Under the pieces are notes generated by a model. That model saw nothing but the letters and a program-made list of their open reading frames with translations, was not told where the DNA came from and did not search any database. Positions 1-64,000 of a DNA stretch of 64,000 nucleotides are shown one piece after another (within the stretch, counting starts at the first letter, position 1; every line of letters starts with the position of its first letter). Source of the stretch: an uncultured Planctomycetota bacterium. GTDB lineage: Bacteria > Planctomycetota > Planctomycetia > Isosphaerales > Isosphaeraceae. The stretch spans positions 1-64,000 of the forward strand of contig CAWJTV010000025.1 in NCBI GenBank assembly GCA_963845755.1, written 5' to 3'. The position numbers and the translations under genes were made by a program.

Positions 1-173
1 GTGCGTTGAGGATACGCATGCGTGTTCGGCGGCCGGAACGAGGTTCAAATCGTACGAGAGCACCTGCCCACTGGCGTCGTGTCTGATTCCAAGGATCCTA
101 TTCGTGATGGACTCCTCCGTATCGGTTCGGGGAAGCCCTGATGAAACACAAAACTGCATGAGAGGAGTTTCGG

Positions 174-1661
174 ATGCATCACTCGCGGCTTCGACTTGCT
201 CACCGTTGGTTGCTTTCGGCCGTGGTGTTGGTCGTGACGACGGGGTCGGCCTCGGCGAACTATTATGAGCTGCTCCGGCGAGTTCCCGATTCGGCCAATA
301 CGCTCATCATGATCGACGCGGAAAAGATGCTCATGAGCCCTATCGCCATGAGGGAGAAGTGGCGCGACAAGGGCAACTCGCCCGAGGCGGGGACGCTCCA
401 CTTCCCGATCAACTCGGAGCGCTACATGCTCGCGGCGAAGCTCAACTTCGTCTCAAATGCCGAGGATGTCTGGGACGTCGCGATGATCGAGACGACCAGC
501 GACCTTTCGCTGCCGTACCTGGCCAAGACGGAAGGGGGCTATCTCGATACGGTGGAAGGCCGGCAGGTCGCCTTCTCGCCCCGCGACGCCTTCTTCGTTC
601 TATTCGAGCCCACCATCCTGGGCGTGTACTTCCCGGCCAACCGGCAGGACCTGGGACGCTGGCTGCGGACGCTCAAGCGTCTCAACGACCCGCAGGTCTC
701 GGAGTATCTCCGGAATGCGGTCGCGCTCGCGCATGGCAATCACATGGTTGTCGCATTTGACCTCCAGGACTTGTTCACGAGTCGGATGATTCGCGACCGA
801 CTGCATCAAGCCGAGAGCCTCGCGGGCAAGGAGATCGATCTCGACGCGCTCACCAAGGTGCTCACATCGCTGAAAGGCGTGACCCTCAGCATGCAAGCGA
901 CCGACCGCCTCAACGGCAAGCTCCGGCTTGATTTCGGCGAGTCGCCCGCCCCGATGAAACATGTCGCCAAGGCCCTGATCTTCGAGGTGCTCGAGAATCA
1001 GGGCATGTTGCTCAACGAGATCAAGGAATGGAGGATCCTCATCGAGGCCAAGGCGATCACGCTCGAGGGGCGGATGACCACCAAGGGGCTGCGGACGCTG
1101 ACCGACCTGATCCCGATCCCCGCGGAGACCCTGGACCTACAGAAGACCGAGCCAAAAGCCGGGGGGACCGCTCCCGGGTCCACCACCACCGCCTCGCCCC
1201 AGGACTCGAAGCTCACAGCGTCGAAGAGGTATTTCAAACACATCAACCTACTCTTGGACCAGCTCCGCACCGATCTCAAAGATCCCATTATGTCGCCGAA
1301 GATCGCGCAAAGGCTGGTCAACAAGGCGGCGCTGGAGGTCGATCGCCTGCCGGTGCTCAACGTCGACGAGGAGCTCATCGCCTATGGCACCGGGGTAAGC
1401 GAGACCTTCCGCAACATGCGCAATCTCTCGAAGAACGCGAGCCTCGACGCGAGCTACCGCCAGGCATCGATGGCGGGCAATCAGGGGTACGGCTATGGGG
1501 GTTTCTACGGCGGAACGTCCCTTTCCGGCTCCGTGTCGGTGATGCGACAACAGGAGACAGCCGTGCTCAAGTCGAACCAGCTCGCGGTCGTCACCATGCT
1601 CGAGGAAAAGACGGCGGAGATCCGCAAGAAAATGACGCTCAAGTACCAGGTCGAGTTCTGA
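174..1661 (+). CDS. Secreted hypothetical protein (planctomycete-type), 495 aa
   Basis: Long uninterrupted ORF; N-terminal signal-peptide-like segment (R-rich, hydrophobic core, SASA); GAGAGGAG RBS-like sequence upstream; no family recognised. Confidence 0.8.
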   Translation: MHHSRLRLAHRWLLSAVVLVVTTGSASANYYELLRRVPDSANTLIMIDAEKMLMSPIAMREKWRDKGNSPEAGTLHFPINSERYMLAAKLNFVSNAEDVWDVAMIETTSDLSLPYLAKTEGGYLDTVEGRQVAFSPRDAFFVLFEPTILGVYFPANRQDLGRWLRTLKRLNDPQVSEYLRNAVALAHGNHMVVAFDLQDLFTSRMIRDRLHQAESLAGKEIDLDALTKVLTSLKGVTLSMQATDRLNGKLRLDFGESPAPMKHVAKALIFEVLENQGMLLNEIKEWRILIEAKAITLEGRMTTKGLRTLTDLIPIPAETLDLQKTEPKAGGTAPGSTTTASPQDSKLTASKRYFKHINLLLDQLRTDLKDPIMSPKIAQRLVNKAALEVDRLPVLNVDEELIAYGTGVSETFRNMRNLSKNASLDASYRQASMAGNQGYGYGGFYGGTSLSGSVSVMRQQETAVLKSNQLAVVTMLEEKTAEIRKKMTLKYQVEF

Positions 1662-1869
1662 TCGCGCCGGCTGTGAGTCTCGATTCCGCCCGCGCATGAG
1701 GAGGAGACATCCGACAGCTCATCCGCGAGACCCGTCGGATGTCCCCCGTTTCAGCGGTTCGCCCCTCGGTTCACACGAGGCAAGGCGCTACCGGGTTCTC
1801 GAAGTGGCGAACGGGATGGTCGGGTGGCTTCCGTCATCCCAAAGACATGACACCAGGGCGCGAGGCGGC

Positions 1870-3955
1870 TCATTCCGTCGTCCACTCGCACTCGTAAACG
1901 TAGCCCACCTCCGCGTTGACGATCGACCAGGCGATGATCGAGCCGTAGGGGTGGTCGATCGTGTACTGCGTCTCGATCTCCTGGCGCTGGGTGGGGTCGG
2001 CCGTCGCGTAGCGGATGAGGCGGTAGTCCTTGTACGGCCGAGATTCCGGGAAAAGCACCCACACGGAGGCTTGCTCGGTCTTGGCGGGCGGCGAGTAGCG
2101 CAGCCAGTTCTCGCGTTCGCCCTTGCGTGCCTCGAAGTCATGGATAATCGCCTCGATCTCGATATCGGTGGCACTCCCGGGCCGCACGCCCGACAGGTCG
2201 AATTCGAGTTCCCAGGTCGTCTTCCCCTCCCCGGCCTCGGGCGGGACGCGGCGCACGACGGGCCTCAGCTTCTCCGGCCCGGCGTGAAAGTCGATCTGGT
2301 CGAAGGGGAGGCGAGGGTACTGGAGGACCATGCGGTCCTCGTTCGCCCGTTTCCGGATGCGGACCCTCCGGTAGTAGTGGGCCACGTCCCGCGTCTTCGA
2401 TCGCCAGTCGCGCAGGTCGACGATGCTGGTGTCGCTCACGAACTCGAACCCGCGGTAGTCTAGCTTCGGCGACGCCTGGGAAACGTCCTGGACCGGCAGC
2501 GGGGTCCAGGCGGGAGTGGTGCTGCGTTGCACGATCTCAAGGATCTTGCGGAAGTCCGGGCTGCTGTGGGTGATCGAGTCGACGATCATGGCATTGGTCT
2601 TCGCCTGGCGGCGGTAGCGGTAGACCTGCACGGGGAGGACGCCGAGAAGCAGGACCAGGAGCGGGATGTAGACGTAGGTGGGCCAGTCGCGGAGATCGAG
2701 CAGTGTGCTCCAGACGCGACGGCCGGCCGAGCGGCGGAGTTGCTGGGCCTGCCGGGTCACGAGGGCCGTTACGGGCGGAGAAGCATCCCGCGACAGATCC
2801 TCCTCGCTGGGGGCCGTCTTGGCGTGCTGCGAGCCGGCCGCGTCGGAGCCCTTCATCGGGTCCCACGGCGGCGTCGATGGTAGGTTCGACCCGTAGAGGT
2901 CGGGGCGGGTCCGGCACTGCTTGCGGGCCACGCAGTAGCCGTGCTGCACCAGTGCGGTGATATCCAGCGGCGAGAAACGATCGAGGTCCGTCCGGATGTG
3001 GGCGACCTCCGACTGGATCACCGGGTGGAGCGCCGTGGGATCGTCCCTGAGGTCGACCTGGTCCAGGGCCGCCACGAACAGGAAGCGGGGATCGTCCTGG
3101 AACTTCTGCTGCCTCGAGCTGCCCGACGCGATCCCAGAGGATGTCCGAGGCCCGCATGGACCGGCCGATCATGCCCAGCGCATGGGACCGGACGATACTG
3201 AACGGCTTGCCGACGTCGCTCACGAGGATCTGATCGAGCGACGGGTCGAGGTTCTCCAGCAGGTCGAAGACCCGGACTCCCAGGTTGTCGTACACGCCGC
3301 CGTCGGTGAACGTCTGCGATGGGAACTCGCCCTCGGAGAGGCCGAGATCGTCGGCGGTGATCAGCGCGGGGGGGAAGAAACCGGGGAAGGCCGAGGAGGC
3401 CGTGACCGCCAGCGCGACGGGCGTCAGCCGGGCCGGGAGGATCTCGACCTTGGTTCTCCCGCTCGTCCGATGCTGCATGATCAGGCCCGCCCTCGTGAAC
3501 GAGCAAAGTCCCCCCTCGCTCATGTTCGTGGTGAGGAGGTGCAGCTCCGGAACTTCCGGGAACTGATGCACACGAGCGTCGCCATAGAGGTACTTCGCAT
3601 ACAGCTTCTCGAGAAGCCCCGTCGGCGTGACGGTGCGGCTCGTCCCGCGGAGTGCGAATCGCCGGAGGAGGCGGAGCGGGACCAGGAACGGGATACGCCG
3701 GGCGATCTGGTTCCGGGCGTCGGACTGGACGAAGGCGACGATCTTCGAGGCCGCCGCCTCGAAGTCCGCCTCCGAGCCGTTGTAGCGTCCCCAGTTCAGC
3801 GCGAGGTGGGCCCCCAGGATGCTGCCGCCCGAGACCGAGACGATGTGCGTCATCTCGCCGAGCAGGCCCGCATCACGCAGGAAGCGGACGACGCCAAGGT
3901 GAAATAGGGTGGCCCGCAGTCCGCCACCGGAGAGCGCCAATCCGAGTCGAGGCAT
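1870..3955 (-). CDS. Patatin-like phospholipase with a TM helix and a C-terminal domain; frameshift near 3110
   Basis: LALSGGGLRA glycine loop, VSVSGGS nucleophile elbow, DGGVYDN catalytic motif; continues in ORF 1870..3075 with TM YIPLLVLLLGVLPV; AAGGAGAG RBS before ATG 3955. Confidence 0.85.
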
Positions 3956-4199
3956 CTCACCCTCTCCTTTAGAATCACCCCATCGATCCCGAACGACCCC
4001 TCCCGGGCTTCCGATAGCGACGGAGCATGAAAGCGCGACGATCTGGTCTCTGCCCGCCATCCGAAGTGTCTGTATCGGCAGGAGGACGTGTTACTCACCA
4101 AGTCTTGATCATAGCGTGCAAGTTGTGAACAAGGGAGGAATGACCCCGGGAGGAGATCGGCCGCAGCGCCGTGGGTCAACCTCTGCTCACACCGACCTC

Positions 4200-4491
4200 G
4201 CAGGTTGACGAGATCTCAAGGGCGTGATCAGTCATCGGCTCGGTGTCCAGGAACACGCCCCATGTCTCCAGGCCGCCGCGGTCATAGGTCGCCGGGCCGG
4301 AGAGGTCACGCAGGCGCCAGGTCTTGCCTCCGAGGTCCGTGAAGAGGAGCGGGACCTAGCACTGACTCTGGTTGTCGGCGTAATTCACCGCGATCAGCAT
4401 CCGCTCGCCGACCGGGCCTTGCCAGGCCAAGGCGATAAGGCACTCGCAGGTTCGGTTCCTGTCCCAGGCGGGCGCATAGGAGCAACTGCCA
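4200..4491 (-). pseudogene. C-terminal remnant of an alpha-amylase-family protein
   Basis: Minus strand reads WQLL..APAWDRNRTCECLIALAWQGPVGERMLIAVNYADNQSQC*VPLLFTDLGGKTWRLRDL, resembling alpha-amylase-domain protein C-termini; internal stop, no start. Confidence 0.55.
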
Positions 4492-5328
4492 TGAAAATCC
4501 GTGTTACAACACGGATCGTTTCCGCCTTCCGCTCGCGAGACTGCATTCTGCGTCGGCGAACCGGGCCATTCAATAGCGCGGGACGGCGGAAAGACAGATC
4601 ATAGTGTGGCGCCATAACGAACGCCATCGTCTCCGCTCCAAAGCGTGTCACTGCCGCGAATGGTAACGGGACCCGAATCGAATGACGCGCTCCCCCTCGG
4701 GTTTTTTCTGATCCGAGTTGCCAGATCCGCAGAAGTGTCCATTAATCAAGGATGTCGGGACTTCCCAATGACGTTCGGGGTGCGCGAAGCGGACAGAGGA
4801 GGTGGGGCATGGGGCATCAGGAGTTATCGAGTATCGCGTGTCGGGCGCCGCGAAACGGCCGCCGCGAATTCGACAAAACGAACCGAGCCGCCGCGCTCGA
4901 CGCCCGCCAATACGATGAAACGAAGCCACCGCCGCGGACTTCGGAGAGGATTTCGACAAAAACGAAGCCAAAACCGGGTAATCTGGGAAAAATATATCAA
5001 TTGTATCGAATAGGCAGCGAGTTGCGGACAGCAGGAATACTTGGAAACGAAGCCAGCCACCTAGACTCCAGCCGAACTCCACTCGTCGTCACGTGAGATA
5101 GAGGAGAACCAGGCCTCCTGTCAGTCGAGCGTCTCGAAAGTGGGCGAGATTCCGTCGGAACAAACTTCATCAGGCGTTGCAGCCCTCATTCTCATGAAAA
5201 TCGGAATTCTCAGAACAACCAAACTCCGGCAAAGCCCCATCGGCGGATCGCCCTGTCCACCGGCCTGGGGCGACCGTCTGTCCCGTGTCGGGAGGCCCGG
5301 TGGGGGTGAGTGTCTGCGCATTGGACGC

Positions 5329-6849
5329 TTACTGGATCTCTCGGACGACGATCTCGTTGTGGCCGGGGTCGCCGGGCAACGCGCCGCGGATGCCGACGAT
5401 CAGGTCGCCGGAGGCGATCAGCCCGTGCGCACGACACCAGTCGTCGACAAACGCCCGGAGCTGATCGCGGTGGTCGAACTCGGGCATGACCAGAGGGGTG
5501 ACGCCCCAGAACAGGGCCATGGCGCGCGCGGTCCGGGCATCGTAGGCCAAGGCCAGCGTGGGGGTGGGATTGCGTTGCTTCGAGAGCACCAGCGCCGTGC
5601 GGCCGGTATGGGTCGCGATGATCAGCAGCGCGGCCTTGAGCCGGCGGGAGATCAGGCTGGCGGCCTCGACCACGCACTCGGTGATCGGCTGGACCTGGCC
5701 GGCCCGCGCGACCGTCGCGGTGGCTGCCGGTGCGAACCAGCGGCCGATCACGCCCGTCCCGTGGCGGAACGGCTCGTCGCCGGACGGGCCCGAGCCGGCG
5801 CGCGCCAGCAGGACCGACTCGGCCTCCGCCGCGATCCGGCTCATGATCGCGACGGCCTCGATCGGATACGCGCCGATCGCCGTCTCGCCGGAGAGCATCA
5901 CCGCGTCGGTGCCGTCGAGGACGGCATTGAAGACGTCGCTGGCCTCGGCGCGGGTGGGCCGGCTCGACGTCTCCATGCTGTTGAGCATCTGGGTCGCCGT
6001 GATCACCGGCACCCGCGCGGCGTGGCAGGCCGCGATGATCCGCTTCTGGACGGCCGGCACCCGCGTCACGTCCAGCTCGACACCCAGGTCGCCCCGCGCG
6101 ACCATTACCGCGTCGGCCTCGGCGATGATCGCGTCCAGGTTGGCCAACGCTTCGCGCTTCTCGATCTTGGCCACGATCCGCGCGGTGGTGCCGCGCAATT
6201 CCAGCTCGCGGCGCAGTTGCATGATGTCCTCGGCGCGGCGGACGAACGACAGCCCGACATAGGCCACATCGTTCGCGGCCGTCCAGTCCAGGTCGGCCAG
6301 ATCCTTGTCCGTCAGCGCCGAGACGCTCAGAGCACCCCCCGGCACGTTGATCCCCTGGTGCGACCGGATCAGGCCCGGCAGCGTCACTTTCAACCACGCC
6401 CGGCCCGGTTCGCGGGCGATCACCTCCATCCCGACCGTACCATCGGCGAACAAGACCGCCTGCCCGACCTCGAGCTCGTCCGGCAGCGGCTTGTAGGTGC
6501 AGGTCAGGTAATGCGGATCCCCGCCGGAGCCCGGCTCGGCTGCCAGGATGAACACCGCATCGTGGTCGCAGGTGACCGAGCCGCCCAGGATCTCGCCCAG
6601 ACGGATCTTGGGGCCGCAAAGATCCTGCAAGATCGCCATCGGGAGGCCGATCTCTTCCGAGATCCGCCGGATCGCCTGGAGCCGGACGGTGTGCTCCGCG
6701 TGCGTCCCGTGCGAGAAGTTGAGACGGAAGACGTCGACCCCCGCCTCGGCCATCCGCTTCAAGGTTGCCGGGTCGTTCGACGCCGGTCCGACCGTTGCCA
6801 CGATCTTGGTCCGAACTTTCCCCAACTGCTCCTTGTGGAACGGTTTCAT
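5329..6849 (-). CDS. pyk: Pyruvate kinase
   Basis: RTKIVATVGPAS, FRLNFSHG, AKIEK, MVARGDLGVE, ATQMLNSM, PTRAEASDV and MLSGETA motifs; AGGAGGAG RBS upstream of ATG 6849. Confidence 0.97.
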   Translation of the reverse strand: MKPFHKEQLGKVRTKIVATVGPASNDPATLKRMAEAGVDVFRLNFSHGTHAEHTVRLQAIRRISEEIGLPMAILQDLCGPKIRLGEILGGSVTCDHDAVFILAAEPGSGGDPHYLTCTYKPLPDELEVGQAVLFADGTVGMEVIAREPGRAWLKVTLPGLIRSHQGINVPGGALSVSALTDKDLADLDWTAANDVAYVGLSFVRRAEDIMQLRRELELRGTTARIVAKIEKREALANLDAIIAEADAVMVARGDLGVELDVTRVPAVQKRIIAACHAARVPVITATQMLNSMETSSRPTRAEASDVFNAVLDGTDAVMLSGETAIGAYPIEAVAIMSRIAAEAESVLLARAGSGPSGDEPFRHGTGVIGRWFAPAATATVARAGQVQPITECVVEAASLISRRLKAALLIIATHTGRTALVLSKQRNPTPTLALAYDARTARAMALFWGVTPLVMPEFDHRDQLRAFVDDWCRAHGLIASGDLIVGIRGALPGDPGHNEIVVREIQ

Positions 6850-7315
6850 GAGTCTCCTCCTTGCCGAGTCCAGGACCTCGCGGTCCCGATCCCGTCCGGC
6901 ACGAAACGATCGCGCGTGCGTCTGATGAATGTCGGTGTACGGCCGTCGCATTGTAGGAGAACCTTGAAGGATGGACCAGGGAAGATAAGGAACCGTCGAT
7001 CGTATTCCTCCGACCTGAAGGAAAGGTTCAAGGCGCGGGCATGGATGCAATGGGCGGAATGTGTGCACGGACACGCTCGAGCGGGAAACAACGGTTCTCG
7101 GACCAAGTCGACCGGGCATTCTTTTCCAACATCTCCGCGTCGCGGCCGATTTCGTCATTAGAATGGTATGTGGAGAACGCCGTTCGTCCGGATGTCCTAT
7201 TGAGGGCATGGATGATACTGATCCGGTAGCGGAATGTCTCCGGGTGCACCACCAGACATCGAGGAACGCTCGTTTCCTCGAATCGATCTCCTCGCAAAGG
7301 GGCATGGACAAGTCG

Positions 7316-9285
7316 ATGAAGCGAACCTTCGCCATGGTCGTGCTCCTGGTTTCCCTGGGCGTCTTCATCAAGCTCGCCTCCAAGTCGACCATTCCGGTCG
7401 TTCTCCCGGAATCGGCTGCGATCCTGGAAAGAGGCGCGGGCGATCGCGCGAAGCGCCGGGACCGAACCGGTCGCGACGCCGGAATTGCTGGCGCGATATC
7501 GCACGGCTTCGCCCCGGGTGCGCGAAATGGTCGCGCGGCTGGCAGAACGGTTCGGGAGGACAGCCGAAGCGATCGATCGGACGGACGGCGAACGCGGGCT
7601 GATCCTGCTCGACAAGCTGGAACTGGAGGCCCTCTTCCTCTATGAGAAGTACCCGCGCGAATTCCGCAGGCTCGGCGACCTGATCGGCGTGGAGGCGGCC
7701 GCCGACCTCCTCTTGCACTGGCGCGAATACTTCGGACTCAAGCGGGCTGACGAGACCGACCGGGGCACCCTGATCGCCGAGATCGCCGCCCTGACCCCGG
7801 CCCAACTGCGGGTCGCCTCGCGATACCCCGCGGCACTTCCGCTGATCCTGGCCGATCCGCCGGCAGTGACCGCCTTGATCGATCGGATGGCCGACGACTC
7901 TTCGGCGCTGGCCGACGTCCTGACGGTGCTGAGCTTCGTCAGCCTGGAACACGGGGCGACGAATCTGCGATCGGCCCTCCGGACGTTCGATCATTCCGGG
8001 CCGATCGCCATCGCGGCCTACCGGTCTCAGGGACTGGAAGGCTTCGCCCTGGTCAGCCTGTATGGGCCCGTTTTTGAGGCGGTGGGTAGCGCCCTGCCCC
8101 TGGAACAGGGCCTGATCCTGGCACGGGTCAACTCCGACTATCTCGACGAGCTCTTGCAGACCCACCGGCCCGAGACGGTCGCCGGGCATTTGCGGCACGT
8201 CGCGGCGTCGGGCCTTGTGGAATCCGTAGGAGGCAGTCCCCACGCCTTGCGGCTGGTCGTAGAACAGGGAGAGATGGGGGAGCGCGCCTTGAGGCGTGCA
8301 GGCCCCGACGCGGCCGATGTCGTATTCAATGATTTCGGCGAAGCGACCTTGCGTTGACAGGCCACCCGTGCCCTCGGCGAGCATGGTACGATGGCCCTGG
8401 CGATACTCGATAAGTATGCCTCGGACCCGGACTTTCGCGATGTACTTCGGGCCCACGGCGCAGCCCGTCATCCCGCCGATCGCCCAGGCGGATGCCGGGC
8501 CCGAGACCATCTCCTACCTTCAGGGCAAGACCCGGCGGTCGTTCAAGGAGTCGCTGGCCCTGACTGCCCTGTTCTTGTCCGGGGAGAACGGTCAGGCCGT
8601 GATTCGCACCATCAAGGATGACGGCCTGGAACGCGTGGCCCAGTTGAGCGACTCCACGATTCAGTTCTATCAGTTCCTACCGATGTACGACGTGATCCAT
8701 CTCGGCAACATCTTGCGGCGGGGTTACGCCCCGACGTCGGGCGAGATGACCTGGGCGCTGGTGGACGGCTGCTTCGTGGTGGCCGACGTCTTGAGCCTGG
8801 CGGCCGTACAGCCGGAGGGTGTGGTGGCCGCCGAGGCCGTCCGGTCGGAAGTCAAGGGCGCCGTCCGACAAGGAGTCGGCGCCGCGGCTCGCCAGTTCGC
8901 CGAGGCGGGCGGCGAGTCATCCGGCGAGGTCTTGGTCCGACAAGGGGCTGGCAACCTCTCAGAACGCCTGGCTCGTTGGTGGAGCGTACGATCGGCCGGA
9001 GGCATATACTACCTGCTGCACCGGCTTCCCGAAGCCTTGCCTCAACTCAGCCTCGGCCAGATTCGCCAGATGGCGGGACCGCTCTGCACCAAGGCGGGAA
9101 TCCGATTGACGGTATGGCGACCCGTCCGATTCCTGCGCGACGGGGCCGAGGGCCTGCTCCACATCCCTCCTCAGCGAGGCTTGAAATACCTCTCGGCGCA
9201 GATGATCCAGGCCAGCGTCGGCGTCGTCGGCTTCCGGAAGATGGAGGAACATCTCAGCAGTCGTCGCCCAGGGTCATCGCGATAG
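7316..9285 (+). CDS. Membrane-anchored hypothetical protein split by several frameshifts (~7480, ~8355, ~8465)
   Basis: Hydrophobic N-terminus MKRTFAMVVLLVSLGVFI followed by consecutive protein-like ORF segments 7485..8357, 8391.. and 8296..9285. Confidence 0.6.
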
Positions 9286-9344
9286 GAAAAAATATAAATA
9301 TATTAAAGATGCCCATACAAAGGCTGGGGATCGGACCGCAGCCA

Positions 9345-9960
9345 ACCTGATCGTTCTCGATGATGCGAACCTCGGGTACCGCAATCGGAGTGATCTCTGG
9401 CCCAGGCCGATCGAAAGCGAGCAAGGGCCGCCCTGGGTCGTGCTCGAGATAGCTGGGGCGGTAGCGGATGGGACCTTGTGGGAACACCTGCTGGAGACCT
9501 ATCACGATCGGCTCATCGTCGTCCTGACGATCTCCGACCTGCGTCGGACCGAGGTGCGGATCAGCCGCCGGTGGTCCTGGGAACGGTCGGCCGAGGACTT
9601 GGCCTTGGAGCTTATGTACAATCCGCATCATCGGAAACTTGAAGCGTTGTGCCCACGTCATCGTCTCCTTCAACCGTGCCGGAGCAACTCGGATGTCAAA
9701 CGGAGGCAAAGACGAGTTCTCTGTACTAGGGTCGGAAGCGACTCGAACGCAATTGGGAGGAGTCTTCGTCGGGAGAGATGATCGGCTACACGTTCACCCT
9801 GACCGCGTCGATCAACAGCCCGACCTCGACCAGGCCATCCAGTCGGGCCTGGCGCCCCAGCGCCTGTTGTTCGAGCGGGGTTACGGCAAGACGGAGCGGG
9901 ACCCAGCGCTCGCCGAGTTGGCGTTCTCGACCCAAAAAAGATCGCGGACGAACTGGCCGG
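9345..9960 (+). pseudogene. Degraded N-terminal part of a protein resembling bacterial RyR-domain/ATPase proteins
   Basis: Segments LIVLDDANLGYR, GTLWEHLLETYHDRLIVVLTISDLRRTEVRISRRWSWERSAEDL, CAHVIVSFN and MIGYT spread across frames; family recalled from memory. Confidence 0.4.
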
Positions 9961-10264
9961 AGAGCAACGGGCCCTCGAGGTGTCGAGATTCGAGATTCGT
10001 TGCGCCGGGCATAGAGTATCGCTCCGTGGTCGTATCGGCCGGATTGACGCGCCGGACGGACACTTCCAGGAACCGGACCACGGCGCCGGAACGTGGGACC
10101 CGCCGTCCATAGAGGCCGTCGAGATTCTGCTTCTGTTGCGGGGCTCTTCACTTCTTGGAGATACCCAGTTTGGTGAAGAGGTTTTCGGACCTGAGAGGAG
10201 TTCCCCACGGCTCGCTCCGTTCCGCCTTCATAGCGGTAATCGGATCACACCGGAGATCGGATGC

Positions 10265-10923
10265 CGCAGTCGGCCGTGAACTATCCCCTAACGATCAAAT
10301 TCATCGAGGATCAGACGGACGACCTTTTGAACCTGCTCGTCTGGGTCGAAGGTCACCTCTCGGGTAAGCGACTTGAAATATCCAATCGGCACTCCGACCT
10401 CCAGGTCGCCGCGACGAGCCTTGTTCAACCTCCCTTGATACCTATATTAATTGAGAATATATAAATCTTTTTAGTTCATCATGCCGGTCAACCCCAGCAC
10501 CAGGCGGTCCGCGTATTCGGTCGGGTCGCACACCGACTCGGCGTCGCCGAGCAGGACTCGAAACCGGGCGCAAAGTTCGAGCGGGTGGTGCCAGTCCCTA
10601 CAGGACCGCGCCAGCCGGCTCATCTCCAGCCCGAGGATCAGTCCGACCCAATCCAGGGCCATTTCGGCGAGCAACCACTGAAACCCCGGCCGACCTTCGA
10701 TCGACTGTCCGCTCTTGCCAAGGTCGTCGTCGATCACCTGGACTAGCGACCTCGACCAACTCAGGACGACGGCGCCATCGGCCAAGGCATATTGGCGGGC
10801 GGTGGATTCCTGACGATCGAGGACCTGTTGAGGCGTCGACCGCCGGGCATAGACGACCGCGGCCCTGTCGAGATAGGCCTTGAGCTTCGGGGACGGCTGC
10901 GCCTCACGCGATTTGGTGGTCAT
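10265..10923 (-). pseudogene. Large serine recombinase (resolvase family), truncated
   Basis: AVVYARRSTPQQV, IDDDLGKSG, RPGF, LGLEMSRLARS, DRLVLGL; after a stop the minus strand continues QGRLNKARRG..VPIGY..DPDEQVQKVVRLILDEFDR. Confidence 0.85.
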
Positions 10924-11355
10924 GGCGCCCTTCCATCGGCAATGCCGTGCCGGCAGTCAGGGGACGAGCGAGGAGTTCGGCGACGAGGCGCTGGCGCCTC
11001 CGTCGGCGATCCGCCGGGAGTTGGGTCCAGATAGCGGTCAATTGGATCGGCTGAGAAGCCGAGGGCGGGAGGGAACGCGGAAGGGATCGTCGTCGAGCAT
11101 GGGATGCCTCCGTGGTCCTTCGAGACTCGGTCGCTCCACGCGTCCAGAGCTAGAAGAGCGTTTATTGCGATGGTAACCGGCCCGTCCGACGTCGCACAAG
11201 TTGTCACCTCACGGGTCTTCTGACTGGGGGATCTCGATCGACCAGTAGCCTCTTTCCCACATGAGCAACACACCGGGATCGGCCAACTCGCGCGGGCGCT
11301 GGTGATGAAGGAGCGGGGCTCCTGCGACATGTTACCGTCCTGCTCGACCACGCTC

Positions 11356-12223
11356 TCAATCTGGCCGACTTGAGCGACACCGGGCCAATCCAGATGCTCG
11401 ATATTCGTTCAACGCCGTCGTCGCCTTCAAGGTACGACGCTCGCGACGACCGTGACCCTTCTCGAGGGCCGTGGCTGTGTCTTGCGTCTCATCCCCGATT
11501 CGCCGCTGTTTCGGGGGAAGAAGCCGCTTCGACCGGAGCGGCGAAGGCCGTCTGGATATCATGGAGCAGCGTCGGTTGGTTCGCTTCGACAAACCACAGA
11601 TAATGGCCGCCGGCATCCAGGACCTGCTGGGACAGATCGCGTTGGCAGAAGATGGCATCACCGATGACGAGGCGCCCCTTGAGAAGGAGGGCTTGGAGCA
11701 ATCAGAGGGCCGTCTTGTGCTCGTTGGTTTTCTCTGCGCCACCCTGAGTCCAGGCCGTCGAAGCTTCCACGAGCCGTCTTGCCGTCGACGGCCAACGCCT
11801 CCAGGGGTGTCGTCCGGGTCGAGGTCTCCCCGCCCAGTACCGATTCGACCCACCGTCTCAGAGCATCCTCAAAAGCGTCGGGGGTCAGGGCGATCAGGAC
11901 CTTGCGGATGTCGCAGAGATTGGGCGGTTTGCGCGTGAAGTCGAGTTGCGCATCAGGGCGATGTCTTGGTCGAGTCCCCCCTGGGGCGATCGCGGCGTAA
12001 CTCTTGCGCCGCACATTGATAGCGCAACAGTCCAATCCGACGATGGCCCTCAGGGGATGGCGTCGGCCGCGTGGATCGGAGACGGCGGCCAGAAAGGGGA
12101 GAAGACTGCTGACGGTGTGGGGTTCCATGCGATGCCTCCCTGGGGGAAAACGCGGTGGTGCACGATCTCCTAATCGACGAAGGATTCTCGTTCCCGCCCT
12201 GAATGAAACAGTCAACAGCCCTG
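11356..12223 (-). mobile_element. ISAs1-family transposase remnant
   Basis: DPRGRRHPL, LAVDGKTARGS, GDAIFCQRDL..YLWFVEANQPTL and KGHGRRERR in shifting frames; CAGGGCTGTTGA end-like sequence on the minus strand at 12223. Confidence 0.8.
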
Positions 12224-12341
12224 GCTGCTGTTGCCCCCGAGAACCCAGGTCGGGTAAAATGAGGATAGGGTGGTGAGAAAGACGTGACCAGGGCCGCAAT
12301 TCACAGCCTGCAACGCGACTTAAGTGCCACCGCAACCCGAC

Positions 12342-12427
12342 GCCGAAGTGGCGGAATTGGCAGACGCGCTAGGTTCAGGTCCTAGTCCCTCTAACGGGGG
12401 GTGCAGGTTCAACTCCTGTCTTCGGCA
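12342..12427 (+). tRNA. trnL: tRNA-Leu (anticodon CAG)
   Basis: Acceptor stem GCCGAAG/CTTCGGC, D-loop GGAATTGGCAGAC, anticodon stem CTAGG-TTCAGGT-CCTAG, long variable arm, T-loop GGTTCAACTCC. Confidence 0.97.
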
Positions 12428-12436
12428 CTAAGCGGC

Positions 12437-12470
12437 ATAAGGGGTTGCGTCGAATGGCGCAACCCCTTAT
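12437..12470 (+). terminator. Stem-loop immediately downstream of the tRNA
   Basis: ATAAGGGGTTGCG...CGCAACCCCTTAT perfect 13-bp stem followed by TCTTT. Confidence 0.65.
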
Positions 12471-12489
12471 TCTTTGGATTCTGGGGCAG

Positions 12490-12509
12490 TTGGCAACAAT
12501 TTGGCAACA
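12490..12509 (+). repeat. Direct repeat TTGGCAACA x2, putative integrase arm-type sites
   Basis: gTTGGCAACAatTTGGCAACAt between the tRNA 3' end and the integrase start. Confidence 0.55.
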
Positions 12510-12536
12510 TCGTCGCGGTGGCATTGGAGTCGTCCA

Positions 12537-13855
12537 ATGGCCAGCCTTCAACAGCGTGCCGGCACCTACCGGGTGATCTTCCGGTTCCACGGCAAGCAGC
12601 ACTTCGTGATGATCGGCAAGGTCTCGCTGCAGGAGGCCGAGGCGAAGTCCGCCCAGGTCGAGTACCTGCTGATGCGGCTCAAGCAAGGGCTGATCGAGCT
12701 GCCCCCCGGCATCGACATCGTCGAATTCGTCCAGCACGACGGCAAGCCGCCCGCGCCGGCGACCCCGTCAGCGCCAGCCGCAAGACCCTGACACTGGCGA
12801 CGCTCCGTGACCGTTACCTGGCAACGCGGGTGAGGGGGCGGGAAAAGAACACGCTCTATACCGACCGCATCCACTTCAACCACCTGGTCGCCACCCTCGG
12901 CGACAAATTCCCGCTCGAAGGGTTGGGCCAGGCCGACTTGCAGCGGCACGTCGAACGCCGGGCCGGGCTCGACATTTCCCCGGTGACGATCAAGAAGGAA
13001 ATCACCACGCTTCGGACCGCCTGGTATTGGGCCGTCCAGACCGGCTTGCTTTCGGGCGATTACCCGAACAAGGGCTTGATCTATCCCAAGGGCGACGAAT
13101 TGCCGCCGTACCAGACCCGCGAGGAAATCGAGCGGCAGGTGGCGGCAGGCAATCTGACGCCGGAAGAGATTGAGGATCTGTGGGATGCCCTCTATCTCCG
13201 GCCGCACGAGATCGCCGAATTGCTGGAGCATGTCCGCACCCACGCCAGGCACCCGTGGATTTATCCGCTCGCGTGCATGGCCGGGCATACCGGGGCCAGG
13301 CGAAGCGAGCTGATCCGCATGCTGGCGCCGGACGTGGATTTCGCGGGCGGCAGCGTCGTCATCCGCGAGAAGAAGCGGGTGAAGAACAAACGCTCGACCC
13401 GCCGGGCACCGCTGACGCCGCTGCTCAGGGATGCCCTCCAGGCTTGGCTTGCCGCCCACCCCGGCGGCCCGGCGCTGTTCTGCCAATCCGGCGAGATCGC
13501 CCATAGCAAGAAGCGGAGCCGCACGACCGGCCATCAGAACGGCAAGGGGAGGGCGACGACGCTTAAGGGCCGCACGGCGTCTCTGAAGAATCGAGAGAAG
13601 ACGCCTGGGCCGGAGCCGCTAACGGTCGGTGAATGCCACGACCATTTCAAGCGGACGCTGGCCGGATCGAAATGGCAGGTGGTACGCGGCCTGCACACGC
13701 TCCGCCATTCGGTCGCGTCGTGCCTCGCGGCGGCGGGCGTCGATCAACGGATCATCGACGATATGCTGGGCCATGTATCGGAAGAGATGCGGCGGCGCTA
13801 CCGCCACCTGACGCCGGAGTTCAAGAGTCAGGCAGTGCTTTCCGTATTCGGCTGA
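12537..13855 (+). CDS. Tyrosine recombinase/integrase; frameshift near 12775
   Basis: N-terminal arm-binding-like MASLQQRAGTYRVIFRFHGK; catalytic GARRSE, HTLRHS, MLGH and RRY; adjacent to the tRNA. Confidence 0.92.
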
Positions 13856-14121
13856 CGGCGGCGGTCCGGCAATAGCCCCTCCCGCTGAAACCGGAGCAAT
13901 TCGGCGTGGGGGATGACCCACGAGGCATGCTTACCGCGTCCACTGGCCTTCTTCAGAGCCCGGATGCGCCCCAGGCGGCAGTATTCCCTGCACGTGAAGG
14001 CTTCACGCCCAACGATCCTTGCGAATTCTTCGGGCGTGTAGTAATCCCGCACCGCCTGCCGCTCGACCAGTTGGTGAAGCATGGCCTCGATGCGGCTCAG
14101 GCGTTCTTCAAGCGCTTCCAT
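13828..14121 (-). CDS. Helix-turn-helix excisionase-like DNA-binding protein
   Basis: YYTPEEFARIVGREAFTCREYCRLGRIRA..W.I pattern; convergent with and overlapping the integrase 3' end. Confidence 0.8.
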   Translation of the reverse strand: MEALEERLSRIEAMLHQLVERQAVRDYYTPEEFARIVGREAFTCREYCRLGRIRALKKASGRGKHASWVIPHAELLRFQREGLLPDRRRQPNTESTA

Positions 14122-14279
14122 CGTTCCAGCTCCTCACGGCAAATGCGGTAGAATTCGCGGTCGGCATCGACCCATTCCTCTTCCCGAAGGCATACCTGGA
14201 TGACGGACCGGCACCGCCGGGCGATGCGAATCGCCGCCTCATGCGTCCGGTGGTCGGTCGGCACCTGGTCACTATTCAT
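14097..14279 (-). CDS. Small hypothetical protein, 60 aa
   Basis: MNSDQVPTDH..CREELERWKRLKNA; overlaps both neighbours in an operon-like manner. Confidence 0.6.
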   Translation of the reverse strand: MNSDQVPTDHRTHEAAIRIARRCRSVIQVCLREEEWVDADREFYRICREELERWKRLKNA

Positions 14280-15030
14280 CTCGTCCCCCCCGGCCCTTTT
14301 CCTGGCCGCGATCGTGCCATGGCTCCGGCCGGTAGGGCCGCTTATCACGGGCGATTTCGCTGGGTGAGGGGAGCCGGTCCCGCACCGCCTTGACCTCGCC
14401 GAAGCCGTCCATCCCGACGCGATTGGCGTGGTCCTGCGGGTCAACGACCACGTCAGCGGTTAGACGGCCAAAAGCCTCGATGCGCGACGGTTGTTCAGGT
14501 TCCTGGGCGAGATCAACGGGCAGCCGCCCGAAATCCGAAGCATGAGCAGATTCACCACTATTCGCCCGAGCTTCCGCCACGTCACGCGCGGCATAGTACA
14601 TGATGCGGCCCTGATCCTCGAAGGTCAGGCCGCGCTCCATGTATTTGCCCCAATCCACGTAATCCTCAATCATTACTTCACGGTCAGTGACAGGCAGATC
14701 ATTAAATGCCAAACCCCCATCGCCTGGTTCGTAATTCCACCCTGCCACCCGTATTTCCGACTCGACGTAGGTAGCGCTTTTGATCTGGTCGAGTTCAGCC
14801 GCCAATTCCTTGGCATCGGCGTTGCCGAGAACGGCTGGTATGTATGACTGCCGGACATAATCCGGCGGATCAGTGGTGTCCGGCCGCATGGCCTTGAATT
14901 CCGCATTTGGCGTTTCGGCATCCTCATACTTGACCTCCCTGTCACGAAGATGCGCCAGACCTGAATCATGCTGCATCTCGGCTTGCAGAGCCTTCATGCG
15001 TTCGCCGGTGTACCGGCTATCGTCCGTCAT
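14272..15030 (-). CDS. Hypothetical acidic protein of the mobile element, 252 aa
   Basis: Intact ORF with GGGGAG RBS; tail RGQEKGRGGRDE. Confidence 0.7.
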   Translation of the reverse strand: MTDDSRYTGERMKALQAEMQHDSGLAHLRDREVKYEDAETPNAEFKAMRPDTTDPPDYVRQSYIPAVLGNADAKELAAELDQIKSATYVESEIRVAGWNYEPGDGGLAFNDLPVTDREVMIEDYVDWGKYMERGLTFEDQGRIMYYAARDVAEARANSGESAHASDFGRLPVDLAQEPEQPSRIEAFGRLTADVVVDPQDHANRVGMDGFGEVKAVRDRLPSPSEIARDKRPYRPEPWHDRGQEKGRGGRDE

Positions 15031-15622
15031 TGGATTACTCCCCAGAGCGTGACATGCCCTCCGTGGCCGGATGATCGTCGGAATTCAAAAGCTCGCCGCA
15101 ATGTTCCGGTCCATGCCGCCAGCGGCCCATTCTGCGGTCAGAGGAGCCTCACGCCATTTCAAGACCGGTCAGGCTTCCCGCCAGCGATGCTTCCAGCATG
15201 CCCCTGCTGGCCGCTGGCATATGCCGCAAATGGTCGTGGAAATACGCGAACACATCATCGAGCAGCGGATCGCCGGCGCTCAAACGCCTAGCGTCCATAG
15301 CGACCCTGAAGATGAGCGACGTCGCGTCGCAGTGCTTCAGGTCATGCTCATCATCCGAGGCAGGAGCGGTGCGGATGATCTCAACGATAGCCGCCTCTGC
15401 CGAATGGCATTAAGTTAAGCGTAAAGATAGTGTCCGATTGCACTTAGGGTCGATTTCCCCCTCCACGATCAGAAATAGTTTAGATATGCTCGCTCGATGC
15501 CCAGATCGAAAACGCCCTGGATACAGGCCGCATGGAACGAGCTAGATATCAACATTCCGCCCAAATCGCCGAAAACATGCTAGACGCAAACCGTTTGGAG
15601 ACCAGGAGTTAAAATTAACTTC

Positions 15623-16470
15623 ATGCCATTCGGGAAATCCTGGTATTGCCAGTTCTACTGGCAGAACCGCCGTTTTACATTCGGCGTCGGCCGGGTCACG
15701 AGGCCGAAGGCCGATGCCAAGGCGACCAAGGCTGGCGAGATCGTCGAGCTGCTCGAGCGAGGCGTGCTGAAGCTGCCCGACGGCATGAGCGTCGCCGCCT
15801 TCGTCAAGCATGAGGGCCATCCGCCGTCACTCGCGGAATCGCAGAAGATTTCGCAGAAGTCGTCGGTCGGCGAGTTGAGGGACGGCTATCTCAAGGTCCA
15901 CCCGGAGGCCCAGGAGTCCAAGACTCTCTATACCTCCCGCATCCATCTCAACCACCTGGTCGAGACGCTCGGGACGGACTTCGACCTGCGGAAGCTCGAA
16001 CTGTCGCACCTTCAGAAGCACGTGGATCGTCGCTGCTCGAAGATCTCTCCAAGTACGGCCGCCAAAGAGATCTCAACATTCCGCGCCACCTGGAACTGGG
16101 GCGTGCGGATGAAGTTAGTGTCCGGTCCCTGCCCGATGATGGGACTGGTCTACCCTAAGACCGACGAAAAGCCGCCGTTCCAGACTCGGGCCGAGATTGA
16201 GCGACAACTGGATGACCTAACCAGGAGGCAGCGTGAGGAGCTCTGGGACGCCCTCTACCTCACACTGCCGGAAATCGACGCATTCCTGGCAGACGTGAAA
16301 GCCTCAGCGCTCCATCCGTGGATTCACCCGCTGGTGGCGACGGCCGCGCATGCCGGGCTCCGTCGGAGCGAGTGAGTTCGCGTCAGGAGAGCGGATGTCG
16401 ATTTCGAGGCGAGGATCCTGACCGTGCGGGAGCGGAAACGAACCAAGGGAAGGCGGACCACACGGAGAGG
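15623..16470 (+). pseudogene. Second integrase paralog, with a stop at 16375 and truncated near 16470
   Basis: Colinear with 12537..13855 (TLYTSRIHLNHLV, KEISTFRATWNW, LWDALYL, HPWIHPL, GLRRSE*..VDF..TVRERKR); lacks HxxR and Tyr. Confidence 0.88.
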
Positions 16471-16690
16471 CTGTGATTTTTTGGGCATCCGGGTTGATTC
16501 TGAGTCGTGTTCACGATATAATACCACGCATTCAGTTGGATCATGCGGCTTCAGGCGCCTCACGCTTGGCAGGGACCACGTCATGACATCCCCCCTGTTT
16601 GACCCTCACGATTTGCCCGAGCCGCCGACTCCCGCCCAAGCGGCCCAGGCCTTGCCCCCGGGCAAGCCCCGCTTGCGACTCCCCCAACGT
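16467..16690 (+). mobile_element. Left end plus transposase N-terminus of an IS (IS1182-like), truncated
   Basis: GAGGCTGTGA end-like sequence exactly where integrase homology stops; ATG 16583 MTSPLFDPHDLPEPP..GKPRLRLPQR then abuts the SDR. Confidence 0.5.
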
Positions 16691-17158
16691 CAGCGAGCCG
16701 GCGCCGCTCGACACGTTGACGACACGGGCCCCCGGCGTCTCGCGCAGGATCGGCAACATCGCCTGATAGATGGCGAAGGGGCCGAACACGTTGGTCTCGA
16801 ACACCGCACGCACTTCATCGAGGGGTACGGCGCTCGGGCTGAACACCTTCGAATATTCCTCGACGGTCACGCCCGGCCGCCGTCGCGTATGCGAGATGGC
16901 CGCGTTGTTGACGAGCACATCGAGGCGGCCGAACTCTTTCCGCACTCGCTCGGCCGCGGCGGCGATCGAAGCCTGATCCGTCACGTCAAGTTGGAGCGCG
17001 CGGGCGTCCGGCCCGACTTCCTTGACCGCAGCCTCGCCTCGGCCGAGATTGCGCGACCCGACCATCACGGTGAAGCCGTGTGCCACGAGATCCTTCGCGA
17101 TCTGAAGACCGATCCCTTGATTGGCCCCGATGACCAGGGCGACGGGTTTGTCGTGCAC
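16686..17158 (-). pseudogene. Short-chain dehydrogenase/reductase, 3'-truncated
   Basis: VALVIGANQGIG, LDVTD, LDVLVNNA, VVNVSSGAGS; the YxxxK motif is missing because the gene ends at the IS junction. Confidence 0.85.
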
Positions 17159-17325
17159 GGTCGTCTCCTGATGTGGTTTGGTGTCTGGGAAACGGCCCCC
17201 GATCCCACCGCCGCGCGGTCGGTGATGTGGCCAAACGCCGACTCACTGTGTTAAAACGGTAGCGTAGGCGGAACCGTGTTCCGTTAATATTCGGAACCAT
17301 GTTCCGTTTGTCAAGGGGAGCCACG

Positions 17326-17943
17326 GTGAGCAGCAAGAAAGAGGACCAAGGCGAGGACTCGCCATCCCGCGGCCGCACGGATCGACGCCTACGCGCCGAC
17401 GCCCAGCGCAACATCGACGCGTTGCTCGAGGCGGCAAAGGCCGTGTTCGTCGCCTCAGGCGTGGACGCACCGGTGCGAGAAATCGCGGAGAAGGCGGGCG
17501 TCGGCCTGGGCACGGTTTACCGCCACTTCCCGCAGCGATCTGGCCTGATCGTGGGCGTCTTCCGCCGCGAGGTCGACTCCTGTGCTGACGCCGCGGCGGT
17601 CCTGGCAGCCGAGTATGAAGCCGGCGAGGCCCTGGCCCGGTGGATCCGGCGTTACGTCAACTTCATCTCCGCGAAACGCGGGCTTGCCGCAGCGCTGCAC
17701 TCGGGCGACCCGGCCTATAACGCCCTGCCGGCCTACTTCAAAGAGAAGCTCTGCCCCGCGCTCCAGACTCTGCTTGATGCGGCGGCCGCGGCGGGCAAGG
17801 TGCGAGGCGGCGTCGAGCCCTACGAGTTGCTACGGGCGGTCGCCAGCCTCTGCACGCCCGGCCACGACGTCGGGCCCGATCACGCCCGACGCATGGTTGA
17901 CCTGCTCATCGACGGGCTACGCTTCGGCGCGACCACGCCGTAG
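17326..17943 (+). CDS. TetR/AcrR-family regulator
   Basis: LRADAQRN..LLEAAKAVF..REIAEKAGVGLGTVYRHFP; divergent from the SDR. Confidence 0.92.
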   Translation: MSSKKEDQGEDSPSRGRTDRRLRADAQRNIDALLEAAKAVFVASGVDAPVREIAEKAGVGLGTVYRHFPQRSGLIVGVFRREVDSCADAAAVLAAEYEAGEALARWIRRYVNFISAKRGLAAALHSGDPAYNALPAYFKEKLCPALQTLLDAAAAAGKVRGGVEPYELLRAVASLCTPGHDVGPDHARRMVDLLIDGLRFGATTP

Positions 17944-17987
17944 TCACGCAGCTCGTCTCAGCTCAGATTACTCGCGAGCGGGAACTC

Positions 17988-18875
17988 TCAGACCGCGGGC
18001 CAGTTCATGTGGTCGAGGTCCTCGATCATCCCGGCCTCCTGCGTCGGGTGCCATCCCAGCCGCTCTTGCGTCAGCGCGCTCGACGCCGGGCCGTCCGTAC
18101 CGGCGAAGAACCCGAGCCAGCCGAAGTGGCCGGCGGTCTCCTCCGAAGACTTGGAGACAACCGGCAGCTTCAAGCCCCGGCCGATGGCTTCTGCGATCTC
18201 TCGAAGCGGCACTCCCTCTTCGGCGACCGGGTGATACCTCGCCCCGGCCGATCCCTTCTCGAGCGCGAACCGGTAGAGGGGAGCGGCATCGAGCAGGTGG
18301 ACCGCGGGCCAGCGATTGAGCCCGTCGCCGACGTAAGCCGAGACGCCCTTCTCGCGGGCAAGGGCGATCAGAAAGGTGACCAGGCCTTGCTTGCGCGTGT
18401 CATGGACCTGCGGCAAGCGCACCGCGGACACGCGCACCCCGCGCGCCGCAAACGGCAACGCCGCCTGTTCTGAAATACGGGGAAGCGGCGAGTCCGATGG
18501 AATGTCGTCGTCCTCCTTCGCGAGGCTCCCAGGGGTGAGAAACAGCCCGGAGGTGACGACCAAGGGGCGATTCGAGCCCGCGAGTTCGCCGCCCATCGCC
18601 TCGATGGCGCGTCCGTCGATTTCGCAGACCTCCTGGAACCTTGAGAAGTCCACGACGAAGCCGAGGTGGATCACCCCGTCCGACGCCGCCGCGCCTTCGC
18701 GCAGGCTGTCCAGGTCTTCGAGGTCGCCCCGGTGCACTTCGGCCCCGGCGGCGGTGAGAGCCGCGGCATTCGCGTCCGAACGGGCGAGGCCCAGCACCGT
18801 GTGCCCCGCCTTGATGAGATCCTGAACGACGGCGGTACCAATGAAGCCCGTGGCGCCGGTAACGAAAACGCGCAT
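17988..18875 (-). CDS. NAD-dependent epimerase/dehydratase (extended SDR)
   Basis: MRVFVTGATGFIG, GDLED, VIHLGF, RLPQVH, WPAVH. Confidence 0.92.
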   Translation of the reverse strand: MRVFVTGATGFIGTAVVQDLIKAGHTVLGLARSDANAAALTAAGAEVHRGDLEDLDSLREGAAASDGVIHLGFVVDFSRFQEVCEIDGRAIEAMGGELAGSNRPLVVTSGLFLTPGSLAKEDDDIPSDSPLPRISEQAALPFAARGVRVSAVRLPQVHDTRKQGLVTFLIALAREKGVSAYVGDGLNRWPAVHLLDAAPLYRFALEKGSAGARYHPVAEEGVPLREIAEAIGRGLKLPVVSKSSEETAGHFGWLGFFAGTDGPASSALTQERLGWHPTQEAGMIEDLDHMNWPAV

Positions 18876-18969
18876 GGTGACCCTTTCGGTGAAGGCGTGG
18901 AAATCCGTGCGGCCCGGAGGGCCGATCACGTGGAACTGGTGGCAAAATGGCCGGTCAAAGCGGTGGCTA

Positions 18970-19554
18970 CTACGGGCAGAGCCCGTCCATCAGCAATTGC
19001 CAGACGTCCTCGTACGCCGCGTCGATGGCCGGGTCGCCCCACTCGGCGGCGTGGGCCGGATGGTGGAACTTGGATGTGGCGACCAGCACCGCCCGGCCCA
19101 TGGCCACGGGATCGACATTGCGGAACGTGCCTTCCTCCACGCCGGAGGCGATGATCTTCGCGATAAGATTGATCATCTCCTCGACATGGGCGGCGATGAC
19201 GGACTTGGCGTCGGCCGCCAGCGTCCGGTAGGCGGTGAATAGCTCGCTATCATCCATGGCACGGCGGCGTTTGACGGCGATGAGGGCGTCGATCAGCTTT
19301 CGCAGCCGCTTGGGGGCCGGCCCTCGCTCGGCGACGATGGCCCGCAGCGTGGGCATGGTCGCCTCAAGCCACCGGCCCAGGACCATATCCCTCAGCTCGG
19401 CCTTGCTTCCCACATGCTTATGGACAGCCGTGTGGCTCACGCCCAATGCCCGGGCCACGTCCACGACGGTCGCCTTGGCCGGGCCGAACCGCCGGATGAC
19501 GTCCTCAGCCGTGACCAGGATCCGGTCGAGGGTGAGCGGGGCGTCGGGAGGCAT
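18970..19554 (-). CDS. TetR-family regulator
   Basis: ILVTAEDVIRRFGPAKATVVDVARALGVSH; FHHPAH C-terminal motif. Confidence 0.9.
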   Translation of the reverse strand: MPPDAPLTLDRILVTAEDVIRRFGPAKATVVDVARALGVSHTAVHKHVGSKAELRDMVLGRWLEATMPTLRAIVAERGPAPKRLRKLIDALIAVKRRRAMDDSELFTAYRTLAADAKSVIAAHVEEMINLIAKIIASGVEEGTFRNVDPVAMGRAVLVATSKFHHPAHAAEWGDPAIDAAYEDVWQLLMDGLCP

Positions 19555-19572
19555 GTGGGACTCTCGCGGCAA

Positions 19573-20451
19573 TCAGGACTTCGTGGCGGCGATCCCGTCC
19601 AGCTCCGCCAGGGCGTCCGCGGGCAGCGTCAGCTCGGCCGCGGCGAGGTTCTCGCGGAGGTGACCTCGCGACGAGGTGCCGGGGATCAGCAGGATATTGG
19701 GCGAGCGGTGCAGCAGCCATGCCAGGGCGACCTGCATCGGCGTGGCCCCGAGCCGTTCCGCGGCTTCGGACAGAGTGGACGATTGGATCGGCGTGAACCC
19801 GCCGAGGGGGAAGAACGGCACGTAGGGGATGCGCTGCCGGGCCAGGTCGTCGATGAACGCGTCGTCCTTGCGGTTGGCCAGGTTGTAGTAATTCTGGACG
19901 CACACGACGTCGGTGATCGCCTGCGCCTCGGCCACCTGGGCCGCGTTGACGTTGCTCAGGCCGACGTGGCGGATCAAGCCCTGCCGCTTCAGGTCGGCCA
20001 GGATCTCGACCTTATCCGCGATTGGCCCCTCCGTCGGCTCGAGCATCCCGCCGACGCGGAGATTCACGACGTCGAGCGCGTCGAGGCCGAGATTCTTGAG
20101 GTTATCGTGGACGCCCGCGATCAGGTCGTCCTTGCCGTGAGCAGGCCGCCACGAGGCGTCCTCGCCCCGGACCGCCCCGAGCTTGGTGACGATCACCAGG
20201 CTCTCGGGGTACGGGTGCAGGGCCCGGCGGATGATCTGGTTGGTGACGTGCGGGCCGTAGAAGTCGCTCGTGTCGATGTGGTCGACGCCCGACTCGATGG
20301 CCTCGCGGAGAACGGCGACGGCCTCGTCGGGGTCTTTGGGCGGCCCGAAGACGCCGGGACCTGCCAACTGCATCGCGCCGTAGCCCATGCGGTGGACCGT
20401 CAACGGTGTGCCGGGGAACGCGAACCGGCCTCCGAGCTTGGTTTCGCTCAT
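19573..20451 (-). CDS. Aldo/keto reductase
   Basis: RMGYGAMQL, HIDTSDFYG, IVTKLG, HVGLSNV, VQNYYN, LIPGTSSRGHLREN. Confidence 0.95.
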   Translation of the reverse strand: MSETKLGGRFAFPGTPLTVHRMGYGAMQLAGPGVFGPPKDPDEAVAVLREAIESGVDHIDTSDFYGPHVTNQIIRRALHPYPESLVIVTKLGAVRGEDASWRPAHGKDDLIAGVHDNLKNLGLDALDVVNLRVGGMLEPTEGPIADKVEILADLKRQGLIRHVGLSNVNAAQVAEAQAITDVVCVQNYYNLANRKDDAFIDDLARQRIPYVPFFPLGGFTPIQSSTLSEAAERLGATPMQVALAWLLHRSPNILLIPGTSSRGHLRENLAAAELTLPADALAELDGIAATKS

Positions 20452-20639
20452 GCCTTTGCTCCTGTGGGGTGTCGGACGAGAGCAAGTGTAGGCAGGCAAG
20501 TTTCAGAAGTCAAACTCTGAAACACGAAACTTATGGGTATTCACGAGCTTCAATCCTGCCAACATGCTTCGGTGTCGTTGACGAATGGGTGCGCCGTGGC
20601 AAAGGTTGGTCTGGTCTTGTCGGGAGAGTCCCGACCCCG

Positions 20640-21369
20640 CTGGAAGAAGGCGGGTAAAACGATCCGCTGACCTTCGTCCGAAAGGATTGAGGGGACAACA
20701 GCATGCGGATGAAGCGACGTGAGGCCCAGCGTCATCGGCCGGTAGAACGCCTTGTCGGTCTTCACCGGGTGGTAGAACAGCCACCCCCAGGGCGATCGCT
20801 CCTTTGCCTCGCGGTCCGGCGATTTCCGATCCCAGATCACATGGCGCCAGAGGATCGGCTCGTGGGCCGGCGTGGACCTCCAGACGGTCCCTCTATCGAC
20901 GCCGTAGTTGAAGAACACGACCAGGGCGGCGCCGCCAGTACCGGCCGATCGGATGAGAGGCGTCCCAGCCCCGCGGCCGCCCCATCTCGTGGGTGGCGAA
21001 GTAGAGGGCGTTGATCTCGGGCTTGGTCAGGTAGTGCCGGCCGGCGACGTCGCGCTGGTCCCTGGACGTGGGGAACCGCGGCGGCGCGTCGATCAGCTCC
21101 TGCTCCCAGGCCCAATAGAGGATGGCGCGGAGGTGCTCGCGGGCCTTGTTGGCCGTGCGGCCCGGATTCTCCCCCTCATCCGTGACGGCTTGCTCGTAGA
21201 CCCGGTCGAGGAACTCGCGGAGGTCCTTGCGCCGCAGTTGCTCGACGGGGATCTCGCCGCCCCACGTCTCCCACTTCCGGAGGGTCGAGAGGTAGTCGCT
21301 GCGCGTGGCGCGGGACAGGGCCTTGGCGCGCAAGTAGGCCTCCGCCGCGGTCTTGAGAGTTGTCGGCAT
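20640..21369 (-). pseudogene. Third tyrosine recombinase/integrase (different subfamily), frameshifted and truncated
   Basis: SAM-like N-terminus (TRSDYLSTLRKW, RTANKAREHLRAILYWA), HYLTKPEINALY, FFNYGVD, GWLFY..VKT; no HxxR/Y half. Confidence 0.7.
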
Positions 21370-22036
21370 CGCATCGGCCCCGGCGCCGTTAGTCACTGCC
21401 CCGCGGCCCGTCCGGTCCGCGGGAACCATCCCCAAACCTGCTGATCGGATTCGGGAATAATAAATCGAGCAGACTGTCCCCTGGGCGCTCAGGGAATCTG
21501 CCTCGGGAGGGATGCGAGTCTGACGCCTTTGCCGATTGCGGTGAGTCGCATACCGGCCCGGGTTTCCAACTTCGGTGTCGTCGGACCGACGCGACAGTCG
21601 GTTCGGATGATCGAGCGACGCCTTCAAGAGCTCTTCAGGCGAACCATCCGCTGGAGGTCGTTCATGCCCCCCCGAAGAGCTTAACTAATGGGCGGGGCGG
21701 AGAACCTCATGGCGGATGGAGCCGCTCCCCTCGCATCGTGCTCGGGTGACGGCGGACGGATTCCGTCCGCGCGTCGACCCGTCCGCTTTCTGCCCCGGAA
21801 GTCAAATGCGCCGAAGTGACGGGTGCCGATCCCGCGTCTCCTCGCCGAGCGTGCGTGCGATGGTGCCGCGGCGGTCGGTTGACCACTTCCTGCTTCGCCG
21901 CTCGCGGAAGGAGGGCCTCGCGGCGGACCCCGGCCGGCCGGCGCGGGAGTCGATCGATGCGCGGAGCCTCCGGCTCATCGAGCCGTAGAGCTGGATCGTG
22001 GCGGCGGCGCACGCGCGATCGCGACCATCCACCGCG

Positions 22037-24777
22037 CTACTTCTTGAACTCCCCCTTCTCGTAGCGAGCCCAGAACTCCGCCGCCGGCCAGGCCTGGTTC
22101 CAGTCGGTGCCGATGCTCTTGAGACTCTTCATGTTGCGGAGGGCCTCCAGGCCCTGGGTGGTCAGATTCTTGGGGGTCAGGCGAATCTCCTCGAGCGCCA
22201 TGTCCTTCAGCGGCGACAAGTCGGACACCCTGGTGCGCACCAAGTGGAGCCGCCTCAGGTTCTTGTGGTCCTTGATGTGGGCCAGCCCCACTTCGCTCAC
22301 TTGCGTGTCGCTCAAACTGAGAAGGTTCAGGTCTTTGCAGTTCTCGATCTGAGCCAGGCTCGCGTCGCCCACCCTCGTGCCGGCACAGTTGAGATGAGTG
22401 AGCGGCATCCCATCCAGTGGCGAGAGATCGGATACCTTCGTGCCGCCACAGTGCAGGAACGTCAGCTTCATGCCCTCGAGGGGCGACAGGTCGGATACCG
22501 GGCTGGTACACATCGTGAGCGTCGTGAGTTTCATCCCCTTCAGGGGCGTGAGATCGGAAATCGTCGTGCCTTCGAAATATAAATGTTCCAGCGTACTCAT
22601 GCCCGCGAGGACCGCCAGGTCTTCGGCCTTCCTGCTCAGGACCAGGGTCTCCAGCGGCATTCCCTTCAGTGGCGAGAGGTCGGACGCGCGGATGCTGTCG
22701 CAGTTCAGCACCCTCAGCTTCATGCCCTCGAGCGGCGAGAGGTCGGTTACCCGCGTGCCATAGCACGAGAATTCCGTCAAGGGCATGCCTTTGAGGGGCG
22801 AGAGCTCAAATAGCTCACCCTTGGCGAGGACCAAGGTCCTCAGAGGCAACCCGCTCAGGGGCGAGAGGTCAGTCAGTGGACTATTGCGGTCTCCGAAGCC
22901 GGAGCACTTCAGAGACCTCAACCTGGTGAGCGCACGCACCGGCGAGATGTCGGTCACGTCATCGGTGTTGAACACCAGTTCCCGAACCACGCCATTCTCG
23001 ATGGTGGGAACGACGGCGCTGTCGAAGCCGGGATTGAGCTCCTTCAAACGAGCGCCCACAGCCCTCACCTGCTCGGCCGCCGACAGGGCGCCCACGACAC
23101 GCTCCCACGCCAGCACGTCGGGGGACGGCGTCGCGGCTTTCGAGGCAGGGGACGTCTCCCGGCTGACCCGGACGACCTGGCGGCCATTGTTCGTGACGTT
23201 CACCAGTTCCTGCCGCACGAGCTTGCCGTTCTTGCTCGCTTCGACGGTGTAGCGACCCGGTTGCAGTCGGATTTCCCTGACCCCCGCTCCCGTGATCACG
23301 ACGCCGGACCCCTCGATCTGGACGCTGACTCCGGGGTCGTCAACTTCCACGACCAGCGTGCCTTCCGGCGTGAATAGGCGAATGACCGTTCGGTGGAGAT
23401 CGGTAACGCCGGTCGTTTCCGTGAAGCCGAGGCTTCCGAGCAACAGCGCGAGTGCGGCCGCGGCGACCGCCCAGCGCCGCTCGCGGACCGTCGGCCGACG
23501 AGCCGTCGGCGCGGGTTCCGGGATCTCCTCCCACGGCGGCGGCTTCGCCGTCGCCGGACTCGGGACATCCGGAAGCATGGGGATCTTACCGGGCCGCTGG
23601 AGATCCGCCAGGCGTCGCGCGAGCACGTCGGCCACGTCCTGGGCCGAGATGATCCGGTCGGCCGGGTCCTTGGCGTGCAGCCCCGAGATTAGCTCGCACA
23701 GCCAGTCCGGGACCTCCGGGATGATCTCCCGGATCGAGCGGGGCGTGTCTTCCGCGACGCGCTTGAGTACGGCCATCGTGTTCGCGGCCCGGAATGGCGG
23801 CCGGCCGCAGCACATCGCGTAGAGGACACTGCCCAGGCTGAACACGTCGGCCCGCTGGTCGATCGTCTCGCCCCGCGCCTGCTCGGCGCCATGTACATCG
23901 GCGTGCCGGCGATGCATCCCGACTGCGTGACGCTGGCGTCATCGGCCGCGCGGGCCAGGCCGAAATCCGTGATCTTGACATGCTCGACGCCGGCTTCCAG
24001 CAGGATATTGCCCGGCTTGATGTCGCGGTGAATCAAGCCCATCGCATGCGCCGCGGCCAGACCGGCGGCGATCTGCTGGCCGATGCGGAGCACGTCCACC
24101 AACACCAGGGGACCGGTCGCGTCGACCTTCTGCTGCAACGTTCGCCCGGCGACATACTCCATGACCAGATAGGGGATGGGCTGGTCCTCGACGGCGTAGA
24201 TGGCGATCACATTCTCGTGGCGAACGGCCGCCGCCGACCGCGCCTCGCGCACGAAGCGCTTGCGGGCCACCGAGGTCGTGGCCAGGAAAGGCGACATGAG
24301 CTTGATGGCGACGAACCGATGCAGCTTCTTGTCGAACGCCCTGACCACGGTCCCGAAGCCGCCGTTGCCCAGGACCTCCAGCACCTCGTAATGCGCCAGC
24401 CGGCCCAGCGAGCCGGGCCGCTCCGATGGCTGCAGGACGCTCAGGGCGCTCTCGATATCGTCGCCGCGCTCCTGATCGAGGGTCTCGATCGCGCCGGCCC
24501 CCGCCTCGGGATCCCACGAGTTCCCTTCCAAGCCGCTTGTCGGACCAACGCTCGTCGCGTCCTCGGCCGCATGGCGCGGGTCGAAGTCATCGCGATCGAC
24601 GGCGGGTTGGGCCAGGAAATCCTGCGCTCTCGGATGGGCCTCCAGGAGCCGTTCCACCCGGCCGCGCAACGCGTCGTCGTCGCCGCAGGCGTGATCCAGA
24701 TAATCCGCCCGCGCGGCCGTCGTTTTCTTCTCCAGAGCGGCGAAGAAGATCGATTCTATGTTTGAACTATTGTTCAT
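22037..24777 (-). CDS. Ser/Thr protein kinase with a TM helix and C-terminal leucine-rich repeats; frameshift near 23890
   Basis: LGNGGFG, VAIK, HRDIKPGN, DFG, GTPMYMA(PEQ); TM WAVAAAALALLLG; repeated V(S/T)DLSPL.GM.L units. Confidence 0.9.
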
Positions 24778-25264
24778 TTTTTTGTTCCCATGGCGAATGA
24801 CTCCGGGGACCATGCTTTGGATCGTCGGATCGAGACCGAACGTCGTCGGATCCCTCTCTTGCCCAAGGACCATCCCGCACTCGCCACCGCAGCCGACGCG
24901 ACCATCGCAACCAGTGCTCGTGTCCTCTCGGGAGATTGGGCCCGGGCCAGCTCGTCCCACAATTCCATGCCCGAGCGTCCCGACGGTCCATCGGCGTGAC
25001 GATCCGCGCCCATGTCTCCCAGCGCGGCCTCGACGGCTGGGCCGGTGTCCTCTGGCCTCTGCATGAACGATGCTCTCATCGGCAGGCGGCGAGCGACGAT
25101 CGCGGCCTCGGACGACGCCGTGGGCCTGGCCTGCGCCCGGGTCGTGTCCCTGGTTGTGGGTCGGGCGGGTGTCGGAACGGTTGGGGCGAGCTTTCGGCCG
25201 GTCGCGGGCGGGACCTTCGCCTTTCGGTTCTCCGCAGCCGGCGATCGGCCGTTGACCTCCAGGA

Positions 25265-26080
25265 TCACGGTGCGTGCGCCCGTTCCCAGGACCGCTCCAG
25301 GCCGATCACCAGCCGCTCCCACGGCGTCGCTCGCTCGACGATCGCCTGGGATGCCCCGTCGTCTGGCTTGGCTTCATCGCCCGGCTCGTCTCCCGAATCG
25401 CTGGAGCTGTCGTTGGCCTGGCTCGATCCCATGCTCTGGCCCGCGCCGGTCGAACCCCCCGTCGCCGATGTGCCGCCGCCGGAATTTCCACCCAGCAGCT
25501 TGCCCACGGCCATCGCGACCGGTCCGGCGTCGGTCTGGACCCGCGGCCCCGGAATCATCGTCCAGCTCGACCCGCTGCCCTGACCCAGGAGCACCGAGAC
25601 GTCATTGGAGCCGGTGTCGGCGACCAGCAGGTCGGGCTGGCCGTTGAGGTTGGCGACCGTCAATCCGGTGGGGTCGGTGCCGACGGGGAAGCCCGCCGTG
25701 CCGTCGATCAGCGGCGTGCCGGCGAACCCTGGCTGAGACGTCCCGTCGATCAGGACCGGGTTGGTGATCGTGGGCAGGGGCGAGAGCGGGGTGATCGTCT
25801 GGATGCCGGTGCCGGGGATGGCGAAGTCGATCGTGTTCGTGCCGCCGGTCGCGGTGTTGGAAGCGAGGATCGCCTGGCGGAGTGAGCCGGGGCCGCTGTC
25901 GTGCGTGTTGCTCACCAGGAAGGACGACAGGAGGGTTCGGTCCTTCATGCCCTCCAGGCCGGGGCGGAGCCGGAAAAGCGTTGCGCTGAATCCAGCGGGA
26001 GATCGGCTTCGTCGACGACCGTGAAGGCGCCGGCGAGGGGCAAGGATGCCGGATTTCGTTGGGCGGAGAAGAGTGATCAT
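25265..26080 (-). pseudogene. Internally deleted exported protein (LEPRxLL-like leader, FG-GAP-like segment)
   Basis: RLRPGLEGMKDRTLLS, NTHDSGPGSLRQAI, PLPTITNPVLIDG, then an abrupt jump to NGQPDLLVADTGSNDVSVLLG. Confidence 0.6.
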
Positions 26081-26145
26081 CGTAGCTCGTCCGGTACGGG
26101 TTTCGTCGAGACTCAATGGTCGGTCGATACGGGATCGGGGCTGGC

Positions 26146-29100
26146 TCACGAAGTCGAATGCATGAGATGATTACGAATCCCGACGCTCCCGAAGCGCATG
26201 CCCGGGCTCCGGCTCGATCCGCGGCGGATCGAGCGGAGGGCCGGATCATTCAGGATCGCGTCGCGGTCGTCCTGGTCGGGGGCGTACTTGAGGGCCTCAT
26301 CGAGCAGGTTCATCGCGCGGCTACGATAGTTGCGGTAGAGGGCAATGGCCCGCTCGCCCTGGCGGCTGACGTCCTGGGCGGCGAACTCGACCGCCAGGGC
26401 GTAGACGCGGGCGGCGTTGAAGAGGGCCTGGGCTTTGGCTTTGCGCTCTTCGTCCGTGCGCGGGACCATGGCCGAGGCGAGTCGGGCCGCGGACTCGGCG
26501 TCGGTCACCGCAGGCCGCCAATCGCCCGTCCGGATACGGGCCAACCCTCGACCGCCCAGGGCCTCGCTCTGTTTCGCATCCAGCCGCAGCGACTCCTCGA
26601 AGTCGAGCAGGGCCAGCTTGGGTGCGTCGGCGAAGTAGTAGGCCATGCCGCGCAGGTTCAACAGCCGGGTGCGCGGGGCCTTTGCGGATTCCGGCGTGAG
26701 CTCGAGCGCCTCGTTGAAGTCGGCGACCGCCGCGGTGAATTGCCTGCGCCCCTCGCGGGCCAGGCCGCGGAGCTCGAAGATCTCGGCCGAGCGCTGGCCG
26801 CGCGCGATGAAGGCGTTGGCCGAGGCCAGCACCTCGTCGTACCGCTTCAGCTCCATCAGGGCCGAGATCCGCACGCGATGGGCCGCGGCGTCATCGGGGA
26901 GGATCGCCAGGGCCGCGTCGCAGGCGGCCAGCGTCTCCTGCGCCTGTCCGCCGGCGAAGAAGAGCTTGGCCCGGTCGACGTGGTCCCGGGCCTTGAGCAA
27001 CTTGTCCGGCTCATGGCGGATCGCCTCGTCGAGGTCGCGGATCGCCGCCTTGCGCTGGTCCGGTGTGATGTCGCTCCGGTAGGCATACAGCAGGGCCCGG
27101 CTGCGATACAGCCCGGCCGTCACGATCGGTTCCGGATGGCAGGCGATGGCCCGTTCGAACGACGCGGCGGCGGCGTCCAGCCGACCCTGGCGCTGGTAGA
27201 CCTGGGCCAACGTGGCGTGAGCCGGGTACAGGCTCGGCTTGAGCCGGATGGCCGCTTCGAGGTCGACGACCGCGTCATCGAGGCGGTTCGCCTGGATTCC
27301 CATCAGGCCACGGTTGGTGAGCAGGACGTATCGCAGATCGTCGCTGGGCTTCAGCGTGAGGACCTGGCGGTAATCGGCCTCCGCGGACGCGATCGCCTCC
27401 TTCGCGTCTTGCCGGAGACGGGCGGCTTCCGCTTCATCGGGGTGCGATTGGGCGATCTTTTCCAGGGCCTGGTTGCCCTCCTCCCCGGCGACAAGGGCAC
27501 GCATCAGATACAGGGCCACCAGGTCGCGATGGCTCCGGATGCACGTGGTCAAGCTGGTCCTGGCCTGGCTCAACGCCTTCGGTTGCATGTTGAGGTAGCA
27601 GACCGCGAGCAGGAGGTGGGCCGACGTGTTCTCGGGATCGGCTTGCAGGGCCGAGTTGAGCGGACGAACGGCGTCGGCGAACCGGCGGCGGAGGACCAGC
27701 TCGCGACCGTTGAGAAAGGAGTCCAGCGCCGTCACGGGATCGATCCGGCTGGCTTCTCGATTCTCGCGGTCCCGGCCCGCGAGGTCGCCGGTGCGCTCGA
27801 GGCACTCGGCGCGGCGGCGGTGGTACGCGGCGGTCGTCTTCGGGCGAAGCCGGACCGCCCGGTCCAGAATCCGCAGGCCCTCGGCAGGCTTGCCCGCCTG
27901 CGATAGGATCAAGAGCAAGTTGTAGCAGTCGTCGGCCACCCTGGCCTTCTCGGCATCCTGCAACCCGGCCGGCAACGACTCGATCAGGGTCCAGGCCTCG
28001 TCGGACGCCCCCGGATCCCGGGCGTAAATGGTCAGCGCCTTATGGGCCGAGGCCTGGAGCTTCTCGAATCGGTCCTTCTCGTTCAGCACTCCGAAGCCCG
28101 TCGCGGACAACTGGGCGTCCTGACTCAGGTCCAGGAACTTCTGATAGCGTTCTCTGTCCGCGCGGATGCGTTGCTCGGCCTCTGCGCTCAATCTCTCCGC
28201 ATCAAGCCGCTTGCCCACCCACTTCAGCTTGTCTTCGACGCGGCGTGCAATCTGCTTGAGTCGCGGCTCGGCCTGGGCAACTTTCAAGTAAGTGGCCAGG
28301 TCAACCTGAGCCTCCTGATACTCCTTCTGGCTGTTGGCCCTGTCGGCCACCTCCAGCACCTCCATTCCATGATTCTGCTCCTGGAGGACCCAGGCGTTCT
28401 GCTGGCTCTCATAGTTCAGCTTGTAGCGCTGGTAGCCGATGACGCCTCCGGTCAGGCCGATGAGCAGCAGGACGCCCGCGGCCACGGACAAGGCAGCGAC
28501 CGGGTGCCTCTTCGACCACTTGTACCCGCGCTCCCACACCGTGATTGGCCTGGCCTTGATCGGTCGGCCTTCCCGGTAACGATCCAGGTCGTCGGCCATG
28601 TCCTCGGCCGTCGCGTATCGTCGTTGCGGGTCCTTGTTCAGGCACTTCAGGCAGATGGTCTCGAGATCGCGAGCCAGCCGCGGCACCAACCGTGATGGCG
28701 GCACCGGGTCCTCATGGATGACCAGGCGGACCGTCTCCATCACCGTCGCGCCCTTGAGGGGGGTACGACCGGTCAGGACCTCGTAAAGGATCGCGCCCAG
28801 CGCATAGATATCGGCCGCCGGGCCGACGTCCTTGGTACGTCCCAGGGCCTGCTCGGGAGCCATGTAGCTGGGCGTGCCCATGATGTCGCCGCTTTGGGTC
28901 TGGTGATCCTCCGATTCCAGCCGCTTGGCCAGCCCGAAGTCGGTGATCTTGGGTGTTCCGTCGCCGGCCAGGAGCACGTTGGCCGGCTTGAGGTCGCGGT
29001 GGACGATCCGGGCTTGATGCGCGGCGTGAATGGCCCGGGCCAGGGTCGCCATCAGCTCGGCGGCCGCAATGCCCGGCTGGGGTGTCCCCGCCAATCGAGT

Positions 29101-30149
29101 TGCGAGGTCTCCTCCGTCGAGAAACTCCAGCGAAACGAACGGCATGCCGTCCACTTCGCCGATGTCGTAGATCTGCACGATGTTCGGGTGCCGGAGCTGG
29201 GCGACCGCCTCGGCCTCGATCCGGAAGCGGGCCAGTTGATTCGGCCCCGCCATGCTCCCGCCAATGATCATCTTGAGCGCGACGAGGCGATTCAGCCCTG
29301 TCTGTCGGGCCTTGTAGACGACGCCCATCCCGCCACGGCCGAGCGTTCCCAGGATCTCGTAGCCGGGAACCTCGGGCGTGCCGGTCGTTGATTTCGCCGG
29401 GCTCACGACGGTTGAGGGACCTCGAGGCCGGATCACACTGGCCGTTTGGTTGGGGTCGGTGGCACTCAGGCTGGCCGTTCGGTTGGGGTCGATGTCGTGT
29501 TCATGGCCGGGAATCTCGTCCGTGTTCGCGACGGTCCGGTCAGGGATCACCGACCCGGTGGACGTCTGGGGAGTCAAATCGCCGGTCACCCCGAAATCAC
29601 GAGGCGATTCCGCATCGAAGTGGCCGGCGACTCCGGAATCGGCGATCGGTTGCGCCTCCGGGGCGACGGTCGCCAGGGGATCGACCGACGGACCGAACTG
29701 GACTTCGGTCGGAGCCGGAGAGCGGCCGTTGTCTCCTCGTTCGGTTGGCGTAACCTCTGTAATGATTGAGCATTCGGCGTTTCGAGGGAGGTCATGGTAA
29801 CATCGGACGAAGTGGTCGGTGCCGGTCCGGGACGGCTGCCTTGCCCGGGGATGTCCTCCCGCCGGCCGGGCTGCGGCGTCGGACCATCGTCGGCGATAGT
29901 CCGGTCTGGGTCGGGTCGTGATCCAGGCGGGTGGGGCTCACGGTCGAGTGCGTCGCCCCCAGGACGCTCGACGGCAGGCCGGGCCATGAAATCCGCCGCC
30001 TGAGGATGAGCTTCCAGCAGCCGTTCCACCCGACGGCGCAGCTCGGCATCGCCGCCGCAAGCGTGATCGAGATAATCGGCTCGCTCCGCCGTTGTCTTCT
30101 TGCTCAGCGCGGCAAAAAAAATCGACTCGACCCGTGACGGAGTGCTCAT
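26146..30149 (-). CDS. Ser/Thr protein kinase with a TM helix and a long TPR array; frameshift near 29770
   Basis: N-terminus MSTPSRVESIFFAAL; LGRGGMG, VALK, HRDLKPAN, DFG, GTPSYMAPEQ; TM ALSVAAGVLLLIGL; many TPR-like helices. Confidence 0.92.
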
Positions 30150-30178
30150 GGCATCGCTCCGATCTCGCTGCGCTCCGG

Positions 30179-30278
30179 CCCCGCCTTCGTAAGGGGGGAC
30201 AAGGACCGGGCCGGTTCGCCGGAATCGTCCCCCCCTTACGAAGGGGGGGCGACGCCGACAGGCGTCGGGGGGGGTTCT
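30179..30278. repeat. REP-like palindromic element (two inverted CCCCCTT-x-AAGGGGG hairpins)
   Basis: CCCCGCCTTCGTAAGGGGGG at 30179 and CCCCCCCTTACGAAGGGGGGG at 30229; related copy at 35272..35368. Confidence 0.75.
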
Positions 30279-30509
30279 GCGCATCGGACCTGGGGTGTGC
30301 TCGATTCAACCGTTCGGCTCTCTAGCTCAATGCGACACGACCTACAAGTTTTCAAGTCACTTTTCGTTGTCGTTGATCAGCTACGGGTACCGCCGGCCCG
30401 GCAGCGCCGCACGGCGAGGACCTCCTGCACGGCGGATTCGAACCGCCAGAGCGCGACCACGTGACCTGATGTCAGGAGAGCTGATTCGGGCGCGTTCGCT
30501 CGCTGTCCT

Positions 30510-30539
30510 CAATGCGACGAAACCGCGCGAAACCCCTCA
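30510..30539 (-). promoter_or_regulatory. Conserved bipartite motif, copy 1 (putative ECF promoter)
   Basis: Minus strand TGAGGGGTTTCGCGCGGTTTCGTCGCATTG, oriented toward the TPR kinase start. Confidence 0.6.
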
Positions 30540-30569
30540 ATGATCAAGAACCATTTTTGCTGTCGCACC

Positions 30570-30625
30570 GACGGCGATGACCCAGGGTGCGCCTGCGGCC
30601 ACCCTGGGCTTTGTTGGGGTACGCC
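30570..30625. repeat. REP-like hairpin
   Basis: CCCAGGGTG-cgcctgcggc-CACCCTGGG followed by CTTTG. Confidence 0.5.
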
Positions 30626-30884
30626 AGGCGCAAAGGCGAAATCGTCAGGAGCCGGATCAGCGGTCTCCTCGTGCTTCATCCACCCAGTTGGAGAGATTGT
30701 GACGGCTTGTTGGACCTGGAGGACCTGCTCGGCCCGGATGGCTGCATTCGAGGGGACGTCACACGCCCCAGGAGCACCCAGACCGGGGCCGCCGAGCTCG
30801 CCTGGGGCAAGGGATCGGGATCGAGCGAGACGTGTTTGGCGGCGTCCCGCATCAGCGTCCCCACGTTGTGGCGGCGGACTGGAC

Positions 30885-31037
30885 AGGTTCTCTGCCGAAG
30901 GCGAGGCGCACCAATTGGTTCATTGCATCGAGGCGATCGGTGCCGGGGGCTCGGTTGGCCAGAGCCCGGGCCGATTCCTGGGACAGCCGGCTGTTGAGCA
31001 GGCTCAGCGCCTGGGGAGCGATCGTCGTGACCGCCCG
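30885..31037 (-). pseudogene. DUF1553-like C-terminal fragment
   Basis: RAVTTIAPQALSLLNSRLSQESARALA..LVRLAFGREP resembles the C-terminus of planctomycete DUF1553 proteins. Confidence 0.5.
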
Positions 31038-31135
31038 GCGCCATCGAAGTTGGCACCGGTCAGGGTGGTGCCTGTCAGGTGGAAGCCCTTCCAGTTCTCA
31101 ACGGAGAGGTTGGCCTTGGCCAGCTCGGTTCCGAG
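31034..31135 (-). pseudogene. Pentapeptide-repeat remnant in frame behind the GT41 stop codon
   Basis: LGTELAKANLSVENWKGFHLTGTTLTGANFDGAG directly after TGA 31136-31138. Confidence 0.65.
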
Positions 31136-33033
31136 TCAGTTGGTTTCGCTCATCACGATCGGCTCCGTGCCCTTGTAGTATTGGTTGTCCGATACGACGT
31201 TCCGCACAAACTGAGCGAATTGCTTGGCTCCCTTGGCGGCGTAGACTGTCTTCGTGAGATCGACGTCGGCCAGTCGCTGTGCTTGCTCGGCGCGATAGTC
31301 CACGTCATCCACCAGGCGAATCAACTTCTTGCCGTATTCTTCGTCCGTGGTCGCAATCAGTTCCAGTAAGCCGGCCGAACGCAGCATCGCCGGCCCAATC
31401 CGGTTGAACCAGCGATACCCCTCTCGCACCAGGGTCGGCTTCCGCAGGTACAGATTGTCAGAGACGGTATTCGATCCGGCGAACGGGAAGACGTCGATGG
31501 CGAAGTCCCCTTCTTCCATCAGGGCCATGTATTGCTCGTAGGCCACAGGCGGCACAAGTTCCACCCAGCAATTGTTCAGTTGACGCGACATGTCGATGCT
31601 GAATGCCGCGTTGCCCTTGTGTAGGAACGGGGCTGCTCCGGCAAAAATCCTGACCTTTACCCGGTTCTTGCACTGCTTGAGGGCATTGTTGACCGTTTCC
31701 AGAAACCTCCAGTGAATCTTCTGTCCGGACCAGGAGCCGTTGATCAACACTTCGGAACCGGTTTTCTTGCGGCCCTGAATGGGATAAGTGGGCTCATCGT
31801 GCACCGCACCATAACCTGGCAGAAGGACAAGCCGTTCGGAATAGTTCTGCTGCGCGATGATTGCCAGGTCCACGTCCTGGCCGCTGATGAAATAGTCGAT
31901 CTGTGCGCCAAAGGTGCTCGCAGGATGCCCGGTCATCATCATCTGAACCGGCGCGATCCGGAGATTCGCCATCAAAATCGACGGCAGAGTCATGCCGATG
32001 TCCGGGAAGATCAGCGCCGCAAAGTCGTTCGTAACGAACGGCGACGGGTCCAGTCGTAAACCCTCGCACTTGAGGCGATGGACGTGGTCGAACAACGAGG
32101 TATCGAGTTCATTGATGGGGCGGAGCGAATGCAGCAACGTCAGTTCGAAATCGGATTTCAGCGCTTCGATGTATTTCCACAGAGTCCGATGCACACTATG
32201 GCCTCTGGCCCAGTATTCGCTGAAGACCGCAATCTTCCGCCGATTCGGTGTGTTCTGGATTGGCACCGGCATCCATTTCTGGATCGTCCAGTTGATCAAC
32301 TCCTTGGCCCGTCGCTCTTCAGGAATGCCCAGGTAGGTGCAACCGAAGTAGAGTTCCTGCATATCCAGCGCAGGGACCATCCGGTGTTCCATCTGCGCAG
32401 GAATCGCGAAAGATTACGGGTCACTTTTTCGTTGCAATTGCCGCTGCAGACGACCTTCCAGGTCTGATAAAGCCAAACGCTGGCAAGTTCGGGGCTCCCG
32501 ACCAGCAGGTTGCCGAACTCGACAGGCGTCTCGTTACGGGCCGAGTACAACACCATCGTTTTGTAAACTTGCTGTTTCTGGCCGAACAACTGGCGAATCA
32601 AAGGGTCTGTGGTGGTGCCCAGACAACCCGCCACGATATTGCCGATCATGACATTCTTGGCGAGAACTGGAATCGAAAGCGGCTCCAACACTTCAAAATC
32701 GGGCTGAACGAAGACCGCAAGTGCCGTCGCAACCAGCCTGCCCAGTTGACTCTTTTCGGCGTCATCGAACATCGCGAGATTCAGAGACTCGATCGTCTGG
32801 AGCAAATGCAGGAAAACGAGGTTGGCATTTTCCAGGTTACCCGCCGCATAAGCCATCAAGAGATTCCGGAGAATGGACTCCACCTGGTTGGGGTCTGCGG
32901 AAGCAGCGGAGCCTGGCTGCGGAAGTATGGGTGGCGGCGAGTCGACAGGTTTCGTTTCCCGGAGTTCGGTTTGCATTTGGGCTCCAGCGGCGGAAGCAAA
33001 GTTGCCGTCGGAAGGGTGGTCTTCGGGTGTCAT
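31136..33033 (-). CDS. GT41 glycosyltransferase, HMW1C/NGT-like (OGT/SPINDLY catalytic fold, no TPRs); frameshift near 32390
   Basis: GHSVHRT, PDIGM...NLRIAPVQMMMTGHPAST..IDYFISG, YSERLVLLPG, DVFPFAGSNT, AMLRSAGLLELIATTDEEY; helical N-terminal domain; no signal peptide. Confidence 0.82.
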
Positions 33034-33054
33034 CAAGATCGCCTTGACTTGAGG

Positions 33055-33218
33055 TAATGGCAACTTCGCGTCGGAGATCGGCCGGATTAGCCTCGACGTC
33101 ACGCTCCTGAAGCAGCCGCAAAGCGTCGTCGATCACCTCGTCTTCCGAGGCGAATCCGCCTTCCTGGATGAAGCTCTGGATGATCTGCTCCCGGTCGCCT
33201 GATCAATGGATCATCATA
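33055..33218 (-). pseudogene. ParD-like (ribbon-helix-helix) antitoxin remnant
   Basis: MMIH*SGDREQIIQSFIQEGGFASEDEVIDDALRLLQER..LRREVAI; internal stop, no toxin gene follows. Confidence 0.55.
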
Positions 33219-33296
33219 ATACGTCTACCGGTTGCTTGTGAGCCTACCACGGTCGTAGCGATTTGTCGAGGTGGCCAGGTTGATGCCGGGACCGTG

Positions 33297-35037
33297 GGGT
33301 GGAAGACGCGGTTCGCGCGGCGTTCGATCCCTGGTAAGCTGTCAAGGTGAGTTTCCCAGATTGTCTATCACCCGAAGTCCAAGGAGGGATCTCCGATGCC
33401 TTTCCAGAAGTCACCATCGATGGATCGAGACGGCGTCGAGCGGCTCGCCGAAGGGTGGGGGAAAGTCGTGGCCCGGCGCAGTCCACGATGAGGTCGGGCC
33501 CGAGTTGGATCTCGACGCCGACGACATCGAGCAGATGGCCATCACCGCCGCCCGCGCCGTCGCTCGGGGCACCATCGCCGATCTGCTGGAGCGGAAGGCC
33601 GCGCTGCTGGGGCCCGAGCAACCCTGCCCGACGTGTCAGCGGCCTTGCGCCGTACAGCGCGAGCCGCGGGCCATCGACTTCTGGGGCGGCGCGGTCACCT
33701 ACGCCGAGCCCCAGTGCCACTGCCCGGCCTGCCGCCGGGATTTTTTTCCCTCAGCGCCGGCGCTACGGCTGACGTCCCATGACTACAGCCCCTCGGTAGT
33801 CCGCAAGATCGTCCGTTCCGCCACCCGCGAGCCCTCCTTCCGCGAGGCAGCCGAGGCCGTCGCCGAATTGGCCGAGGTGGACATCAGCGGCCGGCAACTC
33901 GACCGCATCGCCCGCGAACTCGGCGAGCAGTTGCGGTCCCAGCGGGATGAGCAGGTGGACCGCTTCCAGGCCGGCACGCTCGAGCCGCGCGTCGCGACAC
34001 GGCCAGCCCTGGCGGTCGTCGAGGTCGATGGCGGCCGGCTCCAGATCCGCGGCGCGGGCCAGGGGCCGGGAGCCCACCAGGCCGCCTGGCACGAGGACAA
34101 GATCGCGATCCTGGCGACGATGGCCCCTGTCGTCTCCGAGTGCGACCCCGAGCCGGAATTGCCCGCCTGTTTCCGCGATCGGGCCTACGTCGAGAAGGTC
34201 ATCGGGGCCATCGGCGGGACCGGACCGATGGGCCCGCCGGCCCCCGAGATCCAGGAGCCCGCCGTGCTGCCGATCCCGGCCGTCGCCGAGGCCGCCGAGC
34301 CGCGCGGTACGCCGGAGCTATCGGTGCGCACCTACGTGGCCACGACCGCCCCGGTCGATCGCTTCGGGCCGATGGTCGCCGCCGAGGCCCGACGGCGGAA
34401 CTTCGCCGCGGCCGCCGCCCGGGCGTTCTTGGGGGACGGCTCGGCCTGGATCTGGGGGCTGCACCGCCGCTCTTTCCCGACCTTCGTGGCGATCGTCAAC
34501 TTCCTCCACGCCCTGGCCCACCTCTTCACGGCGGCCCGGGTCATGGTCGCCGACACCGAGGGCCGCTGGGAGTCATTCCAGGCCTGGGCGGAGGCCTGCT
34601 GGAACGGGCGGGTCGATCGGGTGATCGCGGAGCTTCGCACCTGGTGTGATACCCAGATCGCCTTGTGCGGGTGCCCGCTGGAAAGGCTAGCCGACGACGA
34701 CCCCCGGAGGATCGTCGCGCGGGTGCTGGGCTACCTGGAAGACAACCGGGAGCGGATGGACTATCCGCGGCTATCGTCGCGAGGGCCTCCCGTGGACGAC
34801 CAGCCACGTGGAGTCAACGGTGAAGATATTCAACCGCCGGGTGAAGGGGTCGGAGAAGTTCTGGAGCGAGGCCGGTGCCGAAGCGATCCTCCAACTCCGT
34901 GCGGCCTTCCTTTCCGAAGATGGCCGCCTGGACCGCCACCTCAAGGAGCGGCCCAGCAGCCCGTTCCGCAGCTACAAAGCCAGGAAGACTGGGGAAGCCG
35001 CGTAACTCGTCAGAAAAACGAACCGCGTCTTCCACCC
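33297..35037 (+). mobile_element. ISKra4-family-like IS with intact ends
   Basis: Perfect 19-bp IRs GGGTGGAAGACGCGGTTCG / CGAACCGCGTCTTCCACCC; 9-bp TSD GGGACCGTG (33288-33296 and 35038-35046); transposase motifs CPTC..CPAC, VDGG, GDGSAWIW, FLHA, MDYP, VESTVK..RVKG. Confidence 0.9.
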
Positions 35038-35100
35038 GGGACCGTGGGGAACCTGTCTGGGCGGGGGCTGCACGGACAACAACCGGGACCATCCGCCACG

Positions 35101-35445
35101 CTACTTTGTGAACTCGCCCTTCTCGTGGCGAGCCCAGAACTCTGCCGCCGTCCGAACTTGGCCCCGGTCGATGCCGATGATTCTGAGACTCTTCCTGCCA
35201 TGCAAGATATCCAGGCCCTTCTTAGAGCGCTTCACGGTTGGGTTGCGCACACGCGAAGCCGGTTCCCAAAGAACCCCCCGGAACCCCCTGTTCGCAAGGG
35301 GGGGACCATTGAAGAGGAGTGGACCATTTCCTGTCTCCCCCTTGCGAAGTGGGGGTTCCGGGGGGTGGATTCGCATCGCTCTGGGCGTGCGCAACGCAAC
35401 TGATAAGTGCTCTAGTGATGTTCTTGGGGGTCAGGCGGATGAGGG
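35101..35445 (-). pseudogene. 3' remnant of a second LRR-kinase gene, interrupted by a REP-like element
   Basis: IRLTPKNIT .. KGLDILHGRKSLRIIGID..AAEFWARHEKGEFTK matches the end of 22037..24777 (IRLTPKNLTTQGLEAL..AAEFWARYEKGEFKK), also at DNA level. Confidence 0.75.
35272..35368. repeat. REP-like palindromic element, second copy
   Basis: AACCCCCCGGAACCCCCTGTTCGCAAGGGGGG...CCCCCTTGCGAAGTGGGGGTTCCGGGGGGT long inverted repeat. Confidence 0.75.
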
Positions 35446-35471
35446 GACCGATTGAACTTTTTTTCAGGAGA

Positions 35472-35501
35472 TGAGGGGTTTGCCTGGCAATCGTCGCATT
35501 G
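35472..35501 (+). promoter_or_regulatory. Conserved bipartite motif, copy 2 (putative ECF promoter)
   Basis: TGAGGGGTTTGCCTGGCAATCGTCGCATTG, oriented toward the pentapeptide-repeat gene. Confidence 0.6.
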
Positions 35502-36007
35502 TGGAAAGAGAGTTCACGCGGCGTCATCAGCAATCGGTGTCCGAAGGCTGGAGAAACGCCAGGCCGCAGTAGGCAAAGCCCGTTGATTCCGTACCGTACA
35601 GTCCCATGTCGCCCGGCGGAGTTCCGGCCGCGGCAGTGGTCGTCGTACGCGCCGCGGGACTCAAGTGCGATCGGTCCGTCGGTCCCGGAGTGGAGGCTGC
35701 CGCGTTCGACTCCCACGAAGGATCTCAGTCCAGGAGCAGTTCCATGCCGCTTCAGACGCCGATGTGGCCCCTCTGGGGTGCGGATCAACGACGACGAAAA
35801 GTGACTTGAGGACTCGTTGGTGGTGCCCGACGCGGTGCTGGACCTCCCCAACGGAGGGGGGCGGTCCGGGCCCGGTCCAGCCGATCAGGTCCTCGGGGTC
35901 GAAGGGGCGATCCACTCGACTCGACTCGCTCCGGCGCCGCGTTCGGCTTAACAAGCCGGATTCTCCCTTCTTGAGTTCTTCTCCATCTCAACTTTGTCGA
36001 GGGATCT

Positions 36008-39000
36008 ATGAACCTGAACCGACCATCGACCCCAGCGGAAAGAGCCACCGTCACGGCCTTCGATTCCAACCACCACCGACTGCGACGCCCGAAGTCCTTC
36101 GCTGAGACGCGGAGGTCCCGCGCCCTTCGGCCGCTGCTGGAGACATGCGAGACCCGCAGGCTCATGAGTGCCGGGGTCGCGGGGAGCGCAGGAACCAAAG
36201 CACAATCGATGCTCATGGCCGCGCCTGACTTGAGAAAAGGAGTCTCTCAACCTATCGCTCCGCTCGAGTTTTCGGGTGTGAGCCTGACCCCGGGCTGGTC
36301 GGACCGTCCCATTGTTCGGTACCTTGGACCTCACTTTCCCCCTGAGGAAGGCAAGCAAGTTTACTGGCACCCTGGTCCAGGCGCCGGGCAGCACCTCGTC
36401 CGTAGTCGGCAAGGGGCCACTGGTGGCGTCCGGCCACACCCTGGCCGTCAAGGGCAGCTTACATAACCAAATCATGAAACTGAACGTGCGCATCGCACCG
36501 AAACGGTGGGTGCAGTGGATCGGCCCGGTCGTGTCGGCGAGGCTGCCCGACGGCCAGATCACGTTGGACGGGGGCGGTGTGCTGGCCAGCGGCAATCAGA
36601 TCGCGGGCGATGCGATCCGGCGAGGAAAAGCAACAGTGCTGAATGCTCCTGCGTTGCAGCCTCACTTCCGCGTGCCGGCCAAGGGCACTCCGAGCACGGG
36701 CACCTTCACTCTGCATGGCCCCAGCGCCGTCCTGCCCGCGGACACACTGCAGAATCCCAGAGCCGTGAAGCGCATCATCCCGGCCGGGACCACGCTGGTA
36801 CCGACCGCCTTCCTTGGCCAGGTGACCCAGGGCCCGGACAAGGGGTTGGCCGTGCGCGGGGTGCTCTCGCTGGGCCAGGTGGGCAGCGACGGCTCGATCG
36901 CCGGCACCCTGGCCGACCCGATCAACGGCCCCGTACCGGTCACCGGCCGGGTGGTGGGGCAGCGGATCCAGCTCAACTTCAACCTCGGCTCCAAGGGTAC
37001 CGCCGGGGGTGTCGGGCCATTCATCGCGAAACGGGTCGGGCCGGGCCAGATGCAGTTGACCGCCTTCGGCTCGCTCCAGACCGGCAACCCGGCCGACTCC
37101 GGTGACTGGTCGTACATTAATAGCGTGCTCAACAATATGACTCTCAGCAATCTGACAGGTTACGTCCTGAACCAGGACGGCGTCTATCTGATCGGGACGA
37201 ACTTCACGGGGACAACCTTTTCGCAGGCCACTCTCACCGACTCGGAGGTCGATCCGACGGTCCAATTCCTGAACGCGGACTTCTCTGCCGTCCCAGGGGG
37301 AGCGAACCTCACTAACACCACGTTCCTCAGCGGCTCGAGCCTCGCCGGGACCAAACTGAGTGCGGCCAATCTCACCGGGGCCAATCTCACCGGGGTGAAT
37401 CTGACCGGGACCAATCTCACCTCGGCCAACCTCGCCAGTGCCAATTTCACCGGGCAATCCCTGGGGGGATACAATCTGACCGGGGACAATCTCACCATGG
37501 CGAATCTGACCGGGGACAATCTCAACGCGTCGATTCTGACTGGGACCAATCTCACCGGGGCCAACCTCACCAATGCCGCAGTCGGCGGGCCGATCGCCGG
37601 CACGGGGCAGAACTTGTCGGGATTCAATCTGACCGGGACAATCCTGACCGGGGCGACTCTGGCCAAGGCCAACCTGACCGGGGCGACTCTGACCGGGACC
37701 AATCTCACCGGGGCCACCCTCACCAATGCCACCCTCACCGGGGCCACTCTGTCGGGTATCCAACTTGATCGGAGCCAATCTGTTCGGAGCTGCCCTGAAT
37801 AATGCCAATCTGGCCAATATCACCCTGAACAACACGACCAACCTGGTCGTGACCAACCTGGCCAATGCCAATCTGACCAATGTCAACCTGTACTCTGTAC
37901 ATATGGGCGAAGCCAACCTGGCCGGGGCCATCCTGACTGGGACCAACCTGGTCGATGCAATCATGACCTACGACAACCTGGTCGGCCAGAACCTGTCGGG
38001 ATTCAATCTGACTGGGACGTATCTGGGCGGGACCAACCTCACCAACGTCAACCTCACCGGCCAAAACCTGTCTGGATACAATTTGAACGGGGGCGTCCTG
38101 ACCGGGGCCATCCTGACCAACACCAACCTGACCAAGGTCGGCTTCGTGAACTCCACCCTTATCGGGCAGAACCTGTCGGGATTCAATTTGACCGGGGACT
38201 ATTTGGAAGGGACCATCCTGACCAATGCCAACCTCACCGGGGCCAACCTCACCAATGCCGTCATGAACGGGACTAACCTGTCGGGATTCAACTTGACCGG
38301 AGCGACTCTGACCGGGGCGTTTCTGACGGGGGTCAATCTCACCTCGGCCAACCTCACCACCGCTACGCTCACGGGAGAGAACCTGTCGGGATTCAATTTA
38401 ATCGGGGCTAACTTGAACGGGGCTGTGCTGAACAATGCCAATCTGGCCAATGCCAACCTGAATAACACGACCAACCTGGTCGTGACTAACCTGGCCAATG
38501 CCAACCTGACCAATGTCAACCTGTACTCGGAATCTATGATCGAAGACAATCTGTCCGGGGCCATCCTGACCGGGACCAACCTGGTCGATGCAACCATGTA
38601 CTACGCCAACCTGGTCGGCCAGAACCTGTCGGGATTCAATCTGACCGGGACCGCTCTGACCAATGCCAATCTCGCCAACGTCAATCTCACCGGGCAAAAC
38701 CTGTCTGGATACAATTTGAACGAGGCCGTCCTGACCGGGGCCATCCTGACCAACACCAACCTGACCAATGTCAGCTTCGTGAACTCCACCCTCATCGGGC
38801 AGAACCTGTCGGGATTCAATCTGACCGCGACCCTCCTGGGCGGGGCCAACCTCACCAATGCCAACCTCAGTGGGGAGAACCTGTCGGGATTCAATTTGAC
38901 CGGGGCCAATCTCAGCGGGGCGACACTGACCGGGACCAATCTCACCTCGGCCAACCTCACCAATGCCAGCCTCACCGGGGAGAACCTGTCGGGATTCAAT

Positions 39001-40011
39001 CTGACCGCGACCCTCCTGGGCGGGGCCAACCTCACCAATGCCAACCTCAGCAGCCAGAACCTGTCGGGATTTAATCTGACCGGGGCCAATCTCAGCGGGG
39101 CGACACTGACCGGGACCAATCTCACCTCGGCCAACCTCACCAATGCCAGCCTCACTGGGGAGAACTTGTCGGGATTCAATCTGACCGGGACCCTGCTGGG
39201 CGGGGCCAACCTCACCAATGCCAACCTCAGCAAGCAGAACCTGTCGGGATTCAATCTGACCGGGGCCCTCCTGGGCGGAGCCAACCTCACCAATGCCAGC
39301 CTCAGCAAGCAGAACCTGTCGGGATTCAATTTGACCGGGGCCAATCTCAGCGGGGCGACACTGACCGGGACCAATCTCACCTCGGCCAACCTCACCAATG
39401 CCACTCTCACCGGGCAGAACCTGTCGGGATTCAATCTGACCGGGGCCCTCCTGGGCGGAGCCAACCTCACCAACGTCAAACTCACCGGACAGAACCTGTC
39501 GGGATTCAATTTGACCGGGGCCAATCTCAGCGGGGCGACACTGACCGGGACCAATCTCACCTCGGTCAACCTCACCAATGCCAACCTCACCGGGCAGAAC
39601 CTGTCGAACTTCAACATGACCGGGGCCAATCTCGTCGGAGCGACTCTGAGCGGTGCCATCCTGTCCTTAACCAATCTCACCTTCGCCAACCTCACCGGGG
39701 AGAACCTGTCATTAAGTAATGTTAATTTGACCGGGATCTACCTGATGAATTCCACCTGCACCAACGCCAACTTCTCCGGGCAGAACATGTCGGACTACTG
39801 GTTCAACGGGACCAACTTGGCCGGGGCCAACTTCACCAACGCCAACATCGTGGGGGCAAACCTCTTCCTCAACGTCCAATACGGCAACGTCACCTTGGAC
39901 AACCTCACCGGCGCCAACATGGACGGGGCCAATGCAAGTGGGATTCTGACCCTTTCGCAATGGTACTCCATCCCCAATCTCACTTGGAACTCGACGACAA
40001 ACTTTGGTTGA
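36008..40011 (+). CDS. Large exported pentapeptide-repeat (beta-helix) protein, about 1,300 aa; frameshifts near 36310 and 37760
   Basis: Leader RALRPLLETCETRRLMS (LEPRxLL-like); beta-rich middle region; then about 900 aa of xNLxx repeats (ANLTG, QNLSG, FNLTG). Confidence 0.88.
37760..39700 (+). repeat. Hierarchical internal DNA repeats of the pentapeptide gene
   Basis: Block encoding NLIGANL..NNTTNLVVTNLANANLTNVNLYS recurs about 630 nt later; CTGACCGCGACCCTCCTGGG recurs at 38821 and 39001 (180-nt period); AACCTGTCGGGATTCAAT recurs many times. Confidence 0.9.
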
Positions 40012-40234
40012 CTAGCATAGGAGACGGGACCGATCTGCAAATAAGGGTTCTCCCGCACTTTTGATGGTGACACTGACTGTGCCACTTGGAGGCCAAACGA
40101 CTGCGAATCCCGTCAAAATGGGGGGCTTCTGTGGGAGTTGGCCGTCGTGGATCATCAAAAAGTGAGGGAGAACCCCTCGGAAACCGTCGCTGACAGGCTT
40201 TGCCCACAAAGGTTTTATGGGCACTGACTTTATG

Positions 40235-41853
40235 CAGTAGTTTCCCGGAAGAAGTGCACTCGATTACTGATCAGAAGTACCGTATTGAAAGCGGCGTCTC
40301 CTGGCCGGAACCTGCCGGGTGGTGACAAACCCATGGCCCCGACACAGGAGACGCACCATGACCGAAGCTACGCTCACCTGGTCCATCTGGCAAGCTCTGC
40401 TCGAGGCCTTCGCCTGCTCGTTCACCCGCCGCGGCTTCCGCCGCTTCGCCGAGTGGATCACCGCCATGGCGCTCAACGTCGAGGAGCACACCATCACCCA
40501 GTCGGTCCTGGCCCTGGAGCAGCCCGCCGCCTGGAAGGCCCTGGAGAACTTCGCCGAGTACGGCGGCTGGCACGAGGGCCGCGTCACCTACGACCTGACC
40601 CGCCTGGTCGCAGACCGCCCCGGGTCGGATCTGGCACGGCTATCACGTCTCGGCCGTCGACGACACCAAGGTCCATCGCGGCAGCCCGCACGTCTGGGGG
40701 ACCTGCACCTTCCACGAGTACACCGCCCGCTGCCCCAATCGGGCCTCCACCGTCCGCGCCCATAACTGGGTGGTCCTCGGCGCCGTGCTCCACGAGCCGA
40801 GGAAGCCCGGCTGGTTCCTGCCGATCACCGGCCGGCTCTACTTCCGCAAGTCGCAGTTGCCGGCCGGCCCGGCCGGCTCGTGGCGTTCCGGACCAAGTGC
40901 GAGTTGGCCGTGGAGTTGTTCCGCGAGCAGGCGCGGATCGCCCCCGGCCACAAGCACCTGGGCGTCGTCGACGGCGGCTTCGCGCTGCGGAGCGTGGTCC
41001 GACCGCTGGTCCTGCCCGAGGACGGCACGCCCCGGATCGACTTCCTGACCCGGCTGCGGCACGACGCCCGGCTCTTCGCCCTGCCCCCGCCGAGCGCCCC
41101 GCGGGGAGTCGGGGGCCCAAGCCCAAGTGGGGCCGGCGGCTGGAGCCGCCGTGCCGAGGCGGCCGGTGGAAGGTGGAGTGGCGAACCGGCAGCCGCCTTC
41201 GTCTACGGCCGCGAGCGGAAGGTCCGCTGGAAGGAGATCGTGTGCCTGTGGCGGGTGCTGGGATGGGAGGTGCCGGTCAAGGCGATCGTCGCCGAGGTCG
41301 AGGGGTACAAGAAGCGGTTCACCTTGGTGACCTCGGCGATGGAGCTGACCGGGCTGCAGATGGTGGAGTTGTTCGCGGCGCGGTTCCGGCAAGAGGACGG
41401 GTTCCGCGACCTGAAGCAGCGGCTGGGCTGGGAGGAGTGCCGGGCGTGGACGAGCCAACCCGATCGAGCGGACCAGCCAGGCGCAATGGGTGACGATGAG
41501 CCTGCTGCGGCTCCTCCAATTCCGGCTGGAGGCGGCCGGGGAGGAGGATTGGTGGTTCCGACCGCCGTGGAACAAGGACAAGGACCGTCCCAGCGTGCTG
41601 GACGCGGAGCGGCTGATGCGGCGGCATCGGGCGGAAATCCAGCGGCTTCTGTCGGAGTGGCTGGGAGATGAGGGAGAAACCGAGGAGGCCGTGGCATGAG
41701 CGAGGTGTAAGCGGGTCAACAGCGGGCATCGCGAGGTGCTCCCGCGGGCGGTGCAGCAGCGAGAAACGCTCGGTGGCGAGGTGGGGCCGCCGCGGCGACA
41801 GGCGGCGGTACGCATCAGGCCGCGATTGTGCATTTTTTCGCAGGAAACTACTG
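40235..41853 (+). mobile_element. IS701-like element; transposase 40358..41699, frameshifted
   Basis: IRs CAGTAGTTTCC..TGCAC / GTGCA..GGAAACTACTG; motifs VDDTKVHR, HNWVVLG, DGGFA, RLRHDARL, RFRQEDGFRDLKQRLG. Confidence 0.85.
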
Positions 41854-41959
41854 ATTATCCGGCGCCAAAAGAGTCGGGCCAGCAGTTTGGCCGGCCCGCA
41901 CTGCGTGCGCCACTGAATATGCAAAAATGTTCATTAGAACGTTGGCGAGCACTCAGATG

Positions 41960-42489
41960 ACCGCTTCGTCGATGTCGTCGAAGCCGCGACCCTCTTTGGT
42001 CTTGGGAAGATCAGCGACTTTTGGCAAGAGACCGCGCTTCTCCTCAGTGCGGTGAGCTTCGTGACGAGCACATATGGCTCGATGTAGAGATCCGTTTCCT
42101 CGTGGAACTCCTTAGCGATGAGTTCCGAGATGTCCTCATCGTAGGAGAGGACATCGGAGCCGTTCTCCAGGACAGTTACGTTGTCGTAATAGATGCCGAC
42201 AAGCACCTCAGTCTGTTCGGCCGTAAGCTCGGGCAGAGGCGGCAAACTGCGGTGGTTGTCGCCGAGTTGCACCCAGCGTGCCGTCTTGCGTTGAACCCTC
42301 ATGTAGTGCACCAGATCCTGCGCGGTATCCGAGCAATTTGACAGAGTGCGCCACTCCTGGACGAATGCAGCTTTCTCCGCGGGGAATCCGTCGAACGAAT
42401 CGACGGGGATGCGATACTTCAGGTACAGCTCGACCAGAAGAGCGCAGTTCGTGCTCAAAGAGCCGGATTGACTTCCTCCGAGTCTTCAC
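41960..42489 (-). CDS. Hypothetical protein, frameshifted at both ends
   Basis: Protein-like ORF 41934..42458 (LLVELYLKYRIPVDSF..KLTALR); probable start GTG 42489 in another frame. Confidence 0.55.
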
Positions 42490-42598
42490 TACGATATCCC
42501 TCGTTCAGTGGAAGGGACGGCGGTCGAACTCACCATAAGAACGATCGCCGTCCCCGATACCTACTTCACCTCTTGACCGTCCTCTCCCGTCGCCCCAT

Positions 42599-43746
42599 TT
42601 AACTCAGGTCTAAATGCGATCTGAGAGTAGGATTTTCCATCAAATTGTTGTCGCCCTCGTTGGACGGCACTGTTTGGGCGGCTTCTTCGATTCGCTTTTG
42701 CAACTCATCGTGCCGGACGCCGGTGATTCGCTCCGCGTCAGCCCAACTGAGTTTCTTCGTGTGAATCCCGGATTCAAGCATCAATTCAAAATTGATTGCT
42801 CTGTCCCGCCACACATAACCGGGCTCCCTCTGCCGCCACCCGCGACGGATCATCTCGGACCATAGCCATCGCGATGTCGTGGTATTGATGATGCGTTCCT
42901 TCTCGGCCATGTGGACCATCGCGGCTAGTGAAACGCCGAACCTCTCCTTGTACTGGATCAAGTTGAGAAAGGATTTGCCTTGGAATGCGGCCCTTAGCTG
43001 CGAAGCCGGGATCAGCAGTGACGAGGCGAACGAATAAGCCCGCCGTTCGACATCAGAATCGGTCCAACCATGAAGTTGGCGGCATCCCTGATAGAGCGGT
43101 TGTCCCAATTCGTAAGCGGCATTCATCGCGGACCCGCTCGTTCGCAACGCCGGGATTGAGGACGACGACAAATTCATTCCCGTATTGCGCGAGCAGCTCC
43201 ATCGATACCGAAAGTGGTCTTAATCTCCAAAGCCCATGCCGAGAACGACTCCAGGACATTAACCATGTTCTGGATTGGCTGTTCGTCAGAGAGATTCAAG
43301 AATTTTGAACGAACCATGTTCGCCAGGTCGTCGGGCGAGTCCTCATGGATATTTAAGGACTTGGAATGATGTGACGGGTGGCCTTTGAGGAACCCATCTA
43401 GCTTCAGATAAGCTTCTACCCACTTGCCAGCTAGAGCCTCGAATTGCCGCTGATCGTTAAGCGGACGCGGGACCTCATGTTGCGATAGCGAAAGCAGTCG
43501 AGAGTCGTGCGGTTCTCCAGGAACCAATTCAAGGGCCTCCCATAGATGTCCGCCAGAGCCGCCAATACGTTTATGGGCGGCACGGTAACGCTCTTCTCGT
43601 AGCTGGCGATGGTCGTATGAGAGACAGTAAGTCTATGGGGAAGCTTTTCGGCCGTCGGCTCTCATCGATAAACCGGCTTCCCGCTAGCTTCTCGGAGACG
43701 TCGGGCTAAGTTGCGATCAAATAGAGTGACGATGGTTTTTTGCCAC
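42599..43746 (-). pseudogene. XRE HTH + ImmA/IrrE-like metallopeptidase, multiply frameshifted
   Basis: LARRLREA..SHTTIASYEKSVTVP..LAALAD (HTH); AYELGQ at the HExxH position; ERRAYSFASSLLIP; FGVSLAAM. Confidence 0.75.
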
Positions 43747-43926
43747 AGCATTGCTCCTCTGTTCTACTAGCTTTACAAATCAGCATTTCGATCGCAAGGC
43801 CAATTCCGGAATTTTTGCGTCCGGAAGTGAGAGAGCCGAGAGACGGGCTACGACTCCAGTTCTGTGGTTCCTAAAACCTTATTGGACTGCAATTTATGTC
43901 AGCTTGATTGGGTTAGACCCAAGCTA

Positions 43927-45285
43927 TCATTTCGGCGAATTGATCCGCCGCGGCGCAGAGCTCGGTTTCAATCGGGTCGGCCAGGCCGATTCATCCTTCC
44001 AGAACGTCGCTTCGATCCCGAGTTCGTAATGACTCTGGATGAGGCAGCAGATGTTGTGACAAAGTACTTTGGCGAGCGACTCATTGATCATCGCGGTATC
44101 GGTCTTGCTCCGGAGCGAGTCACCGAACTTCGACTTGATCATCGATGTTGGTCGTCTCGATGTTCGACCTTTTGTGATAATGGCGCCAGGAACTCATCCG
44201 GTTCAGGTTGTAGAGGTGGAACATCTTGGAGAACAGGCCGCCCTTGGCAGCGGTAGTGTTGCTCTTGGGGAGGATGTACGGCGTGCCCCGGCCTGCCCGA
44301 CCATCTCGACGTTTTCGTAACTCAGGTAGGCTGAATCGGCTGAGACTTCCCGAATGCGGAAGTTCTGCTTGGTTGCGTCGAACAGTGGGTGCGAATTGCG
44401 GGCAATCCTCGGCATACCGCTCCCCGATCTCAACCGCCGTTACGATGTTGGTCTTTATGCCGCAAGTCAGATGGACTTTCACCCAATCGTATTTCTGACG
44501 GGGCTGATCCGTACTTGTGATCGAACCAACGGACGAACCGGCGATGGTTGCGAATCCGGACGAGTCGATCGCGAAGTCCTGTTCAACCGATTTGAGAGGC
44601 AGGCTGGACTCCCGATTAGCCTCTTGAGGATCGGCGTCAGCCCGGCCATTTCGAGGTACTTGAAGACCGTGTTGTAATGGGGCGCTACTCGATATGCCCC
44701 CGATCGCACGCTTCGTTCAGATCGCATTGGAACTGCTGGCCCGATACCGTCGAGTAGACCTTGAAGACGGCCGCAAAGATGATGTCACGCAGCGACAAGC
44801 GGGGCCTTCCCTTCTCTTGAGGTGGTTCCTCGATGCCCTGGCAAAGGTCTGCCAGCAACACGTGAAACCTATCCTTCTCGTTGGTCTGAGCCTTGTTGTA
44901 CGCCGGCCAGACCTGCTTGTAAGTGGGCTTGGCGTGCGACCGTCTTCTTCATCACGGTGGTCTCCGTGATGGTCTCGACGGCCGTTTGCGTGGCCTCGTC
45001 GGTCTTCGTTACGGTCTCCGTGACCTTCATCGCTTCCGTTGTGGTGGTCGTCCCATCCTCATTGGCTTCCCGTTAAGCGACGTACTCGACCGCAAAAACA
45101 TGCTTGCACTTCTGCTGACGAGACTCGAAGTCCATACAAGTGCACGTCGGCTGCTCCAGATCGAGCCGCACCCAATAGTTGCCACCGCTTCCGGATTGCG
45201 TGGGAACGGCCCAATGGCCGCTTTTCTTCTGGGTAACCTTGCAAAGAGCCGCGATCATCAAGCCGCGTTGCTGACGAGGGTCCAT
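43927..45285 (-). mobile_element. SWIM zinc-finger DDE transposase, with a stop codon and frameshifts
   Basis: CTCMDFESRQQKCKH (SWIM); WPAYNKAQTNEK; AIDSSGF; VKVHLTCG; SADSAY; YHKRSNIET; KVLCHNICCLI. Confidence 0.8.
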
Positions 45286-45301
45286 CGGAAACTCCCCAGG
45301 A

Positions 45302-45392
45302 CTACTAGGCTGATTTCTACTAGTAGTATATACCAATAGGGGTTGCTCTGTCAAGAGTCCCGGTATATACTTCTGGTAGTATTTTCTAGTAG
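45302..45392. promoter_or_regulatory. Long AT-rich inverted repeat between divergent genes
   Basis: CTACTAGTAGTATATACC (45317) versus GGTATATACTTCTGGTAG (45362), 16/18 match; outer CTACTAG/CTAGTAG pair. Confidence 0.7.
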
Positions 45393-45407
45393 CAGGGGGT
45401 TCCACCA

Positions 45408-45585
45408 ATGAAAGAGAAGCCGATCGGGATGGTTCCATTGCCTGGGTGCCGGTGTCGGTGTGGGCACGAGTGGCTTCCACGCGACGCGGCCGAGAAGCCT
45501 GCGCGTGTGCCCCAAGTGCAAGAGTCCGAACTGGGATCGGCCCAAGCGCGTTGCGAGCAAGGTGCAACGTGAAGGTGATGAGTGA
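45408..45585 (+). CDS. Small zinc-ribbon protein (about 58 aa), one-base frameshift near 45500
   Basis: MKEKPIG..CRCRCGHEWLPR..KP/RVCPKCKSPNWDRPKR; absent from the ORF track because of the indel. Confidence 0.7.
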
Positions 45586-45822
45586 CGCAGAGCAATCGTG
45601 CTCGGGTCGAAAGCTAGACCAGCCGCCTAGCTGCGAGTCAGGCGTGATGTTGTTGGATTAGTGTACGGGCGATACAGCGTGTTGTGTCACGCTCCACGGT
45701 GTGAGCATTAGCGTCTAGACCCTTTGTTATTGCTGCTCTTGACGTTGCGCTTGCGAACTGCCTAGAATATTGATCGAATTTGTTGAATGTATTGCCGGTC
45801 GCGATCGAATCGGGACGACGTT

Positions 45823-46080
45823 ATGGACGAGCCTATCCGCCGCCAGGTGACGCCGGCTCCTGGCCGTGATCCGAAGGAAGGTCTGCTAGTTGACGTCCGT
45901 CAGTCTCACGAGCATTGGAGCCAGTATTTCCTTGCAGACGGAACTATTCTGCGGATCAAACCGCTCGTCACGGAGGTTGTTAGGCTTGATGATGAGTTGG
46001 ATTCCGCGGGCAATCCAACGTACGTTCTAAAGGCAACCCTCATAACTGCCGTAATCAAGGGATCGGGATCATCGGAATAA
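45823..46080 (+). CDS. Small hypothetical protein
   Basis: MDEPIRR..EHWSQYFLADGTILRIKPLVTEVVR..GNPTY; first of three co-directional genes. Confidence 0.7.
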   Translation: MDEPIRRQVTPAPGRDPKEGLLVDVRQSHEHWSQYFLADGTILRIKPLVTEVVRLDDELDSAGNPTYVLKATLITAVIKGSGSSE

Positions 46081-46092
46081 CGGAGGACTTAC

Positions 46093-46542
46093 ATGATCTT
46101 CACCCTTTCGACCGCCGATAATACTCTCAGATTGGATTCCTTGGTTGCTGGGAACACTTATTATTATGACAATATAGTTTGCAGATTAGAGGAGACGATT
46201 GTGCCACCGCCTAGCCCGATCTCAACAGATCAGGACGACGGGGCCGCCAGCCAGACTCAGCATCAATTTGAGGTCCTTGCCCGTCAATGGAAAATTGCAT
46301 CTCGTCGGATGGCGACCGTCAGAGAGATGGTCAAGCATCCGGCCTACAGAGAAATCATTGGCATGGGTGATATCGTGGTGCCGATGATACTGCGCGAACT
46401 CGAACAGGCTCCCGACCATTGGTTTAGCGCCCTGAAGACGATTACGGGTGTCAATCCAGTTCCTGAAGAGCACAGAGGCGATCTCAGGAGCATGGCCGAA
46501 GACTGGACCAAGTGGGGCCGGGAGAATGGATACGAGTGGTAG
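46093..46542 (+). CDS. Hypothetical protein (HPAY..IIGMG..PDHWF type)
   Basis: GGAGG RBS; C-terminal helical domain HPAYREIIGMG..ELEQAPDHWFSALKTITG. Confidence 0.75.
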   Translation: MIFTLSTADNTLRLDSLVAGNTYYYDNIVCRLEETIVPPPSPISTDQDDGAASQTQHQFEVLARQWKIASRRMATVREMVKHPAYREIIGMGDIVVPMILRELEQAPDHWFSALKTITGVNPVPEEHRGDLRSMAEDWTKWGRENGYEW

Positions 46543-46987
46543 AGACGCCGAACTAGAAGATATGTTTCCAGGGCTTCGGACCACCCCATATCACATCCAC
46601 AGAGAAGAAACAGGACTTTACAATTGCATCGCATGGGCTGCTGGCGATGATACGCGATGGTGGGAGCCTGACGAGGACGGTATCGAATACTGGCCGCCCG
46701 CAATACCACGTGAATACACGATAGACGCATACGTCGCTGCGTTCGAATCTCTTGGTTACGCAAAATGCGACGACGCAAGTCCTGAATATGGATTTGAGAA
46801 GGTTGCCGTCTACGCAAAGGACGACGAGCCGACACATGCATCACGCGAATTCGGCAATGGCATATGGACTAGCAAGCTTGGTCCTCTTCAAATGATCAGC
46901 CATACCTTTGACGCTCTCAATGGCGTCCGATACGGGTCACCGATTCAGATACTCAGGCGTCCCCTCGCATCGCCTGATATCGCCTAG
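46526..46987 (+). CDS. Hypothetical protein with a Cys/His papain-like signature (DUF7689-like)
   Basis: YNCIAWAAGD..WWEP..YWP..EKVAVY..PTHASR..WTSKLG; overlaps the upstream gene. Confidence 0.7.
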   Translation: MDTSGRDAELEDMFPGLRTTPYHIHREETGLYNCIAWAAGDDTRWWEPDEDGIEYWPPAIPREYTIDAYVAAFESLGYAKCDDASPEYGFEKVAVYAKDDEPTHASREFGNGIWTSKLGPLQMISHTFDALNGVRYGSPIQILRRPLASPDIA

Positions 46988-47416
46988 TCTTCCCAGGTAC
47001 TACAACTTGGCCATCACGCCTATTCTGACTTTATGTGCGCCGGCCTGCTACTTCTCGACGTATTAGGCATCGAGCGCCTCTTGGATTCCCCTCGTTTCGT
47101 CATCGCCGCCCCATCGATCGATTTTATAGGCAACCGCCCGAATTTGTGTTTATGGGCAGGTTTGTGTGCAAAGCCTCGCTGACAGTCTAGGCGTCTGGTA
47201 GAGCTTAAGGTTTTTGACGAATCTTCTGATTGGCGAGATTGTTCGTATTACCATGATTGCGGGGAAAAAATGATCTCGGCGGGCGGTCCCGCCGATCCTC
47301 CTGGGTATTAGAACGCGAGGGACGGCGGTCGAAGGTCCGTCTCTCGGAGGACGGCGCGTCCAGCGGCTCGTTGGCTGTCGCCCCGGGAAACCCCAAGGGA
47401 GAGGCGACGGAACGCC

Positions 47417-49521
47417 ATGCGATGGTCGAGGTTGCGCGATTCCCGTCCACGTCGCAGGTGGGACGGGGCTGTCGGCCTGTCGTATGACCAGCTCGAGCCG
47501 CGATTGCTGCTCAACGCGCGGGTCCCGCACGCCACGGCGGATGTCTCCTCGAACGTCGCCAGTGGTGCCGACATCGCTCCCGGCGTGCATGGCTACGACC
47601 CGACCAATCCCACCGATCCCTCCGCGCCGCCCTTGCCCGACCAGGTGCTCACGACCGGCGATGTGAAGGCGCTCTTGCAACGGGCCGCGGCGGCCACCGA
47701 CCTGAACGACGCCATCATCGCCGTCGTCGACCGCAACGGCACGATCCTGGGCGTCCGGATCGAGAGCGGTGTCTCGCCGCAGATCACCGACAATGTGACG
47801 AACAAGGTCTTCGCCATCGATGGCGCCGTCTCGCTGGCGCGCACAGGCGCCTCTTTCGGCAACGACGCGTCGCCCAATACCTCCCGCACCGTCCAGGGCA
47901 TCAGCCAGACCACGGTCACCCAGCGCGAGGTCGACTCCAACCCCGACGTCCCCGACCCCGGCGGCAACTCGACGATCTACGGTCCGGGCTACGTCGCGCC
48001 GGTGGGGATCAAGGGGCACTTCCCCCCGGGCATCCAGTTCACCCCGCAGGTTGACCTCTTCGACATCGAGAGCACGAACCGGGATAGCATCAGCAATCTC
48101 ACGGGCACGCGGTTCAACGTCCCCCCTCAGTACGTCCCGGCCGGCGCCAACCTCGTCGCGCCGGAGTCGTACGGGCAGGTCACGGGCCTCTTGCCCACGG
48201 CGCAGTCGCGAGGGGTCGCGACCCTGCCCGGCGGCATCCCGCTGTATAAGAAGCAACCGGATGGGACCTTCGCCGAGGTCGGCGGCATCGGCGTCTTCTT
48301 CCCCGGCACGACCGGCTACGCCACCGAGGAAAACTCGACCCTGAACACGCCCTTGTTGCGCGACAAGAAGAAGCCGGATTACTCGGACGTCGCCGAGTAC
48401 ATGGCCTTCGTGGCGGCGGGGGGCAGCTCGGCGGCCGGGGTGCCTTTCAATGGCCCGATCAACGGCGCGCGGCGCTGCCCAATTTCACCGAGCCTTTCGG
48501 CCGGATCGACCTGGTCGGCATCACGCTCAACATCTTCGGCCGCGGCGGCCTGGAGGGGATCAAGAACGTATTGAGCTACGGCGCGAAGTTCGGCGCGGGG
48601 AGTCCGGATGACGGCACGGACCAGCCGGTTGACGCCCAGGGGGATATCTACCTGCCCGGCCAGGGTGTGCCCTATGGCTGGCTGGTCACACCCCACGCCG
48701 GCGGCGACCTGACCGCGGCCGACGTCGAGGCGATCGTCGCCCGCGGGATCGCCGAGGCCGGCCAGGTCCGTGCCCAGATCCGACTGCCCTTGAACAGTAC
48801 CACCCGGATTGTCTTCGCCGTCAGCGACGAGAACGGCAACATCCTCGGCCTGTACCGTATGCCCGACGCCACGTATTTCGCGATCGGCGTGGCGGTCGCC
48901 AAGGCCCGCAACGTCGCCTACTACGACAATGCCAGCCTGCTCCAGCCGGCTGACAAGATCAAGGGGATCCCGGCCGGTACGGCGCTCACGGCCCGGACAT
49001 TTCGCTACCTCTCGCTGCCGTTCTTCCCCGAGGGCATCGACATCAACCCGCCCGGCCCGGGCTCGATCCTCAACGATGGCGGCGTGACCAAGTACGGCAC
49101 GACCAAGGGCGCGCCCCTGCCGGCCAAGGCCTTCCAGAGCCTCCAGGGCTACAACGACTTCAACCCCAACACCAACTTCCGCAACCCCGATAACAAGGCG
49201 AACCAGAACGGCGTGGTGTTCTTCCCCGGCAGCGCGCCGTTGTACAAGGACGTCACGGGCACCGGGGCATCCAAACAGATCGTCGGCGGCCTGGGGGTCA
49301 GCGGCGACGGCGTGTTCCAGGACGACGATGTGACGGCCGAGGCGGCGCTGGCGTACGCCCCGCCCAGTCGGAAGCGCGCCGATATGGTGAAGGTCCGCGG
49401 CATCCGCCTGCCGTTCTTCAAGTTCAACCGCAACCCGCACGTGCCGATTGGCGGTCCCAAGTATCACATAGGATCACCCCTGCCCCTGCCCTTGCCGGCG
49501 CCGCAAAAGAAGAAGGCGTGA
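47417..49521 (+). CDS. Exported protein with two GlcG/HbpS-like heme-binding domains; frameshift near 48470
   Basis: Leader DQLEPRLLL; IIAVVDRNGTIL..GGIPLYK..GGIGV; second copy FAVSDENGNIL..AVAKARN..GSAPLYK..GGLGVSG. Confidence 0.8.
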
Positions 49522-49537
49522 TCCTGGGAGGAAGCTG

Positions 49538-50010
49538 ATGCGAGCATCCGTGTTGCGATCGGTCCTGGCGGGCCTGGTCCTGGCCTCGGGCGTCACGGCG
49601 TGCGCCGAGGACCCGCCCCGGCGATTCCACCTCTTCGCCCGCTATCACCAGAAGAAGCAGGGGACGCCCCCTGCCGGCCAGCCGCGGTGCATCCCGCACA
49701 CCGACGACCGCGCGGGCGACCCGCGGGCGCTGCCGATCACCTGGAACCGAGCGTGACGCCTGGCGGCATCGGTTACGATGTCGGCGGTGGCGTCCCGATC
49801 TGCCATGGCGGTGGTGAGTGCCGGCGACGCGACGAGGGGACCTGGGGCTGGGATGAGACCGGCACCTCGCATTTCCGCCAGCGCGTGATCCTGGGCTGGT
49901 CACACGGGCGCAAATACCAGGGCGGCACGGGCGCGTATCGCGTTCGAACGGGCCGGTCGTCCCCGATCTCATCTATGCCGCCACGGGAACGTTCAACAGT
50001 CTGGGACGAC
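49538..50010 (+). CDS. Small secreted hypothetical protein, frameshifted
   Basis: GGAGGA RBS; signal-like MRASVLRSVLAGLVLASG; continues GYDVGGG..EGTWGWD..LGWSHGRKYQGGTGAY. Confidence 0.6.
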
Positions 50011-50195
50011 GCCAACGGGGCCCTGAGCAGGAATAGGGGTGCAGTCGCGTTGTTGTCGGTGCAGATCACCGGCGAAGGATACCAGAAATGCATCGACCTG
50101 GGCGTCCCCTCGGGAGCCTGGATCGTTGGTGGAAATCACACCGGGGCCGACGGCACCCCGGGCCGTTTCCTTCGCGGTTTGGAAGAGAGCGCGAG

Positions 50196-52065
50196 TCATT
50201 TCCCCGGGAGTCGAAAGGCGGGGTCGAAGGGGACCGGCTTCTCGATCATGCAACTGCTGGCACGTGCCAGGAGGGCACAGGTCGGGCCATCGTCAACGTG
50301 TCGATTAATCATCCGACCCAGTCGCTGGGCCGACTCCGGGAATTGGCCGGCCTCGAACTCGGCGAGTGCGGCCTCGTACTCCGTGGCCAGCTCCGACCAA
50401 TTCGGATGAGTTTGTGTGAACAATTCGTAAAGGTCGATGGGATCAGCGATGTTTTGCACGCGGACCAGACCGAGGCGACGCGCGCGGAATTCGGCTCCGA
50501 GCCGATCGCGTGTCTCCTTGGTCAAGAGGAGGCGGGCGTGGAAGTACTTGGCCGCGCCTTGGACCCGGCTGGCGACGTTCACGGTATCGCCCAGGGGCCC
50601 GTACTTGAACTCGCGCACCGAGCCCGTGTTGCCGACTCGCGCCAATCCCGTATTGATGCCGATGGTCAGATTCATGGGCTCGCGCAGCGTGTCTTGCCAC
50701 CGCGCATTCAAAGCGGGAAGACACTCGAGCATCTCCAGGGCCGCGCGACACGCACGCTCGGGATGGTCGGGCTGAGGCTGAGGTGCTCCCCACATCGCCA
50801 TGAGGGCGTCGCCGATGTAATCGATCAGTACCCCCTGGTGATTCAACCGCGCAATCGGACACGGTGGACAAGACGTCGCCGACCCATCGGACCGTCATGG
50901 CCGGACCCAGATCGCGACTGAGTCTGCTGAAGCCCTGGATGTCACAGAAGAGCGTGCTGATCTCGAGGTCCTCGCCGGCGAGCAGCTCGGGCTGTGCGAC
51001 CAGTTGCCGGGCCAGGTCGGGAGTGAAAAACTGTTCGAACTGGGTCAAGAGCCCCGGCGCTTTTCGTTCCTGCTCCACGCGGGCCAGCCCCGCGGCGACC
51101 CCTCCGGCCAGCAAATCCATCAGAACGGCATCGATTTCCGAGAGGATATGGTCCACCACCGTGGAAACCTTGAGCCGGCGCTCTCCATAGAGGGCCGCGA
51201 TCACTCCCCCGTGGCGATCCAGGATCGGGGAGGCCAGGGCCGCGTGAACACCCGCCAGGCTCGGTGCCATCAGGCCCCCACCCTTCGCGGCGATCCGGAG
51301 CGGGTCCAACCAAAAGGTGCGCTTCTCCTCGCAAGCCCGCTTCAAGACCAGGCGACTGGGAGGTTCGTCGTGCGATTGCGCGGTGGCCGCGACCGCGCAG
51401 GCCACGGTTTCCCAATCCTGGTCCTTGCGAACCAGGATTCGGCCGGTGTCCATGTGGCCCACGTCGACCACCGCCTGGGCGGCTTTCTGGAAGAAATCGG
51501 AATCGGTCGCGGCACTCTGGAAAACTCCCATCGTGGCCTTGACCCAACGAATCACATACTCGGCCTCGGACTGGATGGTATCGCTCCCATTGAGCGTGGG
51601 AGTGTCGATCCGCTTGTAGCTCGATGGCGAGGGAATCAGGGTCGGCTCTCTCAGGCACTCAAGCATCTCCGCCGGCTCTCCAGGCTGGACCGCTTGAACC
51701 TGAATCCTCCTCGCGCCAATATCGAGAGAGACGGGCAGCTCGAGCTGGCATTGTTGGCCCGGCATCACGACCTGAGACTCACCCAGGTCGTCGCCGGCCG
51801 TGAAGTTGGCCTTGATACTGAGATTGGTGAGCTCGATCCGCCTGTCCGCAACGGCCGCGATTCGGGCGTGTTGCCGCGACACGGTCTTCTCATCGTTCCC
51901 GGCGATCACCAGCCGCCATGCGCCCGTCTCCGATTTCGAGAGCTCGTAGAGATCCGCTTTCGTACCCGCGGCCATGGTGCGCCCCAGTTCCAGCGGGCCA
52001 CCGCATTCTTTCGTCGCGACCAGCCGCTCGTCCTCGTAGATCCGGATCAGCCATGGTTCAGCCAT
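50196..52065 (-). CDS. FHA-GAF class III adenylate/guanylate cyclase; frameshift near 50845
   Basis: LGR..VSRQHA (FHA); GAF-like ALASPIL..ALYGE; LFCDIQGFS, DYIGDALMAMWGAP, IGINTG, KYGPLGDTVNVASRVQ. Confidence 0.88.
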
Positions 52066-53577
52066 GATCAACGACCTTCAGTCGGGTGTGGATAATCCCA
52101 CCGGATCCCCGGAGGCACCCCGGCGACCCAGGTCTCGCGACCGCGGAATTCGCGTTGGCGTCCGGGACCGGACCTGAAACGGTCAGCGCAGCACTCTATC
52201 AGGACATGGAGATGCCGTACAGAAGGGACTCACCGAAGACTCCTCAAGGAACTTCCGAAGTTGAATTTCGAACAACGGAAGCCGGATCGTCTTTTCCGAC
52301 ACCCGCGCCCGCTCCGATCTCACCAGCCCAACCCTGGCGCGGTCGCGAACGGATGGCGCGGGAAGTTCGCGTCGGCCAACAGGTCGCGGATGTCGGCGCG
52401 GCTGCGGAGCGGATCGCCGTTTGTTGGGGTACACGTTGATCACCTCGCGAATGCTGTCCAACTCGGACAGCAGCCGTTGATGCCGCTTGGGGGAATGTCG
52501 ATCAATATGTCCCACGTGCCCGGCGCGGGTGGCTTCCTGCCAGAGGGCCTGGGACAATCCCCATTGGAAGACCTCGGCACAGATCGGCGCGGGCCCAGTG
52601 CCGTCGACAGCGGCGACGATATCCTCCAGCCTGCCCAGATATTTTTTGCCATCACACGTCGGCGGCGGTTGTCAACGCGCGGCAGTGGGAGTACATAGTA
52701 GTTGGTATGCCCCTTAACGTGCTTGGCTTCCAGGCGTTCTATGGTGACCTCCCTCATGGATGACGAGGGAGGAACGTTTAGGGCGTACGTATGAGGAATT
52801 CAAGCCTAAGAACGAATTAGGAAACTCGGGCTGGGTGGGATCCATCGATAGCGAGGCAACCTGCGGGAGTCCGGGGCGATGACCTGCCTCAAGTTTGACA
52901 CTCCCTTACCTTCAGCTATGCATGAGTTCCCCGCTTCGTTGAAGCCTGAAGTCGAGAAATGGCTTGAAAACGACCTTGCCGAAGCGAGCACTCGCCGGGA
53001 ATCGCTTTCAGAACACGACGTTAGAGCGCGTATCGGTTGGATTGCGCACGCCCCGGGACGACGCGAAGCCCCCGCTAAACTTCAGGCTGAAAATAAAATC
53101 GGAATTTTTAACTGCCGCTGGGGCTGAGAGTTGGGGCGGCTCTCGGCCGAAATCCCCGCTAGGTGCATTAACGGTTTTCCAAAGTTGCGGCATCCTGAGA
53201 GTATGGCCCACGTGCGATCACTCCCGAGACGGACTCCCGGCCCGCGCCTCCCGGTTCAGCCCGTCGTCGCAACCGGATTTCCGCAAAAGAGATCGGGGAG
53301 GGCGACATGGAAAAAAGATGTCCCATTGTGCCACTTGATGACACCCGCATCGGTCGGTGAGTCCCGAAGGGGACCTGCGGTCGGCCGGGTGGCCAGGTCC
53401 GCAGACCGTACCACAGCGCGGGCGCGGGCCACGCAACTATGAGGCGCTCTGGGCGACGTGTGAGGATGGAACTCGACTTTGAGCCGAGGAGCGCAAAATC
53501 CGCAACCGGAACCCGATTTCCTGGCGACATCGCTTGAGGGGTTCCGAGAGGATTCGTCGCAGGATCGGAGTCATGCC

Positions 53578-56500
53578 ATGTGCAGTCCCTCGCGTGTGGA
53601 ATCGATCTTCTTCACCGCGCTCGAGAAGAAATCGGTGGCGGAGCGGGCGGACTATCTGGACCAGGCCTGCGGCGACGACACCGCGCTGCGCCTCCGGATA
53701 GAACGGCTGCTGGACGTCCATCCACAAGCGAAGGATTTCCTGGCCCAGCCCGCCGTCGATCGCCATGAGGTCAACTCACACGAAGGGGACCCGCCCGGCG
53801 ATCTGGGTCCGACGGTTGAGGTGCCTGGCGAAGGGGACCCGCCCGGCGATCTGGGTCCGCGAGGTGCCTGGCCCGGTCTCGCCGCGGCCGGCCTTCCCGC
53901 GACCATCGGCCGCTACCGGATAATGCGGCTGCTGGGTCGAGGCGGTTTCGGGACGGTCTACCTGGCCCAGGACGACGCGCTCCGCCGGCCGGTCGCGATC
54001 AAGGTGCCCAACCCCGAGCGGGCCGCCGGCCCCGAGGACGTCGCGGTCTACCTGGCCGAGGCCCAGCTCCTCGCCCAGCTCGACCATCCCCACATCGTGC
54101 CCGTCTATGACGTGGGCCGGACCGAGGCCGGCCTGTGCTACGTGGTCTCCAAGTACATCGAGGGCACCAACCTGGCAGACCGGCTGGGTCAGGGCCGGAT
54201 GTCCTTTGGGGAGTCGGCCGAGCTGGTGGCGGCGGTCGCCGAGGCGCTGCACCACGCCCATACGCGGGACCTGGTCCACCGCGACATCAAGCCGGCCAAT
54301 ATCCTGCTCGACTCGGCGGACAAGCCGGTCGTAGCCGACTTCGGGCTGGCGCTCAGGGAGGAGGACTTTGGCAGGGAAGGCCGGCTGGCCGGGACTCCGG
54401 CCTACATGAGCCCCGAGCAGGCCCGGGGCGAGGGCCACCGGGTCGATGGCCGCTCGGATCTCTTCAGCCTGGGCGTGGTCTTCTATGAGCTGCTCGCGGG
54501 GCGTCGTCCCTTTCGGGGCGACTCGCATAGCGACGTCATGAATCAGGTCGCCACCGTCGAACCCCGTCCCCCCCGGCAGATCGACGACACGATCCCCCGG
54601 GAGCTGGAACGGATCTGCCAGAAGGCGCTGGCGAAGCGTGCGTCGGAGCGGTACAGCACGGCGCGGGACCTGGCCGAGGACCTGCGCCACTTTCTTCACA
54701 CCGAGGCGGCGGCCGGCCGACCCGCCTCCACCCCGGGCCCGGTCAACCCTCCGCCTGGCTCCGCCCAGGATCCGACCTCGAGCGTTGAACCGGTCAAGAT
54801 CATCCCCAAGGGACTGCGGTCGTTCGACCAGCACGATGCCCACTTCTTCCTGGAGTTGCTGCCCGGCCCGCGCGATCGCGATGGCCTGCCCGAGAGTCTC
54901 CGGTTCTGGAAGATCCGGATCGAGTTGAACCGACGCGGACTCCACCTTCCGGGTCGGTCTGATCTATGGTCCCTCGGGTTGCGGCAAGTCGTCGCTGGTG
55001 AAGGCGGGGTTGCTTCCCCGGCTGAGCAAGGAGGTGCTGGCGGTTTACATCGAGGCGACCGCGGCGGAGACCGAGGCCCGGCTGCTTCGAAGCGTGCGCA
55101 AGGCCTGTCCGGACCTGAGCCCTGGGGTGGGCCTGGTGGAGGCCCTGGCTGCGCTGCGGCGGGGGCAGACGCGCCGCCCGGGCCAGAAAGTGCTCCTGGT
55201 GCTGGACCAGTTCGAGCAGTGGCTCTTCGCCCGGCAGGGCCAGGAGAACACCGAGCTGGTCGCCGCCTTGCGGCAGTGCGACGGCGAGCACCTCCAGGCG
55301 ATCGTGCTGGTCCGGGATGATTTCTGGCTGGCCGCCAGCCGGTTCATGCGCGAGTTGGAGATCGACCTGGAACCGAACGCGAATATCGCCCTCGTCGATC
55401 TATTCGATCTTCAGCATGCCCACAAGGTCCTGATCGCCTTCGGCAGAGCCTACGGGAAATTGCCCGGCCGCCATCGGGACTGGACCCGGGAGCAGGAATC
55501 CTTCCTGAGCCAGGCCGTCGCGGGGCTGGCCCAGGGTGGCCGAGTGATCTCGGTACGGCTGGCGCTGTTCGCCGAGATGGTCAAGGGGAAGCCGTGGACC
55601 ACCGCGACGCTCCAGGAGGTCGGCGGTACGGAAGGAGTGGGCGTGACCTTCCTCGAGGAGACCTTCAGCTCCCCGCAGGCCAACCCCAAGCACCGCCTGC
55701 ACCAGAAGGCGGCCCAGGCCGTGCTGAAAGTGCTGTTGCCCCAGACGGGAACCGATATCAAGGGCCAGATGCACTCGGAGGCCGAGCTCGCGCGGCCTCG
55801 GGCTACGCCGGTCAGCCGCGCGATTTCGACGACCTGGTCCGCATTCTCGACCGCGACCTGCGCCTGATCACGCCGACCGACCCTTCGGACCCTCCGGGAA
55901 AGGATGAAGGCGGAAGGATGAAGGATGAACAAGACGTGCAGCGATCGACCGTCTCTGGTTCCGATTCATCCTTCATCCTTCATCCTTCATCCTTGAAGTA
56001 TTACCAGCTCACCCACGACTACCTCGTTCCCTCGCTCCGTGACTGGCTGACCAGCAAGCAGCGTGAGACCCGTCGCGGCCGGGCCGAGCTGCGGCTGGCG
56101 GAACGCGCCGCGCTCTGGAACCACAAGCCGGAGAACCGGCACCTGCCCTCGGTGCTGGAGTGGGCCAACATCGGGCTGCTGACTCGTCGCACGGATTGGA
56201 GCGAGTCGCAGCGCCGGATGATGCGGCGGGCCGCCCGGGTGCATGGCTTGCGGGGCCTGGGCCTGGCGATCCTGATCGCCCTGATGACCTGGGGCTCCCT
56301 CGAAGGGTATGGATCCCTGCAAGCGGCGCATCGGATCGACTCGCTGAGGACCGCCAATCTCCGGGATGTCCCGGCCCGGATCGAACAGCTCCGGACCTAC
56401 CGCCGGTGGGCCGGCCGTCCCCTGGCGGGATTGCTGTCGAGCACGGAGAATGACCGCGATCAGCATCTCCGAGCCAGCCTGGCCCGCCTCGCCTTGTGGC

Positions 56501-58399
56501 CCGGCGACCGAGGGCAGGCCGGCTATTTGTACGACCGCCTGCTGGAGTCTTCACCAGCCGAGCTCCCGGTGATCTGGGGCATCCTGCGGAAGCACGATCC
56601 GGCGATCGAGCAGCGGTTATGGCCGTTGCTGGACGATGCCAAAGCCGACAAGGAGCCACGCTTTCGCGCGGCCTGTGCCCTGGCCAACGCCGATTCCAAC
56701 CAGATCAAGAACCGCTGGGACAGCGTCTCTTCGTTCATCACCGACCAATTCCTCACAGCCGCGATCAAGAATCCCGGTGATTACGCGACGCTGATCGAGA
56801 CCCTGCGACCCGTCCGGAAGGCTCTGCTGACTCCCCTGGCGCGCGTCTTCGGGGACGCTGGCCGATCCGAGAGTGAACGGACCTTTTCCACCACCATCCT
56901 GATTGACTACGCCAGCGACAATCCCCGTCTGCTGGCCGACCTGCTCATGGACGCCGGTCCGAAGGCGTATGCCAGCCTCTTTCCGGTCGCCCAGCAGCGG
57001 GCGGCCGGGGTGCTGCCGGTGCTCCAGGCGGAGATCGCCAAGAGCTTGGCGAGCCTGAACGAAGAGGGATCGGAAGTGGCCAAGGACCGGCTGGCCCAGC
57101 GGCAGGCGCGGGCGGCCATCGCCCTGGTCCGGCTGGGTCATGCCGATGAGGTCTGGCCCCTCTTGCGGCACACGCGCCGATCCCCGGCTGCGGAGCTTCA
57201 TCGTCAACTGGCTCAGTCCCCTGGGTGCCGATCCCCAGATGATCGTTGCGACCGTTCTTCCCCCTCGCCCCGCGGAGCGGGGAGAGGGTGGCCGAAGGCC
57301 GGGTGAGGGGTCTGCTGAATCACCTCCCACCCAGCAGATGGATGCCATTCTCTTCCACCCCGAGACCTCAGTCCGCCGCGCCCTGATCCTGGCCCTGGGA
57401 ACCTACCGTGCCGATTCCTTCTCCCCCGGTGACCGCCAGCCCCTGATCCCCAAGCTGCTCGACCTCTATCGCAACGCCCCCGACGCCGGCATCCACGGCT
57501 CAGCCGAATGGGTCCTGCGCCAGTGGAAGCAAGACGACACGCTCGAGGCCGCCGATGCCGAGCTGAGCCAGCTCAAGGATCCGGGTGAGCGGCGCTGGTT
57601 CGTCAATCGCCGGCGACAGACCTTCGTCATCATCGAAGGCCCGGTCGAGTTCCGCATGGGCTCGCCCATGAATGAGCCGGATCGGCGTGACAACGAAACC
57701 CCACATCGCCGGGTCATCTCCCACCGCTTTGCCATCGCTACCAAGGAGGTGACCGTCGAGCAATATCAAGAGTTCGTCAAGGCGAACCCCGGGGTCGATC
57801 ATGCCCGCAACGACCGCCTCAGTCCCGCCCCGGACGGTCCCATGATTGAAGTGTCCTGGTATCATGCCGCAGCCTATTGCAACTGGCTGAGCCAGCAAGA
57901 AGGATTGCCCAAGGATCAGTGGTGCTACCTGCCCAACGACCGAGACGCCTATGACAAGGGGATGAAAATCCCCGCCGATTTTTTGCAGCGGAAGGGTTAC
58001 CGCTTGCCAACCGAGGTGGAATGGGAGTATTCGAGCCGCGCTGCGGCTATGACCAGCCGGCATTATGGCCTCTCGGTCGATCTGCTGGAGCAGTATGCCC
58101 GGTATCAGGCCAACAGCCACAACCATGCCTGGCCATGTGGAAGCCTGATGCCCAACGATCTGGGCTTATTCGACACACTTGGGAACGCGTATGAATGGTG
58201 TCAGGAGCGTTCCACGAGCTCTCAGCCAGGGAGGGCCGCATCACCCATAAGCGATATCGTCGATGATACCCCTCGTCTGCTTCGGGGCGCGGCGTTCAGC
58301 GTTGAACTGGCGAACGTCCGCTCGGCCATCCGTAACTGGATCGTGCCGACGTACCGGAACTACTGGATCGGTTTTCGCCTCGCCAGAACTAACAGGTGA
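53578..58399 (+). CDS. Ser/Thr kinase - P-loop ATPase - FGE/SUMF1-domain protein; frameshifts near 54925, 55790 and 57170
   Basis: LGRGGFG, HRDIKPAN, DFG, MSPEQ; GPSGCGKSS Walker A and LVLDQFEQ Walker B; FRMGSP, EVTVEQY, YRLPTEVEWEY, PNDLGLFDTLGN, IGFRLAR. Confidence 0.9.
53781..53872 (+). repeat. Tandem duplication in the kinase linker
   Basis: CGAAGGGGACCCGCCCGGCGATCTGGGTCCG at 53781 and 53829 (EGDPPGDLGP x2). Confidence 0.85.
55900..55994. repeat. Heptamer-repeat hairpin read in frame
   Basis: (AAGGATG)n ... (CATCCTT)4 inverted arrays, translated KDEGGRMKDE..SSFILHPSSL. Confidence 0.85.
57258..57310. repeat. Palindromic element read in frame (RPE/REP-like)
   Basis: CCCCTCGCCCCGCGGAGCGGGGAGAGGG hairpin plus GGCCGAAGGCCGGGTGAGGGG, translated PPRPAERGEGGRRPGEG. 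Confidence 0.8.
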
Positions 58400-58423
58400 A
58401 CATCTTTCTAAATAATCAAGTCT

Positions 58424-59581
58424 TCAATACTGATCGGAGCTGATGACCTCGCCGCCGTTGATCGAGCCGAGCTGGATCCAGGTCGGCCCGTTGATCGAGT
58501 TCTTGATGAAGTGGACGGAGCCGTCGCCGAAGAGGCAGTCGACCCCACCGGGGTGGCGGGACCGCGTGGCCGCATACGAACCCGAATCGTTTGCCTGGTC
58601 ATTGCAGCCCAGCATCTGGGCGGGCTGGCTGTCGCAGAGGGAGCCGGGATTGGGCGGGCTGGAGCCCGGCCTCGAAGGACCACCGACCGTGCCGATGTTG
58701 TCGTAGTTGTCGAGGGCCAGGGCCCCGCTGATGCCCGCCAAGGCCCCGGGGTTGGAGAGGGACAGCCAGATGGGCAGAAGGTCCTGGTATCCGTTGGGGG
58801 CGAACCGCGTCATATAGGAACCAGCACCTGCGTGGCAGTCCCAGATCGTCCCGCGGAGGTCGTCGGGCACTCCTTGCAACAGCTCCGCAGCGACGTGCGT
58901 ATTGCTGGTCCCATCCGTGAACGAGGCCGATCGGATCGTGATGGGGCCCAGGCCGGTTGTGTCGATGCCGAACGGCGACTGCAGAAACAGGTTGCGGGTC
59001 AAGACCGGACTGAGAACGCCCTGGCCAAAATCCAGGTTTCCCCAATTGACGCCGTAATTCCCCTTCGACGCCATCCAAGGATAGGCGGGGACGAACCCGC
59101 CGGTGGCCTTGCTCAAGGCCGCAAAGCTGAAGCTCTGGATGTTATCGCTGGGGCATTGGAAGGAGGCGATCCTCGACGTCATGACCGTGCTGTTGATGAC
59201 ATAGCCGAGTAAGCCAGGCCCTTCGATGCCGATCGAAGCGTTGAAGGCGTTGTAAAGCGGCGCCTGCTCGATATACGGCAGCGTCAGGACGAACCAGGGC
59301 GTGTTCTGGCAGTTGGCGCCGTAGGGCGACGTGCAGATCGCACCAGGCATGCCGCTGACGCCATTGACCGCGTAGACCACGGCAATCGGCAGGCAGTCGT
59401 TGGCCGACTCGTAATTGGCGATGGCCAGGCCGAGCTGCTTCAGGTTGCTGGTGCACTGCGCACGGCGTGCCGCCTCCCGTGCGGCCTGCACCGCGGGCAA
59501 GAGCAAGGCAATCAAGACCGAGATGATCGCGATGGCGACCAAGAGCTCGATGAGTGTAAAGCCACAATGTCGCTTCGACAT
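58424..59581 (-). CDS. DUF1559 prepilin-type N-terminal cleavage/methylation protein with H-X9-DG motif
   Basis: GFTLIELLVAIAIISVLIALLLPAVQAAREAARRAQC.NLKQ; LPYIEQ; CPSD; SRHPGGVDCLFGDGSV. Confidence 0.95.
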   Translation of the reverse strand: MSKRHCGFTLIELLVAIAIISVLIALLLPAVQAAREAARRAQCTSNLKQLGLAIANYESANDCLPIAVVYAVNGVSGMPGAICTSPYGANCQNTPWFVLTLPYIEQAPLYNAFNASIGIEGPGLLGYVINSTVMTSRIASFQCPSDNIQSFSFAALSKATGGFVPAYPWMASKGNYGVNWGNLDFGQGVLSPVLTRNLFLQSPFGIDTTGLGPITIRSASFTDGTSNTHVAAELLQGVPDDLRGTIWDCHAGAGSYMTRFAPNGYQDLLPIWLSLSNPGALAGISGALALDNYDNIGTVGGPSRPGSSPPNPGSLCDSQPAQMLGCNDQANDSGSYAATRSRHPGGVDCLFGDGSVHFIKNSINGPTWIQLGSINGGEVISSDQY

Positions 59582-59839
59582 GCCTGGACCCACCCCTAAA
59601 ATCAGTCTGTGAAGTCTGGGATTGACATCGGGGGGGCCCACGCTCCCCCGACGACCGAGAAAGGCCGCGACGTTCGACCCGGCTCCTGCCGCCCCATTCC
59701 GTCGCCACATTCACCCTGGCACGGCGAAGCCGCAACCAAAAAGACGGCAAGGGCTCGACGGAGTTTGCCCCCGGCGCCCTCGTGTATCTCCAGCCCTCGG
59801 ACAATGATGATTGATTACGACGCGTTCACTCCACGTCAC

Positions 59840-59869
59840 CAATGCGACGAACCCGCGTGAAACCCCTCA
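59840..59869 (-). promoter_or_regulatory. Conserved bipartite motif, copy 3 (putative ECF promoter)
   Basis: Minus strand TGAGGGGTTTCACGCGGGTTCGTCGCATTG, 17 nt past the ECF sigma stop, oriented toward DUF1559. Confidence 0.62.
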
Positions 59870-59886
59870 ATTCTTGAGAACGACTA

Positions 59887-60462
59887 TTAAGAATTCGCTG
59901 AATCGTCTCGGTCTTTGAGCTCGGCAAAGAGCCAGGTGCGGGCGTAAGTCCAATGTCGCTCGGCGGTTGCCAGCGAGATCTTCATCACCGTGGCGATCTC
60001 GGGCATCGTCAGACCGGCGAAGAAGCGGAGCTTCACCAACTCGGCCTTCGCCGGGTCTTCCGCTGCCAGTTTGGTGAGGGCTTCGTCCAGGGCTTCGAGG
60101 TCTTCGGATGGTTCCTTCGCCAGGAAATCCGCGTCCTCCAACTCGACGCGCAGGCGGCCGCCGCCGTGCTTGCGACGTTTCTTGCGGCGAGCGTTCTCGA
60201 CGAGGATCCGGCGCATCGCCTCCGCGGCCGCCGCGAAGAAGTGAGCGCGGCCGCCCCACTGCGACCCGTCGCCCTCGCCGACGAGCCTGAGATAAGCCTC
60301 GTGCACCAGGTCGGAAGACTGGAGGCTCTGCCCCGGGGCCTCGCGGGCAAGCCTCTGGGCGGCCAATCGGCGCAGTTCCTTGTAGACCAGAGGCAGGAGC
60401 TTCTCGGCTGCCTGAAGGTCGCCCTCCTCGATCGCCGAGAGGATGTTCGTGACGTCGCTCAT
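59887..60462 (-). CDS. ECF sigma-70 factor, TIGR02999 type
   Basis: LLPLVYKELRRLA, LVHEAYLRL, HFFAAAAEAMRRILV, KHGG, LVKLRFFAGLT, W.YARTWL. Confidence 0.95.
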   Translation of the reverse strand: MSDVTNILSAIEEGDLQAAEKLLPLVYKELRRLAAQRLAREAPGQSLQSSDLVHEAYLRLVGEGDGSQWGGRAHFFAAAAEAMRRILVENARRKKRRKHGGGRLRVELEDADFLAKEPSEDLEALDEALTKLAAEDPAKAELVKLRFFAGLTMPEIATVMKISLATAERHWTYARTWLFAELKDRDDSANS

Positions 60463-61110
60463 CGCAAGGAATCGCTAGAAGGCAGCAACCCCGCCGCTTC
60501 GACCCGGCCCCGAGCGCCAGCGCTCGGATCGTCAACGAGCCCGGGCCGGGCCGATGGGGTGGCACCCCAGATTAACACCTACGAGAGCGAGGAGATAGAG
60601 ACACTCGCTGGAGGTCGTCACACGAACGACGCGAGACGGACATCGATCTACCGGACCGCAGTCCGTCGTCGTGTCGAATGAAGCACGTCCTCCGTGTGGA
60701 AAGGCGCAGCCATTCGGGACGCATCGCAGCCACCAGGAGGCGGACCGGTCTCGATCCTGCGTCGTTTCGACCCCTCGACGGAACCATGGCCCACCAGAAC
60801 ATACGTCGGAAAGCGCCGAAAATGTGTCTTCCGTGATCTTTGACGCCGGGGTCACGGCGATCATCTATCGGGAGAGCACCAATCGGCGTTACTTCTTGTC
60901 CAGATTCCTATCTCCGGCGCATCTCGCCGAACGCCGACGGCCATGATACTCACACACGGCCAATGGACCCCTCGTCGGGGGAGGTCACGGTAATCTTGCG
61001 CACTTGGGTCGGATCGACCGAAGCCATCTTCTGCCGGTAATGTCGGACGCGACCGGAGCCAAGGCAGTGTACGCTTGACTCCATGCCTCTGTCGGGCCAA
61101 TGATGGGGGG

Positions 61111-61359
61111 ATGCTGCGAGAACTCCCCGAAGACGCCCAGTTGCGCCTCCGCTATCGCATCGCCTACGGGGAAGCCGCGCCGAGCGGAGATGGCTACAGT
61201 TCGACCATGGCCGGGGGCAGGGACTTCGCTGCCCAGATCGGCGGTGAACCCGCCGCGATCGAGAAGCAAGTGTTGCGACGGTTCGGCCCGGGAATCCATC
61301 CCGAGATCGTCAAGTTGGCGGTCCGGGCTGCGACGGAGCCCCGCAAGCCGAGGTGGTGA
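61111..61359 (+). CDS. Small hypothetical protein
   Basis: Short ORF with GGGGGG upstream; no motif recognised. Confidence 0.4.
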   Translation: MLRELPEDAQLRLRYRIAYGEAAPSGDGYSSTMAGGRDFAAQIGGEPAAIEKQVLRRFGPGIHPEIVKLAVRAATEPRKPRW

Positions 61360-61448
61360 CCGGCAGGTAATTCTGGGCTTGCTCGGCAAGGCACGATGGA
61401 AGGTGCCGTCTGATGCCCGCGACTCAGCTCCCCGACGCGGCGTTCCGA

Positions 61449-62009
61449 TCAGCGTGCCACGAACTTGATCCAGGTGTTGCGACTGCGTCCCCAGAGCGGT
61501 TTGCCGGTCCACCCGTCCGCACTCCGATTCATCATGTCATCTCCCTCGGACCATGCGGTCTCGATGGGCCGAGCCCGATTCTCGGAGAGATAGTCCGGGG
61601 CGCTGATGAACTCGGGCACCTTGCGGACGTCGTCACAGTACGACCAGCGACCACTCTCCAATTCGGTCTCGAAGGCGACCCCCGCATCGCCCCGACCCGT
61701 GACGCCGAAGTAGGAGCAACCGCTCCATCGCAGCCGGTTGTTGACCACGTTGAAAACCAGCCTATCGCCCTTCCTGACCTCGATGTCGATCCGTTCTGCG
61801 GTCGCCCCGAACCGTTCGACAAGCAGCGTCCGCTTGGAATCCGGCACCTTCATGCCGTTGATGTAAATGTCAATGATGAAGTCATCGGCGACGGTGAAGA
61901 GGCGGTCGGCGATCAACTCGCTGTGAAGTTCACCGGATCGGCTAAAAGTCTGGAGGGACCAGACAAGTCACAGGACCAGGAGAGCCCCGATTGTCGAGAT
62001 TCGTCTCAT
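61449..62009 (-). pseudogene. Secreted hypothetical protein with a disrupted N-terminus
   Basis: MRRISTIGALLVL* signal-like start with a stop, then ORF 61449..61916 (VADDFIIDIYING..VVNNRLRW). Confidence 0.55.
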
Positions 62010-62271
62010 TGTCTAACCCTTGGTGTCGGCCTTCGATTCGCGCTATTCGAACCGCTGTGATCATCACTCGTACCACGAGGAGTTAACGATCTGGTTGCGA
62101 TTTCTTAGGATTTTGCCCCCTCTCTCTCGCTTCTGGTCCCCGTGACAAGCCAGTACGAGAAACAGGTGGAGTGCCGGCGCTGGCCTGGCATCCACCCCAG
62201 GCTGGTCATGCGGGTGGTCAAGAACGCCACGGAGCCGAGTAAGCCGCAGTGGTGTGGGAGCCGGCCAATAT

Positions 62272-63238
62272 TCACGCGAGACTCTTTGCCACTTCCTCAA
62301 TAGTCGTCGGCGCGTGCCCTTCGAGCCGGTTGTTGATGAACAGCCAGGATGGGATCTTCCGCTGAAGCGACTGCCTGGCGATCTCAACCATCCCCTCCCG
62401 GGCACCCTCATTCAGCTCCTGAAGATGCTCATAGGGCTCGAAGGACTCGACCGCCTTCTCGTAGGCACGCCCCCGAGCCAATAGCGCCCGGACGACCGTG
62501 AAATCCGCCGTGTAGGCGTCGGAGAGTCGCGCCTGCTGGTCGAGCACGGGCATTCGGGTCCAGGCGTTGAACACGTGGGCGACGTTGTGGGATGCCAGCA
62601 GTCTGAAGTATTCCGGCGACAGGTAGTTTTCGTTCCGGATCTCGACCGCGTATCGGAATCCGCCCGGCAGGGACCCGAGAAACGAATCAAGCCGCGCCAG
62701 GAAATCACCGGGAGTGGGGAACGTAGTCTTGTTGAACGTGCCGAACTCGAAGATCAGCGGACCGAGCCGTTCCTTGTAGGGCTCGAGCGGCTTTGCGAAG
62801 AATCGGTCGAAGGTCCTGGCATCGAGGAAGTGTTCGTTCTCCAGACCGGCACGCTTGCCGTACCGGGCATGCTTCGGCCAGACAGGAACCGTGATGCTCT
62901 TCCGGCACCTTCAGGCCGAGGAGGAAGCCCGCCGGAATCTGGCCGAAGAGCCGTTCCCAATACTCCTCGGTCGGGAACTGGTAGAAGGCGAAGTCACCGC
63001 AGACGGTCGGGAAGGTCTGGGCATACTCGGCCAGGCACGTCTCCTCGAACTTCTTCTTCGAGAGCTTGCCCCGCGTCACATAGCGATCCTGGCTGTAGAT
63101 GCTGCCAAGCCAACCCTCGTACTTCCACGAGCTGGTGCCGAAGTAGATGCCTTGCTCGGCGAGCTCCCGCAGCTTCGGCCGAAGGCGGGCGGCTTGTGGT
63201 GGCGGGTCGGCGTCGGCGAATGCCGGGAACAGCGTCAT
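62272..63238 (-). CDS. DUF72 (YecE-like) protein, frameshifted
   Basis: YFGTSSWKYEGW, YAQTFPTV..D..FYQFP, LKVP, GPLIFEF, YAVEIRN, FINNRLEGHAP. Confidence 0.85.
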
Positions 63239-63377
63239 TGGATTGCCTCGACGGCGTACCATAGGGCCTGCCCTCAAGTATAACTGGCCCCACTCGCCGT
63301 CACATCCCGACCTCCTCTGGCCAATCTCATGAATCCGCCCTTGTCGGGATCGCCCGTCGAGACTTAGGATCGATAGC

Positions 63378-63470
63378 ATGCGTACACCAAGCGCCGTTGG
63401 CCATCTCGACGCCGACTGCTTCTACGTATCCGCGGAGCGGGTGCGGGACCAGTTCCTGATCGGCAAGCTG
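63378..63470 (+). pseudogene. dinB: Y-family DNA polymerase (DinB-like) N-terminal fragment
   Basis: MRTPSAVGHLDADCFYVSAERVRDQFLIGK, then homology ends. Confidence 0.75.
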
Positions 63471-63628
63471 TTTAACAAAAAGTCAACCATCGGGATCTCG
63501 ATGTCTTTCGCGGCCTGTCTGAGATGCCTGTGATTCTTCATTTGGCCGTTGCCGCATCCTGCCGCGCGCGGCACACTGGACGGGTCCGACAACGGCAAGG
63601 CGACCCTCGTCATCTAGGGGATGAAATC

Positions 63629-63974
63629 ATGACTCACCGAACTCTGCTGTCCGCCGTACGTGCCCTGATGACACCGACCGTTCGCATAGGTCCCGTCGTC
63701 GAGAGCCTGCCCCCGCTGCCGGAACCCCTGCCAGCCGGCCGAACAGGTCCTCCGCGCCTTGATCGCGTGGCATGGGGGTACGGCCGGTGCCATCGTCGCG
63801 CTGACGGAGGGACTGGATAGAGCATTTGGCGAACCCTACGTCGATGACGAGCAATACAACGCCATCAAACCACGCCTCGAACGGCTTGACGTTTGGGCCA
63901 GCGGACGCATGATCGATGAAGCGGTCCACGAGGAACGCATCCAGGCGGCTTGTGCAAGATACGGATACAAGTGA
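63629..63974 (+). CDS. Small hypothetical protein, frameshifted
   Basis: MTHRTLLSAV.. joins ORF 63759..63974. Confidence 0.4.
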
Positions 63975-64000
63975 TGATCGCCTGAAAGCCGTTCAACTCC

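What the first reader, a model, noticed from the sequence alone, without database searches (positions are those of the whole stretch)
31136..40011. Candidate dedicated N-glycosylation system: HMW1C-like GT41 next to a sequon-saturated pentapeptide beta-helix
Seen: a signal-less GT41 with HMW1C/NGT-like motifs (GHSVHR, NLRIAPVQ..GHPAST, FPFAGSNT) is divergent from a ~1,300-aa exported protein. Its repeats are almost all xNL(T/S)x. My hand count gives about 90 N-X-S/T sequons in 37726..40011 and about 20 more upstream, and Asp is rare at the repeat position where pentapeptide proteins commonly use A(D/N)LXX. Removing the intervening IS leaves the two starts about 1.2 kb apart. Established: HMW1C/ApNGT add hexoses to N-X-S/T in the cytoplasm before export of beta-helical adhesins. 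Inference: this is a planctomycete analogue making a densely glycosylated rod with an Asn ladder. I know of no description of pentapeptide repeats as NGT substrates.
Basis: partly seen in the sequence, partly recalled or inferred. Interest (0 to 1): 0.88.

Follow-up and report, generated by a model that had tools for sequence, protein, structure and literature searches.

The report
NGT-type glycosyltransferase beside sequon-packed pentapeptide protein
A soil planctomycete carries a cytoplasmic sugar-transferase of the rare asparagine-glycosylating (HMW1C/NGT) type next to a 1,334-residue repeat protein with 112 N-x-S/T sites, which would be a new kind of substrate in a new phylum, but no glycosylation has been shown.

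Summary
A GT41 gene (31136-33033, minus strand) faces away from a 1,334-codon pentapeptide-repeat gene (36008-40011). The repeat gene holds 91 + 21 N-x-S/T sequons and almost no Asp at the repeat position.

The enzyme belongs to the HMW1C/NGT branch, not to OGT/SPINDLY. Its family profile aligns over the full length of ApNGT (E 3e-51, against 2e-17 for SPINDLY). A model of a 76%-identical ortholog overlays ApNGT/AaNGT at TM 0.8. Eight of nine named ApNGT functional residues are kept or conservatively replaced.

The repeat protein is the most sequon-dense open frame in its 14.3-Mb genome, and the GT is single-copy. Pentapeptide proteins are sequon-prone in general, but this one has about twice the sequons of the richest of 120 similar long ones.

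No second GT-pentapeptide pair was found. Elsewhere, GT relatives sit beside other N/S/T-rich, Asp-poor exported repeat proteins (DUF5649, TPS-domain, Ig/dockerin) in a minority of loci. That enrichment is mostly compositional.

Both genes carry frameshifts (three in all). These are probably assembly indels, but the three sites are uncovered by reads. An 11-copy IS separates the genes.

Verdict: a plausible dedicated N-glycosylation pair, confidence about 0.55, and a new variant of a known kind.

The parts
31136..32398 (-). GT41 NGT-like glycosyltransferase, C-terminal 418 codons. Carries the acceptor-reading motif ELYFGCTY, GHPAST, the catalytic Lys in SGQKIH and FPFAGSNTVSD. Stop codon at 31136-31138.
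   Evidence: Residue mapping with PMC10466321.
32398..33033 (-). N-terminal all-alpha-domain part of the same GT, in another reading frame. Likely start ATG at 33033 (alternative 32976). The frameshift is where the two tblastn segments meet, at about 32398.
   Evidence: the two HSPs of P0007 and P0008 meet at 32398 and those of P0010 overlap at 32386-32398; this N-terminal piece is 55-64% identical to them; two matches, 169-587 and 4-170 of the family model.
33297..35037 (+). Insertion sequence of 1,741 bp with an ISKra4-family transposase and perfect 19-bp terminal inverted repeats. There are 11 copies at 99.4% identity or more in the genome. This copy differs from most copies by three 1-nt indels.
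   Evidence: NF033572, E 2e-34.
35216..35420 (.). Short repeated element of about 200 bp with internal inverted repeats (MITE-like). The genome holds 7 further copies at 91-94% identity.
36008..36290 (+). 5' segment of the repeat-protein gene. Arg-rich N-terminus with the motif LLETCETRRLMS (36137-36169), which is shared by many large repeat proteins of this and related genomes. The first frameshift lies at about 36290.
   Evidence: (P0127 reads through this point).
36291..37097 (+). Non-repeat N-terminal domain of the repeat protein. It has no Pfam family and only 32 relatives in the representative library.
37098..39960 (+). Pentapeptide-repeat region of about 175-183 pentads with 110 sequons. 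The second frameshift is at about 37757-37760. Higher-order 180/255-nt repeat units lie at 38616-39641.
   Evidence: PF00805, E 3.8e-125 and 1.4e-30.
39961..40011 (+). Short non-repeat C-terminal tail and stop codon of the repeat protein.

Best explanation
The two divergent genes form a dedicated cytoplasmic protein N-glycosylation pair of the HMW1C/HMW1 type, with a new kind of substrate.

Proposed mechanism. The roughly 630-residue GT has an all-alpha domain plus a GT41 GT-B domain and no signal peptide. It uses a UDP-sugar to put single sugars on Asn of N-x-S/T sequons while the neighbouring 1,334-residue protein is still unfolded in the cytoplasm. The protein is then exported, directed by its Arg-rich N-terminus with the LExLExRxLLS-type motif. 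It folds into a right-handed quadrilateral beta-helix about 20 nm long. Its outward-facing i-1 Asn and i+1 Ser/Thr give sugar arrays on all four faces.

Shown here:
- The family and fold of both proteins.
- Conservation of the catalytic and sequon-reading residues.
- The extreme sequon load and the lack of Asp.
- Adjacency of the two genes, and single-copy status of the GT.

Inferred:
- That this GT acts on Asn.
- That the neighbour is its substrate.
- The identity of the sugar.
- Export of the repeat protein.
- That the three frameshifts are assembly errors.
For: GT identity
- NCBIfam NGTferase is the only hit (E 1.9e-24).
- PDB phmmer gives AaNGT/ApNGT at 7e-20 to 1e-19, SPINDLY at 1e-9 and OGT at 4e-8.
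- The family profile A1 aligns with ApNGT over positions 6-559 of the profile and 15-614 of the chain, including the all-alpha domain, at E 3e-51. SPINDLY scores 1.6e-17 on the GT-B part only.
- An AF2 model of the 76%-identical ortholog P0008 (pLDDT 89, pTM 0.87) has ApNGT/AaNGT as its top 10 Foldseek hits, with TM 0.77-0.81 over about 606-631 aligned columns. OGT/SPY give about 0.5.

Functional residues
- PMC10466321 (passages read) names D215, M218, Y222, H371, K441, H495, Y501, N521 and D525 in ApNGT.
- In the window, Y222, H371, K441, Y501, N521 and D525 are identical. D215 becomes E and M218 becomes F. H495 becomes P.
- The D215 column is D/E/Q/N in 21 of 23 family members. The paper reports that the D215N mutant stays active.

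Substrate candidate
- 112 sequons in all, 91 observed against 31 expected from composition in the main block.
- It is the most sequon-dense of 24,236 open frames in the genome.
- Only 3 of 6,484 frames of 400 aa or more reach 2.9 per 100 aa, and two of those are this gene.
- The GT is single-copy in 14.3 Mb.
- NxT outnumbers NxS by 58 to 33. ApNGT prefers Thr.
- Asp at i-1 is 1 of 175 pentads, against 23-31% in 69 comparison PRPs and at least 8% in each of 120 similar long PRPs.
- The closest relative of its N-domain, P0127 (70% identity), is also a sequon-rich PRP: 26 of 64 pentads, 30 sequons.

Context elsewhere
- The window GT forms a clade with L001 and L002 (SH-aLRT 95, quick tree). All three have a divergent sequon-rich repeat protein with the same N-terminal motif.
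- Further GT relatives sit by DUF5649-repeat proteins with 4-7.7 sequons per 100 aa (L030, L031, L048, L060). Others sit by TPS-domain proteins in cyanobacteria (L040, L047, L058), the same class as HMW1.
Against: - No glycosylation data exist.
- No second GT-PRP pair was found. None of the 71 GT loci has an adjacent PRP. One locus, L057, has a small PRP-like ORF 9 kb away.
- Only about 10 of 35 loci with usable flanks have a sequon-rich or TPS neighbour, and 25 have none.
- Composition explains most of the neighbours' sequon load (observed/expected 1.0-2.0). The composition-corrected excess of adjacent over non-adjacent ORFs is not significant (p 0.13).
- PRPs are sequon-prone by consensus. 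3 of 120 long PRPs reach 45-60% sequon pentads.
- The genomes holding the richest planctomycete PRPs in the sample (G251, G176, G010, G203), plus G073, have no match to the GT family.
- The NCBIfam score of 86 bits is far below the equivalog cut-off of 1000, and identity to ApNGT is about 20%.
- The key +2-reading Asp is Glu, and H495 is not kept.
- The GT has atypical GC (0.56, GC3 0.66-0.74) while the PRP has host-like GC3 (0.81-0.83), so the two do not share a compositional history.
- Both genes are frame-broken as assembled, and an IS lies between them.
- The repeat protein has no classical signal peptide.
Confidence: 0.55

Rival explanations
1. The adjacency is coincidental, or the GT serves other targets. 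The GT would glycosylate some of the many other motif-bearing exported repeat proteins, or something else. The repeat protein's NL(T/S) richness would simply be the canonical A(N/D)L(S/T)x consensus amplified by internal duplication.
For: - 25 of 35 GT loci with usable flanks have no sequon-rich neighbour.
- PRPs average 11-22% sequon pentads and a few reach 45-60%.
- Four sequon-rich planctomycete PRPs occur in genomes with no match to the GT family.
- The gene contains 180/255-nt higher-order repeats at 84-91% identity and a 633-nt duplication.
- N and S/T frequencies multiply to 0.46, against 0.51 observed, so there is no coupling beyond the marginals.
- At least 63 other ORFs carry the N-terminal motif. 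Several of the large motif-bearing ones have 23-60 sequons.
- The GT looks compositionally foreign and the PRP does not.
Against: - The single most sequon-dense gene of about 24,000 frames lies next to the only NGT-type gene of a 14.3-Mb genome.
- The sequon total is twice that of the richest of 120 similar PRPs, and the near-absence of Asp is unmatched among them.
- Much of the repeat region is only 60-70% identical at DNA level yet keeps its sequons.
- All three members of the window's GT clade have a divergent sequon-rich neighbour.
Confidence: 0.22
2. The locus is a decaying remnant. The frameshifts in both genes are real, the IS insertion has disturbed the shared control region, and neither protein is made.
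For: - There are three frame breaks in 5.9 kb of coding sequence.
- An active 11-copy IS and a MITE-like element lie in the intergenic region.
- None of the three break sites is covered by public read contigs, so none is shown to be an error.
Against: - Frame breaks are common in unrelated genes of the window: the kinase at 22037-24960 and the kinase/STAND/FGE-sulfatase frames at 53464-58396.
- Short-read contigs differ from the assembly by 1-nt indels at 33480, 33756 and 34769, and at 35937 in unique sequence. This rate of roughly one per 2 kb of unique sequence covered would account for the breaks.
- Apart from the shifts, both genes are open and well conserved (76-78% identity to intact orthologs).
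Confidence: 0.1
3. The GT is an O-glycosyltransferase, or uses another acceptor residue. It would decorate the abundant Ser/Thr of the repeats as other GT41 enzymes (OGT, SPINDLY) do, not Asn.
For: - It belongs to GT41 and is only about 20% identical to characterised NGTs.
- D215 is Glu and M218 is Phe in the sequon-reading motif. H495 is not kept.
- The NCBIfam equivalog cut-off is not reached.
- 70% of pentads carry S/T at i+1.
Against: - There is a full-length fold and profile match to NGTs, including the all-alpha domain that replaces the TPRs.
- No TPR hit was found in the N-terminal part.
- The Asn-pocket residues Y222 and H371 are invariant in the family.
- Selective loss of Asp in favour of Asn at i-1 is expected for an Asn-directed enzyme, not for an O-directed one.
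Confidence: 0.07
4. The Asn/Thr-lined flat faces serve a function without sugar. An example is an ice-, mineral- or polysaccharide-binding surface like the T-x-N/T-x-T arrays of beta-helical antifreeze proteins (recalled knowledge). The GT would then be irrelevant to the repeat protein.
For: The N-L-T pattern puts Asn and Thr on the same outward face of each strand (recalled PRP geometry). The protein is Asp-poor and uncharged. The organism comes from soil metagenomes.
Against: It does not explain the neighbouring NGT-type gene, nor the recurrence of such GTs beside other N/S/T-rich proteins.
Confidence: 0.05

Closest known systems
HMW1C / ApNGT / AaNGT cytoplasmic N-glycosyltransferases with HMW1-type adhesins (GT41; PDB 3Q3E, 8J30, 8P0O; NCBIfam NF049992)
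   Same: - Same two-part fold, an all-alpha domain plus GT-B, with TM about 0.8.
- Full-length profile match at E 3e-51.
- Conserved K441, N521, D525, Y501, Y222 and H371 equivalents.
- No signal peptide.
- Encoded next to a large N/S/T-rich repeat protein. In cyanobacterial relatives the neighbour even has a TPS domain, like HMW1.
   Different: - About 20% identity, and 86 bits against the 1000-bit equivalog cut-off.
- DVYM becomes ELYF. H495 is not kept. Q469 probably aligns with Ala, though the alignment has a gap nearby.
- The host is a planctomycete, not a proteobacterium.
- The candidate substrate is a pentapeptide-repeat helix with 112 sequons, not a TPS or autotransporter adhesin.
- No TpsB/Omp85 partner or second GT was found in the ORFs scanned from the window.
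HMW1C-like (NGT-type) genes on E. coli and Salmonella plasmids, beside large adhesin-type genes
   Same: Same family by tblastn: 24-25% identity over 90-97% of the query, E down to 4e-24. In plasmid NZ_OP242267.1 the gene directly follows a very large ESPR-signal protein gene.
   Different: Very distant: its branch is the longest in the tree. The gene order is co-directional rather than divergent. The neighbour has a classical extended signal peptide.
OGT / SPINDLY (GT41 O-GlcNAc and O-fucose transferases)
   Same: Same GT-B catalytic superfamily (PF13844).
   Different: Much weaker matches (1e-9 to 4e-8; TM about 0.5). No TPR domain was detected. The match covers the GT-B part only.
Pentapeptide repeat proteins (PF00805; MfpA, Qnr, HetL and similar)
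   Same: Strong Pfam match (E 3.8e-125 with 19 stretches). The A(N/D)L(S/T)G-type periodicity is present.
   Different: - About 175-183 pentads, against 13-123 in the comparison sets.
- Asp is almost absent at i-1 (0.6%, against 8-36% for the 25 of 120 similar PRPs printed; their median is 28% and minimum 8%).
- 112 sequons, against at most 57.
- It carries an N-terminal planctomycete motif and an N-domain of no known family.
- By recalled knowledge, known PRPs are mostly cytoplasmic DNA mimics or of unknown role. None was found described as a glycoprotein in the library searched.
Oligosaccharyltransferase (PglB/OST) N-glycosylation
   Same: It reads the same N-x-S/T sequon (PMC10466321).
   Different: By recalled knowledge, OST is a membrane enzyme that transfers lipid-linked glycans en bloc outside the cytoplasm. 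The enzyme here is soluble, of the NGT type, and unrelated in fold.

Membership tests
HMW1C-like / NGT subfamily of GT41 | GT41 GT-B catalytic domain | tested here: met
   PF13844 at 27.8 bits (cut-off 25). NGTferase NF049992 aligned over 253-597 of 614 positions, E 1.9e-24.
HMW1C-like / NGT subfamily of GT41 | N-terminal all-alpha domain in place of TPR repeats, giving the full-length NGT fold | tested here: met
   Profile A1 aligns to ApNGT from residue 15 to 614. The AF2 model of ortholog P0008 overlays ApNGT/AaNGT at TM 0.77-0.81 over about 606-631 aligned columns. This was tested on the 76%-identical ortholog. The window's own N-terminal part is present but in another frame.
HMW1C-like / NGT subfamily of GT41 | UDP-binding residues K441, Y501, N521, D525 and H495 (ApNGT numbering, PMC10466321) | tested here: met
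   K, Y, N and D are identical in the window and invariant or nearly so in 23 family members. H495 is Pro in the window. Four of five are kept.
HMW1C-like / NGT subfamily of GT41 | Sequon-reading DVYM motif plus the Asn pocket Y222/H371 | tested here: inconclusive
   The window has ELYFGCTY. D215 becomes E, M218 becomes F, and Y217 and Y222 are kept. H371 is kept in GHPAST. Whether Glu reads the +2 hydroxyl is unknown.
HMW1C-like / NGT subfamily of GT41 | Score above the NCBIfam equivalog cut-off (same function as characterised NGTs) | tested here: not met
   86.2 bits against a cut-off of 1000. It is a distant branch, not an equivalog.
HMW1C-like / NGT subfamily of GT41 | Transfers hexose to Asn of N-x-S/T | not testable with these tools
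   Needs an enzyme assay or mass spectrometry.
HMW1C-like / NGT subfamily of GT41 | Genetic linkage to a large secreted repeat-protein substrate | tested here: met
   Divergent neighbour 1.2 kb away once the IS is removed. A similar arrangement is seen in L001, L002, L009, L047 and L060 among others.
Two-partner secretion system (HMW1A/HMW1B type) | TPS domain in the substrate and an Omp85-type TpsB transporter nearby | tested here: not met
   There is no TPS hit in the repeat protein. There is no TpsB/POTRA family in the 68 window ORFs scanned. TPS domains occur only in cyanobacterial neighbours.
Pentapeptide repeat family (PF00805) | Tandem five-residue repeats matching the Pfam model above cut-off | tested here: met
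   E 3.8e-125 (407 bits, 19 stretches) and E 1.4e-30. 175-183 pentads were parsed in register.
OGT / SPINDLY | TPR domain N-terminal to the GT41 domain, with best similarity to OGT/SPY | tested here: not met
   No TPR family was found in the N-terminal part. OGT/SPY score 36-41 bits, against 74-75 for NGTs. TM is about 0.5.

The most novel reading that the evidence does not exclude
This GT family is a previously undescribed, horizontally scattered branch of cytoplasmic N-glycosyltransferases in Planctomycetota and Cyanobacteria. It sugar-coats whatever exported beta-solenoid gene it lands beside (DUF5649, TPS, Ig/dockerin or pentapeptide repeats). The substrate then evolves toward Asn-for-Asp replacement and sequon saturation. 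The window protein would be the extreme case: a 20-nm pentapeptide rod with more than 100 N-linked sugars, the most densely N-glycosylated bacterial protein known.
Probability: 0.35. Interest if true: 0.82.

Novelty: new variant of a known kind. Interest (0 to 1): 0.66.

Why it matters
By recalled knowledge, cytoplasmic NGT-type N-glycosylation is known from a handful of proteobacterial pathogens and their adhesins. ApNGT is also a favoured tool for making N-glycoproteins (PMC10466321, abstract and passages).

A distinct NGT branch in free-living planctomycetes and cyanobacteria would widen the known biology of bacterial N-glycosylation. Its natural substrates would have other folds, including a pentapeptide-repeat helix with 112 sequons. 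It would also give pentapeptide repeats an extracellular, glycosylated role. In addition, it would offer a new enzyme with an altered sequon-reading motif (ELYF for DVYM) and possibly an enlarged donor pocket, plus a regular multi-site scaffold for glyco-engineering.

The idea can be tested directly by co-expression in E. coli followed by mass spectrometry.

In the held library, no paper contains both 'pentapeptide repeat' and 'N-glycosyltransferase', and none contains both HMW1C and Planctomycetes. HMW1C together with cyanobacteria gave three listings, which looked irrelevant by title and abstract start.

Tried and rejected
- Synteny of the closest PRP relative. P0127 comes from a 6,070-bp JGI contig. 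Three attempts to reach its DNA failed. One alignment was too diverse (error). Two metagenome scans, with alignment A3 and with a typed stretch of P0127, found no confirmed locus. Both scans of that collection are now spent.
- The PRP N-domain was found in only 1 of 201 genomes of the same class, the window's own.
- GT family in the phylum sample: 3 of 301 genomes at E 1e-20 or better, including the window's own. G253's contig is only 5.8 kb and has no sequon-rich ORF. G266's two hits are weaker GT41 paralogs in unrelated contexts.
- Homology between the window protein and the other GT neighbours: only weak, composition-driven blastp hits, best E 0.002. They are therefore not orthologs.
- Public reads. 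There are four soil-metagenome runs from one study, held as contigs only, with at most 0.21 of the sampled words. When laid, they leave 32398, 36290 and 37757 uncovered, so the frameshifts stay unresolved. No RNA holder is listed.
- Within-locus test of adjacent against non-adjacent ORFs. Sequon density is slightly higher in adjacent ORFs (Mann-Whitney p 0.02). For density of 2.9 per 100 aa or more, 6 of 105 adjacent against 6 of 365 non-adjacent ORFs qualify (Fisher p 0.03). The composition-corrected excess is not significant (p 0.13). ORF calling was crude and L030's neighbour dropped out of both lists.
- Rfam on 28000-43000 gave no family. The promoter and terminator scans were not above the shuffles.
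- NCBIfam found no model for the N-terminal motif. My recollection of a 'LEPR-XLL' type annotation is unverified.
- The tree is the quick version, because the careful search did not finish. 10 of 71 loci were left out because the GT match covered fewer than 450 residues. I did not print which ones.
- Not attempted: a fold of the repeat protein, and a complex prediction for enzyme with substrate.


Full report
**1. What is there**

The window is the first 64 kb of contig C25 of a 14.27-Mb, 49-contig assembly (87.9% complete, 3.3% contaminated). It carries a planctomycete hallmark, a DUF1559/N_methyl protein at 58427-59710. The nearest GT orthologs come from Isosphaeraceae and other Planctomycetota MAGs.

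*The GT gene.*
- The frame 32296-33102 upstream supplies the missing N-terminal part.
- tblastn with three intact 615-656-residue homologs gives two segments in different frames; for P0007 and P0008 they meet exactly at 32398, and for P0010 they overlap at 32386-32398. This is one gene of about 630 codons with one frameshift.

*The repeat gene.*
- On the plus strand, three overlapping frames (36008-36466, 36312-37802, 37726-40011) make one gene of 1,334 codons.
- It has shifts at about 36290 and about 37757.
- The metagenomic relative P0127 reads straight through the first of these points.

*Between the genes.*
- There is a 1,741-bp IS (33297-35037) with perfect 19-bp terminal repeats and an ISKra4-family transposase. 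The genome has 11 copies at 99.4% identity or more.
- There is also a 200-bp MITE-like repeat at 35216-35420.
- Without the IS, the two start codons are 1,233 bp apart.

**2. The enzyme**

Every comparison places it with the soluble N-glycosyltransferases rather than with OGT or SPINDLY.
- NCBIfam gives only NGTferase (E 1.9e-24), but at 86 bits, far below the 1000-bit equivalog cut-off.
- Against PDB sequences, AaNGT and ApNGT score 7e-20 to 1e-19, SPINDLY 1e-9 and OGT 4e-8.
- A profile of 23 family members (A1) aligns with ApNGT from residue 15 to 614 at E 3e-51. This includes the all-alpha domain. SPINDLY reaches 1.6e-17 on the GT-B half only.
- An AlphaFold model of P0008 (76% identical to the window protein; pLDDT 89, pTM 0.87) has ApNGT and AaNGT chains as its ten best Foldseek hits, with TM 0.77-0.81 over about 606-631 aligned columns. 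OGT and SPY chains follow at about 0.5.

PMC10466321 (passages read) names nine functional residues in ApNGT:
- D215 and M218, which read the +2 Ser/Thr.
- Y222 and H371, which flank the acceptor Asn.
- K441, H495, Y501, N521 and D525, which contact UDP.

Mapped through the HMMER alignments and the family alignment:
- The window keeps Y222, H371, K441, Y501, N521 and D525.
- It has Glu for D215 and Phe for M218.
- It has Pro for H495.
- The D215 column is D, E, Q or N in 21 of 23 members. The paper reports that the D215N mutant remains active.
- Q469 appears to align with Ala, but a gap lies nearby, so this is tentative. My recollection, which I did not check, is that Q469A widens ApNGT's donor range.

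The family has about 600-residue members in Planctomycetota and many Cyanobacteria. It is rare within the phylum: 3 of 301 sampled genomes, including this one. The window gene has atypical composition: GC 0.56 against a genome value of 0.644, which puts it in the lowest roughly 2% of 2-kb windows, and GC3 of 0.66-0.74 against 0.85 for a neighbouring kinase. This fits horizontal spread.

**3. The repeat protein**

*Architecture.* Pfam Pentapeptide matches at E 3.8e-125 and 1.4e-30.
- An Arg-rich N-terminus carries the motif LLETCETRRLMS.
- A roughly 270-residue domain follows. It has no Pfam family and only 32 relatives among 1.84 billion representatives.
- About 175-183 pentads come next.
- A short tail ends the protein.

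*Repeat composition.* Parsed in register, 116 of 175 pentads have Asn at i-1, 1 has Asp, 123 have Ser/Thr at i+1, and 89 (51%) have both. Without the centre filter these figures are 118, 2, 127 and 90 of 183. 'Almost all' is therefore an overstatement.

*Comparison with composition and with the genome.*
- Composition alone predicts 31 and 7 sequons.
- Thr outnumbers Ser 58 to 33.
- The main frame is the densest of 24,236 open frames of 200 aa or more in the genome: 11.8 per 100 aa against a 99.9th percentile of 2.3.
- Only one unrelated frame of 400 aa or more reaches 2.9 per 100 aa.

*Is this ordinary for pentapeptide proteins?* I used three comparison sets.

| Comparison set | Pentads | Asn at i-1 | Asp at i-1 | Sequon-type | Maximum sequon-type |
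|---|---|---|---|---|---|
| 29 ORFs from 29 planctomycete PRP loci | 1,035 | 32% | 31% | 11% | 48% (27-pentad fragment) |
| 40 PRPs from five cyanobacteria that also hold the GT family | 1,684 | 46% | 23% | 22% | 60% (15 pentads); 43% among those with 30 or more pentads |
| 120 long PRPs most similar to the query out of 5.8 billion proteins | not pooled | not computed | median 28%, minimum 8% | median 19%, 90th percentile 34% | 60%; three at 45% or more |

In the third set, total sequons have a median of 25 and a maximum of 57. The window protein therefore sits at the end of a broad distribution in sequon fraction. It is clearly outside that distribution in total sequons (112) and in its lack of Asp.

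*Points against.*
- Sequon-type pentads are the family consensus.
- The genomes with the four richest planctomycete PRPs in the sample (plus G073) show no match to the GT family.
- Part of the gene is recent higher-order duplication (180/255-nt units at 84-91% identity), although much of it is only 60-70% identical.
- N and S/T are not coupled beyond their marginal frequencies (0.66 x 0.70 = 0.46 against 0.51 observed).

*Relatives.* P0127, the closest relative of the N-domain at 70% identity, is also a sequon-rich, Asp-poor PRP: 26 of 64 pentads, 4 Asp and 30 sequons. A distant relative, P0137, has an ordinary Asp-containing repeat region with 2 of 35 sequon-type pentads.

**4. Is the pairing more than adjacency?**

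In the 71 loci fetched around GT relatives, none has an adjacent pentapeptide protein. The only PRP-like ORF lies 9 kb away in L057.

Many loci do have a large neighbour rich in sequons:
- L001, L002 and L009. These neighbours are divergent, 3.1-3.6 sequons per 100 aa, and L002 has Ig and dockerin domains.
- L030, L031, L048 and L060. These are DUF5649 repeat proteins with 3.2-7.7 per 100 aa.
- L055, with 120 sequons in 2,396 aa.
- L041.
- The cyanobacterial L047, L040 and L058, whose neighbours carry a TPS secretion domain, the class to which HMW1 belongs.

The planctomycete neighbours share the window protein's N-terminal motif: FFQQLESRELLTS, LETLEDRWLAT, LSLECLDERLLPS and similar. This motif occurs 70 times in the window's genome, 63 of them within the first 150 residues of an open frame. 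The reversed pattern occurs only twice. The neighbours are Asn-rich (8-16%) and Asp-poor (0.3-3%, except L050 at 6-8% and the cyanobacterial L041 at 4.7%).

In a quick maximum-likelihood tree, the window GT groups with L001 and L002 (SH-aLRT 95), and all three have such a neighbour. Among rows with usable flanks, 10 have a sequon-rich or TPS neighbour and 25 do not. Ten loci with short GT matches were left out of the tree.

The neighbours' sequon load is mostly compositional (observed/expected 1.0-2.0). In a crude within-locus test, the composition-corrected excess of adjacent over other ORFs is not significant (p 0.13).

The window protein is not homologous to any of these neighbours. The recurring theme is therefore 'NGT-type GT beside an exported, N/S/T-rich, Asp-poor solenoid', with the fold of the partner varying.

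**5. Are the genes alive?**

Frame breaks are not special to this locus.
- A kinase at 22037-24960 is split.
- The kinase/STAND/FGE-sulfatase frames at 53464-58396 overlap in different frames.
- The 11 IS copies differ at nine indel columns.

Short-read contigs from four soil-metagenome runs of one study differ from the assembly by single-base indels at 33480, 33756 and 34769. These three lie in the multi-copy IS, so the contigs could come from other copies. A fourth difference lies at 35937, in unique sequence. That rate would account for three breaks in 5.9 kb. None of the three sites is covered, so this remains an inference.

**6. Most likely mechanism and rivals**

The best-supported reading (about 0.55) is an HMW1C/HMW1-like pair. 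The cytoplasmic GT adds single sugars to Asn of N-L-T/S while the repeat protein is unfolded. The protein is then exported and folds into a quadrilateral beta-helix. By recalled PRP geometry, i and i-2 point inward and i-1, i+1 and i+2 point outward. With about 44-46 coils at roughly 4.8 Å, the rod would be about 20 nm long, with sugars on all four faces.

Rivals:
- Coincidental adjacency, or other targets for the GT (0.22).
- A decayed locus (0.10).
- O-linked rather than N-linked transfer (0.07).
- A sugar-free Asn/Thr binding surface (0.05).

**7. Novelty**

No paper in the held library links pentapeptide repeats with N-glycosyltransferases, or HMW1C with Planctomycetes. HMW1C with cyanobacteria gave three unrelated listings. 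DUF5649 appears in one paper on fibrillar adhesins, seen only in the search listing.

Earlier notes of this scan on phage and giant-virus GT41 genes warned that sequon richness is often compositional. The same caveat applies to the neighbours here, but less to the window protein itself.

I class the finding as a new variant of a known kind: an NGT-type system in a new phylum with a new substrate fold, still unproven biochemically.

Noticed in passing
window 33297-35037: An ISKra4-family IS of 1,741 bp with perfect 19-bp terminal inverted repeats. The genome has 11 copies at 99.4% identity or more. Most copies have one 568-codon open frame, but this copy differs by three 1-nt indels.
   Followed up: yes
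window 35216-35420: A roughly 200-bp element with nested inverted repeats. Seven further copies at 91-94% identity lie on other contigs. It looks like a MITE or REP-type repeat.
   Followed up: partly
window 36137-36169; genome-wide: The N-terminal motif L[ED]x[LRCFM][ED]xRx[LMVAT][LMP][STA] (for example LEVLEDRPLLS) occurs 70 times in the genome, 63 of them within the first 150 residues of an open frame. The reversed pattern occurs twice. Looser variants head other large repeat proteins (C22, C1, C35, C24). It is probably a planctomycete sorting or export signal. No NCBIfam model matched it.
   Followed up: partly
window 22037-24960 and 53464-58396: Other genes are split across frames: a Ser/Thr kinase with LRRs, and a run of kinase, STAND NTPase and FGE-sulfatase frames. 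This suggests that the assembly is prone to single-base indels.
   Followed up: partly
L030, L031, L048, L060 (loci of GT relatives): DUF5649-repeat proteins of Gemmataceae and other planctomycete MAGs lie beside the GT relatives. They have 3.2-7.7 sequons per 100 aa and 11-16% Asn; Asp is 0.3-2.4% in the DUF5649-rich pieces (3.5% in the 6393-8939 piece of L060). This gives DUF5649 a possible glycoprotein context.
   Followed up: partly
L040, L047, L058, L059 (cyanobacterial loci): The same GT family lies next to TPS-domain (two-partner-secretion) proteins in Cuspidothrix, Tumidithrix and another cyanobacterium. In L058 the TPS protein carries a C-terminal CHAT domain. This looks like an HMW1-type arrangement outside the Proteobacteria.
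   Followed up: partly
window GT, residue aligned with ApNGT Q469: The family has a small residue (Ala in the window, in 'IFAGAA') where ApNGT has Q469. The alignment has a gap nearby. If correct, the donor pocket may take a larger sugar than glucose (the link to donor range is recalled, not checked).
   Followed up: no
window 12395-13852 and 11661-12368: A phage-type integrase and a DDE_Tnp_1-associated ORF lie upstream. The region holds several mobile elements.
   Followed up: no
G266:C66 (L110), about 14-17.5 kb: A weaker GT41 paralog in another planctomycete genome lies a few kb from ORFs that look like flagellar rod proteins by their N-termini. This echoes an earlier scan note of GT41 genes beside flagellin genes. 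I did not check this with Pfam.
   Followed up: no
genome C27:252116-253831: This is the only other open frame of 400 aa or more in the genome with at least 2.9 sequons per 100 aa (18 in 572 aa). It has a classical-looking hydrophobic N-terminus and N/S/T-rich repeats, and could be a further substrate candidate.
   Followed up: no
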